Assembly: GCA_020638555.1 (NCBI GenBank)
Contig: JACKII010000003.1
Span: 112,610-176,609 of the forward strand
Direction: 5' to 3'
Length of the DNA: 64,000 nt
Source of the DNA: Alphaproteobacteria bacterium
GTDB lineage: Bacteria; Pseudomonadota; Alphaproteobacteria; Bin95
In this document: piece by piece, positions 1-64,000 of the stretch
How positions within the stretch are numbered: position 1 is the first letter of the stretch
Layout of the letters: every line of letters starts with the position of its first letter
Position numbers and translations under genes: made by a program
The notes under the pieces: generated by a model
The model's database searches: none
What the model was told of the DNA's origin: nothing
Seen by the model: the letters and a program-made list of their open reading frames with translations, nothing else

Positions 1-210
1 GCCCTGGCCGGCCGGGACTGGCTGGTCGGCGACCGGTTCACCGTGGCCGACCTTAACGTCGCCAGCGTCCTGCATTGGGGACAGATGGCCAGGCTGGACT
101 GGGCACCGCATCAGAATGTGGCCGCCTGGCTCGACCGCTGTTTTGGCCGGCCGGCGTTCAAGAAGGTCGGGCAACTGGCCAAGGCCGACATGGCAAAGAT
201 GAACGGATGA
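1..210 (+). CDS. glutathione S-transferase, C-terminal fragment (5' end lies outside window)
   Basis: Open from window edge in frame 1; translation ALAGRDWLVGDRFTVADLNVASVLHWGQMARLDWAPHQNVAAWLDRCFGRPAF resembles GST C-terminal domain; TGA 208-210 overlaps next ATG (ATGA). Confidence 0.55.
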   Translation, partial: ALAGRDWLVGDRFTVADLNVASVLHWGQMARLDWAPHQNVAAWLDRCFGRPAFKKVGQLAKADMAKMNG

Positions 211-1346
211 GCCGAACCGCCGACATCGTCATCATCGGCGGCGGCATGGCCGGCGCCTCGGCCGGGTATTTCCTGGCCGGCCGAGGTCGGAGGGTCGTGC
301 TGCTGGAGCGCGAGGAGCGGTGTGGCTATCACACCACCGGCCGCTCCGCCGCGCTCTACAGCCAGGCCTACGGCAACCCGGCCATCTGCGCGCTCACAAT
401 CGCCGGCGAGGCGTTCTACGACAACCCGCCGGCAGGCTTTGCCGACCACCCGCTGCTCTCGCCCCGCGGCGCCCTGTTCGTCGGCCGGGCCGACCAGAGC
501 GCGGCGGTGGAAGCCGCGGTGAAGGAAGGCCAGGCGCTGGTGCCGTCGGTGCGCCTGCTGGACGCGGCCGAGGCGCGGGCGATCTCCCCTGCCCTGCGCC
601 CGGACTATGTCGCCTGCGCCGGCTGGGAGCCGAACGCACGCGACATCGACGTGGACGCGCTACACCAGGGCTTCCTGCGCGGTCTGCGCGCGCAGGGGGG
701 CGAGGTGGTGGTCAATGCCGAGGTGCAGGCGCTGGAGCGCTCGGGCGGTCAGTGGCGCGTGCGCACCGGTGCGGGCGAGTTCTCGGCGCCGATCGTTGTG
801 AACGCCGCCGGCGCCTGGGCCGATACCATCGGGCGAATGGCGGGTTGCCGGCCGGTCGGCTGCGTGCCGAAGCGGCGCACGGCGTTTCTGTTCGAACCGC
901 CGGCCTCCATGGACAGCAGAAACTGGCCGCTGACCGTCGACGTGGACGAGCAGTGGTATTTCAAGCCCGACGCCGGCCTGTTGCTGGGCTCCCCCGCCGA
1001 CGAGACGCCGGTGGAGCCGCACGACGCCTATCCGGAGGAGATGGACATCGCGCTGGGCGCCGACCGCATCCAGGCCGCGAGCACGCTGGAAATCCGGGCG
1101 ATCAAGCACAGTTGGGCCGGCCTGCGCAGCTTCGTCGCCGACAAGACGCCGGTCGCGGGCTATGCCCCCGCCCAAGAGGGCTTTTTCTGGCTTTGCGGCC
1201 AGGGCGGCTACGGCATCCAGACCGCGCCGGGGCTCGGCGCCGCGGCGGCGGCCCTGGTCGAGGGCGAGGACCTGCCCGAAGCGGTGCGCGGCCTCGGCCT
1301 GACCGCCGCCGCGCTGGCACCGGAGCGGCTGTTCGCCAAGGGGTGA
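207..1346 (+). CDS. FAD-dependent oxidoreductase (DAO family; DadA/ThiO-like)
   Basis: ATG at 207 in frame with track ORF 75..1346; N-terminal dinucleotide-binding motif IVIIGGGMAGASAGYFL; DAO-family architecture. Confidence 0.8.
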   Translation: MSRTADIVIIGGGMAGASAGYFLAGRGRRVVLLEREERCGYHTTGRSAALYSQAYGNPAICALTIAGEAFYDNPPAGFADHPLLSPRGALFVGRADQSAAVEAAVKEGQALVPSVRLLDAAEARAISPALRPDYVACAGWEPNARDIDVDALHQGFLRGLRAQGGEVVVNAEVQALERSGGQWRVRTGAGEFSAPIVVNAAGAWADTIGRMAGCRPVGCVPKRRTAFLFEPPASMDSRNWPLTVDVDEQWYFKPDAGLLLGSPADETPVEPHDAYPEEMDIALGADRIQAASTLEIRAIKHSWAGLRSFVADKTPVAGYAPAQEGFFWLCGQGGYGIQTAPGLGAAAAALVEGEDLPEAVRGLGLTAAALAPERLFAKG

Positions 1347-1371
1347 GCGCGGGCGCGCACGCCAAGCGAAA

Positions 1372-1500
1372 GCGCCCCCATTCGACCTTTCCCGGAACTG
1401 GCGAAGCCGGTATCCGGGACCTCCGGCCGGGCCACGCTCCAGCGGTTGCGCCCCTCCCCGGCGGGAGATCCCGGCCCTGCGGCCGGGAAAGCGATGAAGA
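1372..1500. repeat. MITE/REP-like intergenic element, copy 1 of a tandem pair
   Basis: About 130 bp unit bounded by inverted ends (ctttcccgg ... ccgggaaag) with internal GC hairpins; near-identical second copy about 165 bp downstream. Confidence 0.6.
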
Positions 1501-1539
1501 GGGGGTAGCGCAAACGCAGACGCAACCTTGCGAACCGCA

Positions 1540-1690
1540 GCTCAAAACCAGCATGACCCCGCCCCATTCGAGCTCTCCCGGAACCGGCGGAGCCGGTATC
1601 CGGGACCTCCGGCCGGGGCACGCTCCAGCGGTTGCGCCCCTCCCCGGCGAGAGATCCCGGCCCTGCGGCCGGGAAAGCGAAGAAAAGGGG
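1540..1690. repeat. MITE/REP-like intergenic element, copy 2
   Basis: Near-identical to 1372-1500 (ccggtatccgggacctccggccggg...cagcggttgcgcccctccccggcg(g/a)gagatcccggccctgcggccgggaaagcg). Confidence 0.6.
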
Positions 1691-1814
1691 AAAGCGACGA
1701 CGGCAGATGGCCGAGACGGAGAACGGCAGCCTTGACTCGCGTGCGGTGTTTCCATCCGGCGGCCGATGCCACTACGCTTGCCGGCAACCGATCCTCCTAT
1801 CTGGAAACGCCCTC

Positions 1815-3386
1815 ATGTCCCCAACGCCCCCGACCGCGCGCGACCGCGCCGCCGGCATCGCCGCCGCCAAGGCCACCACCCTCGACAAGCAGCGCCCGGA
1901 GGCGATGGCGAAACGCACGCGCGACGGCAAGCTCTCCGCCCGGCAGCGGATCGACGGCCTGCTGGACGCCGGCAGCTTTCTGGAGACCGGCGGCCTCGCC
2001 GCGCCGCATCACGACAACCCCTGGAACCAGGGGCTGACGGCACCGGCGGACGGCATTGTCACTGGCGCGGGCCGGGTCGGCGGGCGGCCGGTCGTGGTTG
2101 TCGCCCACGATTTCACGGTGCATGGCGGCTCGGTCGGCGTGGCCGGCAGTGCCAAGAACAACCGCGCCATCGAGCGCGCGACCGAGGCCGGCCTGCCGCT
2201 GGTCATGCTGGTCGAAGGCGGCGGCCATCGCATCCAGGACGGTCAGAACTCCCGCCATTTCGCGGCCGGCAGCCGGGTATTTCACCTGCTGGGCATGAAT
2301 TCCGGCTGGACGCCGATGGCGGTGGCCGTGATGGGCGCGGGCTTTGCCGGCCCCTCCAACTATGCGAGCCTTGCCGATTTCGTCGTCATGGTGCGCGGCG
2401 GCTCGCAGATGGGCATGGCCGGGCCGGCCCTGGTCAAGGCCGGCATCGGCGAGACCATCGACAAGGAGGCGCTGGGCGGCGCCAAGCTCCAGGCCGACAA
2501 GTACGGCATTGCCGACCTGGCGGTGGAAACGGAAGCCGAAGTGCTGGACGCGGTGCGCCGCTTCCTCTCCTACCTGCCGTCGAACTCCGCCGAGCCGCCG
2601 CCGCTGGCCGAAGCGGTCGAACCGCCGAACGCGCCGGACGCGCTCTACGACCTGGTACCGGCGGACCAGCGCCAGACCTATGACGTGCGCAAGGTCATCG
2701 ACGGCCTGGTCGACGGCGGCAGCCGTTTCGAACTGAAGCCGACCTATGCGCGCAACATCGTCACTGGCTTCGCGCGGCTGGCAGGCCGGCCGGTGGCGAT
2801 CGTGGCGAACAATCCGCGCCATCTGGGCGGCATGCTCGATGCCAAGGCCTGCGAGAAGGCGGCGCGCTTCGTGGCGCTGGCCGATGCCTATGGCCTGCCG
2901 CTCATCACCCTGATCGACATTCCGGGCTTCGCCATCGGCTCGGCGGCGGAAGCGACGGGAATGGCCCGGCGCAGCGGCCGGCTGCTGTTCGAGATGGCGC
3001 ATGTGACGGTGCCGCGCCTGTCGCTGTCGCTGCGCAAGGGCTATGGCGCCGGCTATATCGCCATGGGCGGCGGCCGCAGCTTCGACGCCGACTACGCCTT
3101 CGCCTGGCCGACGGCGGAAATCTGCGCCATGTCGGTGGAAGGCGCGGTGGATGTCGCCTTCCGCCGCGACTACGAGACCGCGCCGGACCCGATGGCGCGG
3201 CGGCAGGAACTGATCGACGAGACCCGCGCCCGCATCGGCGCCCGCCACGCCGCCGAGGGGTTCGGCATCGACGACATCATCGACCCGGCGGAAACGCGGG
3301 AGGTGTTCATCCGCGCGCTGGCCTCCCTGCCGGCCCGGCGGCCGTTCAAGGGGCCGCCGAAACGCCGGTCGATCTCGCCGATCTGA
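1815..3386 (+). CDS. acyl-CoA carboxylase carboxyltransferase subunit (PccB/AccD-like)
   Basis: ATG 1815 in frame with track ORF 1632..3386; carboxyl-transferase domain hallmarks (GGARIQDG-like GGGHRIQDG, PLITLIDIPGF, two CT half-domains). Confidence 0.85.
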   Translation: MSPTPPTARDRAAGIAAAKATTLDKQRPEAMAKRTRDGKLSARQRIDGLLDAGSFLETGGLAAPHHDNPWNQGLTAPADGIVTGAGRVGGRPVVVVAHDFTVHGGSVGVAGSAKNNRAIERATEAGLPLVMLVEGGGHRIQDGQNSRHFAAGSRVFHLLGMNSGWTPMAVAVMGAGFAGPSNYASLADFVVMVRGGSQMGMAGPALVKAGIGETIDKEALGGAKLQADKYGIADLAVETEAEVLDAVRRFLSYLPSNSAEPPPLAEAVEPPNAPDALYDLVPADQRQTYDVRKVIDGLVDGGSRFELKPTYARNIVTGFARLAGRPVAIVANNPRHLGGMLDAKACEKAARFVALADAYGLPLITLIDIPGFAIGSAAEATGMARRSGRLLFEMAHVTVPRLSLSLRKGYGAGYIAMGGGRSFDADYAFAWPTAEICAMSVEGAVDVAFRRDYETAPDPMARRQELIDETRARIGARHAAEGFGIDDIIDPAETREVFIRALASLPARRPFKGPPKRRSISPI

Positions 3387-3404
3387 GGAGGTGCGGGTTT
3401 TCGT

Positions 3405-3515
3405 CCAATCGCCATTGCGAGCCGCAGGCGAAGCAATCCAGCCAGGCGGCAGAGCGAAAGGCGGCGTTGCCTGGATTGCTTCGTTGCCCTACGGGCGCCT
3501 CGCAATGACGCCGTC
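3405..3515. repeat. palindromic intergenic repeat, family B copy 1
   Basis: Long imperfect palindrome cgccattgcgagccgcaggcgaagcaatccag...cctggattgcttcg...cgcctcgcaatgacg between convergent genes; a second copy at 48880-48980. Confidence 0.55.
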
Positions 3516-3568
3516 GTGGAAGGCAGCGCCTCGCAAGGATGCCGGTCGGCGGGGCAGTCGAAGGCCCC

Positions 3569-4507
3569 TCAGAGCTTCGGCACGATGGCGTCGGCGAAGC
3601 GGTCCATCTGCTCCATCTGTGCGGCGGCGCTGTCGCCGCGATAGCGGACGATGATCTTCTGGAAGCCGGCATCCAGGATGGCTTTCAGGTCGTCGACGAT
3701 CTGGGCCTCGGAGCCGCTGCCCATGTCGCGCGTGCCGAATGGGCCGACCTTCGGCTCGCCGGGGGCGATGAAGATTTTGTAGACCCGTTGCAGATCGTCG
3801 AAACGCCGCCCCTGCTCCGCGCAGATGCGCTGCAACGCCGCCAGCCGCTCCGGCATTTCGTTGCGGCCGAGGGCGACGGCGAGCCAGCCGTCATTGCGGG
3901 CGACCCGGCGCAGCGCCGGGTTGGAGACGCCGCCGATCAGCACCGGCGGATGCGGTCGCTGCACCGAGCCCGGCACCGAATGCACCGGCGGGAAGCGGTA
4001 GGTCTCGCCCTCATAGGCAACGGCGCCGCCGGCACTCATGGCCTTGAAGATTTCCAGATACTCGTCCGTCGCCTTGCCGCGCAGTGCGAAGTCGGCGGTA
4101 TCCAGCACCTCGAACTCCTCGCGCAGCCAGCCGACGCCGGCGCCCAGGATCACCCGGCCGCCGGAGAACTGGTCGATGGTGATGAGCATGCGCGCCAGCA
4201 GCACCGGGTTGCGATACGGAATGATGAGGACCGCCGTGCCGATCTTCACGCGGCTGGTCGCGCCCGCCAGCACGCCCATGGCCGCGATCGGCTCCAGCAA
4301 CGGGTCGGCGGTGGGGGCGGGAAAGCGGCCGTCGGCGCTGAACGGGTATTGCGAGGCGAACGCCGTCGGGAACACCACATGGTCGGCGAGCCAGATCGAC
4401 TCGAATCCGGCGCTCTCGGCGAATTGCGCGAGCGTGGTGATGGTCTCCGGCTGGGCGAGCGGCCCGTAAATGCCGACATCGAGGCCGAACTGCTCCAGGC
4501 TGGCCAT
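3569..4507 (-). CDS. LLM-class flavin-dependent oxidoreductase (luciferase-like monooxygenase family)
   Basis: 312-aa ORF; luciferase-like TIM-barrel family features (SIWLADHV, GGRVILGAGVGW). Confidence 0.8.
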   Translation of the reverse strand: MASLEQFGLDVGIYGPLAQPETITTLAQFAESAGFESIWLADHVVFPTAFASQYPFSADGRFPAPTADPLLEPIAAMGVLAGATSRVKIGTAVLIIPYRNPVLLARMLITIDQFSGGRVILGAGVGWLREEFEVLDTADFALRGKATDEYLEIFKAMSAGGAVAYEGETYRFPPVHSVPGSVQRPHPPVLIGGVSNPALRRVARNDGWLAVALGRNEMPERLAALQRICAEQGRRFDDLQRVYKIFIAPGEPKVGPFGTRDMGSGSEAQIVDDLKAILDAGFQKIIVRYRGDSAAAQMEQMDRFADAIVPKL

Positions 4508-4565
4508 GGGCGGTTTCCTTCCGTTGGTTGGTGGGCGACGCCGGTCAGCGCCCCTTCTCTAGCCC

Positions 4566-4660
4566 GCTTCATCCCGAGTGGCGCCGCAGGCGCGTATCGA
4601 GGGACACGCAGGCGCCCGCCCCTCGATACGGCGCGTTGCGCCCACTCGGGGTGAAACGAG
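4566..4660. repeat. palindromic REP-like repeat, family C copy 1
   Basis: cttcatcccgagtggcgccgcaggcgcgtatcgaggg ... cccctcgatacggcgcgttgcgcccactcggggtgaaac forms an about 95-bp imperfect palindrome; half-copy at 8270-8312. Confidence 0.55.
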
Positions 4661-4690
4661 AGGCGGGCGACCGAAGGGCCCGCGTCGGCC

Positions 4691-5266
4691 TTACACCGTG
4701 TAGTCGATGATCCTGACATCGCCGGCGGCCAAGTCCAGCACCGCGCACGACAATTGGCGGCCGTTGCGGGTGTCGCGGGCGTCGCCGGCGGAGCCGGGGT
4801 TGACCACCAGCACGTCGCCGAAACGCTCCGCCACCTGCTGGTGGGTGTGGCCGTAGAGGACGATGTCAGCACCGGCCTCGCCGAAGCGCCGCAGGTCGCG
4901 GGAGCCGGGCAGGACATAGTCGCCATAGGGCTCCCACGGCGTCGAATGTACCATGAGGATGCGCTGGCCGCAGCGCTCCAACTCCATCCGGTAGGGCTGC
5001 GCTTCCAGCCAGGCCACCAGATCCTGGTCGACCCAGGCCGCGGCCCGCGCCCGCTCGCCCTGGGGGCCGAGAAACCCCCATTCGTGGTTGCCGAGAATGG
5101 TCGGAATCTCGTGCTCGCGCAGCCAGCCGATCACCTCGTTGGAAAAGCGATAGTCGTAGATGCTGTCGCCGAGGCACAACAACTCGTCCACCGCGCCCAT
5201 CAGGTCGACGGCCTTTTGCAGCCCCGCCATATTGCCGTGGATGTCGGAGACAATGCCGATTTTCAC
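4691..5266 (-). CDS. metallophosphoesterase (YfcE-like phosphodiesterase)
   Basis: GTG start at 5266 (VKIGIVSDIHGN), 191 aa; motifs DIHG, GD, GNHE, GHTH; stop 4 nt from purD stop side. Confidence 0.8.
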   Translation of the reverse strand: MKIGIVSDIHGNMAGLQKAVDLMGAVDELLCLGDSIYDYRFSNEVIGWLREHEIPTILGNHEWGFLGPQGERARAAAWVDQDLVAWLEAQPYRMELERCGQRILMVHSTPWEPYGDYVLPGSRDLRRFGEAGADIVLYGHTHQQVAERFGDVLVVNPGSAGDARDTRNGRQLSCAVLDLAAGDVRIIDYTV

Positions 5267-6582
5267 CCGGCCTTCTCCGGGGTGTCGGCCTCCGGGGTGC
5301 CGGCCTCCGGGGTGCCGGTCTCGCGGCCGGCGATGTCGCGGCGGCAGAACCCGTCCGGCCAGTCGATCCGGTCGATGGCGCTGTAGGCGCGGGCGGCCGC
5401 CTCTGGGATCGAGGGCCCGAGGCCGGTCACGCCCAGCACCCGGCCGCCGGTCGCCAGCACCCGGCCCTCGTCCATGGCCGTGCCGGCGTGGAAGACGATC
5501 ACGTCCCACACCTCCGACAGAATGCCGAGGCCGCGGATTTCCGTGCCCTTCCGATAGGCGCCGGGATAGCCGTTCGCGGCCATGACCACGCACACCGCGG
5601 CCTCGTCGTACCAGCGCAGGTCGAACTGGTCGAGCACACCGTCGCGGGCGGCGAACATGGCCGGGATCAGGTCCGATTGCAGGCGCGGCAGCAGCACCTG
5701 CGCCTCCGGATCGCCCAGGCGGCAGTTGAACTCGATCACCTTCGGCCCGTCGGCGGTCAGCATCAGGCCGGCATAGAGCACACCCTTATACGGGGCGCCT
5801 TCCTTGGCCATCCCCTCCACCACCGGGTTGATGATCTCGCGCATGACGCGCTCGCTCATGGCCTCGTCGACCATGGGGGCGGGAGAATAGGCGCCCATGC
5901 CGCCGGTGTTCGGCCCGGTGTCGCCGTCGCCGACCCGCTTGTGGTCGCGGGCGGTGCCGAAGGGCACGGCGGTCGTGCCGTCCACCAGGGCAAAGAAGCT
6001 GGCCTCCTCGCCTTCCATGAACTCCTCGACCACCACTTCCTGGCCGGCGGTGCCGAACTCGCCCTTGATCATGGCGAGGTCGATGGCGGCCACCGCCTCG
6101 GCCCGGGTTTCCGGCAGCAGCACGCCCTTGCCGGCGGCCAGCCCGTCGGCCTTGACGACGACACGGCCCGGCTGCTGCGCCACATAGGCCTTGGCCATGA
6201 CGGGATCGCGGAAGCGGCGGTATTTGGCGGTCGGCACGCCGTATTTGGCGCAAAGGTCTTTCATGAAGCCCTTGGAGCCCTCGATCTGCGCCGCGGCGGC
6301 GCTGGGGCCGAACGCCTTGACGCCGGCGGCCTCCAGCCGGTCCACCAGGCCGGCGCAGAGCGGCGCTTCCGGGCCGACCACGACCAGATCGACGGCGTTG
6401 GCCTTGGCAAAGGCGAGAATGCCGTCCAGGTCGTCGGCGGCCAGGTCCGGCAGGCAGCTAGCCTCGCGGGCGATGCCGGCATTGCCGGGGGCGCACCAGA
6501 GCCCATCGCAGAGGGGAGAGGCCGCGATGGCCCAGCAAAGCGCGTGCTCGCGGCCGCCGCTGCCGATCACTAGAAACTTCAC
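5263..6582 (-). CDS. purD: phosphoribosylamine--glycine ligase
   Basis: 439-aa segment from GTG (VKFLVIGSGGREHAL) of track ORF 5263..8088; ATP-grasp PurD motifs (GGREHAL, GPNTGGMGAYSP); upstream part of the 941-aa track ORF is non-coding read-through. Confidence 0.9.
   Translation of the reverse strand: MKFLVIGSGGREHALCWAIAASPLCDGLWCAPGNAGIAREASCLPDLAADDLDGILAFAKANAVDLVVVGPEAPLCAGLVDRLEAAGVKAFGPSAAAAQIEGSKGFMKDLCAKYGVPTAKYRRFRDPVMAKAYVAQQPGRVVVKADGLAAGKGVLLPETRAEAVAAIDLAMIKGEFGTAGQEVVVEEFMEGEEASFFALVDGTTAVPFGTARDHKRVGDGDTGPNTGGMGAYSPAPMVDEAMSERVMREIINPVVEGMAKEGAPYKGVLYAGLMLTADGPKVIEFNCRLGDPEAQVLLPRLQSDLIPAMFAARDGVLDQFDLRWYDEAAVCVVMAANGYPGAYRKGTEIRGLGILSEVWDVIVFHAGTAMDEGRVLATGGRVLGVTGLGPSIPEAAARAYSAIDRIDWPDGFCRRDIAGRETGTPEAGTPEADTPEKAG
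5276..5322. repeat. in-frame 15-bp tandem repeat (x3) in purD 3' end
   Basis: tccggggtg(c/t)cggcc x3 encodes C-terminal TPEAG/TPEAD repeats of PurD. Confidence 0.6.
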
Positions 6583-6642
6583 GCCGGAATTCTCCGCTTG
6601 GCATCTGTCACAATCGAGGCGGGTCTTGTAGCATCCGCCGCG

Positions 6643-8223
6643 ATGACGACCAACCATACACCACCGCCCGCTGAACCGGGCCTCGACTTTTCGGCACCCT
6701 CCCGGCCGCCGGAGCCCCCTGCTGCGCCCTCGAACCAGCCGGAATTCTCGGTTGGGGAGCTGGCGCGGGCCATTCGCGGCCTGCTGGAGGGCGAGTTCGG
6801 CCGTGTGCGCGTGCGCGGCGAGATCACCGGCTTCAAACGCGCCGGCTCCGGCCATCTGTATTTCCGGCTGAAAGACGAAGACGCCGTGCTGGACGCGGTC
6901 TGCTGGCGCGGTGCGGCCGGCCGGCTGGGCGTGGCGCCGCAAGACGGGCTGGAGGTGATCGCCACCGGCAAGATCACCGGCTATCCCGGCCGCTCCACCT
7001 ACCAGATCGTGGTGGAGCAGATGGAGTTGGCGGGCGAAGGCGCGCTGCTGAAACTGCTGGAGGACCGGCGCCGGGCGCTGGCGGCGGAAGGCCTGTTCGC
7101 GGCCGAGCGCAAACGGCCCCTGCCCTTCCTGCCCGGCGTGATCGGCGTCGTCACCTCGCCCACCGGCGCGGTGATTCGCGACATCCTGCACCGGCTGCGC
7201 GACCGCTTCCCGCGCCGGGTGCTGCTCTGGCCGGTGGCGGTGCAGGGCGAGGCGGCGGCGGCGCAGGTGGCGGCGGCGATCCGCGGCTTCAACGCGCTCG
7301 CGCCCGGCGACGCGGCGCTGCCACGGCCGGACGTGCTGATCGTGGCGCGCGGCGGCGGCTCGCTGGAGGACCTCTGGGCCTTCAACGAGGAAATCGTCGT
7401 GCGCGCGGCCGCGGATTCGGCGATCCCGCTGATTTCCGCCGTCGGGCACGAGACCGACACGACGCTGATCGACCACGCCGCCGACCGGCGCGCCCCCACC
7501 CCCACCGCCGCCGCCGAGCACGCGGTGCCGGTGCTGAGCGACCTGCTGTTGCGGATCGGCGACCTCGACCGCCGCCTGACCGGCAGCGCGCTGCGGGGGC
7601 TGGAGGAGCGCGGCCTGCGGCTGCAAGGCGCGGCCCGCGGCCTGCCGGCGCCGGGCGATCTGGTGGAACAGGCGGCGCAACGGGTCGACGACCAGGCGGA
7701 GCGCCTGGCGCTGGCGTTGCGCGGACAGTTGGTCGGGGCGGCGCAGACGCTCCGCGCCACGGCGGCCCGGCTGCGGCATCCGCGGGAAATCCTGGCGCTG
7801 CACGCCCAGTCGCTGACAGCGCAGGGCCGGGCGCTGGACCGGGCGGCGGAACAGGCGGTGCGCGGCGCGGACCATGCCCTGGCGCGCGTCGACGCCGCCC
7901 GGCGGCTGCCGCGGGCGACCGCCCGCGCGCTGGACGATGCGGAGCGGCGGCTGGTCCATGCGGGCGCGCTGCTGGAGTCCTATTCCTACGAGCGGGTGCT
8001 GGACCGGGGCTTCGTGCTGGTGCGCGGACCGGAGGGTCCGATCACCGACGCCGCCGACGCGACGCCCGGCCTCGCCGTGACGCTGCAATTCCGCGAGAAC
8101 CAGACACGCGCGGCGGTGATCCAGGGCGACGCGCCCACCGCCGAGCCGGAGCCGAAACCGGCCAAACGCAAGTCAAAGCGACCGCCCCAGCCGGGAGACA
8201 CCCGCCAGGGCAATCTGCTCTGA
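6643..8223 (+). CDS. xseA: exodeoxyribonuclease VII large subunit
   Basis: ATG at 6643 (MTTNHTPP) within track ORF 6598..8223 (TTG at 6598 alternative); OB-fold N-terminus plus long coiled-coil C-terminus typical of XseA; divergent from purD. Confidence 0.9.
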   Translation: MTTNHTPPPAEPGLDFSAPSRPPEPPAAPSNQPEFSVGELARAIRGLLEGEFGRVRVRGEITGFKRAGSGHLYFRLKDEDAVLDAVCWRGAAGRLGVAPQDGLEVIATGKITGYPGRSTYQIVVEQMELAGEGALLKLLEDRRRALAAEGLFAAERKRPLPFLPGVIGVVTSPTGAVIRDILHRLRDRFPRRVLLWPVAVQGEAAAAQVAAAIRGFNALAPGDAALPRPDVLIVARGGGSLEDLWAFNEEIVVRAAADSAIPLISAVGHETDTTLIDHAADRRAPTPTAAAEHAVPVLSDLLLRIGDLDRRLTGSALRGLEERGLRLQGAARGLPAPGDLVEQAAQRVDDQAERLALALRGQLVGAAQTLRATAARLRHPREILALHAQSLTAQGRALDRAAEQAVRGADHALARVDAARRLPRATARALDDAERRLVHAGALLESYSYERVLDRGFVLVRGPEGPITDAADATPGLAVTLQFRENQTRAAVIQGDAPTAEPEPKPAKRKSKRPPQPGDTRQGNLL

Positions 8224-8269
8224 GACCGAGACCGGGTGGCTGCGCCCCACACCCCTGCCCCACCCATCG

Positions 8270-8312
8270 CCGCCACCCTCGATACGGCGTTATGCGCCTA
8301 CTCGGGATGAAA
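8270..8312. repeat. family C repeat, half-copy
   Basis: ccaccctcgatacggcgttatgcgcctactcgggatgaaagg matches right arm of 4566-4660 element. Confidence 0.45.
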
Positions 8313-8378
8313 GGTCAGGGGGAAGGCGTCCTGCGGTGAAGCGGGCGGTGGGTGCGGAGCTTGCACGACCGCCGAGGA

Positions 8379-8870
8379 TCAGCGCGGTACGCGCTGCATG
8401 AAGTAGCGGCGGAGATTGATGCCCTCGGGAAGCGGCAGGCTTTCCCAACCTTCGCCGTCGATCGGCTGGTCGGAGACGATGACGGCGCCCGGCGCCGTCA
8501 GCGTCGCCAGCGTCTCCGCCAGGAACTGCGCCATGGCGGCGATACTGGCGGCACCGCCCTGGCCGAAATCGGCGTGCACCAGCGCCGCCTTCGCGCCGAT
8601 GCGCGCGGCCGCGGTCGGCAGCGTCTCGCGGAAATCGCCGAGGAACAGGTCATCGTCCGGCGGGATGCAGGAGGGGTGGGCCTGCACCAGCCGCTCGAAC
8701 ACGAAAATGCGCCGGTCGGGCAGGATCTCGCGCAGATGGTCGTAGGTGCGTCCGTTGCCAAGGCCGAGTTCCAGCACCGGGCCGGGAACATCCGCAATCA
8801 GCGCCGCGGCCCGGTCGAGACAGGCGCGCTGGGCTTGCATGCGGCGGATAAAGCTGTCGAGCCGGCTCAT
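8379..8870 (-). CDS. putative class I SAM-dependent methyltransferase (TylF/CmcI-like)
   Basis: 163 aa; glycine-rich VLELGLGNGRTYDHL motif resembling SAM-binding motif I; start overlaps upstream gene stop (ATGA). Confidence 0.5.
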   Translation of the reverse strand: MSRLDSFIRRMQAQRACLDRAAALIADVPGPVLELGLGNGRTYDHLREILPDRRIFVFERLVQAHPSCIPPDDDLFLGDFRETLPTAAARIGAKAALVHADFGQGGAASIAAMAQFLAETLATLTAPGAVIVSDQPIDGEGWESLPLPEGINLRRYFMQRVPR

Positions 8871-9313
8871 GCCGCCCGCGCTTCGCGCAGGTCGGCGGTG
8901 GTTTTCTCCAGCCGGCGGGCCAGTTCTTTCATGATTTCAATTCCCATTTCCGGCACTTCGGTCACCAGCCGGAAAAAATGCTCCTTGGAAATGCGCAGCG
9001 TGGTGAGATCGCTTGCGGCCCGCACGGTCGCGGTGCGCGGGATGTCGATCAGGATCGCGATTTCACCGATAATGTCATTGCAGCCGAGTGTCGCCACCTT
9101 CAGCTCGCCACTGGCGGAGGCGACGAACACGTCGGCCTCGCCCGCCAATACGATATAGGCGGAATCCCCCGGGTCCCCCTGCCGGACAATGTCCTCGCCG
9201 GCCGGGAACACCATGCGCTCACTGGTGAAGGCCAGCAGTTTCAGCCGGCGCGGCTCGATCCGCTGGAACAGCGGGAGACGGCGCAACGCATCGACTTCCT
9301 GGTTCAGCGACAT
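8867..9313 (-). CDS. stand-alone cyclic nucleotide-binding (CAP-effector) domain protein
   Basis: 148 aa; cNMP-binding beta-barrel motifs (FPAGEDIVRQGDPGDSAYIVLAGEADVF, GEIAIL, RTATVRA); no HTH domain. Confidence 0.7.
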   Translation of the reverse strand: MSLNQEVDALRRLPLFQRIEPRRLKLLAFTSERMVFPAGEDIVRQGDPGDSAYIVLAGEADVFVASASGELKVATLGCNDIIGEIAILIDIPRTATVRAASDLTTLRISKEHFFRLVTEVPEMGIEIMKELARRLEKTTADLREARAA

Positions 9314-9333
9314 GGGATTCTCCCGACTTCCCG

Positions 9334-11958
9334 CTATTCCGCGGCCTTGGTGATTGGAGCGGCCCCCGCCGATTCGGCTTCGACCCGGCCGCCCTCGATG
9401 GTGAAGATGCGTTGCATGGCCTGTGCCTGGTCCGGCTGATCCAGCACGGCGACCACGCCGCGCGGCGCCTGGGCTTCCAGGATACTGGCAAACACCTTGC
9501 CGCGCATCGACTCGTCGAACACGGACAGCGCCTGGTTGACCACCAGCAGGTCCGGTTGCTTGGCCAGCGCGCGGGCAAAGGCGAGTTTCTGCCGCTGCAC
9601 GGCCGACAGCCGGCCGCCGGCGACGCCGACATGATATTCGAGCCCGACATCCAGGATCGAATCGTGCAGGCCGGACTCGTTCAAGACCTCACCGACCAGA
9701 GCCCGCACCTTCGCCGCTCCCTGAGGTTGTCCATAAGCGACCTTTCCGAACAGAATATTGTCCTGAATCGAAGCCGCGCTATTGTACCGTTCCGGATCGA
9801 AGAAGGCCACGGCCCCTTTCAGATCTTCCGGCAGGTGTTCGGCGAAGGAGTGGCGGGCTTCCAGAAGGCGTTCTTCCAGCGAGTCGTCGAGCAGGTCCAG
9901 ACGGTGGCGCGCGGGGATCAGGCGGAACGGCAGCGACATCAGCCGGCTGCGGTCTTCCTCGCCCAACCCGGCAAGGCCCCGGCCACCGCGGTCGATCCGT
10001 CCCAGCAGCGCCTGAAATTCCGGCAGGTCCTCTGCGGCGATGAAGCTGAACTGCTCCATCAATTCGTGTCCCGGTTCGATGTCGGCGAACAGTTCCACCA
10101 TGGTTTCCGCCACCTTGCGGCCGATCCGGACGACATCGTCGGTCAATCCGACCCGGTCCAGCGTCTCTCGCACATAGGGATGTTCGCCCAGATTCTCCAG
10201 GTCGAACGTGGTTCCGACCGGGGTGCCGAACAGCAGGTTTTCGGCAAAGGTGGCGTTCCGGTTGTACCGCTCGGGATCGAAGGGTTCGATCAGGGCGCCG
10301 GCCCCGCTGGCGGCCACCCGTTCGCGGAAGGCGGCCCGCACCTCGAGCAGGGATTCCACCAGATGCGGATGGGCGTCACCGTCGATGCGGCCGCGCAGGC
10401 CGAACTCGTAAATGTCGTCGGCCAGCAGGGCGTCCTTGACCGACTGGCGCAGGCGCCGTTGCAGGTCGTCGGCACTGCCGTCGAGGCCGGCGCCTTCGTA
10501 ATGGATCCAGTCGCCGCTCAGATTGAAGATGCTGTTGCCGGCCGTCTCCGCCTCGGCGATCCAGGCGCGGCGGCTCTCGTCGACCTCCGCCGGCGGGTGC
10601 GTGCGCAGCGCCAGCAGCAGGTTTTCGCGGATGCTGGCGGAAAACAGATAGGGCTGGGCCGAAACATAGCCGATGCGCCGGCCGAGCCGCGCCTCCGGTA
10701 TCGTTCCCAGGTCGTCGTCGCCATACTGGATGCGGCCCGATGTCGGCGCGATCAGACGCACCAGCAGCGGCGCGATCTCCTCCTTGCCGCCGCCGCTGGG
10801 GCCGACAAAGGCGACCCGCTGGTCCAGGCCGAAGGCCAGATTGACATTGTGCAGGTAGACCGTGCCGTCGTCGTCGGCGAGCCCGACATGGCGCAGGGCG
10901 ATCTGCGCCTCGCCCGGAAACGGCGACGGCGGAATGTCGTCCGTGGCATGCAGATCCGGCTCCATCATGCCCGGTGGGTCGAACTGCTGGATGACGGTAT
11001 CGTATTTGATCCGGGCGTCGGCCAGCTGCTGGTAATAGGCCAGCAATTCCTTCCAGGGCGCGTTCATGTCCTTGTGGGCACTGATGACGGCGATCAGCGC
11101 ACCGACGCTCAGATTGCCCGTGATCGCCAGATACCCGCCCAGCGAATAGAATAGGAACGGCGTGAATTGCGCCAAGAAATTGTTGAAAAATTTAATAAAA
11201 AATTTTCTCCGGAAAATTTCGTACCGGATTTCATAGATAATTCCCAGGCGATGGGAAAATCGCGACAACTGATACTGGCTGCTGTCATTGGTGTGAATTT
11301 CGGATATGCCGCTGATGCTTTCCCCCAACTGGTCCGAGAGGATGCGGATGTTCTGCACCCGCTGCTTGGCCAGCTGGTTGACCTTTTTCTGGAGCCTGGG
11401 CACCAGCACGCCCTGGATGGGGAACAGCGCCACCGCCGCCAGACCGAGCCAAGGGTCCTGCATCAGGATGAACACCAGCAGGGTCACCAGGATGCCGCCC
11501 TGGTAGAGCGGCAGCGCCAGCGCATCGCCGAAAAAGCCGCCCAGCGGCTCCACCTCCTGCGTCACCATGGGGATCAACTCGCCCTGGCTGACCCGGCGGA
11601 AGTGCGGCAGGGGAAAGCGCAGAATGCGCTCGTACAGGATATAGCGCAGCCGGCGCAGCATGCGCTCGCCCAACCGCCCTTTCATCACATTGAGAACGTA
11701 TTTGAAGCCGCCATTGATGAGGACAAGCAGGAGAAACAGGCCGCACAAAACGAACAGATACGGCAAGTGCTCGAACTCGTAGCCATAGAATTCCTTTGGA
11801 AAATCGGCGGGCCGCCCCTGAATGGCCCCGTTGACGATGCGCTTCGGCAACTCCGCCTGAAAGTAAATGAACGGAAATGCGGCAAATGTCAGCACGATCA
11901 AAATGATCTGCTGGCGCTTACTGTAGGCAAAGATATAGCCGAACAGGGTTTGCTTCAT
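9334..11958 (-). CDS. ABC transporter, fused permease/ATP-binding protein with degenerate, internally repeated ATP-binding domain
   Basis: ATG at 11958 with AAGAG RBS (TTG at 11976 alternative); N-terminal 6-TM type-I exporter domain. The ATP-binding domain has an atypical Walker A (GPSGGGKE) and a Q-loop (VSAQ). The post-Q-loop segment is present three times (SIRENLLL / FDPERYNRNATFAENLLFG / FDPERYNSAASIQDNILFG). The signature is degenerate (LSAVQ), Walker B reads LLVVNQ, and the H-loop is not recognisable. Confidence 0.8.
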   Translation of the reverse strand: MKQTLFGYIFAYSKRQQIILIVLTFAAFPFIYFQAELPKRIVNGAIQGRPADFPKEFYGYEFEHLPYLFVLCGLFLLLVLINGGFKYVLNVMKGRLGERMLRRLRYILYERILRFPLPHFRRVSQGELIPMVTQEVEPLGGFFGDALALPLYQGGILVTLLVFILMQDPWLGLAAVALFPIQGVLVPRLQKKVNQLAKQRVQNIRILSDQLGESISGISEIHTNDSSQYQLSRFSHRLGIIYEIRYEIFRRKFFIKFFNNFLAQFTPFLFYSLGGYLAITGNLSVGALIAVISAHKDMNAPWKELLAYYQQLADARIKYDTVIQQFDPPGMMEPDLHATDDIPPSPFPGEAQIALRHVGLADDDGTVYLHNVNLAFGLDQRVAFVGPSGGGKEEIAPLLVRLIAPTSGRIQYGDDDLGTIPEARLGRRIGYVSAQPYLFSASIRENLLLALRTHPPAEVDESRRAWIAEAETAGNSIFNLSGDWIHYEGAGLDGSADDLQRRLRQSVKDALLADDIYEFGLRGRIDGDAHPHLVESLLEVRAAFRERVAASGAGALIEPFDPERYNRNATFAENLLFGTPVGTTFDLENLGEHPYVRETLDRVGLTDDVVRIGRKVAETMVELFADIEPGHELMEQFSFIAAEDLPEFQALLGRIDRGGRGLAGLGEEDRSRLMSLPFRLIPARHRLDLLDDSLEERLLEARHSFAEHLPEDLKGAVAFFDPERYNSAASIQDNILFGKVAYGQPQGAAKVRALVGEVLNESGLHDSILDVGLEYHVGVAGGRLSAVQRQKLAFARALAKQPDLLVVNQALSVFDESMRGKVFASILEAQAPRGVVAVLDQPDQAQAMQRIFTIEGGRVEAESAGAAPITKAAE

Positions 11959-12166
11959 CGGTAACTCTTGGCACAAAGGCGCGGCCGGGAGCCAATCTCG
12001 AACTTACCCGAAATCCCCGCGACTAACAATCACTTGGCCGAACTCCGCCTTTAGCCCATGTTTAAGATGTGATGCGTGCGTGGTAGCGTGCCGCTCGGTA
12101 CGGAGTGAAGGGCTCGGAAGATTGCCCCCAAAGGGTCCGGCCGAAAGTTGCAAATGGGAGCGGTCA
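11959..12166. promoter_or_regulatory. divergent intergenic control region between ABC exporter operon and glycosyltransferase operon
   Basis: 208-bp gap between divergently oriented first genes; GGGAG RBS 8 nt before ATG 12167. Confidence 0.3.
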
Positions 12167-13402
12167 ATGCGAGAAGCGCTGACTGGTGTGTCGGGAAGCA
12201 GGCGGATCCTGATCTACAGCCATGACAGTTTCGGCCTCGGCCATCTGCGCCGTTGCCGCGAGATCGCCAATGCACTGGTGGAGACCTACGATCATCTGTC
12301 GGTGCTGATCCTTTCGGGCTCGCCGATCATCGGCAGTTTCGACTTCCGTCCGCGGGTCGATTTCGTGCGCATTCCGGGCATGATCAAGCTGTCGAACGGC
12401 GAGTACACCTCGCACGCGCTCGACATCGCCCCGGAAAAGACGCTGGAATTGCGGGCGGCGGTGATCGGCGAGACCGCGCGGATTTTCGATCCCGACGTGT
12501 TCCTGGTCGACAAGGAACCGCTGGGCCTGCGCGGCGAGGTGCGCGCCACCCTGGAAATGCTGCGCGAACACGGCACCCGCATCGTGCTGGGCCTGCGCGA
12601 CGTGATGGACGATCCGGACGCGCTGGAGCCGGAATGGAAGCGCAAAAAGGCCCATTCCGCGCTGCGCGATCTCTATGACGACATCTGGGTTTATGGCCTG
12701 CCGCAAATCTGCGACCCGCTGGAAGGGGTCGACCTGCCGGATTCCGTGCGGCGCAAAATGGTCTATACCGGCTATCTGCGCCGGCGGGTGAGCCCGCGGC
12801 CCGATGCGGCGGTGAACCTGGTCGGCACCGAGCCCTATATCCTGGTGACGCCCGGCGGCGGCGGCGACGGCGATGCGCTGGTGGACTGGGTGGTCCGCGC
12901 TTACGAGCAGGACCCCGACCAGCCCTATCGCGCCCTGGTCGTGTTCGGCCCGTTCATGCAGGGCGAGCAGCAACAGGCCTTCCGCCAGCGCATCGAGGCG
13001 CTGGCCAATGTCGAGGCGATCACCTTCTACAACCAGATGGAAACGCTGATCGCCGGCGCCACTGGCGTCATCGCCATGGGCGGCTACAACACGTTCTGCG
13101 AGATCCTGTCGTTCGACAAGCCGGCCATCATCGTCCCCCGCACCCGGCCCCGCATGGAACAGTCGATCCGCGCCGCGCGGGCGCAGGAGCTGGGGCTGGT
13201 GCGCATGCTCGACCCGGACGACGGCCGCCCGGCGCGCGTCATGGCGACGGCGATCCGGCAATTGCCGCAGCAGGGCCGGCCGTCGGACGTGGTGGTGCCG
13301 GGCCTGCTGGACGGACTGGACAACGTCAATCGCCTGGTCGGTCGCGCATTGGACCAGGCGCGCCTGCCGCCGCTGCGCTTTGCCGAGGCGGGCGGTGACT
13401 GA
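12167..13402 (+). CDS. GT-B fold glycosyltransferase (PseG/MurG-like N-terminus)
   Basis: ATG 12167 within track ORF 12080..13402; N-terminal ILIYSHDSFGLGHLRR motif typical of PseG/MurG-like GT-B enzymes; C-terminal GGYNT motif. Confidence 0.75.
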   Translation: MREALTGVSGSRRILIYSHDSFGLGHLRRCREIANALVETYDHLSVLILSGSPIIGSFDFRPRVDFVRIPGMIKLSNGEYTSHALDIAPEKTLELRAAVIGETARIFDPDVFLVDKEPLGLRGEVRATLEMLREHGTRIVLGLRDVMDDPDALEPEWKRKKAHSALRDLYDDIWVYGLPQICDPLEGVDLPDSVRRKMVYTGYLRRRVSPRPDAAVNLVGTEPYILVTPGGGGDGDALVDWVVRAYEQDPDQPYRALVVFGPFMQGEQQQAFRQRIEALANVEAITFYNQMETLIAGATGVIAMGGYNTFCEILSFDKPAIIVPRTRPRMEQSIRAARAQELGLVRMLDPDDGRPARVMATAIRQLPQQGRPSDVVVPGLLDGLDNVNRLVGRALDQARLPPLRFAEAGGD

Positions 13403-14678
13403 CCGCAACGGTTCCGCGCCCGGGCGGACGGCGGTTGCGGTCGTTCTGAAAGGCTATCCACGGCTCTCCGAGACCTTCATCGCCCAGGAAATCCTGGCGT
13501 TGCAGCAGCGCGGGCTCTACCAGCACATCGTCTCGCTGCGCCATCCGACCGACCGGAAGCGTCACCCGATGCACGACGCGATCCGGGCGCCGGTGCTCTA
13601 TCTGCCGGAATACCTGTATCAGGAGCCGCTCCGGGTGCTGCGGGCCTGGTGGCGGGTGCGGCGGCGGCCGGCCTATCGGGCGGTGCGGCGGCAATGGCTC
13701 CGCGACTGGCGGCGCGACCGCACGCCGAACCGCGGCCGACGGTTCGGCCAGGCGCTGGTGCTGGCTGCTGAACTTCCGGCGGACATCGGCCATCTGCACG
13801 CGCATTTCCTGCACACCCCGGCCTCGGTGACGCGCTATGCGGCGGCGCTCAGCGGCCTCTCGTGGAGCGTCTCCGCCCATGCCAAGGACATCTGGACCTC
13901 GCCCGAATGGGAAAAGCGCGAGAAGCTGGCGGATTGCGCCTGGGCGGTGACCTGCACCGCCTTCGGCGCCGCGCACCTCCAGGCGCTGGCACCCGCGCCG
14001 GAACGGGTAGAGTTGCTGTATCACGGCCTGGACCTCGGCCGATTTCCGCCGCCGCTGGCCGAGCGCGGGGCACGTGACGGCAGCGATCCCGGCGCGCCGG
14101 CGCGGCTGCTCTCGGTCGGCCGGGCCGTGCCGAAAAAGGGCTATGACGACCTGCTCGACGCCCTCGCCCGCTTGCCGGCGGACCTGGCCTGGCATTTGAC
14201 CCATATCGGCGGCGGCAAGCTTGCCAGGCCCCTGCAACAGCGGGCCGAGCGCCTGGGCATCGCCCACCGCATCACCTGGCAGGGTTCGCAGGCGCAGGAG
14301 GCGGTGGTCGCGGCCTATCGCGAGGCGGACCTGTTCGTGCTCGCCAGCAAGGTGGCGGATGACGGCGACCGCGACGGCCTGCCGAACGTGCTGATGGAGG
14401 CGCAGAGCCAGGGCCTGGCCTGCCTGGCAACGACGGCGGCGGGCATCCCGGAACTGATCCGCGACGGCGAGACCGGGCGTTTGGTGCCGCCGGGCGATCC
14501 GGCCGCGCTGGCCGACGCCCTGGCGGCACTGATCCGGGCGCCGCAGGAGCGCGCGCGCCTCGGCCTGGCCGGCGCGGCGGCGTTGCGCCAGCGGTTCTCG
14601 TGCGAGACCGGCGTGGACCGACTGGCGCGGCGCTTCGGCCTCGCCGCCGGTGCGCCGTCAGCGCGCGCCGCGGAATAA
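13395..14678 (+). CDS. glycosyltransferase family 4
   Basis: GTG 13395 overlaps previous stop (GTGA); GT4 C-terminal domain with E-x7-E region (PNVLMEAQSQGLACLATTAAGIPE). Confidence 0.8.
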   Translation: MTDRNGSAPGRTAVAVVLKGYPRLSETFIAQEILALQQRGLYQHIVSLRHPTDRKRHPMHDAIRAPVLYLPEYLYQEPLRVLRAWWRVRRRPAYRAVRRQWLRDWRRDRTPNRGRRFGQALVLAAELPADIGHLHAHFLHTPASVTRYAAALSGLSWSVSAHAKDIWTSPEWEKREKLADCAWAVTCTAFGAAHLQALAPAPERVELLYHGLDLGRFPPPLAERGARDGSDPGAPARLLSVGRAVPKKGYDDLLDALARLPADLAWHLTHIGGGKLARPLQQRAERLGIAHRITWQGSQAQEAVVAAYREADLFVLASKVADDGDRDGLPNVLMEAQSQGLACLATTAAGIPELIRDGETGRLVPPGDPAALADALAALIRAPQERARLGLAGAAALRQRFSCETGVDRLARRFGLAAGAPSARAAE

Positions 14679-14693
14679 GGGCGTCCTCCCCGC

Positions 14694-15821
14694 ATGCGCG
14701 TTGCCTTTTATGCGCCGCTGAAGCCGCCGGACCACCCCACCCCGTCCGGCGACCGCCGCATCGCCCGGCTGCTGCTGGAGGCGTTGCGGCTCGCCGGCCA
14801 TGACGTGCATCTGGCATCCCGGCTGCGGTCGCGCGATGCGGTCGGCGACCGGCTGCGGCAGGCGCGGCTGGCCGACCTCGGCCAGCGCGTGGCAGCGCGG
14901 CTGCTGCGGCGGTATGCGGGCGCGGACGCCCGGCCCGACGCGTGGATCACCTATCACCTCTATTACAAGGCACCGGACTGGATCGGCCCGCACGTGGCGG
15001 CGGCGCTGGGCATCCCCTATATCGCGATCGAGGCCAGCCATGCGCCGAAACGCGCCGGCGGCCCCTGGGATCTGAGCCATCGCGCCGTCGCGCATGCGGT
15101 GCGCCAGGCGGCCCGCATCGTCTGCCTGAACCCGAACGACCGCGCCTGCCTGGAGCCGCTCGCCCCCGGCCGCATCGCCCTGTTGCCACCGTTTCTCGAC
15201 CCGACCCCGTACGCGCCGGCGGCAGGCGCCCGCGCGGCCCTGGCGGCGCGATACGGCCTGCCGATGGGGGAGCCCTGGCTGCTGGCCGTGGGCATGATGC
15301 GGCCCGGCGACAAGCTCGCCTCCTACCGCCAGCTGGCCGCGGCCCTGACGCGCCTCACCGACCGCCCCTGGCGCCTGCTGGTGGCGGGCGACGGCCCGGC
15401 GGCGGCGGCGGTGCACGCCGCCTTCGCACCGCTGGCGGACCGTGTGCACTGGCTCGGCGCGCTGGACGAGGCGGCCCTCGCCCGCGTCTATCCGGCCGCC
15501 GACCTGCTGGTCTGGCCCGCGGTGCGCGAGGCGTTCGGCATGGCCTTGCTGGAAGCGCAGGCCGGCGGGCTGCCCGTGGTGGCCGGCCGCACCGACGGCG
15601 TGCCCGCGGTGGTCGCGGCCGACACGACCGGCCTGCTGCCGCCGCCGGACGACATCGCCGCCTTCGCCGCCGCCGTCGCCACCCTGCTCGACGACCCCGC
15701 CCGGCGTGAGGCGATGGGACAGGCTGCGCGGGCGCGGGTTTTGCGGCATCATTCGCTCCAAACCGCAGCCATCGCACTCGACCGCATTCTGACGGAGGCC
15801 CTATGCCACTCCTCAGCCTGA
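14694..15821 (+). CDS. glycosyltransferase family 4 (MshA-like N-terminus)
   Basis: 375 aa; N-terminus MRVAFYAPLKPPDHPTPSGDRRIA resembles MshA-type GT4 enzymes; C-terminal GT4 motif (ALLEAQAGGLPVVAGRTDGVPAVV). Confidence 0.8.
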   Translation: MRVAFYAPLKPPDHPTPSGDRRIARLLLEALRLAGHDVHLASRLRSRDAVGDRLRQARLADLGQRVAARLLRRYAGADARPDAWITYHLYYKAPDWIGPHVAAALGIPYIAIEASHAPKRAGGPWDLSHRAVAHAVRQAARIVCLNPNDRACLEPLAPGRIALLPPFLDPTPYAPAAGARAALAARYGLPMGEPWLLAVGMMRPGDKLASYRQLAAALTRLTDRPWRLLVAGDGPAAAAVHAAFAPLADRVHWLGALDEAALARVYPAADLLVWPAVREAFGMALLEAQAGGLPVVAGRTDGVPAVVAADTTGLLPPPDDIAAFAAAVATLLDDPARREAMGQAARARVLRHHSLQTAAIALDRILTEALCHSSA

Positions 15822-16399
15822 TCCGGCACGCGCCCACCACCTGGAACGAGGCCGGACGCATCCAGGGCCAGACCGACACGCCGCTGAGCGAGGCCGGGCG
15901 CGCAGCCCTGCTGACCTGGGAGCCGCCGGCGCCGCTGCTGGCCGCCGACTGGTGGACCAGCCCCCTGCAACGCTGCCGCGACACCGCCCGGCACCTGGCC
16001 GGCCGCACCGTCGCCGTGGACGAGCGCTTGCAGGAAACGAACTGGGGCGACTGGCAGGGCAAGCGCCTCACCGACCTGCGCGAGAGCCTGGGCGAGGAAA
16101 TGGCCGAAATGGAAGGCCGCGGCTGGGATTTCCAGCCGCCGGGCGGCGAAAGCCCGCGCCAGGTCTCGGCGCGGTTTCAGGACTTTGTGCGCGCGGTGGC
16201 GGAGCGCGACCGGCCGACCGTCGCCGTCACCCACCGGGGCGTGATCCGGGTCGCGATGGCGCTGGCGACCGGCTGGGATTTCCTCGGCAAGTCGCCGGTG
16301 AAACTGCGCCGCCCGGCCGCCCACGTGTTCTGGGTGACGGCCGAGGGCACGCTGGAATTGCGCGACGCCAATGTGCCGCTGGGCGAGCCGGTGCCATGA
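15803..16399 (+). CDS. histidine phosphatase family protein (phosphoglycerate mutase-like)
   Basis: 198 aa; catalytic RHG motif (LIRHAPTTWNEAGRIQGQTD); overlaps upstream gene by 19 nt and downstream start by ATGA. Confidence 0.8.
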   Translation: MPLLSLIRHAPTTWNEAGRIQGQTDTPLSEAGRAALLTWEPPAPLLAADWWTSPLQRCRDTARHLAGRTVAVDERLQETNWGDWQGKRLTDLRESLGEEMAEMEGRGWDFQPPGGESPRQVSARFQDFVRAVAERDRPTVAVTHRGVIRVAMALATGWDFLGKSPVKLRRPAAHVFWVTAEGTLELRDANVPLGEPVP

Positions 16400-17571
16400 G
16401 CGACACCATGGCAGAGCGCGCCGGGGACGCCCCGAAAATCCTGTTCTGGGTCCAGCACCTGCTGGGCATCGGCCATCTGAAGCGCACGGCGACGCTGGCC
16501 CGCGCCCTGGCCCGGTCCGGGTTCGCTGTCACCGTGGTCTCCGGCGGTTTCCCGGTGCCGGGGCTGCGGCTCGACGGTGCCGGGTTCATGCAATTGCCGC
16601 CGGTGCGCGCGGTGGATGTGTATTTCAAGGACCTGCGCACCGAAGGCGACCGGCCCATCGACGACGCCTGGCGCGAGACGCGCCGCACCGCGCTGATGGC
16701 CGCCGCCGAGACGATCCGGCCCGACATCGTGCTGACCGAACTGTTTCCGTTCGGCCGCCGGCAACTGGCGTTCGAACTGGAGCCGTTCCTGACCGAAATG
16801 CGTGCCAGGGGCGTGCTGGTCGCCTGCTCCGTTCGCGATATCCTGGTGGAGCCGCCCAAACCCGAACGCCTGCTGGAAATGCTGGAGCGGACCGAGCGGC
16901 TGTTCGACCTGGTGCTGGTCCACGGCGACCCGGATCTGGTGCCGTTCGAAGAGACCTTTCCGCACAAGGAGCGCATCGGCGACCGCCTCGCCTATACCGG
17001 CTATGTGGTGGAAGAGCCGATCGCGGCGGCGGGCCGGGATGGCGAGGGCGAGGTCATCGTCTCCGCCGGCGGCGGTGCCGTCAGCGAACCGCTGCTGCGC
17101 GCGGCCCTGGCCGCGAAGCCGCTCAGCCGGGCGCGCGACCTGCCCTGGCGGCTGCTCTGCGGCGCCGGGATCGGCGAGGCGGCGGTGCGGGACCTGCAAC
17201 GGCTGGCCGACGCGGACACGGTGGTCGAACCGGCCCGGCCGGACTTTCCCGGCCTGCTCGCCCGCGGGCGGCTGTCTGTGAGCCAGGCCGGCTACAACAC
17301 CATCATGGACGTGCTGGCGGCGGGCATTCCCGGCGTCGTCGTCCCCTATGCGGGCGGGCTGGAGAGCGAGCAGACGCTGCGGGCGCGGCGGCTGGCGGAG
17401 CGCGGCGTGCTGCATGTGGTGAACGAGGCGGACCTGACGCCGGAGCGCCTGGCCGCCGGCATCGACCGGGCGCTGGCGGCCCCGCCCGGCTCGCTCGACC
17501 GGCTGGCCACCGACGGGTCTGCCGAGACCGTGCGCCTGTTGCGGGCGGCGCTGGCCCGGCGGCGCGCGTGA
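16396..17571 (+). CDS. GT-B fold glycosyltransferase, paralog of 12167..13402
   Basis: ATG 16396 (MSDTMAERAG) within track ORF 15952..17571; N-terminal ILFWVQHLLGIGHLKR and C-terminal AGYNT motifs parallel the first GT. Confidence 0.75.
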   Translation: MSDTMAERAGDAPKILFWVQHLLGIGHLKRTATLARALARSGFAVTVVSGGFPVPGLRLDGAGFMQLPPVRAVDVYFKDLRTEGDRPIDDAWRETRRTALMAAAETIRPDIVLTELFPFGRRQLAFELEPFLTEMRARGVLVACSVRDILVEPPKPERLLEMLERTERLFDLVLVHGDPDLVPFEETFPHKERIGDRLAYTGYVVEEPIAAAGRDGEGEVIVSAGGGAVSEPLLRAALAAKPLSRARDLPWRLLCGAGIGEAAVRDLQRLADADTVVEPARPDFPGLLARGRLSVSQAGYNTIMDVLAAGIPGVVVPYAGGLESEQTLRARRLAERGVLHVVNEADLTPERLAAGIDRALAAPPGSLDRLATDGSAETVRLLRAALARRRA

Positions 17572-18335
17572 GCGCGTTCGCGCCGCTGCTGGCCGAACTC
17601 GACGCCTGGAGCGAGGCCGGGCGGGTGGCGCAATTCTGGTGGCGCGACGACGACGCCGCCGACGCCGCTCCGGCCCTGGCAACCATGCTGGCGCTGCGGC
17701 GCGCGGCGGAGGTGCCGTTGGCGCTGGCGGCGATCCCGCTGGCGGCGACGGACGCGCTGGCGGACGCTGTGGCGGCGGAGTCGGGCGTTCAGGTCTGGCA
17801 GCACGGCATCCGCCACGCCAACCGCGCCGCACCGCCGGCGAAAAAGCAGGAACTGGTGAGCGCGGCGCCGGATATCCGCGCCGGCCTGGAGGAAGGCCGG
17901 CGGCAACTGGCGCGGCGGTTCGGCGCTCGGGCGCGGCCGGTGCTGGTGCCGCCCTGGAACCGCATCGCGCCGGACCTGCTGCCGCTGCTGCCCGGCCTGG
18001 GGTTTTGCGGCCTTTCCACCTTCAAGCCGCGCTCGAAGCCCTTTGCCGCGCCGGGGCTCGGCCGGATCAACACGCATGTGGACCTACTGGATTGGCGGGC
18101 GGGGGCAAGTTTCCGCGGCGCCGAGGCCTGCGTCCGCGACCTGACCGCCCATCTGTCCGCCAAGCGCAACGGCCGGGCCGACGCCGACGAACCGACGGGC
18201 GTGCTCGGCCATCATCGGGTGATGCAGGCCGACGCCTGGGCCTTTCTTGGCGCGCTGTTCGCCGCTACAACAGAAAAATCGTGCTGCGTCTGGACGCTGC
18301 CCGCCTTCCCTGACCCGGCGTCGGAGCCCGAATGA
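17568..18335 (+). CDS. polysaccharide deacetylase-like protein (divergent CE4)
   Basis: GTG 17568 overlapping prior stop (GTGA); CE4-like motifs WWRDDDA (Asp pair), QHGIRH (His-x3-His), VPPWNRI. Confidence 0.65.
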   Translation: MSAFAPLLAELDAWSEAGRVAQFWWRDDDAADAAPALATMLALRRAAEVPLALAAIPLAATDALADAVAAESGVQVWQHGIRHANRAAPPAKKQELVSAAPDIRAGLEEGRRQLARRFGARARPVLVPPWNRIAPDLLPLLPGLGFCGLSTFKPRSKPFAAPGLGRINTHVDLLDWRAGASFRGAEACVRDLTAHLSAKRNGRADADEPTGVLGHHRVMQADAWAFLGALFAATTEKSCCVWTLPAFPDPASEPE

Positions 18336-18844
18336 CCACCGCAGAGGCCCGTTTTCACTATCCGCTCGGCAATCTGGTGCCAGACTATCTGCGCGCCGGC
18401 GCCGGCTTCGGCCTGTCCATGGTGCCGCTGCCGGCGGCTTTGGGCGCGCATCCCCTGGTGCTGTTGATCGTCCTGGGGTTTGCCGGCCTGTTCGGCTCGT
18501 TCGGCGTGACGACCTTCATGCGCCAGAAATCGACGGTCATCGCCTCCGACGCGGGAATCCGGATCGAAGGCTTACGCAGCAAGGCGATTCGCTGGGAGGA
18601 CGTGCAGGGGGTCGACCTGCGCTATTTTTCCACCCGCAAGGAAAAAGACAAGGGCTGGCTGCAACTGAAAGTGATCGGACCAAACGGAACCGTTAAGGTG
18701 GACTCGAACCTGGACGATTTCGACGGCCTGCTGCGTTGGGTGGTGACCGCTATCACTCGACACGATTTGTCGGTTACGCTTATTGGACGAGAAAACTTTG
18801 CATCCAAGGGCCAACCATTGCCCACCAGGGAGGATACCGCGTGA
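18332..18844 (+). CDS. hypothetical small membrane protein (2 predicted TM helices plus PH-like soluble domain)
   Basis: ATG 18332 overlapping prior stop (ATGA); hydrophobic stretches GFGLSMVPLPAALGAHPLVLLIVLGFAGLFGSF; stop overlaps next GTG. Confidence 0.5.
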   Translation: MTTAEARFHYPLGNLVPDYLRAGAGFGLSMVPLPAALGAHPLVLLIVLGFAGLFGSFGVTTFMRQKSTVIASDAGIRIEGLRSKAIRWEDVQGVDLRYFSTRKEKDKGWLQLKVIGPNGTVKVDSNLDDFDGLLRWVVTAITRHDLSVTLIGRENFASKGQPLPTREDTA

Positions 18845-20706
18845 CGCCGCTGCTTGAGGTCGAGAACCTCTGCATCGACTTCAGCCTGCCGAGCGGGCCG
18901 ATGCGGGCGGTCGATGGGCTGAGCTTTCGCGTGCCGGCGGGCCGGACGGTCGCCCTGGTCGGCGAGAGCGGTTCGGGCAAATCGGTCACCGCCCAGGCGA
19001 TCATGGGCATCCTGCCAAGGGTGGCCAAAATCACCGGGGGCGCCATCCGCTTTCGCGATCCCGCGGCCAATGGCGCCGTGGTCGACATCGCCCAACTGGC
19101 GCCGGACGGCGGCGCCTTCCGCAATCTGCGCGGCGGGCGCATCGCCATCATTTTCCAGGAGCCGATGACATCGCTCTCGCCGGTGCACACCATCGGCAAC
19201 CAGATCGGCGAGGCGCTGGAACTCCACCGCGGCGTCGGCAAGACAGAGGCGCGCGCCGAAACCATCGAGATGCTGGACCTGGTCGGCTTCCCCGATCCGG
19301 AGCGCACCATCGACAGCTATCCGTTCGAACTCTCCGGCGGGCTGCGCCAGCGGGCGATGATCGCCATGGCGCTGGTCTGCCGCCCGGCGCTGCTGATCGC
19401 CGACGAGCCGACCACGGCGCTGGACGTGACGATCCAGGCGCAAATCCTCAAGCTTCTGAAGGATTTGCAGGCCCGTTTTCAGATGGCCGTGCTGATCATC
19501 ACCCACGACCTGGGCGTGGTCGCCAATGTCGCCGACGAGGTGGTGGTGCTCTATCACGGTCGGCTGATGGAATCCGGTGCGGTCGAGGATATTTTCCGCG
19601 ATCCGGGCCACCCCTACCTGAAAGCGCTGCTGCACGCGGTGCCACGCTTTCACATGGAAGTGGGCGAGCGGCTGGTGCCGCTGCGCGAGGTGGAAGCCGC
19701 CAGCGGCACGCTGCTGACGCCGCGCCCGCCCCTGGAAGGCCACGACCCGATTCTGACGGTCGCGGGGCTGACCAAATCCTTCGGCCAGCGCAAGCGCGGC
19801 CTGTTCGCGGGCAGCCATGCCGGCGGGCGGACACTGGCAGTGCGCGACGTCTCGTTCGCCATCGCTCCCGGCGAGTGCCTGGGTCTGGTCGGCGAGAGTG
19901 GCTGCGGCAAGTCCACGACCTCGAAAATCATCATGCAGGCGCTGGCCCCGGACAGCGGCAGCGTCACGCTGCGCACCGAGAACGGACCAGTCGACGTGTT
20001 GCATGCCGAAGGGGCGCAACTGATGCAGTTGCGCCGCCGGATGCAGTACATTTTCCAGGACCCGTTCAGCGCCCTGAACCCGCGCATGACCGTGTTCGAC
20101 ATCGTCAGCGAGCCGCTGGTGATCCATGGCATCGGCACGGCGGCGGAGCGGCGCGCCTTCGTCATCGAACTGATGCAGCGCGTCGGCCTGGACCCGCGCT
20201 ATCTGAACCGCTACCCGCACAGCTTTTCCGGCGGCCAGCGCCAGCGCATCGGCATCGCGCGTGCCCTGGCGCTGCGGCCGCAAGTGCTGATCTGCGACGA
20301 GCCCGTCTCGGCGCTCGACGTGTCGGTGCAGGCGCAGATCCTGAACCTGCTGAAGGATTTGCAGCGGGAGTTGGGGCTGACCTACCTGTTCATTTCCCAC
20401 AATCTGGCGGTGGTGGACTATATGGCGGACCGGATCGCGGTGATGTGCGCCGGGCGGCTGGTGGAACTGGCGCCGCGCGCCGCACTGTTCCGGGGCCCGC
20501 GCCATCCCTACACCCAGGCGCTGGTGAGCGCGGTGCCGGAGCCGAGCCTGGATCATCCGCTGGATTTCCGCCGGGTGATGGACGAACGCGCGTCCGACCC
20601 CGCGGCCTGGCCGCCCCCCTATGCCGACGCCGACGGCGCCGCGCGGCTGGTGGAGGTGGAGCCGGGCCACTATGTGCGCCAGCGCGCCGAAGCGGCGGCG
20701 GCGTGA
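18841..20706 (+). CDS. ABC transporter ATP-binding protein with two ATP-binding domains (YejF/DppDF-like)
   Basis: GTG 18841 ([14 protein letters not shown]) within track ORF 18736..20706; two Walker A boxes ([16 protein letters not shown]), two LSGG signatures. Confidence 0.85.
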
Positions 20707-20720
20707 GGGGCGGACCGACC

Positions 20721-22604
20721 ATGCGCATTCTGGCATTGCTGTTGCTTTGGCTGTCGCTGAGTGCGGCCAACTACCTAGAAACGCCGTATTTCGCCGACAA
20801 GGTGAAGGCCGGCGACCTGCCGCCGGTGGCGGACCGCCTGCCCGAGACACCCGATGTCGAGCCCTTCGCCGACGCCTTTGCCGAGCCGGGCCGGGAGGGC
20901 GGCTCGATCAACATCCTAATGGCCAGCGCCAAGGACGTGCGCCAGATGGTGGTGTACGGCTATGCCCGGCTGGTCGGCTACAATCACCGGCTGGAACTGG
21001 AGCCGGACATTCTGGAGCGCTACACCGTCGAGGACGGGCGGATTTTCACGCTCTATCTGCGCAAGGGCCACAAATGGTCCGACGGCAAGCCCTTCACCTC
21101 CGACGATTTCCGCTATTGGTGGGAGGATATGGCGAACAATCCGGAATTGTCGCCCTCCGGCCCGCCGATCGAGATGCTGGTGGATGGCGAACCGCCGGTG
21201 GTGGAATATCCGGACGACACCACGGTGCGCTACACATGGCCGAAGCCGAACCCCACCTTCCTGCCGGCGCTGGCCGGCGCGCGGCCGCTCTATATCTATG
21301 CGCCCAAGCACTACCTGAAAAAATACCATCCGCGCTATGCCGACCCGGCCAAGCTGGAAGAGCGAGTGAAGAAGTCGAAGCGGCGCAACTGGGCCTCGCT
21401 GCACAACCGCAAGGACAATGCCTACAAGAACGACAATCCGGACCTGCCGACGCTGGAGCCCTGGCGCAACACCACCAAGGCGCCGGCCGAACGCTTCGTC
21501 TTCGAGCGCAACCCGTTCTATCACCGGGTCGATCCGCAAGGCCGGCAACTGCCTTATATCGACCAGGTGATCATGGGCATCGCCTCGTCCGGCCTGATCC
21601 CGGCCAAGGCCGGCAGCGGCGAAAGCGACCTGCAGGCCCGCTATCTGCGCTTCGACAATATCTCGTTCCTGAAGCAGAACGAGGACAACCACAAATTTCA
21701 CACGCTGCTGTGGCGCACCGGCAAGGGCGCGGAACTGGCGCTTTATCCGAACCTCAACATCGAGGACCCGGTCTGGCGCGCCCTGTTCCGGGACGTGCGC
21801 TTCCGGCGGGCGTTGTCGCTGGCGGTGAACCGGCACGAGATCAACCAGGTGATCTTTTACGGCCGCGCCGTGAAAGCCGGCCCCGCGAACACCGTCCTGC
21901 CGGCAAGTCCGTTGTACGACACGATGCGGGATACCCGCTGGACCCAGTTCGACCTGAAGCGGGCGAATGCGCTGCTGGACGAAATCGGCCTGAAGCGAGG
22001 CCCGGGCGGCATCCGGCGCCTGCCGGACGGACGGCCGCTGGAAATCATCGTCGAAACCGCGGGCGAGAGCACCGAGCAGGTGGATGCCTTGCAACTGGTG
22101 CACGATTCCTGGCTGGACGCGGGCATCAAGATTTTCACCAAACCGCTGCAACGCGAGGTGCTGCGGAACCGGATCTTTGCGGGCCAGACGCAGATGGCGA
22201 TCTGGTTCGGCCTGGAAAACGGCCTCGCCACCGCCGAAATGTCGCCCGCCGAACTGGCGCCGACCACGCAGCAGCAATTGCAGTGGCCGCGCTGGGGCCA
22301 ATACTACGAGACCAAGGGCCAATCCGGCGCGCCCATCGACATGCCGGAGCCGCAACTCCTGTTCGACCTCTACCGGGATTGGCGCGAGGCTCGGACCGAC
22401 GACGCCCGCCGCGCCATCTGGCGCGATATGCTGGACATCTGGACCGACCAGGTGTTCACGATCGGGCTGGCCGCAGGCGCCGAACAGCCGGTGGTCGTAT
22501 CGAACCGCCTGCACAACATTCCCGCCAACGGCTTCTACAACTGGGATCCGGGGGCGCATTTCGGCTGCTACCGGCCGGACCGGTTCTGGCTGACACCGGA
22601 GTGA
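20721..22604 (+). CDS. ABC transporter substrate-binding protein, family 5 (YejA/OppA-like)
   Basis: ATG 20721 (MRILALLLLWLSLSAA signal peptide) within track ORF 19875..22604; about 627 aa periplasmic binding protein architecture. Confidence 0.85.
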   Translation: MRILALLLLWLSLSAANYLETPYFADKVKAGDLPPVADRLPETPDVEPFADAFAEPGREGGSINILMASAKDVRQMVVYGYARLVGYNHRLELEPDILERYTVEDGRIFTLYLRKGHKWSDGKPFTSDDFRYWWEDMANNPELSPSGPPIEMLVDGEPPVVEYPDDTTVRYTWPKPNPTFLPALAGARPLYIYAPKHYLKKYHPRYADPAKLEERVKKSKRRNWASLHNRKDNAYKNDNPDLPTLEPWRNTTKAPAERFVFERNPFYHRVDPQGRQLPYIDQVIMGIASSGLIPAKAGSGESDLQARYLRFDNISFLKQNEDNHKFHTLLWRTGKGAELALYPNLNIEDPVWRALFRDVRFRRALSLAVNRHEINQVIFYGRAVKAGPANTVLPASPLYDTMRDTRWTQFDLKRANALLDEIGLKRGPGGIRRLPDGRPLEIIVETAGESTEQVDALQLVHDSWLDAGIKIFTKPLQREVLRNRIFAGQTQMAIWFGLENGLATAEMSPAELAPTTQQQLQWPRWGQYYETKGQSGAPIDMPEPQLLFDLYRDWREARTDDARRAIWRDMLDIWTDQVFTIGLAAGAEQPVVVSNRLHNIPANGFYNWDPGAHFGCYRPDRFWLTPE

Positions 22605-22665
22605 GGGTCCGCGCCATGCACACGCCGCAAGCAACGCACGACCCGAGGGACAGGCAGGCCGCCCG

Positions 22666-23664
22666 ATGCTGAACTACACGGCCCAGCGCATCCTGATGAT
22701 GGTTCCGACCCTGCTGGCGATCAGCGTGTTGGTGTTCGTCATCATCCAACTGCCGCCCGGCGACTATCTCACCACCTACATGGCCGAATTGCAGTCCCAG
22801 GGCGAGGCGGTCGACCAGAGCAAGATCGAGTTCCTGCGCCAGCAATACGGCCTCGACAAGCCCTATTGGGAGCAATACCTGCTCTGGCTCGGCGGCATGC
22901 TGACCGGCGATTTCGGCTATTCCTTCGCCTACGACCTGCCCGTGAGCGAGGTGGTGGGAGACCGGCTCTATCTCAGTTTCCTGTTATCGTTCTCCACCAT
23001 CATCTTCACCTGGATCGTCGCCTTTCCCATCGGCATTTATTCGGCGACGAACCAGTATAGCTGGGGCGATCACGGCCTGACGCTGGTCGGCTTCCTGGGG
23101 CTGGCGACGCCGAACTTCCTGCTGGCGCTGGTGCTGCTCTATTTCGGCAAGGTCTGGTTCGGCACCTCCATCGGCGGCCTGATGGCGCCGGAATTCCTGG
23201 ACCAGCCCATGTCCTGGGCCAAATTCCTGAGCGTGCTGGAGCATTTGTGGGTGCCGGTCGTGGTGATCGGCACGTCCGGCACGGCCGGCATGATCCGCCG
23301 CCTGCGCGCCAACCTGCTGGACGAACTGCAGAAACAATATGTGACCACGGCCCGAGCCAAAGGCCTCAGTCCCTTGAAAGTCTTGACGAAATACCCGCTG
23401 CGCATGGCGCTGAACCCGTTCATCGCCGACATCGGCAACCTGTTGCCGCAGGTGGTCTCCGGTGCCGCCATCGTCTCGCTGGTGCTGTCGCTGCCGACCA
23501 CCGGGCCGATGCTGATCGAGGCACTCAGGGCGCAGGACATGTATCTGGCGGGCTCGTTCCTGATGTTCCTGGCCTCGCTGACGGTCATCGGCGTCCTGAT
23601 CTCCGATCTGGCCCTGGCCGCGCTCGACCCGCGCATCCGCCTGGGCGGAGGCAATGGCGAATGA
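22666..23664 (+). CDS. ABC transporter permease (YejB/DppB-like)
   Basis: 332 aa polytopic; binding-protein-dependent permease EAA-like region (ARAKGLSPLKVLTKYPLRMALNP). Confidence 0.85.
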   Translation: MLNYTAQRILMMVPTLLAISVLVFVIIQLPPGDYLTTYMAELQSQGEAVDQSKIEFLRQQYGLDKPYWEQYLLWLGGMLTGDFGYSFAYDLPVSEVVGDRLYLSFLLSFSTIIFTWIVAFPIGIYSATNQYSWGDHGLTLVGFLGLATPNFLLALVLLYFGKVWFGTSIGGLMAPEFLDQPMSWAKFLSVLEHLWVPVVVIGTSGTAGMIRRLRANLLDELQKQYVTTARAKGLSPLKVLTKYPLRMALNPFIADIGNLLPQVVSGAAIVSLVLSLPTTGPMLIEALRAQDMYLAGSFLMFLASLTVIGVLISDLALAALDPRIRLGGGNGE

Positions 23665-24845
23665 CCGCCCCGCCCCGCCGCCCCGACCTGGACCCCCTGC
23701 CGCACACCGTTTCCAAGGCGCCGTTCGACCCCTATTCGGTCGAGGCCGTGACGGCCGAGCAGGAACGCTATTACCTGGCCACCCAGTGGCAGTTGATGTG
23801 GTGGAAGCTGAAACGCCACCGGCTGGCGGTCTGGTCCGGCCTGTTCCTGATCGCGCTCTACGCCTCGATCCTGGTCAGCGAAATCCTGGCACCCTACGCG
23901 CTGCAAACGCGGAACACCGACTTCCTCTACCATCCGCCGCAGGAGGTGCACTGGTTCCACGACGGCGCCTTCGTCGGCCCGTTCGTCTACAAGAGCGTCG
24001 GGGAGTTCGACCTCAAGGATTTCCAGTGGCGCTATACGGAAGACACGACCCTGCCGCAGCCGCTGCGCTTTTTCTGCCTGGGCGATTCCTACCGCTATTT
24101 CGGCATGATCGAGGGGCGGTTCCACCTGGTCTGCCCGGCCGAAGGCGGCCAGTTGTTCCTGCTCGGCACCGACCGGCTGGGGCGGGACGTGCTGTCGCGC
24201 ATCATCTATGGCGCGCGCATCTCGCTGACGGTCGGCCTGTTCGGCATCACGATCTCGTTCGCCATCGGCATCCTCCTGGGCGGGCTGGCCGGCTATTACG
24301 GCGGCTGGGTCGACAATACGGTGCAGCGCGCGATCGAGGTGGTGCGCTCGTTTCCGGAACTGCCGTTGTGGATGGCCCTGTCCGCCGCCCTGCCGGTGAC
24401 GTGGAGCCCGATCCTGGTCTATTTCGGCATCACCATCATCCTGGGCATGTTGGACTGGACCGGGCTCGCGCGCGCCGTGCGCTCGAAGCTGCTGGCTCTG
24501 CGCGAGGAGGATTTCACCACCGCCGCGGTGCTGATGGGCGCCAAGCCGGCGCGGGTGATCGGCCGCCACCTGATCCCCAACTTCATGAGCCATCTGATCG
24601 CATCGGCCACGCTTTCCATCCCCAGCATGATTCTGGGCGAGACCGCGCTCAGCTTTCTCGGCCTGGGCCTGCGCCCGCCGATCACCAGCTGGGGCGTGCT
24701 GCTGGTGGAGGCGCAGAACATCAACGTGGTCGCGCTCTATCCCTGGCTGATGCTGCCGGTGGTGCCGGTGATTCTGACCATCCTGGCCTTCAACTTCCTG
24801 GGCGACGGACTGCGCGACGCGGCAGACCCATACAAGAGCGGCTGA
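23661..24845 (+). CDS. ABC transporter permease (YejE/DppC-like)
   Basis: ATG 23661 overlaps previous stop (ATGA); within track ORF 23247..24845; permease signature (GAKPARVIGRHLIPN). Confidence 0.85.
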   Translation: MTAPPRRPDLDPLPHTVSKAPFDPYSVEAVTAEQERYYLATQWQLMWWKLKRHRLAVWSGLFLIALYASILVSEILAPYALQTRNTDFLYHPPQEVHWFHDGAFVGPFVYKSVGEFDLKDFQWRYTEDTTLPQPLRFFCLGDSYRYFGMIEGRFHLVCPAEGGQLFLLGTDRLGRDVLSRIIYGARISLTVGLFGITISFAIGILLGGLAGYYGGWVDNTVQRAIEVVRSFPELPLWMALSAALPVTWSPILVYFGITIILGMLDWTGLARAVRSKLLALREEDFTTAAVLMGAKPARVIGRHLIPNFMSHLIASATLSIPSMILGETALSFLGLGLRPPITSWGVLLVEAQNINVVALYPWLMLPVVPVILTILAFNFLGDGLRDAADPYKSG

Positions 24846-24984
24846 TCACAAACCTTTGTTAACGCGTGCCGGCGCGGTGCAATTGCATCGTGCCGGGTCC
24901 GGGCGTAGGGTCTGCCGCTGGCGCTTATCCCCCTCCTGCGCCGCCCCCACTCAACCCCCGTCGCTTTGACGAAGGAGAGTTTTC

Positions 24985-25467
24985 ATGCGGTTTCTTTTGG
25001 CGTTGGCCTTGGGCCTGTTCCTGGCGGCCTGTAGCACCAGCCAGCAGGCTGGCACCGATGCCAGCGGCACCGGCGGCACCGGCACCACCACCCAGCCGGC
25101 CGGCCCTGCCCCCAACACCCAGGCCTATTTGAACCAGACCATCGGCGATCGGGTCTTCTTTGATTTCGACCGTTACACCGTTCGCCCGGACATGCAGGGC
25201 ACCGTGGCGGCCTGGGCCAAATGGATGCAGGAAAACCCGTCCGTTCGCGTGCTGATCGAAGGCCATGCCGACGAGCGCGGCACCCGCGACTACAACTACG
25301 CGCTGGGCGCCCGTCGCTCGCACGAGGTCAAGGTGGCGTTGATGGCCATGGGCGTCGCGGAAAACCGGATCGAGACCACGACCTTCGGCAAGGACCGTCC
25401 GGCCGTGCTCGGCTCGAACGAGGCCGCGTGGGCGAAGAACCGCCGCGCCGTCGTCGTGGTGCAATAA
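24985..25467 (+). CDS. pal: peptidoglycan-associated lipoprotein
   Basis: Lipobox LAAC, low-complexity linker, OmpA-like C-terminal domain (NYALGARRSHEV...NRRAVVVV); AAGGAG RBS. Confidence 0.9.
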   Translation: MRFLLALALGLFLAACSTSQQAGTDASGTGGTGTTTQPAGPAPNTQAYLNQTIGDRVFFDFDRYTVRPDMQGTVAAWAKWMQENPSVRVLIEGHADERGTRDYNYALGARRSHEVKVALMAMGVAENRIETTTFGKDRPAVLGSNEAAWAKNRRAVVVVQ

Positions 25468-25482
25468 GAGACGGAGGGCGCC

Positions 25483-25926
25483 ATGCGCTGGCAAACGACA
25501 GCCCTGCGCCTCCTCCTTCTCGGCCTGCTGCTGCCGACGGCAGCGGCAGGCGCCGACGACAGGGCGGCGCTGCGTGCGCCGCTGCTGCGCGGCGATTTCC
25601 AGGCCGCGGCCCAGCCGCGGCCGGCGGATGCGGCGGCATTGCCGCCCGCTCTGGCGGACGAGGCGGACTATTATCGCGGCCTCGCCGCCTTCGCCTTGCA
25701 GGACTACCCGACCGCCATCGCCACCCTCGGCCCGGTTGCGGAGAAGCACGGCGCACAGCCGCTGGGCCTGCGTGCGGCGGTGGTCGCAACGCTGGCGCTT
25801 TCGCGCAACGGCGACCGCGACAATGCCTGCCGCTATGCGGGCATCGTGCTGCCGCTGACCGACAAAATGGCGCCGATCTGGCGGGTCTGGGTCGAAGAGG
25901 CAAAACGCAGCAGCGGATGCGAATAG
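25483..25926 (+). CDS. short secreted TPR-like protein, possible YbgF/CpoB-like
   Basis: Signal peptide (LLLLGLLLPTAAAGA); single TPR-like stretch; position immediately after pal as cpoB is in many genomes; shorter than typical CpoB. Confidence 0.45.
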   Translation: MRWQTTALRLLLLGLLLPTAAAGADDRAALRAPLLRGDFQAAAQPRPADAAALPPALADEADYYRGLAAFALQDYPTAIATLGPVAEKHGAQPLGLRAAVVATLALSRNGDRDNACRYAGIVLPLTDKMAPIWRVWVEEAKRSSGCE

Positions 25927-25989
25927 CCCGGCAAACCGGCCGTTAGGGCCGCGCCCCCTGCCGCCCGACTTTGCCGCAACAATCGGTGG

Positions 25990-27302
25990 ATGGCCTGCGC
26001 GATGGGCAGTGCGGCGGATTTTCCCGGTCAACACGATTTTCCCCCTCCCGAGAGGACGGACCGTCCGCTCGGAGCGACCCTGGCGGTTGCGGTGTCCGGC
26101 GGTGCCGACAGCACCGCCTTGCTGCTGCATGCTGCGGCGACGCATACGCCGTCCGCGCTGGTCGCGCTCGCCATCGATCACGGCACCCGTGTCGCCACCG
26201 CAGCCGAGCGCGCCCGGATCGCCGGACTGGCGCAGCGCCTCGGCATCGCCTTCCGCACCCTGACCGTGCAGCCGAAGGGCCATGGCCACGCCCATTGGCG
26301 CGCGGCACGCCTGGAGGCTCTGGTCGGTTTCTGTCGCGACCACGGCCTTGCCCGGCTCTGGCTCGGCCAGCATGGCGACGACGCCATCGAGACCGCCGCC
26401 ATCCGCCTGCTGGCCGGTGGCCCGCTGGAAGGGCTGGCCGGCATCAGCGCCGCCCGGAGCGTGGACGGCGTGCGGATCGAACGGCCCCTGCTCGACCGCT
26501 CGGCCCGCGACCTGCGCCGCGGCCTGATGGCCGCCGGCGTCGGCTGGGCGGAGGACCCGTCGAACCGCAACCCTGCCTACAAGCGCTCCGCTGTCCGCCG
26601 GGTGCTGAACGCCCCCCTCCCGGACCGGGTCGGAACGCAGGCACAAGCCCGGGACGCAGAGCGGGTGCGCCGCATCGCCCGCTGGCGCATGGCACGCGAG
26701 CGCCTGGAGGCGGAGGCCTGGGCGCTGGCGGCGACGGTCTCGCCGCTGGGCGCGGTGGCCTTCGATGCCGCGATGCTGCGCGCGCTTTCGCCCGGTCTCG
26801 CCGAACGTCTGCTGCGGCGCGCGGCCCGGCTGGCGGTCGGCCCGGCGACGGGGCGGCCGACCGGTTGCGCCAGGCCGACTTCGCGGCCGCCCTGCACCAT
26901 GGCCCGCCCGCCACGCTGGGCGGCGCGCGGCTGGCGGCAGACGGCGGCCGTTGGTGGGTGGCGCGGCGGGCGGAAAGCATCGTCGCGGCCCTGCCTCTTA
27001 GCGGCGGCGCGGTATGCGAAGACACGGTCTGGGACGGGCGCTGCCGGGTGACCCTGCGCGCGGCACCGCCGGCCGGCGCCTGGACGGTCGAAGCCCTGGC
27101 GGGGCGGCGCGTCGGCGCCCTGGAGCGGCTGGCGCCGGCCACCGTGCTGGACGGCCTGCCGGCGCTTTTCGGCGACGGCCGCCTTGCGGCTATTCCGCAC
27201 CTGGGCCTCTGGCGCGGGCCGCACGGCCCGTTCTGGGCGTCCAATCTGGCTTGCGCCTGGCTTACACCCGACGAGGCCGCGAATTTTCGGCTTGTGCCCT
27301 AG
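25990..27302 (+). CDS. tilS: tRNA(Ile)-lysidine synthetase, reading frame interrupted near 26840-26890
   Basis: PP-loop SGGADS motif (LAVAVSGGADSTALLL) in frame of track ORF 25990..27051; plausible C-terminal domain (ATLGGARLAADGGRWWV...) continues in +1 frame to 27302 (track ORF 25971..27302). Confidence 0.6.
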
Positions 27303-27392
27303 CCATCGCGTCTTATCTTCTTCATACATCCATAATGTCTGGAAGTCCGCATCGAGCGCGGGCCGCTTGGCGTCGCCAACCTGGGATACCTA

Positions 27393-29294
<1,902 letters not shown>

Positions 29295-29593
29295 TCAAGA
29301 CCCTATCGCCGCCCCGGCTCTATCTGGAGCCCCTCGACCTGCTGCCCCGTCCCAGCCGCCCGCACGCCGACAGCGTGCCGGCGCTGGGCGGTGCCGTTTC
29401 GGCACTGAGCATCGGCATCTGGCGGCCGGACACCCCCAAACCGCGCACGGTACTGGCCGCCGGCGAACTGCCCGCGTGGCTCGACACCCTGGACGCGGGC
29501 GAGCGCGAGCAGGCCCGGCGCGTCGTCGACCACTGGCGACGCCCACCGGGGTTTTGCGGCGTGCCGGACGGCCATGATGCACGGCCCTCGCTG

Positions 29594-30355
29594 ATGGGGG
29601 TAGTCAATCTGACCCCCGACAGCTTCTATGCCCATTCCCGCAAGCCGGACATCGCCGCCGCCATCGCCCATGGCCGGCAACTGGCGGCGGAGGGGGCCGC
29701 GATCCTCGATATCGGCAGCCAGTCGACCCGGCCCGGCAGCGACCTGGTCGCCGCCACCGAGCGGGAGTGCGCGGCGGCCCTGCCGGTGATCCGCACGCTG
29801 GCGGCGGAAGGCGCCGTGGTCTCGACCGACACGCTGCGCCCGTCGGTGGCCGAAGCGGCGATTGCGGCGGGCGCCCGCATCGTCAACGACGTCTCCGGCC
29901 TGATGCCGGCGGCGGCGCTGACGGACGGCGCCGCGGTCGTCATCGGCCATATGCGGGGCAATCCCACCACCATGCAGCGCTGGCCGCGCTCGGCCCGCGG
30001 CATTTTCAGCCTCTATGACTGGTTCGACGCCCGGATCGCCGCGCTGACCGCCACCGGGGTGGCGCGGCACCGCATCGCCATCGACCCGGGTTTCGGCTTC
30101 GGCAAAGGGGTGCACCACAACCAGGCCATCTTGCAGCATCTGCCCCTGCTCTCCGGCCTGGGCGTGGCGATTGTCATCGGTGTCTCGCGCAAGGCCTCGC
30201 TGGGCTTCATCGCCGGCGCGCCGGCCGCCGCGGACCGCCTGCCCGCCTCGCTGGCGGCCGCCCTGGTCGCGGAACAGGGCGGGGCAGCCATTCTGCGCGT
30301 CCACGATGTCGCCGCCACGCGACAGGCGCTGCAAATCGCCCGATTCTTCCGCTAA
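29594..30355 (+). CDS. folP: dihydropteroate synthase
   Basis: ATG 29594 (MGVVNLTPDSFY) within track ORF 29291..30355; pterin-binding motifs (ILDIGSQSTRPG, IDPGFGFGK); order ftsH-folP-glmM as in many bacteria; in-frame upstream extension possible. Confidence 0.8.
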   Translation: MGVVNLTPDSFYAHSRKPDIAAAIAHGRQLAAEGAAILDIGSQSTRPGSDLVAATERECAAALPVIRTLAAEGAVVSTDTLRPSVAEAAIAAGARIVNDVSGLMPAAALTDGAAVVIGHMRGNPTTMQRWPRSARGIFSLYDWFDARIAALTATGVARHRIAIDPGFGFGKGVHHNQAILQHLPLLSGLGVAIVIGVSRKASLGFIAGAPAAADRLPASLAAALVAEQGGAAILRVHDVAATRQALQIARFFR

Positions 30356-30391
30356 AAGGGTATGAACCGAAACACGTAGGGCTGGCACAGC

Positions 30392-31737
<1,346 letters not shown>

Positions 31738-31741
<4 letters not shown>

Positions 31742-32553
31742 GCCGGCCGCCACGGGTATTGGTCGTCGCGGGGTCGGATTCCGGCGGTGGCGCCGGCATC
31801 CAGGCCGATATCAAGACGCTGTCGGCGCTGGGCGCCTATGCCATGACCGCGGTGACCGCGATCACGGTACAGAACTCGCAGGGCGTCAGCGACGTGCACG
31901 CCATCCCGCCAGAGGTGGTGGCGGCCCAGATGCGCGCCTGCCTGGACGATATCGGCGCCGACGCCATCAAGCTCGGCATGTTGCATTCGGCGCCCCTGAT
32001 CCAGGCGGTAGCCGAAGTGCTGGCGGACCATGCCGCCATCCCGGTGATTGCCGATCCTGTGATGGTCGCCAAGGGCGGCGCGGCCCTGCTGCAATCGGAA
32101 GCGGTGGGCGCGCTGGCGGAGCACATCCTGCCCCGCGCGCATGTGATGACCCCCAACACCGAGGAGGCGGCCGTGCTGATCGGCGCCGCCGTCGCCGATA
32201 GGGCCGACCAGGAGCGGGCGGCCCGGGCGATGGTCGAGCGGTTCGGCGCCGCCGTCCTGCTGAAGGGCGGGCATCTGAGCGGAGCCGGCGTGCTCAACCT
32301 TTTGCTGCAACCGGGCGGCGCGGCGGAACGCTTCGTCTCGCCGCGGCTGGAGACCCGCCACACCCATGGCACCGGCTGCACGCTGGCCTCCGCCATCGCC
32401 GGCGGCGTCGCCCATGGCCTGTCGCTCGCCGATGCGGTCGGGCATGCCTGCCGCTTCGTCCATGCCGGCATCGCCAATGCTCCGGGTTTCGGGCAAGGTC
32501 ACGGGCCGATCGACCACCTTTCGACTCGATTCCGGCTGGAGTCGCGCGGTTGA
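31738..32553 (+). CDS. thiD: hydroxymethylpyrimidine/phosphomethylpyrimidine kinase
   Basis: 271 aa; ribokinase-like PfkB fold motifs ([32 protein letters not shown]); ATGA overlap with glmM. Confidence 0.9.
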
Positions 32554-32792
32554 ATCGGCGATAAGGAAATGAGGTAACAGGGAATGCACTCCCCCACGGC
32601 CACGCGATTTCCCATCGGGCACCAAGGACGGATGTTGAATTGTTTCCCGGTCAGACCCTTGCCGATTGTGACCGCCCGTGCTTTCCGGCGGCGCTCGCCG
32701 CTGCGCCTCGGGCGCACCCAATCGCCCCTCGGGCGCACGCCGCTGCCCCTGGGGCGTGTGCCATCGCGCCTTGTACCGTGCCGGACTGACCC

Positions 32793-33914
32793 GTGACGTC
32801 CGCTCCCAAAGCCGAGTGGAGCGCCGAGGGCGGCGCGCTGGCGGTGATCCTCTCGGGCGCGTGGACGACCGAGGCATTGGATCAAACCGGCTGGCCGGGA
32901 CCGGTGCCGGCAGAGGCCGCCGGCCAGACCGTCCGGGTCGATTTTCACGCCGTCGAGCCGCTGGACAGCAATGCGGCCCTGGCACTGTATCGCTGGATCG
33001 AACGCATCCGGCAGGTCGCCGCATCGGTCGACGTGCAGGGCGCACCCGAATTCTACGACCGGATTGCCGAGGCCTATCGCCTGCCCTCGGACGCAGCGCC
33101 GCCGCCGCGGCGCCGGTGGGGCGACTGGCTCGTCGATCTCGGCAAGCAGGCGGAAGCCGCGGTCGCCATCGTCCTGAACATGGTCGCGTTTCAGGGCCAG
33201 GTGACCGTCAGCCTGGTGCGGGCGCTGTTGCGGCCGCGGGATTTGCGCGGACGCTCCATCGTCTACCATATGCAGGCCGCGGGCGTTTCGGCGCTGCCGA
33301 TCGTCGGCCTGCTCAGCTTCCTGCTGGGCGTGGTCACCGCCTATCAGGGAGCCGACCAGCTCTCGCGCTTCGGCGCGCAGATCTACACGGTCAACGTGGT
33401 CGGCGTCGGCGTGCTGCGCGAGATGGGGGCATTGATCACGGCCATCGTCGTCGCCGGCCGCTCCGCCAGCGCGTTCGCGGCCCAGATCGGTACCATGAAG
33501 ATCAACGAGGAAATCGACGCCATGCGCGTGATCGGCCTCGACCCGATCATGCTGCTGGTGATCCCGCGCGTGCTGGCGCTGATGCTGATCTTCCCGTTCC
33601 TGGTGATCTTTGCCGATGCCGTGGGCGTGCTGGGCGGCGCCATCATGGCCACCTTCTCGCTCGACATCTCCTTCAGCCAGTTTACCCGCCAGTTCCATGC
33701 GGAGGTGTCGCTCTATCACTTTTGGGTCGGCATGGTGAAAGCGCCCCTGTTCGCCACCGCCATCGCCGCCATCGGCTGTCAACAGGGCCTGGAAGTCGGC
33801 CAGGGCGCGGCCTCCGTCGGCATTCGCACCACCGCGGCCGTGGTGCAGGCGCTGTTTTTCGTCATCGTGATCGACGCTATCATGTCGATTGTCTTCTCGG
33901 TCTTGGGAGTGTGA
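32793..33914 (+). CDS. mlaE: MlaE-family ABC permease with N-terminal STAS (MlaB-like) domain fusion
   Basis: GTG 32793; N-terminal about 110 aa soluble domain followed by MlaE/YrbE permease core (EIDAMRVIGLDP...). Confidence 0.8.
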   Translation: MTSAPKAEWSAEGGALAVILSGAWTTEALDQTGWPGPVPAEAAGQTVRVDFHAVEPLDSNAALALYRWIERIRQVAASVDVQGAPEFYDRIAEAYRLPSDAAPPPRRRWGDWLVDLGKQAEAAVAIVLNMVAFQGQVTVSLVRALLRPRDLRGRSIVYHMQAAGVSALPIVGLLSFLLGVVTAYQGADQLSRFGAQIYTVNVVGVGVLREMGALITAIVVAGRSASAFAAQIGTMKINEEIDAMRVIGLDPIMLLVIPRVLALMLIFPFLVIFADAVGVLGGAIMATFSLDISFSQFTRQFHAEVSLYHFWVGMVKAPLFATAIAAIGCQQGLEVGQGAASVGIRTTAAVVQALFFVIVIDAIMSIVFSVLGV

Positions 33915-33920
33915 GCGACC

Positions 33921-34733
33921 ATGGACCCGATTGAGCCCGCCTGGCAGGCGCAGACCGGCACCAACGAACCCGAGCCGCCGGCCGTGGAGGTGCGGGGCTT
34001 GCGCACCCAGTTCGGCACGCAGGTCATCCACGACAATCTCGACCTCGCCATCCGGCGCGGCGAGGTGTTCGGGCTGGTTGGCGGTTCCGGCACCGGCAAG
34101 TCGGTGCTGGTGCGCACCATTATCGGCCTGATCCGGCCGCGAGCCGGCGAAATCCGCGTGTTCGGCCAGGACACCCAGTCCGCCGGCGCCGCGGCCCAGG
34201 CCCTGCGCCGGCGCTGGGGCGTGATGTTCCAGGACGGCGCCCTGTTCAGCTCGCTGACCGTGGGCGAAAACATCGATGTGCCGCTGAAGGAGCACACCCG
34301 GCTCAAGGCCGCCGACCGACGGGAAATCGTCGCGCTGAAGCTGCGCCTCTCGGGCCTCGACCCGTCGGTGGAAAGCAAATACCCGTCGGAGCTTTCCGGC
34401 GGCATGCGCAAGCGGGCCGGTCTGGCGCGGGCATTGGCGCTCGACCCGCAGATCGTCTTTCTGGACGAGCCGACCGCCGGCCTCGACCCGATCGGCGCCG
34501 CCCATTTCGACGAACTGGTGCTGGAACTGCAATCGGCGCTGGGGCTGACCGTGGTGATGATCACCCACGACCTGGACAGCCTCTACACCGCCTGCAACCG
34601 CATCGGCGTGTTGCTGAACAAGCAGGCGATCTGCGGCACGATCCAGGAAATCCGGGCGCGGCCGGAACCCTGGATCCACGATTATTTCAACGGCCCGCGC
34701 GGCCGGGCGGCAGCCTATGCGGGAGCGGCATGA
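33921..34733 (+). CDS. mlaF: ABC transporter ATP-binding protein, MlaF-like
   Basis: 270 aa; Walker A GGSGTGKS, signature LSGGMRKR, Walker B IVFLDEPTAGLDP. Confidence 0.85.
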   Translation: MDPIEPAWQAQTGTNEPEPPAVEVRGLRTQFGTQVIHDNLDLAIRRGEVFGLVGGSGTGKSVLVRTIIGLIRPRAGEIRVFGQDTQSAGAAAQALRRRWGVMFQDGALFSSLTVGENIDVPLKEHTRLKAADRREIVALKLRLSGLDPSVESKYPSELSGGMRKRAGLARALALDPQIVFLDEPTAGLDPIGAAHFDELVLELQSALGLTVVMITHDLDSLYTACNRIGVLLNKQAICGTIQEIRARPEPWIHDYFNGPRGRAAAYAGAA

Positions 34734-35707
34734 TGGAAACGAGGGCAGGCTATCTTGCGGTCGGCAGCGCCGTCTTGATCTTGCTGGCGGCGGCCATCGG
34801 CTTCGTGCTGTGGATGGCGAAATACGACGGCAATGTGCAATACGACCGCTACTGGCTGTTCTTCACCGATTCGGTCGTCGGCCTGAAAACCGGCAGCACG
34901 GTGTCCTATCGCGGCATCGCGGTCGGCCAGGTGATCGACCTGCGCATCGACCCGCACAATGCGGAACAGGTCCGCGCCACCATCGAGGTGCTGAACTCGA
35001 CGCCGGTGAAGTCCAGCACCGTTGCGAGCCTGGAATTGCAGGGGCTGACCGGTGGCTCGATGATCCTGCTTTCGGGGGGCTCCAAGAGCGACCCGCCGCT
35101 GAAGACGGCCCCCGACGACGACTATCCGGTGATCGGCACCAAGCCCTCGCAACTCGAACGCCTGTTCGAGGGGGCGCCGGCTCTGGTCGAACGGGTGGAT
35201 ACGCTGGTGAGCCGGGCCTCCCTGTTGCTGAGCGACGACAACCGGCGCGCCGTGTCCACCATTCTGGCCAATATGGCGGCGCTCTCCGACGACCTGAAAG
35301 CGGCGGGGCCGGGCGTGCGCGAGCTGATCGCCCGGACCACCACCACGGTCGCGGACGTGGATCGGATCGTCACCGAATCGGAAGACGATATCAAAACCGC
35401 CCTCGCCGCCACCGCCAAGACCATGCAGGCGGCCGAGCCCGTACTGGCGGAGGCGGAAAAAACCTTTGCGGCGTTCAAGGATGCCGGCACGAGCGTCAGC
35501 ACCACCACGAACACGCTGAACGCGATGCTTCAGGAAAACCGCCGGCCGATACGGGATTTCACCCATGTCACTCTGTACGATATGAATGCCTTTATCGCCG
35601 ACCTTCGCGAACTGGTGGGGTCGTTGCGACGCGTCGCCAACGAGCTGGGTCGCGACCCGGCCGGCTTCCTCTTCGGAAATCAGCAGAAGGGCTATGAAGC
35701 AAGATAA
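34730..35707 (+). CDS. mlaD: MCE-family substrate-binding protein, MlaD-like
   Basis: 325 aa; N-terminal TM anchor then MCE domain (TGSTVSYRGIAVGQVIDL); ATGA overlap. Confidence 0.8.
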   Translation: MMETRAGYLAVGSAVLILLAAAIGFVLWMAKYDGNVQYDRYWLFFTDSVVGLKTGSTVSYRGIAVGQVIDLRIDPHNAEQVRATIEVLNSTPVKSSTVASLELQGLTGGSMILLSGGSKSDPPLKTAPDDDYPVIGTKPSQLERLFEGAPALVERVDTLVSRASLLLSDDNRRAVSTILANMAALSDDLKAAGPGVRELIARTTTTVADVDRIVTESEDDIKTALAATAKTMQAAEPVLAEAEKTFAAFKDAGTSVSTTTNTLNAMLQENRRPIRDFTHVTLYDMNAFIADLRELVGSLRRVANELGRDPAGFLFGNQQKGYEAR

Positions 35708-36440
35708 CCCCCTCTTCCGCCGCCGCGCGCTTCTGGCCACCGGCCTGGGCGCGCTGGCGCTCGCCGGCTGCGAATCGCTCCTGCCCGGTCAGGGGCCGCC
35801 GCCGCGGCTCTATCGCCTGACGCCGAAAACCACCTATCCGGACCTGCCCCGGGTTGCCTGGCAGCTGGTGGTGGAACCGCCGGCGGCCCAGGCGAGCATC
35901 GACACGCCGCGCATCGGCCTGATGCTGTCGCCGGTGCGGTTCGACTACTACGCCCAGGCCAACTGGGTCGACCGGGCGCCGCTGATGGTGCAGTCGCTGA
36001 TCATCGAATCCTTCGACAACAGCCATGCCATCGTCGCCGTCGGCCGCGAATCCATCGGTCTGCGCCCGGACTATGTGCTGAAAAGCGAACTCCGGGAATT
36101 CCAGGCGGAATCCCTGGACGACCGGCACATCGTCAACGTGGCGCTGCACTTCAAGCTGGTGCAGATGCCCGAACGGGTGATCGTCGCCTCGGCTGCGTTC
36201 GGCAAGGTCGTGGAGGCGCCGCTCGACCAGATGGGGCCGGTGATCGAAGCCTTCGACGAGGCCTTGGGCAAGGTGCTGAAGGACGTGGTGGTCTGGACCC
36301 TGACCGAAGGGCAGAAGGCCGAAGCCCTGCGCCGCAAGGGCCTGCAACGGCCGGACTCGACCGGCGCATCCCTCAGCCGCCCGCCCCTCAGCCGCTCGAC
36401 CGGCACGGCACGGCCGATCCAGCGGCTAGCGCGGCCGTAG
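35694..36440 (+). CDS. ABC-type transport auxiliary lipoprotein (DUF330/YmbA-like)
   Basis: ATG 35694 within track ORF 35586..36440; lipobox LAGC; typical position after MCE gene. Confidence 0.6.
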   Translation: MKQDNPLFRRRALLATGLGALALAGCESLLPGQGPPPRLYRLTPKTTYPDLPRVAWQLVVEPPAAQASIDTPRIGLMLSPVRFDYYAQANWVDRAPLMVQSLIIESFDNSHAIVAVGRESIGLRPDYVLKSELREFQAESLDDRHIVNVALHFKLVQMPERVIVASAAFGKVVEAPLDQMGPVIEAFDEALGKVLKDVVVWTLTEGQKAEALRRKGLQRPDSTGASLSRPPLSRSTGTARPIQRLARP

Positions 36441-37142
36441 GCGCGCCAGGTCGGCCAGCACCGGCATGGCGGTCAGGGCATCGGCGGGCAGAGCGGCCCA
36501 GTCGATGCCGGACGGCGGCGGCAGCGGCTCGGCCACGGCGATCAGCCGGGTCGGCGTCGCGATCAGCGAGACCGGCTGGTCGTGGCCAGCGATGGGGAAA
36601 TCCTCGACCACCTGCACGTCGTGCACCGTCGTCGCGACGGCCGCCGGCGCATGGCCGAGTTCGCGCAGAATCGCAAACTCCAGATCGCTGTACCCGGCCC
36701 CCTTGCCGGCACGCTTGCCCGCCGGCGTGACCGCGACGCAGCCGGTCACGATGGCATCGAACCGCGGCAGGTCCCCCAGCGCCATCGGCGTCGCGAACCG
36801 CTCCCACGCCGCGCGTGCGGCGGCCTGCCAGGCCAGTTCCGCGGGGATGGTCGCCGGATCCAGGAGCATGAAACCGCCGGCGAGCCGCGGCGTCGGCACA
36901 TAGACCTCGATGCCCCGGCGCAGCGCCTCGGCCCGCACATGCCGTTGCGGGCTGTCGGGGTTGACCTTGATGCGGCGGGCCCCTGCCAGCAAGGGCGACC
37001 GGAACAGCATGGCGGCCGCCTCGCGCGCGCCCTTGAAGTTCGGGATGCGGCCGCGGGGTGGAAACGGATAGGCGGCCAACCCCTCGGATTCCAGCCGAGT
37101 CCACACATGGTCGCGGGCGCTGGCCTTGCTGTCGAAGCGCAT
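36426..37142 (-). CDS. 5-formyltetrahydrofolate cyclo-ligase family protein
   Basis: 238 aa; family motifs (GKGAGYSD near C-terminal half, NFKGA region). Confidence 0.7.
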   Translation of the reverse strand: MRFDSKASARDHVWTRLESEGLAAYPFPPRGRIPNFKGAREAAAMLFRSPLLAGARRIKVNPDSPQRHVRAEALRRGIEVYVPTPRLAGGFMLLDPATIPAELAWQAAARAAWERFATPMALGDLPRFDAIVTGCVAVTPAGKRAGKGAGYSDLEFAILRELGHAPAAVATTVHDVQVVEDFPIAGHDQPVSLIATPTRLIAVAEPLPPPSGIDWAALPADALTAMPVLADLARLRPR

Positions 37143-37199
37143 GGAGACGCCTTCCGGCTGCGATAAAATGGCCTTTCTTTCTGAGGCGTCTGCAAGGCG

Positions 37200-37228
37200 T
37201 TGACAAGGTGCGATCAGACCTTTAACAA
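37200..37228 (+). promoter_or_regulatory. candidate sigma70-like promoter for tRNA-Leu
   Basis: TTGACA at about 37200-37205 followed after 15-17 nt by TTTAAC/TAACAA; about 60 nt upstream of tRNA. Confidence 0.2.
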
Positions 37229-37287
37229 CGCGCTCCTACCCCGCACTGCAGCGGTCGCCGACGGCGCCGCAGCGGTTCAGCCCAAAT

Positions 37288-37374
37288 GCCCAGGTGGCGG
37301 AATTGGTAGACGCGCAGGTTTCAGGTACCTGTGGCCGCAAGGCCGTGGAAGTTCGAGTCTTCTCCTGGGCACCA
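37288..37374 (+). tRNA. tRNA-Leu (anticodon CAG)
   Basis: GCCCAGG...CCTGGGCACCA acceptor stem, long variable arm, anticodon loop TTCAGGT, encoded CCA. Confidence 0.9.
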
Positions 37375-37609
37375 AGCTTCGGCTAAGCCGTTGATCCACA
37401 ACAAATCCAGCCCGATCAAGGGCCTGTGCCTCACCAACTGGTACACATTGGTGGGACGCAAACGATTCTGTTGCGGGTTGTTCGTCCGATGAAGCGACGC
37501 GAGGGCGCTGTCACGTTAACGACGGCAAGCCCAGAGGAAGACCCATTCCCAACTGCTCAGGCCATGACGGCGTCCCGCCAGCCGGCATGCGCTACGACGC
37601 GGACCGACT

Positions 37610-37933
37610 TCAGGGTTCGGCGGGAAATCCGCGAAATCTGACGGCGTTGCTGGTTGAACAGGTTGTAGACGGCGGGATGGATCGAGAGGAATTGTTGCGC
37701 CGGGCCGGGCGATCGAAATCCTCGTCGTTGCCGCTCCCGCTCTCGTGTCGGTCGATGCGAGACCTCAGCCCGGTTGTTGGAACGGCTGCCCGTGACGTGG
37801 CGGTCGCTGGGTCGCTGAGGCCCAGGTCGCCCAGCGCGGCGCCATTGGATCGAAGCCGGTCAGTCACGATTTCGTCTGAGACACAGCCCTGCCGCTTCAG
37901 CGGTATCCGCAACAGCTTGAGCGCGGCTTTCAT
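37610..37933 (-). pseudogene. IS6-family transposase internal fragment (degenerate)
   Basis: Translation MKAALKLLRIPLKRQGCVSDEIVTDRLRSNGAALGDLGL aligns by eye with the IS6/IS26 Tnp region AAKRFLGKALRGLKHWEKPATLNTDKAPSYGAAITELK; no intact N- or C-terminus, neighbouring frames broken. Confidence 0.5.
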
Positions 37934-38002
37934 GGCGCGGCGCGACTGGATGATGATGGCGGCTAATTGGAGTTGGAAATCAGCGATATCGCATCAAAAT
38001 AC

Positions 38003-38091
38003 TGGCGGAGAGGGAGGATTCGAACCCTCGAAGGACTTGCGCCCTTAACGGTTTTCGAGACCGCCCCGTTCAACCACTCCGGCACCTCTCC
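38003..38091 (-). tRNA. tRNA-Ser (anticodon CGA)
   Basis: Minus-strand GGAGAGGTGCCGGAGTGGTTGAACGGGGCGGTCTCGAAAACCGTTAAGGGCGCAAGTCCTTCGAGGGTTCGAATCCTCCCTCTCCGCCA; 7-bp acceptor stem, long variable arm, anticodon loop CTCGAAA. Confidence 0.85.
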
Positions 38092-38122
38092 GCGCCCCAA
38101 CGGCCGGGCCTTATAGCCTCGG

Positions 38123-38365
38123 GTGGGCGTCGAGGAAAGCAAAAAATTCGGGCGCCGGTCGCACTTCCTCCGACGCAGGAGTCGCATGCGAATATTCCAT
38201 GCGGATTTGCAGGGTGAGGCGGTGCCCGAAAACCTCGCCACACTCCGCGGCATCACCCTCAATCTCCTCCAAACCGCAAGGCCAAAGCTCCCCATCAGCC
38301 GAAAGCGAAAACGCGCAGGATGGTCCGACGACTTCGCCAAATCCATCATCGGCCAAATGCGATAG
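38123..38365 (+). pseudogene. ISAs1-family (H-repeat/YhhI-type) transposase C-terminal fragment
   Basis: Translation ...EAVPENLATLRGITLNLLQTARPKLPISRKRKRAGWSDDFAKSIIGQMR matches the conserved C-terminus of ISAs1 transposases (NAAELF..IRH.AINIL....[22 protein letters not shown]); stop immediately upstream, overlaps tRNA-Ser 5' side. Confidence 0.55.
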
Positions 38366-38543
38366 CCCTGACGGCCCCTGCTGCAGGGGTTGACAGAAAC
38401 GGCACATTCATTATTGTCCTCGCTTCGCTTTCAGGGCGAGCTCTCTGACGAAACCCGCAGGTTAACCGAACCGCGCCCGGGTTGGCGGCCAAGTCCAGTA
38501 CGATGGCGGCTCCAGGCGCGAAGCGGAACGGAATTGTTCGAAC

Positions 38544-38855
38544 ATGTACGCAGTCATTCGCACGGGCGGCAAACAGTATCGCGTCGCCAAAGACGATGTC
38601 ATCACGGTTGAGCGCCTGCCGGGCGATGCCGGCAACGAGGTGACGCTCGATCAGGTCCTCATGCTCTCCGGCGATGCCGGGGTGCGCGTCGGCGCACCCA
38701 CGGTCGACGGCGCCAGCGTCAAGGCCGAGATCGTCGAGCAGAGCCGCGGCGACAAGGTCATCATCTTCAAAAAGCGCCGGCGGCAGAAGTCGCGCACGAA
38801 GAACGGCCACCGCCAGTTGCACTCGGTCCTCAAAATCACGGCGATCGACGGCTAG
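38544..38855 (+). CDS. rplU: 50S ribosomal protein L21
   Basis: [14 protein letters not shown]... canonical L21. Confidence 0.95.
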
Positions 38856-38893
38856 TCGCATCCCCGGTCAGTCTTTCCTCAGGAGACAGAGCC

Positions 38894-39184
38894 ATGGCTC
38901 ATAAAAAGGCAGGCGGCTCCTCGCGCAACGGCCGCGACAGCGAAGGCCGGCGCCTGGGCGTCAAGAAGTTCGGCGGCGAACTGGTCATTCCGGGCAATAT
39001 CCTGGTCCGCCAGCGCGGCACGAAATTCCATGCGGGCGACAATGTCGGCATGGGCAAGGATCACACCCTGTTCGCCAAGACCGAAGGCCATGTGTCGTTT
39101 GTGCGCAAGCGCGGCGACCGGGCGTTCGTCAGCGTTCTGCCCATTGGCGCGGCCCAGGCCGCCGCCGTGGACGGCGACGACTAA
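38894..39184 (+). CDS. rpmA: 50S ribosomal protein L27
   Basis: [28 protein letters not shown] canonical L27; short C-terminal extension. Confidence 0.95.
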
Positions 39185-39228
39185 CGGCAAACGGTCTCGG
39201 GGCCGCCCGGCGGCCCCCGCTCCTGTAG

Positions 39229-41476
<2,248 letters not shown>

Positions 41477-41480
<4 letters not shown>

Positions 41481-42775
41481 CCCAACAGACTGCCAGCGGC
41501 CAGACCGGCATGAGCGAGACCGACGCCGACGCACTGCTCGCCGGGATCGGCGCCAGGGCCCGCGCCGCCACGGCCGCACTCGGCAAGGCCAGCGCTGCGG
41601 CCAAGGCTCAAGGCCTGCACGAAGCGGCCGAACGGGTGCGCAGCGCTGGCAACGCCCTGCTCGACGCCAATGCCGGCGACTGCGCCCTGGCCGAGAAGAA
41701 CGGCATTTCTGCCGCCTTCCTCGACCGGCTGCGCCTGACGCCGGACCGGATCGAAGGCATTGCCGGCGGGCTGGACGCCGTCGCGGACCGGCCCGACCCG
41801 GTGGGCATGGTCGACCAGGCCTGGACGCCGGCGAACGGCCTCAATATCAGCCGCGTGCGGGTGCCGCTGGGCGTGATCGGCGTCATTTACGAGAGCCGGC
41901 CGAACGTCACGGCGGACGCCGGCGGCCTCTGCGTCAAGGCCGGCAATGCGGCGGTGCTGCGCGGCGGCTCCGACAGTTTTGCCACCTCCGGCCTGCTGGT
42001 GGATTGCCTTCAGGACGGGTTCGCCGCCGCCGGCCTGCCCCGCGACGCAGTGCAGCGCGTGCCCACCAAGGACCGGGCCGCCGTCGGCGCCATGCTGCGC
42101 GCCCGCGGCCTGATCGACGTGATCGTGCCCCGCGGCGGCGCCAGCCTGACCGAACGCGTGTTCCGCGAGGCGCGCATGCCGGTGATCGGCCATCTGGAAG
42201 GGCTCTGCCACCTTTATATCGACGCCGCGGCCGACCTGGGCATGGCGCGCGCCATCACCGTCAACGCCAAGATGCGCCGCACCGGCATTTGCGGCGCGGC
42301 CGAGACGCTGCTGGTCGACCGGCGTGCGGCCAGCACCCATCTACAACCATTGATTGCCGACCTGCTCGCGGCCGGTTGCGCCGTGCGCGGCGACGAGAGC
42401 GCCCAGGCCGCCGACCCGCGGGTGACGCCGGCGGTGGAAAGCGACTGGCGCACGGAATATCTGGACGCGATCATCGCGGTCCGCATCGTCGACGGCGTCG
42501 ACGGGGCGATGGAGCACATCAACACCTACGGCTCGCACCACACCGATTCGATCGTCACCGGCGACCCGGCCACGGCGGAGCGCTTCCTGGCCGAGGTGGA
42601 CAGCGCCATCGTGCTGCACAACGCCTCGACCCAGTTCGCCGACGGCGGCGAGTTCGGGTTCGGCGCCGAGATCGGCATTTCCACCGACCGCTTCCACGCC
42701 CGCGGCCCGGTCGGCGCCGACCAGCTCACCAGCTACAAATACGTGGTGCGCGGCCACGGCGAAACCCGGCCGTGA
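41477..42775 (+). CDS. proA: gamma-glutamyl phosphate reductase
   Basis: 432 aa aldehyde dehydrogenase-like; ATGA overlap with proB. Confidence 0.95.
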
Positions 42776-42794
42776 AGCCGACCATGAAGAAGGA

Positions 42795-43451
42795 ATGGGG
42801 GTGAGCCTTTCCACCGCCACACCGCCCCTGCTCTATGGCCTGGGCCGCGCCAATGGCGGCCGCATCGGCCTGCTTGGCGGCTCGTTCAACCCGGCGCACG
42901 AGGGGCATTTGCACATTTCGCGCCTGGCGCTGCAATACCTGCGGCTGGACGCGGTCTGGTGGCTGGTCTCGCCGCAGAATCCGCTGAAATCCGCGGCGGA
43001 CATGGCCCCGTTCGCTGCCCGGTTCGCCTCGGCGAAGGCCATGGCCCGGCATCCGCGCATCGCCCCCACCGACCTGGAAACCCGGTTCGGCACACGCTAC
43101 ACCGCCGACACGCTGGCCGCACTTCGCCGGGCCTTTCCGGGCACCCGCTTCGTCTGGCTGATGGGGGCGGACAATCTGATCCAGCTGCCGCGCTGGGCCC
43201 GGTGGCAGACCATCGCCGCGACGGTTCCCATTGCAGTCTGGGGCCGGCCCACCTATTCTATGCGGGCGATGCTAGGCAAAGCCGCACAGCGCTATGCGCG
43301 CAACCGTGTTCCCCTGGAGGCGGCGGGCCAATTGGCCCTGAGTGAGCCGCCTGCCTGGACGTTTTTACCCATCCGGCTGCATTCCGCTTCCGCCACGGCG
43401 CTTCGCCGGGCCGGACGGTCGCCAGCCCTCAGCGGAGGACCCAACCGATAA
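42795..43451 (+). CDS. nadD: nicotinate-nucleotide adenylyltransferase
   Basis: GGSFNPAHEGHL (H/T-x-G-H nucleotidyltransferase motif). Confidence 0.9.
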   Translation: MGVSLSTATPPLLYGLGRANGGRIGLLGGSFNPAHEGHLHISRLALQYLRLDAVWWLVSPQNPLKSAADMAPFAARFASAKAMARHPRIAPTDLETRFGTRYTADTLAALRRAFPGTRFVWLMGADNLIQLPRWARWQTIAATVPIAVWGRPTYSMRAMLGKAAQRYARNRVPLEAAGQLALSEPPAWTFLPIRLHSASATALRRAGRSPALSGGPNR

Positions 43452-43579
43452 TCCCCGACCCCGAACCTCCCAGTCGCCCGACTGCGAGTCCCGCCGTCGA
43501 CTTCCTGCCCGCCCAACGCGCGCGGAAGCCCAAGGCAAAGCAAGCGGCCGCCGACCGGCTGCGCGACCTGATCCTGCAC

Positions 43580-43900
43580 GTGCTGGACGAGCACAAGGCA
43601 GAGGACGTCGTCACCGTCGACCTGGCCGGCAAGAGCCCGATGGCCGACTATATGATCGTCGCCAACGGCCGCTCCCAACGCCAGGTCCAGGCCCTGGCCG
43701 ACTATGTCGCCCGTGCGGTGAAGGAAAGCGCCGGCGCGCCCAAGGTGGAAGGCCTCGCCCAGGGCGACTGGGTGCTGATCGACACCGGCGACGTGCTCGT
43801 GCACCTGTTCCGCCCGGAAGTGCGCGAGTTCTACAACATCGAAGCCATGTGGACCGCATCGCCGGCCGGCGCCCGGACAGCAGGCTCCTCCGTCTCCTGA
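43580..43900 (+). CDS. rsfS: ribosomal silencing factor RsfS (Iojap)
   Basis: GTG 43580; ...LILHVLDEHKAEDVVTVDLAGKSPMADYMIVANGRSQRQVQALAD; open in-frame upstream to stop at about 43343 without a canonical start, so true N-terminus may be longer. Confidence 0.85.
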   Translation: MLDEHKAEDVVTVDLAGKSPMADYMIVANGRSQRQVQALADYVARAVKESAGAPKVEGLAQGDWVLIDTGDVLVHLFRPEVREFYNIEAMWTASPAGARTAGSSVS

Positions 43901-43943
43901 TCGCGAGCCGCCGGGGCCCGCGCACCCGAAAAGGGCCGGTGCC

Positions 43944-44405
43944 ATGCGCATCGTCATCGCCGCTGTCGGGCGGATGCGTGCCGGCCCGGCGCGCGGGCTG
44001 CTCGATACCTATCGCAACCGCATGACCACCCTGCCGCTCGACGTGCGCGAGGTGCAGGCGCGCGCCAGCCTGCCCGTGCCGAAAAGGATGGTCGCAGAGG
44101 CGGAATTGCTTTTGCAAGCGCTGCCCGAATCTGGTCCGATCATCGCGATGGACGAACGTGGCGACGATCTTTCGAGCCAAGCCCTTGCCGATCTGCTGGG
44201 CGGATGGCGGGACCAGGGCCATGCGGCCTGCGGCTTCGCCATCGGCGGAGCCGACGGCCTGGACGAAAGCGTGCGCCGGCGGGCGTCCAAAACCCTCCGC
44301 TTCGGCCGGGCGACCTGGCCGCACATGATGGTTCGAGCGATGTTGGCCGAGCAACTCTATCGCGCCCAGCAGATCCTGGCGGGCCACCCCTATCACCGGG
44401 ATTGA
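43944..44405 (+). CDS. rlmH: 23S rRNA (pseudouridine1915-N3)-methyltransferase
   Basis: 153 aa SPOUT family; MRIVIAAVGRMR..., position after rsfS as is typical. Confidence 0.9.
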   Translation: MRIVIAAVGRMRAGPARGLLDTYRNRMTTLPLDVREVQARASLPVPKRMVAEAELLLQALPESGPIIAMDERGDDLSSQALADLLGGWRDQGHAACGFAIGGADGLDESVRRRASKTLRFGRATWPHMMVRAMLAEQLYRAQQILAGHPYHRD

Positions 44406-44411
44406 GGCCGC

Positions 44412-45632
44412 ATGGCGCCCCTTCTTCGTCTGGCCGCCCTGGCATTGGCCCTGGCGCTGGCCGTCGGCCCCGCCCGCGCGGCCGCCCCCGACCCGGAACG
44501 CGCCGCGGCCGAGCGCCATCTGGAGCAGGCGCAGCAGCAATTGCGCGCCGCCGAAGCGGCCAAGACGGCCTCGGCCGCCGCCGCCGATGCCATGCGCGCC
44601 GAAGTGGCGGCCTTGCAGACCGCCGTTCAGTCCGCCGCCGACGATTTGCGCAGCCATGAGCAGGTGATCCGGCAGCGCGCCGCCGAACTGCACGCCCTGC
44701 AACGCAAGCAGGCGGATACGCTCGCCGCCTGGCACGCCCGCCGGGCCGAGGTCGGCACGGCGATCTCCGCCCTCACCCGCCTTGCCACCGTGCCGCCCGC
44801 CGCCACCCTGTTGCAGGGCACCGATACCACCAGCCGCCTGCGCAGCGCCTTCGTCCTGCGCGCCCTGGTTCCGCGCCTGCAACACCGCGCCGATCGGGTG
44901 CGCCAGGACCTGGCCGATATCCGCCGGGCGGCCAAAGACGTGGCCGCCGCCAGGATCGACCTGGTGCAGGCCAAGGCCGGGCTGGAACGCCGTCTCGCCG
45001 AGGTGCAGAAACTGGTGCGGCGCAAGAACGCCGTGCTGGCGGTGCGGCAGAACGAGGCCGACCTCGCCATCGCCGCCGCCCACCGCCAGGCCAAGAGCGC
45101 CGACGACGTGCGCGAACTGATCGCCCGCCTCGACGACGCCCGCAGCGCCCGCAACGCCGCCATGGCGGCCGAGCGAGCGCGCCGCGCCATCATCGCCCAA
45201 CGGGCCGGCACCGCCCCGCCGCCGGACCCGGGCCCGCCGCTGCGTCTGGTCGGTCTCGAATCGCGACGCGGCGGCCTGTTGCTGCCGGTCACCGGCTCCG
45301 TCACCCGGCGCTTTGGCGAGGGCAAGGACGCCTTCAGCGAGGGTATCAGCGTATCCGCCACGCCCGACGCCCCGGTCCTGGCCCCGGCAGACGGCCGCAT
45401 TCGTTATGCTGGCGAGTTCCAGAAGTATGGCCTAGTGTTGATCATCGATCACGGCGGCGGCTTCCATTCGGTGTTGACCGGGTTTTCCAGGCTGAACGTC
45501 GCGACCGATCAATGGGTTTTGGCAGGCGAACCGGTCGGGCGCGTGGCAGCGCATGGTTCGCTCTATATCGAAATCCGGCGGAACGGCCGGCCGGTCGATC
45601 CGTTGCAATGGTTTACCGCTGGGCGCAGCTAG
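44412..45632 (+). CDS. M23/LytM-family peptidase with N-terminal coiled coil (EnvC-like murein hydrolase activator)
   Basis: Signal peptide, long Ala/Gln/Arg-rich coiled coil, C-terminal LytM domain (GLVLIIDHGGGFHSVLTG). Confidence 0.8.
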   Translation: MAPLLRLAALALALALAVGPARAAAPDPERAAAERHLEQAQQQLRAAEAAKTASAAAADAMRAEVAALQTAVQSAADDLRSHEQVIRQRAAELHALQRKQADTLAAWHARRAEVGTAISALTRLATVPPAATLLQGTDTTSRLRSAFVLRALVPRLQHRADRVRQDLADIRRAAKDVAAARIDLVQAKAGLERRLAEVQKLVRRKNAVLAVRQNEADLAIAAAHRQAKSADDVRELIARLDDARSARNAAMAAERARRAIIAQRAGTAPPPDPGPPLRLVGLESRRGGLLLPVTGSVTRRFGEGKDAFSEGISVSATPDAPVLAPADGRIRYAGEFQKYGLVLIIDHGGGFHSVLTGFSRLNVATDQWVLAGEPVGRVAAHGSLYIEIRRNGRPVDPLQWFTAGRS

Positions 45633-45655
45633 ACGCGCGTTAGGAGTTGGAACAC

Positions 45656-47056
45656 ATGCGGCGCAACGCCTGCTGCAAGCTCGGTCTGATCGGGGCCGGT
45701 TTTGCCCTTGCTCTCGTCACCACCCCCCTTCTCGACCCACCGCCGGCGCAGGCGGCTTCCAACTCGTCCGAAACCTACCGGGCGCTGAACCTGTTCGGGG
45801 ATGTGTTCGAGCGGGTGCGCTCGGAATATGTCGAGGAAGTCTCCGACGAAAAGCTGGTCGAAGCCGCCATCAACGGCATGTTGTCCTCGCTGGACCCGCA
45901 TTCCAGCTATCTGAATCCGAAGAATTTCAAGGATATGCAGGTTCAGACCAAGGGCGAGTTCGGCGGGCTCGGCATCGAGGTCACCATGGAGAACGGCCTG
46001 GTCAAGGTGGTCTCCCCCATCGACGACACGCCCGCCTACCGCGCGGGCATCCAGTCCGGCGACCTGGTCACCCATCTGGATGGCGAGCCGGTGCTGGGCC
46101 TGACCCTGGAGCAGGCCGTCGAGAAAATGCGCGGCAAGCCGGACACCGACATCAAGCTGACCGTGCGGCGCGGCGACCAACCGCCCTTCGAAGTCTCCAT
46201 CACCCGCGCCGTGATCAAGATCCAGTCCGTGCGCTCCCGGCTGGAAGGCGATATCGGCTATGTGCGCATCACCAGCTTCAGCCAGCAGACCGAAAGCGGC
46301 CTGACGAAGGCGGTCAAGAAGCTGGAGAAAGAGGCGCCGAACGGCAAGCTGATCGGCCTGGTGCTGGACCTGCGCAACAATCCGGGCGGCCTGCTCGACC
46401 AGGCCATAGCCGTCTCCGACGCCTTCCTGGAGCGGGGTGAGATCGTCTCGACCCGCGGCCGCGACAAGGACAACGCGCAGCGCTTCAACGCCAGCCCGGG
46501 CGACATCACCGACAACCTGCCCATGGTCGTGCTGATCAACGGCGGCTCGGCCTCCGCCTCGGAGATTGTCGCCGGCGCGTTGCAGGATCACCGTCGCGCG
46601 CTGCTCATGGGCACCACCTCCTTCGGCAAGGGCTCGGTCCAGACCATCCAGCCCATCCCCGGCCATGGCGCGATCCGCCTGACCACCGCACGCTATTACA
46701 CCCCGTCCGGCCGCTCGATCCAGGCGACCGGCATCGTACCGGATATCGAGGTCCAGCCGGCCAAGGTCGAGGCCATCGACGTCTCCGCCCGCCGGCGCGA
46801 GGCCGACCTGCCGGGCGCGCTCGCCAATCCCAACGGCACGTCGGACGGCACGCCGGCGAAGAAGGACGCGGCCCCCGCGGCCAAGCCGAAGCCGGACAGC
46901 ATGGACAAGGACGAAGGCGCACCCGAGGCACCGGAGGACAAGACCGGCGACAAGGCAGAGGCCAAGCCGGCAACGGCGCCGGTCGACTACCAGTTGTCGC
47001 GGGCCATCGACCTGCTGCGCGGCCTCGCCCTCTTCAACAGCCGCAAGGACGGGTAA
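45656..47056 (+). CDS. ctpA: carboxy-terminal processing protease (S41)
   Basis: ATG 45656 within track ORF 45647..47056 (TTG); PDZ plus S41 catalytic domain (GGSASASEIVAGAL, TTSFGKGSVQ). Confidence 0.9.
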   Translation: MRRNACCKLGLIGAGFALALVTTPLLDPPPAQAASNSSETYRALNLFGDVFERVRSEYVEEVSDEKLVEAAINGMLSSLDPHSSYLNPKNFKDMQVQTKGEFGGLGIEVTMENGLVKVVSPIDDTPAYRAGIQSGDLVTHLDGEPVLGLTLEQAVEKMRGKPDTDIKLTVRRGDQPPFEVSITRAVIKIQSVRSRLEGDIGYVRITSFSQQTESGLTKAVKKLEKEAPNGKLIGLVLDLRNNPGGLLDQAIAVSDAFLERGEIVSTRGRDKDNAQRFNASPGDITDNLPMVVLINGGSASASEIVAGALQDHRRALLMGTTSFGKGSVQTIQPIPGHGAIRLTTARYYTPSGRSIQATGIVPDIEVQPAKVEAIDVSARRREADLPGALANPNGTSDGTPAKKDAAPAAKPKPDSMDKDEGAPEAPEDKTGDKAEAKPATAPVDYQLSRAIDLLRGLALFNSRKDG

Positions 47057-47550
47057 TGGCCGCGGCGCGCAACCCGGAGGGCATGCCTTACCGTCCCTGC
47101 GTCGGCATCGCGCTGGCCAATGCCGAGGGACTGCTGTTCCTCGGCCGGCGGGTCGGCACCGAGGACAGTTGGCAGATGCCGCAGGGCGGCATCGACCCCG
47201 GCGAGTCCCCCCGGGCGGCCGCCATGCGCGAACTGCGCGAGGAAACCGGCATTGCCCAGGCCGATCTGGTGTTCGAAAGTGCGCACTGGTACCGCTATGA
47301 CCTGCCGCCTGCGGTGGCCGGTCGGGCGTTGCGCGGCCGCTATCGCGGCCAGGAGCAACGCTGGTTCCTGCTGCGCTTCACCGGCCGGGAACGCGAGATC
47401 GACCTGCGCACCCATCACCAGGAATTCTCCGCCTGGCGCTGGGCCGAGCCGGACGAGGTGCTGGCCTGCATCGTCGATTTCAAGCGCCCGGTCTACGAAC
47501 AGGTGCTGGCCGAGTTCGCCTCGCACCTGGCTGCCCTCCGCAGCCGCTGA
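47056..47550 (+). CDS. rppH: RNA pyrophosphohydrolase (NUDIX)
   Basis: Nudix box GGIDPGESPRAAAMRELREETGI. Confidence 0.9.
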   Translation: MAAARNPEGMPYRPCVGIALANAEGLLFLGRRVGTEDSWQMPQGGIDPGESPRAAAMRELREETGIAQADLVFESAHWYRYDLPPAVAGRALRGRYRGQEQRWFLLRFTGREREIDLRTHHQEFSAWRWAEPDEVLACIVDFKRPVYEQVLAEFASHLAALRSR

Positions 47551-47586
47551 CCGCCCCTTTCCGGACCCAAGCCGAAGCGCCCCGCG

Positions 47587-48783
47587 ATGACCGACTCCGC
47601 CCCCCTCCCCCTTGCCGGCATCCGTGTGCTGGAATTCTGCCACACCATCATGGGGCCGACCGCAGGCGTGATTCTGGCCGACCTCGGCGCCGACGTCATC
47701 AAGGTCGAGCCGGCGCCCGCCGGCGACAAGACCCGCCGCCTGCCGGGGTTCGCCGCCGGGTTCTTCGTCAGTTTCAACCGCAACAAGCGCGGCATCGCCC
47801 TCGACCTGAAGAGCGAGGCCGGCCGGGCCGTCGCCCACAGGCTGATCGGCCAGGCCGACATGCTGTTCGAGAATTACGGCCCCGGCACGATGGAGCGGCT
47901 CGGCTGCGGCTATGACCAGGTCAAGCACCTGAACGAGCGCCTGATCTATGGCGCGCTGAAGGGCTTTCTCTCCGGCCCCTACGAGCACCGGCCGGCGCTG
48001 GACGAGGTGGTGCAGTTCATGGGCGGCCTCGCCTACATGACCGGCCCGCCCGGCCGCCCGCTGCGCGCCGGCGCCAGCGTGATCGACATGATGGGCGGCA
48101 CCATGGCCGTGGTCGCGGCCCTCGCCGCGCTGGAGGAGCGCAAGCGCACCGGCAAGGGCCAGTATCTGAAAAGCGCGCTGTTCGAGAGCACGGCCTGGCT
48201 CATGACCCAGCACATGGCCGGCCAGGCGATCACCGGCCGACCGGTGCCGCCAATGCCGGCGCGCGAGGGCGCCTGGGCGGTCTACGAACCGTTCGAGACC
48301 GCCGACGGCGACCAGATTTTCATCGGCCTCACCTCCGACAATCACTGGCGCCGCTTCTGCGAGGAATTCGGCCGCCACGACCTGCTGGCCGACGCGCGCT
48401 ATGCCTCGAACGAGGCCCGCGTCGCCGAGCGCCCGACCCTGCTGCCGCTGGTGGCCGATTTGGTGAAGCGGCATACCACTGCCGAGATCGTCGCCATTGC
48501 CGAGCGCATCGGCATCCCGTTCGCCCCGGTCGCCACCGCTGCCGACCTGTTCGACGATCCGCAACTGGCCGCGGCCGGCGGTGGCCTGCTTCCGATCCAA
48601 CTGCCGAACGGCGACTGGACCAAACTGCCCCGCCTGCCGATCGAGATGGGCGATCACGATCTGGGCCTGCACTGCCAGGCGCCGCAAGTCGGCGAACACA
48701 CGGCCGAGGTGATGCGGGAAGCCGGCTACAGCGAGGCCGAGATCGCCGCGCTGGCCGAGCAGAAGGCCGTGGTGCTGGGGTAA
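47587..48783 (+). CDS. CaiB/BaiF family III CoA-transferase
   Basis: 398 aa; family III CoA-transferase N-terminus (LAGIRVLEFCHTIMGPTAGVILADLGADVIKVE) and catalytic Asp region. Confidence 0.85.
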   Translation: MTDSAPLPLAGIRVLEFCHTIMGPTAGVILADLGADVIKVEPAPAGDKTRRLPGFAAGFFVSFNRNKRGIALDLKSEAGRAVAHRLIGQADMLFENYGPGTMERLGCGYDQVKHLNERLIYGALKGFLSGPYEHRPALDEVVQFMGGLAYMTGPPGRPLRAGASVIDMMGGTMAVVAALAALEERKRTGKGQYLKSALFESTAWLMTQHMAGQAITGRPVPPMPAREGAWAVYEPFETADGDQIFIGLTSDNHWRRFCEEFGRHDLLADARYASNEARVAERPTLLPLVADLVKRHTTAEIVAIAERIGIPFAPVATAADLFDDPQLAAAGGGLLPIQLPNGDWTKLPRLPIEMGDHDLGLHCQAPQVGEHTAEVMREAGYSEAEIAALAEQKAVVLG

Positions 48784-48879
48784 GGCGGCGGCCGACACCG
48801 GCCCCGGACGGCGGCTCCGTCCGCTTCGGGGAACGCCAATGGCCCGCGGGGGATCGCCGACCGAGACGCCTCCGAAACC

Positions 48880-48980
48880 CGCAATTCCGTCATGGCGAGG
48901 CGCGGAGCGACGAAGCCATCCAGGGGGTTTTCAACATGTCAAACCCTGGATTGCTTCGCCTTCGGCTCGCAATGACGGTT
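48880..48980. repeat. palindromic intergenic repeat, family B copy 2
   Basis: ccgtcatggcgagg...gcgacgaagccatccaggg...ccctggattgcttcgcc...ctcgcaatgacgg; imperfect palindrome between convergent genes, related to 3405-3515. Confidence 0.55.
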
Positions 48981-49120
48981 TCCGGAGGTATCCAGGAGAT
49001 TGCCTCCCCGTGGCGGGCGGTTGCGAGAAGCGCTGAGGCATGGCCTACCGCCTGCGCGGGAGAGGGGAGGGAGTGGAGACCATCCGGATTCGCCGCCACG
49101 CCTCCCCAAAAAAACGGCCT

Positions 49121-50710
49121 TCAAACGAAATCCCATTCCGGCCTTGTCATGCCGACAAAGGTCTCGCCGATCCCGCCGGGGGTGTTTCGGGCCAGCAGGT
49201 CGCGCAGCGAGACCGTGTTCTGGATCGCATCCCACCCCGGCGCGCTGAACGTCTCCGGCTTGAACACGTGCTCCGAGAGCAGCGGGTTGGTCAGCGCCTG
49301 GCTGAAGGCGTCGATGGCGACGAAGCGCAGAATCAGCGGCGGCAGCGAGGAATTGACCGTCCGGTCCTCCGCGAACAGGCCGACGAAAAACTCGATCCGG
49401 TCGACACTGCCATAGGCCCGGCGCAGCATCTCGGCCGCTTGCGGATCGCTGGTCACGTCCTCGAAACGCTGCGGCCGGTCGAGGCCCACATAGGCGCGGT
49501 AGTCGCTGTAACTGGCCAGCTGGCAGGCCCGCCCCTGGCGGATCGAGCGTTCCTCCACATGCAACAGCCGCTTGGTGGTGTTGAACAGGCCGAGCCGCGT
49601 CGCCGGCGTGGCGCTGATATCCCGGAACGCCGCCAGCAGGCCGCCGCGCAACAGCACGCCGTGGTCGAGGAAGGTGCGCGCCACCGGCACCGGCTCGCCA
49701 CCGCCCCAGGGGATCGCGTCCGGGATCAGGGCGTGCCAGCGATAGAGCAGGCTGAACTCGGTCGTGATCCAGTTCGGCTTGTTCCAGGCCGCCCGCCAGG
49801 CCGCGCGCGGGTCGGCGCGGATGGAAAAATTCTTCGGCGAGATATGGTTGATGTATTCCTCGACCACGATCTTGATGAAGAGGACGATCACCACATTGCG
49901 CGCCGTCTCGAACACGCGGGTATCGTCCCAATCCGGGTGGCGCTGCGCGATCTCGCCGGCCAGCCGGTTGTGCTCGCGCAGGAACAGCGTGTTCAGCATC
50001 GCCACCTGCGGCACCGAGTTGGCGCGGTCGCCGCCGAACGCGAACAGGGTGGCGCGCTTCTCTGCCGCCAGGCCGTCACCGTCGCCCAGCACCGGGTCCA
50101 GCACCGCGAATTGCGGGTCGAGTTCGCCGTCGCGGTAGAGAAACGGCGCATACTCCTCGCCGTCGATCGTCTGCGACTTCAGGCGGCCGCGTTCGCCCGG
50201 CGTCTCGCTGTTCTGCCGCAGCGCCGCGGTTTGCGCCGGGGTGCGGCCATAGAGCGGGCAGAGGTCGATCTGGTGGTTGGAGGTGGTGCGCCGGAACAAC
50301 TCGTCGTCCGAAAGACCCGACAAGCCGATACGGTCGGCCAGCGGCTCGGTCAGGGTGCGGATGAAGCCGTCGGTCAGGTATTGCGCGAAGGCCGGGAACA
50401 GACAGGTGGACTTGCCGTCCGGGTCCGCCGGCCGATCCTCCGGCCGGGCGAACAGCCGGGTCAGCGTCTCGACCGGCGGCAGGTCGGCGACCGGCTTGGG
50501 CGGCAGGTGGCGGCCGCTCCAACTCCGGTCCGACAGCGCGGTCCAACTGGTATAGGGCTGGGCCGTGCTCCAGGGATGCGGCCGGGTGCGGGCCCGCCCC
50601 ACCGCCCGGTTGATCAGGATGCGGTTGGCGTGCACGGCCAGGACGGGCACGGCTTCGACCACGTCGAACAGGCGACGCTCCAACCAACGCAGAGCGGATG
50701 AACTGGCCAT
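49121..50710 (-). CDS. animal-type heme peroxidase family protein, cyclooxygenase/alpha-dioxygenase-like fatty acid oxygenase
   Basis: ATG 50710 (MASSSALRWL) with AAGGA RBS, within track ORF 49121..50836; stretches resembling COX/PIOX: FAQYLTDGFIRT (distal His region), TLFLREHNRLAGEIAQRHPDWDDTRVFETARNVVIVLFIKIVVEEYINHIS (compare COX TIWLREHNRVCDLL...IKIVIEEYVQ), LLYRWHALIPD (Tyr/proximal His). Confidence 0.8.
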   Translation of the reverse strand: MASSSALRWLERRLFDVVEAVPVLAVHANRILINRAVGRARTRPHPWSTAQPYTSWTALSDRSWSGRHLPPKPVADLPPVETLTRLFARPEDRPADPDGKSTCLFPAFAQYLTDGFIRTLTEPLADRIGLSGLSDDELFRRTTSNHQIDLCPLYGRTPAQTAALRQNSETPGERGRLKSQTIDGEEYAPFLYRDGELDPQFAVLDPVLGDGDGLAAEKRATLFAFGGDRANSVPQVAMLNTLFLREHNRLAGEIAQRHPDWDDTRVFETARNVVIVLFIKIVVEEYINHISPKNFSIRADPRAAWRAAWNKPNWITTEFSLLYRWHALIPDAIPWGGGEPVPVARTFLDHGVLLRGGLLAAFRDISATPATRLGLFNTTKRLLHVEERSIRQGRACQLASYSDYRAYVGLDRPQRFEDVTSDPQAAEMLRRAYGSVDRIEFFVGLFAEDRTVNSSLPPLILRFVAIDAFSQALTNPLLSEHVFKPETFSAPGWDAIQNTVSLRDLLARNTPGGIGETFVGMTRPEWDFV

Positions 50711-50896
50711 GGTGGGATCGTCCTTGCTGTCGCCGCGTGTCATTGCCGTCCTGGTAACACGATTCAACCGCAACGGCTGTGATTTCGGCCACTTCCCACA
50801 CCCGGCACAGGGCACCGGCATTGTTCCAAAGACCAATGCGTGTAGACTTTTCCGCCAACGCCATCCGTATCTTCCCCATCAAGGAACCGCCTCCCC

Positions 50897-52087
50897 ATGT
50901 CCTCCCCTTCCGCGCCGCCGCTCGACGGCTTGCTGGTGCTCGACTTCACCCGGGTGATTGCCGGCCCCTATCTGACCCAGATGCTGGGCGATCTGGGCGC
51001 CGAGATTGTCAAGATCGAGGACCCGCGCGGCGGCGACGACTTCCGCCACTACCGGCCCGCCGGCTGGCAGGGCGATGCCCCCTATTTCCTGGGCCTGAAC
51101 CGCAACAAGAAAAGCGTGCTGGTCGACCTCGCCAGCGAGGCCGGGCGCCGGGCCTGCCGCGAACTGGCGGCCAAGGCCGATATCCTGGTGGAGAATTTCC
51201 GCCCCGACGTCATGGCGAAATACGGCCTCGCCTATGACGATCTCAAGGAGCTGAACCCGCGCCTGGTCTACTGTTCCATTTCCGGCTACGGCCATTCCTC
51301 CCCCTTCCGCCTGGTGGCCGGCTACGACCCGATTGCCCAGGCGGAAACCGGCCTGATGTACCTGACCGGGCCGGAGGAGATCGAGCCGCAAAAGGCCGGC
51401 GGCTCCGTCGCGGACACCTTCACCAGCCTGCATGCGGGCATGGGGTTGATGGCGGCGCTGGAGGCGCGCCACCGCACCGGCCGGGGCCAGCACGTGGACG
51501 TGTCGCTGTTCGATTCCATGTTCGCCGCCACCGGCTATGCCGCCATGTATCCGCTGATGCTGGGCGAGGACATGCCGCGCCTCGGCAACGGTTCGCTGGT
51601 GCTGACCCCGCTCGGCACCTATGACTGCGCCGACGGCCAGATCATGATCGTGGTCGGCAACGACCGGCAATACGCCCGCTTCTGCGAGGCGCTGGAGCGG
51701 CCGGACATGGCGGACGACCCGCGCTATGCCAGCATCGCCTCGCGCCTGGAACACCGCGCGGCGCTGGAGGCCGAAGTGGTGGCGGCCCTCAAGACCCGCC
51801 CGCGCGCCGAATGGGTCGACCGGCTGCGCGCCGCCGGCGTGCCCGCCGGCGCGGTGCGTACGCCGAAAGAGGCCGTCGCCTCACCGGAGGCCACCGGCCG
51901 CGACATGCTGCAACCGGCCCGCTATGCGGAGACGACCCAGGACGTGGTCTGGTCGCCGCTCCGCCTCTCCGACACGCCGCCGCGCAAGCCGGGCCGGGTG
52001 CCGCTGCACGGCGAGCACACCGACGAGGTGCTGGCCGAGATGCTGGGCTACTCCGCCACCCAGATCGCCGCAGTGAAAGGCGGCTAG
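50897..52087 (+). CDS. CaiB/BaiF family III CoA-transferase (paralog)
   Basis: 396 aa; LDGLLVLDFTRVIAGPYLTQMLGDLGAEIVKIE N-terminus. Confidence 0.85.
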   Translation: MSSPSAPPLDGLLVLDFTRVIAGPYLTQMLGDLGAEIVKIEDPRGGDDFRHYRPAGWQGDAPYFLGLNRNKKSVLVDLASEAGRRACRELAAKADILVENFRPDVMAKYGLAYDDLKELNPRLVYCSISGYGHSSPFRLVAGYDPIAQAETGLMYLTGPEEIEPQKAGGSVADTFTSLHAGMGLMAALEARHRTGRGQHVDVSLFDSMFAATGYAAMYPLMLGEDMPRLGNGSLVLTPLGTYDCADGQIMIVVGNDRQYARFCEALERPDMADDPRYASIASRLEHRAALEAEVVAALKTRPRAEWVDRLRAAGVPAGAVRTPKEAVASPEATGRDMLQPARYAETTQDVVWSPLRLSDTPPRKPGRVPLHGEHTDEVLAEMLGYSATQIAAVKGG

Positions 52088-52248
52088 GCAAGGAGGAAAG
52101 GGCCGGCACCGCCCCTCCTGCCCCCGGTCGCGCCACGCCCGTTCATGCTTGGCGCAACCGGGGGGCCGTGTGCGCTGTTGTCAGACGGGAACCATTGGCG
52201 ATACACTCGGTCCATGGTTGAATTGTGCCACGGCGCGGGGGCGAGCGA

Positions 52249-52773
52249 ATGGCAGATGCGGGCATTCCGGGGCAAGAGCCGAACCAACAAGCAACCGAAG
52301 AACCTGTCCAGCGGCATCCACTTTGGCGCTGGCTTCGCGGTTTCACCGAGCATGTGCTGCTGACGCCCTGGTCGCTGGTTCTGGTGATCTGGGCGTCTTG
52401 CCTGGGGAGCGGCATCGGCACTGTGGATGCGGATTGGTCCACCGCCGCCACCCTCATCCAGGGTCGCCATGTGTTCACCAACCTGGACTGGGATTGGCCT
52501 TCAGCTACGAGCGCTTTTTGGCGCCATACCGGCGGATTCCTCATCCTGTTCATCGGCTTTACGGCGATTAGCGCAGTATTTTATTGCGCATTTCTAAGAA
52601 TTACAAAGAACTCGCAGCGTCCGATTTGGATCATAATCCAACTCTCCTGGCTATGGGTCTTTACCAATATTCGGGTTCGCTGCGATTTTGACCTGCACGG
52701 AGACGCAAAGGCTTGGGAGAAGGCCGCAAACAACCCTGCCGATGATGCGACCCTAGAGCGGTTTCGCTTCTGA
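52249..52773 (+). CDS. hypothetical membrane protein
   Basis: ATG 52249 within track ORF 52225..52773; about 4 hydrophobic helices; 3' half visibly lower in GC than surroundings. Confidence 0.4.
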   Translation: MADAGIPGQEPNQQATEEPVQRHPLWRWLRGFTEHVLLTPWSLVLVIWASCLGSGIGTVDADWSTAATLIQGRHVFTNLDWDWPSATSAFWRHTGGFLILFIGFTAISAVFYCAFLRITKNSQRPIWIIIQLSWLWVFTNIRVRCDFDLHGDAKAWEKAANNPADDATLERFRF

Positions 52774-52814
52774 AAGAGTCGTTGGGGGATTCCCGTGGGA
52801 CCGAATTTCTGATT

Positions 52815-53835
52815 CAGAGTAAGGGCTGGTGAGGGAGGCCAGCCGCGATGGCGACAGCTCTTTCCGTTGATCTTCGTTCCCGTGTGATTGCTGCCGTTGA
52901 TGACGGCATGAGCCGTCGTCGGGCCGCGACGCGGTTTGGTGTCAGCTACTCTTCTGCGATCCGCTGGGTTCGGCAGGCGCGGGAGACGGGCAATCTCGCG
53001 CCAAAGCCGCAAGGCGGTGCACGGCGGGAGAGCATCATCGACCGGCATGCGGCTCTGGTCATGGGCTGGATCGATGCCGAGCCGGACCTGACGCTCCCGG
53101 AGATCGCGATGCGGTTGGACGATGCGGTCGGCTACCGCCCGCCACCGAGTGTGGTGCACGCTTTCTTCAAGCGCCACGGCGTGACGCGCAAAAAAAGACG
53201 GCGCATGCGGCCGAGCAAGACCGGCCGGACGTAGCGCAGCGACGGCACGCCTGGTTCGACGCCCAGCCGGACCTCGATCCGGAGCGTCTGGTCTTCATCG
53301 ACGAGAGTGGAACCTCGACCAAGATGGCGCGGATGTATGGCCGTGCGCGCAAGGGCGAGCGCTGCCGGGCGCCGGTTCCGCACGGGCATTGGAAGACAAC
53401 GACGTTCGTCGGCGGCCTGACGCTTGCGGGCGTGGTCGCGCCGATGACGCTCGACGGTGCCATGAGCGGAGCGGCTTTCCTCGCCTATGTCAGCCAAGTC
53501 CTGGCGCCGACGCTGCGCCGCGGCGATGTCGTGGTGATGGACAACCTGCCGGCCCACAAATCCATCGCCGTCCGAGAGACCATCGAGGCTGCCGGCGCCG
53601 TCCTGCTGTTCCTTCCGCCCTACAGCCCCGACTTCAATCCGATCGAGCTTGCCTTTGCCAAGATCAAGGCGCTGCTCAAAAAGGCCGCCGCCCGCACACT
53701 TCCCGCACTCTGGGACGCCATCCGCGACGCCATCGACGCCGTCACTCCGAACGACGCCCGCAGCTTCTTCACCGCATGCGGTTACGAACCAGAATGAAAC
53801 GATTCCGCTCTAGCCCGTTTCTACTGGTTTCCGCT
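52815..53835 (+). mobile_element. IS630-family insertion sequence (boundaries approximate)
   Basis: Contains orfA/orfB transposase with A7 slippery site; weak imperfect terminal inverted repeats (CAGAGTAAGGGCT ... AGCCCGTTTCTACTG); target TA duplication not clearly seen. Confidence 0.65.
52848..53797 (+). CDS. IS630-family transposase OrfAB (programmed -1 frameshift at A7, 53190-53196)
   Basis: OrfA (track 52848..53234) has HTH N-terminus; -1 reading of the A7 run joins to the DDE domain (track ORF 53324..53797: [22 protein letters not shown]). Confidence 0.75.
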
Positions 53836-53938
53836 TTATGGCGGCATCGCCATTTGGCTGGGAGGGCTGGTCACCGTCAGCGCGCTCTGCGTCGATGGAA
53901 TTTTCAACATCCGCTCGCTGCCCATCCACGAAACCAGC

Positions 53939-55120
53939 TTGCGACTGGTAACGACGATTGTCATTTACACCACGATATTATTGGTGATTTCCCTTTTATT
54001 CATAGCGAATTTGCGCGCCACACTCTGCAAAGATAAGGAAAAAAACGACGAAAAAGAAAAATATAAGAAATTAAGATTGACAATTATCCGCAATATGTGG
54101 TCAACCGATAAAATAAACACCTCCTTCTTGTTAAGATATCTTTATGATATACTTAATACCAATAAAACTAAACAAGATATAAATTTTAAATACCTTATTT
54201 TATCTTCAATATTAATCAATATAGTAAAAATTATTCTCTTCACAATGACCATTGAACTGGTTTTCCAGACCTTCGCGATCGACCGCCTGTACGAACTGAC
54301 TTACGGCCTGAACCCCAACGAAAATTTCCGTGGCTTGGTGCTGATGCTGGTGATCATTGTTGTGTTCACCAACAACATGCCGTTGCTGTTTTCGCTGGCC
54401 TGGACCGTGAATGTTGTCGCGCCCATTCTCATCAATCTCGGCTACGACCCCGTTCTCTCCGTCAGCGCCGCAGCCCTGTTTTGCGGCGCCAATTTCGCGA
54501 CACCCACCGGTTCCGAAGTGGTCGCGATGTTGGATCGACGACTGGACTCAAAAACAGTCCGGAAAATCATTGCCGACTTCTACAATGAAATCAAAAATCA
54601 TCTCGGCATAGGATCGTTTGGGTTAATAAAATCGACCCTCGGATTTTTTGCCTTCTTGATATGGCATTATTTTTGCTATTGGAAACTGCATACGCGCTAT
54701 GTCTGGACATATTTTGCGCTGATCCTGATCCCGTTTGCGATGCCCCCCCGGGATTGGGCCCCCTTGGCCTGGGATGGACGGTTCGGGAACATATGGCCAT
54801 TTCACCTGCAAGTCTTGCTTGGCATGGTGTTGATTCTGATCGCCATGAAATACTTCCGCACGGGCCCCTTCTTTCCCGGCCGGCCCGTCTGGCAGATGGT
54901 GCGGCTTTGCCTGATGCTCTCGGGCTCGGCGTTACTCTTGGACCAAACCCACGTGTTCCGACTCAGCCAGCATTTCTTGCTGACCGCCGGCGTCGTGTTG
55001 GCGGTTTTGCCCTTCCTGGTCTGGTGGTTTCTCAGCAAAACGACCGATTACGGTCGTCAGAACACCAAACGAACGGCGCCCGCCGCCCCACCCAAGCCCT
55101 TGCCAACGCCGCCGATATGA
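53939..55120 (+). CDS. hypothetical polytopic membrane protein, compositionally chimeric (possible ion-transporter-superfamily remnant)
   Basis: TTG 53939 (first ATG at codon 53); frame is open back to the IS630 transposase stop codon. A very AT-rich segment of about 250 nt (KDKEKNDEKEKYKK...) is embedded in otherwise GC-rich coding sequence. It has multiple TM helices and a motif (GANFATPTGSEV) reminiscent of IT-superfamily hairpin loops. Confidence 0.5.
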   Translation: MRLVTTIVIYTTILLVISLLFIANLRATLCKDKEKNDEKEKYKKLRLTIIRNMWSTDKINTSFLLRYLYDILNTNKTKQDINFKYLILSSILINIVKIILFTMTIELVFQTFAIDRLYELTYGLNPNENFRGLVLMLVIIVVFTNNMPLLFSLAWTVNVVAPILINLGYDPVLSVSAAALFCGANFATPTGSEVVAMLDRRLDSKTVRKIIADFYNEIKNHLGIGSFGLIKSTLGFFAFLIWHYFCYWKLHTRYVWTYFALILIPFAMPPRDWAPLAWDGRFGNIWPFHLQVLLGMVLILIAMKYFRTGPFFPGRPVWQMVRLCLMLSGSALLLDQTHVFRLSQHFLLTAGVVLAVLPFLVWWFLSKTTDYGRQNTKRTAPAAPPKPLPTPPI

Positions 55121-55503
55121 CGGCATGGTACGCGCCCCTTTGGTCCGGATCGAGCCCCATGCCGCCGAAACACAACCCGCTGAAACTGAACGCCTTGCAG
55201 CTGAAGACTCTGACCGTGTTGCAGCAGCTGGCGCGCTTCCCGCAATACAGCAACCGCGACGCCGAAACGGGCGAGGCGGTGATCATGCGCTTCCCGCATG
55301 CCCATGGCGATCATTTCCACTGCGGCGATGCGGTCGTGCTGAGCCGCGATGCCACCGGCCTGCAGAACGAAAAGGTCTGGCGCGCGCTGGAGCGCAAGGG
55401 GCTGGCCCGCCCCGTCTCCGCCACCGCGCTCGCGCTGTCGGCGGCAGGCGAGGCCTACGACACCGGCCTTTCCGACCGGATTCTGCACCGCGCCGACCAC
55501 TGA
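55117..55503 (+). CDS. hypothetical His-rich small protein
   Basis: ATG 55117 overlapping previous stop (ATGA), in frame with track ORF 54661..55503; HAHGDHFHCGD motif suggests metal binding. Confidence 0.5.
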   Translation: MTAWYAPLWSGSSPMPPKHNPLKLNALQLKTLTVLQQLARFPQYSNRDAETGEAVIMRFPHAHGDHFHCGDAVVLSRDATGLQNEKVWRALERKGLARPVSATALALSAAGEAYDTGLSDRILHRADH

Positions 55504-55713
55504 TCCCGACGATCCAGCGTCCGGACCGGCGCGCCCCGGCCTGAAGACCGCAGGCGCCGGAGACGCCAATGTTTCCCGGCCGCGCCGGAGGCGTAGGGCC
55601 GGGACCGGTGTCCTCCTTCGAACACCGTCCCTGCCCGTGTTCGCAGGCCCCGGCCGGCCCCGGATCGGCGCTCCGCACCCTCCGGGGAACAAGAGCGGTG
55701 TGATCGGCCCGTC

Positions 55714-55803
55714 GGCGTCTTCCCCGGCGGGGATCAGCCCGCCGGCGTCGGCCCAGGCGGGGGTCAGCCCGCCACCGTCTTCCCCGGCGGGGATCAGCCC
55801 GCC
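55714..55803 (-). terminator. array of three GC-rich hairpins at typA 3' end
   Basis: Three tandem units each with 6-bp stem ggcggg-(g/a)(a/g)tcag-cccgcc; typA stop codon lies in the last unit. Confidence 0.35.
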
Positions 55804-57611
55804 ACTTTGCGCGCGGCTTTCTTGCGCTCGTGGATGTCCAGATAGCGCTTGCGCAGGCGCACGCTCACCGGCGTCACCTCGACCAGTTCGTCGTCGTCGA
55901 TATAGGCCAGCGCCTTTTCCAGCGTCATCTTGATGGGCGGCGTCAGGTCCAGCGCGTCGTCCTTGCCGGCGGCGCGGAAATTGGTGAGCTGTTTTGCCTT
56001 CAGCGGGTTCACGTCCAGGTCCTGGCCCTTGGCGTGCTCGCCCAGGATCATGCCCTGGTAGACCGGCTCGCCGGGCGAGACGAACAGGAAGCCGCGCTCC
56101 TCCAGATTGTAAAGCGCATAGGCCACCGCCTTGCCCTGCTCCAGGCTGATGAGCACGCCCGTCCGCCGCGTCTCGATCGGCCCCTTGTAGGGCGCGTAGT
56201 GGCTGAACAGCCGGTTCATGACGCCGGTGCCGCGGGTATCGGTCAGGAACTCGCCGTGATAGCCGATCAGGCCGCGCGACGGCGCGTGGAACACCAGCCG
56301 CGTCTTGCCGGCGCCGGCCGGCCGCATTTCCTGCATCTCGCCACGACGCTGGCCCAGTTTTTCCACCACCGAGCCGGCATAGTCCTCGTCGACGTCGATG
56401 ACGACTTCCTCGATCGGCTCCTCGCGCTGGCCCTGTTCGTTGGCGCGGAACAGCACCCGCGGACGGCTGACCGAAAGCTCGAAGCCCTCGCGGCGCATGG
56501 TTTCGATCAGCACCGCCAGTTGCAACTCGCCCCGGCCGGAGACTTCGAACGCATCCTTTTCCTCGGTCTCGCGCACCTGGATCGCGACATTGCCTTCGGC
56601 CTCGCGCAGCAGGCGGTCGCGGATCAGGCGGCTGGTGACCTTGTCGCCTTCCAGGCCCGCCAGCGGCGAATCGTTGATCGAGAAGGTCATGGCCAGGGTC
56701 GAGGGGTCGATGGGCTGGGCCGGCAGCGGTGCCTCGACTTCCGGGGTGGCGATGGTGTCGGCCACCGTCGCCTCCGACAGGCCGGCAATGGTGACGATGT
56801 CGCCGGCCTGCGCTTCCTCCAGCGGCTCGCGCGCCAGGCCGCGGAACGCCAGGAGCTTGGAAATGCGGCCAACCTCGACCACGCTGCCGTCGCGGCGCAG
56901 CGCCCGCACCGGCATGTTCGCCCGCGCCTTGCCGCTCTGGATGCGCCCGGTCAGCAGCCGGCCCAGATAGGGGTCGCGCTCCACCGTGGTCGCCAGCATG
57001 GCGAACGGCGCGTCGGCATCGACGGTGGGCGGCGGCACATGGGCGACGATGGTGTCGAACAGCGCATCCATATTGCCCGGCCGCTCGTCCGGATCGGCCG
57101 CGGCCCAGCCCTGCTTGGCGCTGGAGAACAGGGTCGGGAAGTCCAGTTGCGCCTCGTTGGCGTCGAGCGCGGCGAACAGGTCGAAGGTTTCGTCCTGCAC
57201 CTCGAAGGCGCGCTGTTCCGGCTTGTCGACCTTGTTGATCAGCACGATCGGGTTCAGACCCAGGCGCAGCGCCTTGCCGACCACGAACTTGGTCTGCGGC
57301 ATCGGCCCTTCGGCGGCGTCCACCAGCACGACGACGCCGTCGACCATGCTGAGAATGCGCTCCACCTCGCCACCGAAATCGGCGTGGCCGGGGGTGTCGA
57401 CGATGTTGATGCGCGTGTTCTTCCAGACGACGCTGGTGCATTTCGCCAGGATGGTGATGCCGCGCTCGCGCTCCTGGTCGTTCGAGTCCATGGCGCGCTC
57501 GGCCACTTTCTGGTGGGCGCGGAAGGTGCCGGACTGGTGCAGCAGGCAATCGACCAGGGTCGTCTTGCCATGGTCGACGTGCGCGATGATCGCGATGTTG
57601 CGGATATCCAT
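55794..57611 (-). CDS. typA: translational GTPase TypA/BipA
   Basis: ATG 57611 ([19 protein letters not shown]) within track ORF 55794..57890; EF-G-like G domain motifs. Confidence 0.95.
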
Positions 57612-57814
57612 GCGGGCGGAGACTTTCCGTGTGCGGCTGGCCGCCGGACGCGAATTGCGGCGGCCGGCACAGCGGTCAAATTGGGGAAGTGTGCCGGGGA
57701 GATAGGCGTCTTCGCACCCGCACACAAGCCGGTGACTTGTCGCGGCTGCGTTTGCCGCCATCGGGCCTTTCCCGGCCAAGCCGATGGCGCGAGCCGGGAC
57801 CTCCTGCGGACCTG

Positions 57815-57950
57815 CCGCGGCGGGAGATCCCGGACCGCCGCTCCGCGCCGTCCGGGAAAGCGGAGAAGGCGCCATCCGGGGAAGCGGCAACGGCGCCGTC
57901 CGGGGAGGCGGTCGCCGTTGCGGCCGCCTCCGGGGAATTCCCCTCGCAAC
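57815..57950. repeat. typA leader repeats: partial family-A MITE end plus about 23-bp tandem repeats
   Basis: ggcgggagatcccggacc...ccgggaaagcgg resembles right end of 1372-1690 element; followed by three units of (a)ggcgcc(g/a)tccgggga(a/g)gcgg. Confidence 0.45.
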
Positions 57951-57959
57951 CGGCTCGGT

Positions 57960-59558
57960 TCAGCCCTCCTCGAACAATTCCCAGAGGCGGTTGCGCTGCA
58001 ATTTGCCGGTGGCGGTGAGCGGCAGCCGGTCGGCAGCGGTGAAACACCAGCGCCGCGGCAGCTTGAATGGCGCCAGGCGCTGGCGGCAATAGGCCTGCAA
58101 TGCCTCGCCGTCGACCGTCGCGCCGGGCTCCAGCAGCACCACGGCGGCCACGGTCTCGTCCAGCTTCGCATCCCTCAGGCCGGTGACGAAGCACGAGGCG
58201 ACGGCGGGATGGGCCAGCAGCACCTCCTCCACCTCCGCCGGCGAGACGTTGATGCCGCCCGTCTTGATCAACTCCTTCAGCCGGCCGCGAAACCGCACCC
58301 AGCCCTGGTCGTCCAACAGGCCCAGGTCGCCGGTGCGGAACCAGCCGTCCGCGCTCAGGCTGGCCGCGGTCAGGTCCGGCGCCTGCCAGTAGCCCGGCGT
58401 GAAGCGGCCGCCGACCTGGATTTCGCCGATGGCGCCCGGCCCCAGCACCGCGCCGCTATCGCCGTCGACGATTCGGATTGCCACCCCGTCCAGCGGCGCG
58501 CCGGAGGCGTGCAGGCGCCGGGCCAGCGGTGCCTTGCAGTCCGCCACCGCCGAGTTGCCATAGCCCTCGGTCAGGCCGTAGACATTGCAGACCTCGGTCG
58601 CTCCCAGATCGACAATGCGCTGGATCTGCTCCGGCGTGCCGATGGTCGCCCCGGTGCGCAGGGACGAGAGATCGCGAGCCCGCCGGTCCGGGTGCGTTTC
58701 CAGGGCGATGGCCATGTTCGGCATGCCATAGAACACGCTGCACCGCTCCCGTTCGATCAGGCGCAACGCCTCGCCCGGCTCGAAATGGTGTTGCAGCACC
58801 AGCGTGCCACCATGGCTCATCACCGCAAACAGGGCGTTGACGCAGCCGAACGACCAGAACAGCGAGACGCCGAACCACAGCCGGTCCGCCGGAGCCAGGT
58901 GCATGCGCTCGCCGATGGACCACATATTGTCGACCACGCCGCCGTGCAGCAGCGGCACGCCTTTTGGCGCCGCGGTCGAGCCGGACGTGTAGAGAATGCA
59001 GCACACATCCTCCGGCTCGGCCCGATCCCAGGCATCGGCCCGCGGCGCGGCCGCACGCAACTCGGCATAGGGGCGGGTGTCGCGAAAGCCCTGCCCGTCC
59101 AGCACCACCACCTCGCGCAGGCCCGGCACCTGACCCTCGGCTCGCAGCGCCTGGATTTCGCAGGCGAAACTGCGGCCGCGGAAGTCCGGCTCCACCACCA
59201 GCACCGCGGCGCCGGCGTGCGCCAACTGCCAGGCGATCTCCGCCGGCGTCAGCCAGGTGTTGAGTGCCACGGTGATCGCGCCCAGCCCCTGGGCCGCGAA
59301 ATAGGTCGCCACCCACTCCGCCCGGTTGCCGGCCAGGATCGCCACCCGGTCGCCATGGCCGACGCCCAGCGCCGCCAGCCCCGCCGCGACGGCCCGCGCC
59401 TCCCGCAGCAGGTCGGCATAGGTCCAGCGGATCGCGCCGTCGACGACGGCCTCGTGGTCCGGCCGGGTCGCCGCGAGCCCGTCCAGCAGGCGCGGGCCGG
59501 TGCGCGGCACGGGCGCGCGGTAGGGCTCGCTCACGGGCGAGACGGCACGCAGGGTCAT
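57960..59558 (-). CDS. AMP-dependent acyl-CoA synthetase/ligase
   Basis: ATG 59558 (MTLRAVSPVS) within track ORF 57960..59816; AMP-binding motifs (YTSGSTAAPKG, GYGLTE, TGDLG, GRLKELIKTGG). Confidence 0.85.
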   Translation of the reverse strand: MTLRAVSPVSEPYRAPVPRTGPRLLDGLAATRPDHEAVVDGAIRWTYADLLREARAVAAGLAALGVGHGDRVAILAGNRAEWVATYFAAQGLGAITVALNTWLTPAEIAWQLAHAGAAVLVVEPDFRGRSFACEIQALRAEGQVPGLREVVVLDGQGFRDTRPYAELRAAAPRADAWDRAEPEDVCCILYTSGSTAAPKGVPLLHGGVVDNMWSIGERMHLAPADRLWFGVSLFWSFGCVNALFAVMSHGGTLVLQHHFEPGEALRLIERERCSVFYGMPNMAIALETHPDRRARDLSSLRTGATIGTPEQIQRIVDLGATEVCNVYGLTEGYGNSAVADCKAPLARRLHASGAPLDGVAIRIVDGDSGAVLGPGAIGEIQVGGRFTPGYWQAPDLTAASLSADGWFRTGDLGLLDDQGWVRFRGRLKELIKTGGINVSPAEVEEVLLAHPAVASCFVTGLRDAKLDETVAAVVLLEPGATVDGEALQAYCRQRLAPFKLPRRWCFTAADRLPLTATGKLQRNRLWELFEEG

Positions 59559-60529
59559 GCGCCGCGGTTCATCCAGTTTTCCTGCAATGGCGTTCCCGGC
59601 TGGGCCTGGCCGGTGGAGCGGCGGCGCAGCACGCCGCGGAAGCGCTCGTCCAGCCCCGCCACCGGCTCGGCCGACGCGCGATAGACCGGCGTGTCGCCGA
59701 TGATCGTCACCCGCTCCGCGACCCGCGTGTGCGGCCAGTAGTCGGAGACCGCATAATGCTGACAGGCGCGATTGTCCCAGAACGCGATGGAATTCGCCTT
59801 CCAGCGGAAGCGGCACTGGTATTCGGGGTACAGCGCCTGGGCGTAGAGGATTTCCAGCAGCGTCGCGCTTTCCTCGGCACTCACGCCCAGAATTTCCCGG
59901 GTGAAGGCGCGGTTGACATAGATCGCCTGCTCGCCGGTGTCGGGATGGGTGCGGATCACGGGGTGTTCCGGGTGCGGGTAGAGCCGGTCGAACTCGGCCA
60001 ATTCCGCCTCGGAGGCGCCCTTCTCTTTCAGCCGGGCGCGGAAGGGCGCGAAGTCGTGGCGGGCATAGAGGCCCGTCACCCGCTCGCGAATCGCTTCCGG
60101 CAGGCCGCGATAGGCGGCGCCCATGTCGGCAAACACCGTATCGCCGCCCACCGGCGGCGCCTCGCGCGAGCGCAGCACCGAGCCGAGCGAGGGTTGCAGA
60201 CGCCAGGTCACGTCCGAATGCCAGATATTCTCGGTGCCCGGATGCTCGGCATTGTGATGCAGCCGCAGCATCTCGGGATGGTCGCGGTCGGAGGCGGCGA
60301 ACGGGTGGACTTCCAGCTCGCCGAACGCGCCGGCGAAGGCCAGATGCTGTTCCTTGGTCAGGTCCTGGTCGCGGAAGAACAACACCTTCCAGTCCAGCAG
60401 CGCCTGGTAAAGCCCGTCGCGGGCGGCGGCGGACAGCGGCTCGCGCAGATCGATGCCGCCGATCTCCGCCCCGATACCGGGAGAAACGGGCTCCAGCGTG
60501 AAGGCGGCGGCGGTGGCGACGTGGTTCAT
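59555..60529 (-). CDS. TauD/TfdA-family Fe(II)/2-oxoglutarate-dependent dioxygenase
   Basis: ATG 60529 (MNHVATAAAFTLEPV) within track ORF 59555..60586; HxD...H facial triad context (WHSDVTW, later H); stop overlaps ligase start (ATGA). Confidence 0.85.
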   Translation of the reverse strand: MNHVATAAAFTLEPVSPGIGAEIGGIDLREPLSAAARDGLYQALLDWKVLFFRDQDLTKEQHLAFAGAFGELEVHPFAASDRDHPEMLRLHHNAEHPGTENIWHSDVTWRLQPSLGSVLRSREAPPVGGDTVFADMGAAYRGLPEAIRERVTGLYARHDFAPFRARLKEKGASEAELAEFDRLYPHPEHPVIRTHPDTGEQAIYVNRAFTREILGVSAEESATLLEILYAQALYPEYQCRFRWKANSIAFWDNRACQHYAVSDYWPHTRVAERVTIIGDTPVYRASAEPVAGLDERFRGVLRRRSTGQAQPGTPLQENWMNRGA

Positions 60530-60805
60530 CGGAGGCGTTCCTTCGTTATGGCTTTGGCGGGCAGTCTGGCATGGCGCCCGTCGCACCGCCAGAGCGGGTT
60601 CTTTTCCCGCCGGCTCACCAGCCCATTTTCCCTGTCCTCGCGGAAGCGGGGACCCATGCCGGGGAGACCAATACAGGGTCCGTATCCTGTGAGAAGCTCT
60701 CAGGCATGGGCTCCCGCTTACGCGGGAGATGGGTCAGGAGAGGGAGTCCACCAGTGCCGAAAGCACCGCCAGACCAAACCCTCCGCCCCGCGGCCCCGGC
60801 CCGGA

Positions 60806-61753
60806 TCAGGTGCCGGCGTACAACCGCTCCCGCAGGAAGCCGCAGATGCGGTCGTATTCGGCGCGGGCGGCCGCGCCCAGGAAACGGGCGCGCATGAAGC
60901 CGTGCACCATCCCCTTGGCCTCGCGATAGCTGACGTCGACGCCCGCCTGGGCCAGCCGCGCCGCGAACTCCCGCCCATCGTCGCGGATCGGGTCGATCTG
61001 GGCCGAATGCACCCAGAACGGCGGCAGACCGGAGAAATCCCTGGCCATGATCGGCCGGGCATAGGGGTCGTCCGTGTCCCGGTTGCCGGGCAGATACATG
61101 TCGCGATAGGCGCGGGTGCCCGCCGTGGTCAGGCCCGTGCCGGCGGAGAATTCCCGGTAGCTGGGATAATCCTGGTCCAGCCCCGTGCCCGGATAAATCA
61201 ACGCCGCGCAGGCGATGGCCGGGCCGCCCCGGTCGCGGGCCTTCAGGCACAGCGCCGCGCTGAGATTGCCGCCGGCGCTGTCGCCGGCCACGCCGATCCG
61301 GGCCGGGTCCAGGCCCAGCCGCCCGGCCTGCTCGTGCAGCCAGACAAGGCAGTTCCAGGCATCGTTGAACGCGGCCGGATAAGGATGTTCCGGCGCCAGG
61401 CGATAGTCGACGGACACCACCACCGCCCCGGCTTGCTCGGCAAAGCCCCAGGCCACGGAATCGGAGCTGTCGAGGTCGCCCTTCATGAAGCCGCCGCCAT
61501 GCAGGTAGAGCACCGCCGGCGCCCCGCTCTCCGATGCCGCCGCCGGGCGGTAAAGCCGGACCGCCACGGCGTGCTCCGGCGCCGGCACCGTCTCGTCCCA
61601 CACGCGCATCGTCGCCGGCGGCGGCCGGTTCAGGGTGTTCGTATAGTGGGTCCAGGCCTTGCGCTGCTCCGCAATCGTATCCCCGAACTGCCCGGCGGGC
61701 GCACGCGCCGCCGCCAGGCACTCCATATCCGGGTGAACCGCGGGTTTGGTCAT
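60806..61753 (-). CDS. alpha/beta hydrolase (esterase/lipase, HGGG type)
   Basis: 315 aa; oxyanion HGGGF, nucleophile elbow GDSAGG. Confidence 0.8.
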   Translation of the reverse strand: MTKPAVHPDMECLAAARAPAGQFGDTIAEQRKAWTHYTNTLNRPPPATMRVWDETVPAPEHAVAVRLYRPAAASESGAPAVLYLHGGGFMKGDLDSSDSVAWGFAEQAGAVVVSVDYRLAPEHPYPAAFNDAWNCLVWLHEQAGRLGLDPARIGVAGDSAGGNLSAALCLKARDRGGPAIACAALIYPGTGLDQDYPSYREFSAGTGLTTAGTRAYRDMYLPGNRDTDDPYARPIMARDFSGLPPFWVHSAQIDPIRDDGREFAARLAQAGVDVSYREAKGMVHGFMRARFLGAAARAEYDRICGFLRERLYAGT

Positions 61754-61868
61754 GGCCGAACCTCCTTCGCCAGCAAACGGCCTAGCCTAGGCTCGGTCAT
61801 CTGTACTAAAGAAGCAAGTTCAGTGCTGCCCCGCGGCACGCCCGCAGCCCCTGACCGAGACCGCTCCC

Positions 61869-63035
61869 ATGGATTTCCAGTTTACCGAACAGCAGCAAAG
61901 CATCCGCGCCGCCATCGAAAAGATCTGCGGCGACTATCCGCTGGACTACTGGTCCGAGTGCGACGACCAGCACCGCTTCCCGGAGGATTTCGTGCAGGCG
62001 CTGGCCAATGACGGCTGGCTCGGCATCGCCATGCCGGAGGAATACGGCGGCGCCGGCCTCGGCATTTCGGATGCCTGCGTCATGATGGAGACCATTGCCG
62101 GCTCCGGCGCCGGCATGTCCGGCGCCAGCGCGGTGCACATCAACGTGTTCGGCCCGCACCCGATCGTCGTCCACGGCACCGACGAGCAGAAGCAGCGCTG
62201 GCTCGTGCCGATGATCCAGGGCAAGGAAAAGTGCTGCTTCGGCGTGACCGAGCCCGATGCCGGCCTCAACACCGCCGCCATCAAGACCCGGGCGGAGCGC
62301 GACGGCCAGAACTACAAGATCTACGGCCAGAAAATGTGGACCTCCACGGCGCAGGAGGCGAACAAGGTGCTGCTGCTGGCCCGCACCACGCCGCGCGAGC
62401 AGGTCTCGAAGCCGTTCGAGGGCATCAGCCTGTTCTACACCGACCTCGACCGCAAATATGTCGAGATCCGCGAGATCCCGAAAATGGGCCGCATGGCGGT
62501 GGACACCAATTTCGTTTTCTACGACGGCCTGCCGGTGCCGAAGGAAGACCTGATCGGCGAGGAAGGCCGCGGCTTCTATTACCTGCTGGACGGCATCAAC
62601 CCCGAACGCTGCCTGGTGGCGTCGGAGGCCATCGGCATCGGCCAGTTTTCGCTGGACCGTGCCGCGGAATACGCCCGCGAACGGGTCGTGTTCGGCCGGC
62701 CCATCGGCCAGAACCAGGGCATTCAGCACCCGCTGGCGGAAAGCTGGGCCAAGCTCACTGCCGCCCGCCTGCTGACCTACAAGGCCGCCTGGCTCTATGA
62801 CAACGGCCTGCCCTGCGGGTCGGAGGCGAACGGCGCCAAATATCTCTGCGCCGAAGTCGGCTTCGAGGCCTGCGAGCGCGCCATGCTCACCCACGGCGGC
62901 ATGGGCTATGCCAAGGAATATCACGTGGAGCGCATGCTGCGCGAGGTGATGATCTCGCGCCTGGCGCCGGTCGGCCAGCAACTGGCCCTCTCCTACATCG
63001 CCGAACGCCAGCTCGGCCTGCCGAAGAGCTATTGA
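61869..63035 (+). CDS. acyl-CoA dehydrogenase
   Basis: 388 aa; three-domain ACAD architecture (CFGVTEPDAGLN, YKIYGQKMWTS). Confidence 0.9.
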   Translation: MDFQFTEQQQSIRAAIEKICGDYPLDYWSECDDQHRFPEDFVQALANDGWLGIAMPEEYGGAGLGISDACVMMETIAGSGAGMSGASAVHINVFGPHPIVVHGTDEQKQRWLVPMIQGKEKCCFGVTEPDAGLNTAAIKTRAERDGQNYKIYGQKMWTSTAQEANKVLLLARTTPREQVSKPFEGISLFYTDLDRKYVEIREIPKMGRMAVDTNFVFYDGLPVPKEDLIGEEGRGFYYLLDGINPERCLVASEAIGIGQFSLDRAAEYARERVVFGRPIGQNQGIQHPLAESWAKLTAARLLTYKAAWLYDNGLPCGSEANGAKYLCAEVGFEACERAMLTHGGMGYAKEYHVERMLREVMISRLAPVGQQLALSYIAERQLGLPKSY

Positions 63036-63062
63036 GGCGCTCGCGGTTGGGGCACTCGGCCG

Positions 63063-63353
63063 GTGGCGGGCGATCAAGACGTCGAGTTCGACGCCGAGAA
63101 GAGCGAACGGAACCGGCGATTGCGCGGCTTTAGCTTCCGCCATGCGGCCCGCGTTTTCGAGTCCGACCATGTGGAATGGCTCGATGACCGGCTCGACTAC
63201 GGCGAGCAACGCTACATCGTCCTTGGCAGGATCGAGGGCCGCCATCATATTGTTGTTTATGTTTGGCGTGGCGGCCGGCGCCGCATCATCAGCGCGCGCC
63301 GCGCCAACGCCCGGGAGATCAAACGGTATGAGCGGGAAACGAAGAGCGACTGA
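63063..63353 (+). CDS. brnT: BrnT-family toxin (DUF497)
   Basis: GTG 63063; 96 aa; FEWD-like N-terminus, RIISARRANAREIKRYE C-terminal motif typical of BrnT. Confidence 0.75.
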   Translation: MAGDQDVEFDAEKSERNRRLRGFSFRHAARVFESDHVEWLDDRLDYGEQRYIVLGRIEGRHHIVVYVWRGGRRRIISARRANAREIKRYERETKSD

Positions 63354-63618
63354 GGATGTCGATCTCGACATGCTCGATGCCACCACGGACGGCGATGTCG
63401 CTCGCCAGATTGCGGAAGACCAGGACACGGCGCCGGACATGGCGGACTGGGACCGGACGCCTGCGCGGGTCGTCCGAGTCCGAACGGCAGTCAAACCGAA
63501 GCCGGAACGGACGAAGCCGAGCAACACCGGCGCCAGCCGATCCGCCAATTTCGGCCGCCGGGGCACGAACGCCCCTGCCGGCCGGCGGCAGACTCCACCG
63601 AAGAGCAGTAGCGCCTGA
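63328..63618 (+). CDS. BrnA-like antitoxin (DUF4415-like N-terminal region; C-terminal RHH region not recognisable)
   Basis: ATG 63328 overlapping brnT 3' end by 26 nt; MLDATTDGDVARQIAEDQDTAPDMADWDRT matches DUF4415 pattern; remainder Lys/Arg/Pro-rich. Confidence 0.5.
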   Translation: MSGKRRATEDVDLDMLDATTDGDVARQIAEDQDTAPDMADWDRTPARVVRVRTAVKPKPERTKPSNTGASRSANFGRRGTNAPAGRRQTPPKSSSA

Positions 63619-63622
63619 CCCC

Positions 63623-64000
63623 ATGTCCGACGTCGGCTTTCGCAAATGGCTTGGCCTCACCTACGAGGTCATGGCGGACGACCATGCGGTCGTCTCGCTG
63701 GAACTGGACGAGGACAAGCGCAATGTCCGCGATGTCGCCCATGGCGGCATCGTGGCCTCGCTGGTCGACGTCGCCATGGGCACGGCGGCGGCGGGCGGCA
63801 ATTACGCCACGCGCCAGCGCTATGTCGTCACCCTGGAATTGAAGGTGAATTATCTGGCGCCGGCGCGCGGCACCAAGCTGACCGCCACCGCGCGGGTGAT
63901 CCGCGGCGGCGCCCGCACCTTCGTGGTCGAATGCCGGGTCGTCACCGACCTGGGCGAGGAGTGCGCCATGGCGCTCGGCACCTTCATCACCCGCCGCCGC
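63623..64000 (+). CDS. PaaI/hotdog-fold thioesterase, 3' end outside window
   Basis: ATG about 63623; MSDVGFRKWLGLTYEVMADDHAVVSLELDEDKRNVRDVAHGGIVASLVDVAMG... (HGG motif of PaaI family); open to window edge. Confidence 0.7.
   Translation, partial: MSDVGFRKWLGLTYEVMADDHAVVSLELDEDKRNVRDVAHGGIVASLVDVAMGTAAAGGNYATRQRYVVTLELKVNYLAPARGTKLTATARVIRGGARTFVVECRVVTDLGEECAMALGTFITRRR

Follow-up and report, generated by a model that had tools for sequence, protein, structure and literature searches.

The window, that is, the whole 64,000-nucleotide stretch of DNA that was analysed, very probably carries a foreign 604-codon membrane-protein gene that has been split by an active IS630-family element and that lies beside an independent, native gene for a 114-aa protein (Table 1). 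A compositionally foreign gene of 604 codons, for a polytopic protein of the inner membrane, lies between the native genes for a CoA-transferase and the 114-aa protein. An IS630-family element of 1.06 kb was inserted in the TA of a 5′-CTAG-3′ site at codon 169/170, in an interhelix loop, and the accompanying duplication of the TA left a 174-aa N-terminal stub and a C-terminal ORF devoid of a start codon. The transposase itself is predicted to arise from a -1 shift at an A7G run, by which an HTH ORF is fused with a DDE ORF.

Table 1. Positions of the features discussed in the text, numbered along the window
Feature	Position	Strand	Basis or remark
Membrane gene, 5′ part (codons 1-169)	52249..52755	+	in-frame join with 53813-55120
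IS630-family element with flanking CTAG	52753..53813	+	inverted repeats, TA duplication, recurring 1061-bp span
Transposase ORF1 (HTH, DNA-binding part)	52848..53234	+	HTH_23, HTH_28 and HTH_Tnp_IS630 above cut-offs
Transposase ORF2, -1 frame (DDE, catalytic part)	53195..53797	+	DDE_3 PF13358, E 1.6e-28
Membrane gene, 3′ part (codons 170-604 and stop)	53813..55120	+	in-frame junction
Extreme AT-rich stretch	53990..54262	+	GC 0.23-0.30; inside membrane-protein gene
GANFATPTGSEV motif, residues 394-405	54485..54520	+	hairpin-motif likeness, sub-threshold
Native conserved 114-aa gene (“His-rich protein”)	55159..55503	+	outside foreign segment

One Membrane-Protein Gene in Two Parts

When positions 52756-53812 are excised, an uninterrupted frame of 612/604 codons appears (an alternative GTG start is located at 52225), and the restored site reads CCCTAGCCC; removal of the element together with one TA regains 5′-CTAG-3′, the classic IS630 target, at the join. 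The two membrane ORFs can thus be read with confidence as halves of one 604-codon gene cut by the IS630-family element. An earlier note, made from the letters of this DNA, had counted three hypothetical genes here, a count that does not hold, since two of them are parts of one interrupted gene. The annotated 174-aa “ORF A” consists of 169 codons of the gene and five codons encoded by the IS, ending at 52773, and is called identically in five other assemblies, while the annotated 393-aa “ORF C” begins with a TTG at 53939. Furthermore, the 3′ membrane ORF is in frame with transposase ORF2 and stays open all the way from the stop of the latter (53795-53797) to 55120, as had been noticed earlier; interruption of one gene by an IS explains this openness. 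The gene before insertion is a reconstruction because no IS-free, uninterrupted allele was found. In public MAG annotations, the “hypothetical” products of 174, 393, and 291 aa would accordingly be pieces of a single IS-disrupted gene.

The protein has about 12-14 helices, with at least 12 hydrophobic ones in the 3′ part. It contains no internal duplication: the N-terminal and C-terminal halves align with a local score of 33, against a shuffle mean of 37.4. A structure model of the reconstructed protein, made without an alignment, reached a pLDDT of 43, too low for the fold to be judged.

The IS630-Family Element

The element proper covers 52756-53810 (1055 bp) and is bordered by the duplicated TA at 52754-52755 and 53811-53812. 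Its terminal inverted repeats of 18 nt, located at 52753-52770 and 53796-53813, are 83% complementary. Membership of the IS630 family was judged by a transposase with HTH and DDE_3 domains, inverted repeats and a TA duplication in CTAG, and further by a length of around 1.0-1.4 kb nearly filled by the transposase gene, which in some members is expressed via a -1 frameshift. The element shares every one of these features, the frameshift being predicted, and the earlier identification is borne out by the DDE_3 match (99.8 bits, cut-off 28.6) and that of PF01710, HTH_Tnp_IS630 (26 bits, cut-off 21.3). CTAG is given as the IS630 target where PMC6811581 cites Tenzen and Ohtsubo (1991).

The slippery A7G run is located at 53190-53197, and the -1 frame is open over 53180-53797, from the run onward, with its first ATG at 53324. 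LVFIDESG, which includes the aspartate of the FIDES motif, is encoded upstream of this ATG in the -1 frame. Use of a -1 frameshift is known in the IS630 family (PMC5009743). Indeed, an Azospirillum relative, which has the GGAAAAAAAGAC motif in common with transposase ORF1, is annotated in RefSeq with a CDS of 950 nt, not a multiple of three.

In the same metagenomes, this 1061-bp span is found again with 99.9-100% identity and different flanks in L097, L098/L100 and L101, and CTAG is present at both borders in these three other insertion sites. Such near-identical copies at other CTAG sites suggest recent activity, and the element looks intact and functional. The earlier description of the segment as partly decayed fits the membrane gene, which is inactivated, but not the IS, whose two-ORF layout is the conserved -1 frameshift arrangement. 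The locus may thus serve as a clean and datable case of an active IS630-family element hitting CTAG in an uncultured alphaproteobacterium.

Composition of the Membrane-Protein Gene

GC content around the locus is approximately 0.68-0.72. In 200-nt windows, values of 0.48-0.53 are reached between 52500 and 52800 (0.48 in 52500-52700) and of 0.285-0.295 between 54000 and 54300, so that the drops claimed earlier for 52500-52800 and 54000-54250 agree with the computed values and the composition is non-uniform. At 50-nt steps the minimum, 0.23 at 54051, is the lowest in the 64 kb, and 54001-55000 is the lowest-GC kilobase of the 64, with 0.47 (next lowest, 0.564). GC content below 0.50 is seen at a single other place in the window, 11051-11350.

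Within the extreme AT-rich stretch, one encoded TM helix is completed and the next begins; between them lies a hydrophilic loop of around 65 residues rich in Lys, Asn, Asp, and Glu (roughly residues 240-300). The peptide KDKEKNDEKEKYKKLRL...NTNKTKQDINFKY, which the earlier note placed in this stretch, is indeed encoded in frame. The coding frame contains no stop, against 7-10 stops in each of four of the five other frames and one in the fifth, and it is open in just 0.055% of shuffles (p ~5e-4). No tandem repeats are present in the stretch. It is protein-coding, specifying a hydrophilic loop rich in Lys and Asn; its openness goes far beyond chance, and selection has kept stop codons out of it. 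Over the whole membrane gene, GC3 is 0.63 vs 0.89-0.91 in host genes, in line with the foreign composition supposed earlier, and along the gene it ranges from 0.26 to 0.84. This patchiness is not what uniform amelioration of one foreign gene predicts.

Relatives and Origin

An exhaustive phmmer search of 1.84 billion proteins with the C-terminal 435 residues retrieved a self fragment and one relative, P0122, a 200-aa ORF with 36% identity (E 2.5e-15). The P0122 gene is located 34 bp from the orthologous CoA-transferase gene (87% aa identity) in a sister MAG, GCA_041687435.1. Compared with the membrane gene, it is inverted relative to the CoA-transferase gene, an arrangement not explained by a simple vertical history. 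The 5′ part of the P0122 gene has a GC content of 0.29-0.30, and conservation is confined to the roughly 120 C-terminal residues, the part with the highest GC. The ORF is located where its contig ends, and immediately upstream of it every frame has stops; given its short length and these stops, the ancestral gene could have been shorter, or the gene may have decayed there too. At the orthologous CoA-transferase locus, the membrane gene is absent in all six related genomes compared (L012-L017). The block that the earlier note supposed to be acquired as a whole is thus missing from six relatives, but the sister MAG does hold this one 36%-identical relative.

The other searches gave no further relative. 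The N-terminal 174 aa matched itself alone, and tblastn searches of phages and plasmids, IMG/VR, genome contigs, and two JGI metagenome scans, one of them with an alignment, returned none. When all 604 aa served as query in a word-index search, no relatives appeared among the 8000 candidates at which its list saturated, a weak null as self fragments were likewise missed. Pfam, NCBIfam, and PADLOC yielded nothing significant for the membrane protein, nor was there a match in a sequence search of the PDB. The protein can be regarded as a lineage-restricted orphan, known from two MAGs.

Probably, the gene entered by horizontal transfer at a variable spot beside the CoA-transferase gene, or undergoes rapid turnover there, and it is presumably now a pseudogene in this population. 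No tRNA is located near the locus, a single chance-level match was obtained from Rfam, and neither direct nor inverted repeats bound the membrane gene. A terminator scan gave fewer hits than expected, while promoter-like matches numbered four vs 1.2 expected and were uninformative. The lack of an integrase, tRNA, or flanking repeat points to a single gene and not an island.

The Downstream 114-aa Gene

The earlier note had reported a 129-aa protein whose start overlaps the stop of the membrane ORF. The ATGA overlap at 55117-55120 is real, but the conserved start (MPPK) is located 38 nt past the stop at 55120, giving 114 aa. The gene has a host-like GC3 of 0.86, its protein family comprises 824 matches, and in other genomes it is found in unrelated contexts without a membrane partner; the supposed coupling to the membrane ORF is contradicted by these observations together with the downstream position of the MPPK start. 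As ATG 55117 overlaps the stop and a homolog, P0008, has a similar N-terminal extension, some coupling is still conceivable. The genome that encodes P0122 has its 114-aa gene on a different contig and in different surroundings.

The family has an invariant motif, H49-G-x-H52-F-H54-C-G-D57, and a C-terminal D-H. A metallo-beta-lactamase, typified by a conserved HxHxDH in an alpha-beta/beta-alpha sandwich, was considered because the window has HAHGDH; the first His is not conserved (consensus, xPHGNHFHCGD), and the identity was rejected on this ground. Matches to MBL-type hydrolases were non-significant (E 0.11-0.25). No Pfam or NCBIfam family matched. The predicted fold is winged-helix-like, with the topology of an HTH and a beta-hairpin wing, and Foldseek comparison of the model with winged-helix proteins gave E 0.1 or worse. 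The gene is predicted to encode an independent, housekeeping-type small winged-helix protein with no partnership to the membrane gene, and that the two look like an operon would be a coincidence.

Alternative Explanations

Could the AT-rich stretch, or the whole block, be an assembly chimera in which low-GC reads were mis-joined into a high-GC contig? In favor of this, GC changes abruptly, contigs of MAGs have their breaks at the IS (L091 stops at 52829, L002 begins at 52753), and L002, identical over 52753-55691, disagrees with the window beyond that point. In the window, the flanking genes are those for the CoA-transferase (PF02515) and typA, as noted earlier, but L002 continues into a right-hand neighbour other than typA. 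Even so, a chimera is barely credible. The stretch and its GC-rich sides are covered with 99.7-100% identity by L002, L003, L099, and L103, which come from different samples and were built by different assemblers. L002 and L003 run with 100% identity through the IS and the AT-rich stretch and on through the 114-aa gene, and the IS-gene junction is covered by L099, L102, and L103. L094 spans 52082-53902, that is, the left junction and the entire IS. Moreover, the reading frame is unbroken through the GC transition, and the homologous gene of the related genome has an AT-rich part of its own. Independent assemblies thus exclude the chimera of which the earlier note had warned. That note preferred a decayed mosaic islet made of a separate membrane protein, an IS, a chimeric membrane ORF, and a coupled His-rich protein, possibly a membrane-effector system. 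Low and patchy GC, the ATGA overlap, and three ORFs without a known family speak for such an islet. It is nevertheless highly improbable, as the two membrane ORFs form one frame once a canonical IS630 insertion is taken out, and the host-like 114-aa gene, with its conserved start further on, is found in hundreds of genomes with no membrane partner beside it, including that of the membrane homolog, which has it on a separate contig. As for the hidden effector or defence system, PADLOC gave 0 matches for the membrane protein, the 114-aa protein, and P0122, and no gene pairing is conserved across genomes.

It is possible, though not favored, that the membrane gene is itself a mosaic and does not derive as a whole from one donor: into an older gene, partly ameliorated and with a conserved, GC-richer C-terminal module, one or more AT-rich segments would have been inserted in frame or brought in through recombination with an allele of low GC. 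The swings in GC3 are consistent with such a mosaic, as are the GC1/GC2/GC3 values of 0.18/0.20/0.26 at the GC minimum, about equally AT-rich at all codon positions unlike normal coding DNA, the restriction of conservation with P0122 to the high-GC C-terminal end, and the location of three of the four SNPs of a variant (L099) in the AT-rich stretch. Against it, neither donor sequence, flanking repeat, nor mobile-element signature was found around the stretch. With one partial homolog available, insertion and differential constraint are indistinguishable. Another proposal concerns function: before disruption, the protein may have been a very divergent secondary transporter of the IT superfamily (DcuC, DcuA/B, ArsB-like). 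The GANFATPTGSEV segment, which the earlier note had likened to ion-transporter permeases, is present and gives top or near-top matches to two independent IT models, and size and helix count are compatible. The likeness, however, rests on sub-threshold scores far under curated cut-offs (Pfam DcuC PF03606, E 0.05-0.55, 9-12.6 bits, cut-off 23.1; NCBIfam Dcu PRK09412, E 0.6, 8.9 bits, cut-off 369), and no profile of any IT-superfamily member family matched significantly. No pair of homologous repeats with a re-entrant hairpin motif in each is seen in the sequence, a second GANFATPTGSEV-type motif was not found, the PDB search gave no match, and the structure model is unusable. The transporter identity is therefore unlikely, and a divergent permease may be taken as a weak, and the sole, functional lead. 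Quite unlikely is a broader scenario, in which the split gene founds an undescribed, fast-evolving family of membrane proteins at a variable CoA-transferase hotspot of one alphaproteobacterial lineage. The AT-rich, stop-free segments seen in both known copies would then be functional and not debris of transfer, and could serve, for instance, as exposed loops of hypervariable sequence or in the nucleation of xenogeneic silencing. Separately, and equally unlikely, the 114-aa family with its invariant HGxHFHCGD cluster could be an undescribed small metal- or redox-sensing DNA-binding protein.

Comparison with Known Systems

The split gene beside a native gene would make the locus a rather commonplace example of how a mobile element inactivates a foreign gene, and its value is mainly corrective. 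As leads, the orphan membrane gene and the uncharacterised family of 114-aa winged-helix proteins are modest, and no long-standing question is opened by either.

Like IS630 of Shigella sonnei and its family, the element is around 1.06 kb long, with short inverted repeats and HTH and DDE_3 domains; it is inserted in the TA of CTAG with duplication of the TA, and a -1 shift at an A-run is predicted. It resembles the annotated IS630-family element of Azospirillum argentinense plasmid p7 (NZ_CP032328.1), with 73% DNA identity over 95% of the length. Related elements are annotated as IS630 family in 479 plasmid records, but the present one is distinct from these known copies, none in the plasmid collection being more than 90% identical.

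The 114-aa protein differs from the CRP/FNR C-terminal domain and MarR in standing alone, with no sensor domain, and in its invariant HGxHFHCGD insert; its sequence has no significant similarity to these winged helices. The membrane protein is polytopic and of a size similar to that of IT permeases (DcuC PF03606, DcuA/B), with one G-A-N-x-x-T-x-x-G-S hairpin-like motif, whereas it differs from them in lacking a significant match, a second motif and an internal repeat. In its low GC3, restricted distribution, and position at a break of synteny next to a conserved gene, the membrane gene is like IS-inactivated AT-rich ORFans in GC-rich genomes, and it differs from typical horizontally acquired ORFans in a strongly patchy composition within one gene.

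Composition of the segment

The drop in GC content that the earlier note had reported is genuine and confined to this segment. Across windows of 200 nt, GC content is 0.66-0.78 on both sides of the anomaly, falls to 0.48-0.53 at 52500-52800 and to 0.285-0.295 at 54000-54300, and shows an additional dip to 0.435 at 54500-54700; the minimum at 50-nt steps is 0.23, and 54001-55000 is the lowest-GC kilobase of the entire window (0.47). The peptide strings, the GANFATPTGSEV motif, the frame open back to the transposase stop and the ATGA overlap (55117-55120), all named in that note, are likewise present in the sequence. GC3 is 0.63-0.64 in each half of the membrane gene, 0.89-0.91 in flanking host genes and 0.74-0.81 in the insertion sequence (IS). 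Along the membrane gene it ranges from 0.26 to 0.84, and where GC is lowest the three codon positions are AT-rich to an equal degree; with a single homolog to compare, the patchiness might stem from in-frame acquisition or from mosaic recombination. The sole other site of the window with GC below 0.50 (11051-11350, 0.44-0.48) encodes the N-terminal membrane domain of an ABC-transporter-like ORF.

Features of the segment and of other sites in the window
Feature	Coordinates	Description
Membrane-protein gene	52249-52755 + 53813-55120	Split by the IS
IS630-family element	52753-53813	
Inverted repeat	52753-52770 and 53796-53813	18 nt; brackets transposase ORFs; each arm within a CTAG
Duplicated TA	52754-55 and 53811-12	
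Transposase ORF1	52848-53234	HTH_23, HTH_28, HTH_Tnp_IS630
Transposase ORF2	Ends at stop 53797	DDE_3, E 1.6e-28
Extreme AT-rich stretch	53990-54262	Codes for Lys/Asn/Asp/Glu-rich loop, ~65 residues (roughly 240-300), between two helices
114-aa gene	55159-55503 (+)	
GC-rich intergenic segment	55570-55693	~124 nt, 3' of 114-aa gene
Tandem repeat	55702-55803	30 bp, 3.4 copies; overlaps typA 3' end
Haem-peroxidase gene	49121-50836 (-)	~530-570 aa
ABC-transporter-like ORF	9334-11976 (-)	880 aa

One membrane-protein gene split by an insertion

The hypothetical membrane protein and the chimeric membrane ORF, previously listed as separate genes, are the two halves of one gene, because removal of the IS joins their frames without interruption. 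Excising 52756-53812 fuses codon CTA (52753-55) to GCC at 53813 and yields 612 codons from GTG 52225, or 604 from ATG 52249; the site thus restored is CCCTAGCCC, and the empty-site junction expected in an intact allele is GATGATGCGACCCTAGCCCGTTTCTACTGG. The true frame of the downstream ORF runs on upstream across the insertion point, which keeps it open as far back as the stop of the transposase; only five IS-derived codons lie between that stop and the insertion point. IS630 is described as targeting 5'-CTAG-3' with duplication of TA (Tenzen & Ohtsubo 1991, as cited in PMC6811581). The window thus shows that an IS630-family element inserted, with duplication of TA, into a CTAG within a gene of foreign composition that encodes a polytopic membrane protein. 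No IS-free allele was seen among the contigs compared, and the insertion is common to population variants. The membrane gene is presumably now a pseudogene.

A chimeric assembly join, which the earlier note wanted checked at 53800-54300, is ruled out: a contig from a different sample (L094) spans 52082-53902, including the 5' gene part, the entire IS and the beginning of the 3' part, and four others (L002, L003, L099, L103), 99.7-100% identical to the window, extend over the IS and the AT-rich stretch and further. The right-hand neighbour of the segment is uncertain. L002 is identical to the window to 55691, diverges at 55691-55694 (L002 2939-2950) next to the tandem repeat, and then carries an AMP-binding ligase gene in place of typA, a disagreement that reflects either strain polymorphism or a mis-joined assembly. 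The GC-rich intergenic segment has a copy in L002 (9272-9395) that is 72-75% similar and matches in both orientations, and a short part of it matches window 48798-48834 as well; it is possibly a palindromic element of REP or MITE type.

The membrane protein and its relatives

Kyte-Doolittle analysis, together with the helices in a model of low confidence, points to about 12-14 transmembrane helices; the IS lies after residue 169, in a predicted loop. The second GC dip codes for KIIADFYNEIKNH and its neighbourhood. Across the AT-rich stretch the coding frame holds no stop, four of the five other frames hold 7-10 and an antisense frame holds one, and only 0.055% of shuffles are open in the coding frame. 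Selection acts on the stretch as coding sequence, or did so until recently. No family model in Pfam, NCBIfam or PADLOC matches the protein. As for the resemblance to ion transporters proposed before, the GANFATPTGSEV motif exists, but its segment matches the models for DcuC and Dcu only below threshold (E 0.05-0.6), and the protein contains neither a second motif of this type nor an internal repeat. The only lead to the former function is a divergent permease, an unlikely identity.

An exhaustive HMMER pass of the 435-aa C-terminal part against 1.84 billion representatives returned a single relative, P0122 (200 aa; 36% identical across the last ~120 residues, E 2.5e-15), besides a self fragment. 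This gene stands at the end of contig JAWLBX010000043.1 in the sister MAG GCA_041687435.1, with 34 bp between it and the gene orthologous to the CoA-transferase of the window (87% aa identity), in a locus syntenic with window 39991-52087; it is convergent with the CoA-transferase, whereas the window's membrane gene is co-directional. Its 5' part likewise has a low GC content, 0.29-0.30, and it is a short gene or a remnant, since stops occur in all three frames directly upstream. No relatives were found in species-representative genomes, JGI metagenomes, IMG/VR, phages or plasmids. When presence of the block was compared among relatives, the membrane gene was absent at six further orthologous CoA-transferase loci; L012 and L017 have a small convergent gene (~110-123 aa) in its place, and L015 an RTX-like repeat protein. 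Because relatives lack or replace it there, this position is variable, and two sister MAGs are the only carriers of the gene. We infer acquisition or turnover of the gene at this locus.

The CoA-transferase-adjacent site looks like a variable, hard-to-assemble spot. Five of seven orthologous loci (L011-L015) reach a contig end 0.1-1.3 kb downstream of the CoA-transferase, in L011 and L015 in AT-rich sequence, and the content varies among a ~110-aa small gene, an RTX-like repeat protein and the orphan membrane gene. The haem-peroxidase gene that separates the two CoA-transferase paralogs (annotated PF03098 An_peroxidase in identical contig L091; GC3 0.89, host-like) is an insertion or loss difference, since the two CoA-transferases of the sister MAG (L010/L011) lie side by side, ~95 nt apart.

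The 114-aa neighbour

The gene downstream had been regarded as a His-rich partner coupled to the membrane ORF. Nearly all of its 824 homologs (E < 0.01) are 114 aa long and start with MPPK, so the conserved start is 55159, 38 nt past the stop at 55120. Its GC3 is host-like (0.86), and in other genomes it follows an FMO-like gene or lies between DHDPS and rodA, never next to a membrane-protein gene; in the genome with P0122 the homolog is on another contig. This speaks against coupling; the gene is native and independent of the membrane gene, and its small protein product is uncharacterised. The alphaproteobacterial family (>800 members; homologs P0001-P0120) has a confident winged-helix-like predicted fold and no Pfam or NCBIfam model; its invariant residues are H49-G-x-H52-F-H54-C-G-D57 and a C-terminal D-H. 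An HxHxDH motif apparent in the window protein is not conserved in the family. Its members may be small DNA-binding proteins that respond to metals or to redox state. In a metagenomic relative, L007, a phage-type integrase and small-ORF block (6591-7499) lies directly 3' of the homolog, in place of the rodA-mrdA-mreBCD cluster of sibling contigs, and may mark an integration site. Overall, the locus holds an unexceptional ORFan disrupted by an IS, next to a conserved gene that is there by coincidence.

The IS630-family element

The IS is intact. It is also multi-copy and recently active, because the same 1061 bp (CTAG to CTAG) recurs at 99.9-100% identity with three other flank sets (L097, L098/L100 and L101) in metagenomes of the same series. 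For this reason NCBI MAG contigs break exactly at the IS: L091 corresponds to window 42249-52829 and L002 to 52753-55691. Its two-ORF layout is the normal family organisation and no sign of decay, since a -1 shift arrangement recurs in a relative and the IS630 family is known to use frameshifting or realignment during transcription (PMC5009743). The -1 frame is open from a CGC-AAAAAAA-G run (53190-53197) through to the ORF2 stop and encodes LVFIDESG 5' of the first ORF2 ATG. The nearest annotated relative, on plasmid p7 of Azospirillum argentinense (DNA identity 73% over 95% of the element), shares the GGAAAAAAAGAC motif with the window IS and is annotated as a single 950-nt IS630-family CDS, a length that needs a -1 shift.
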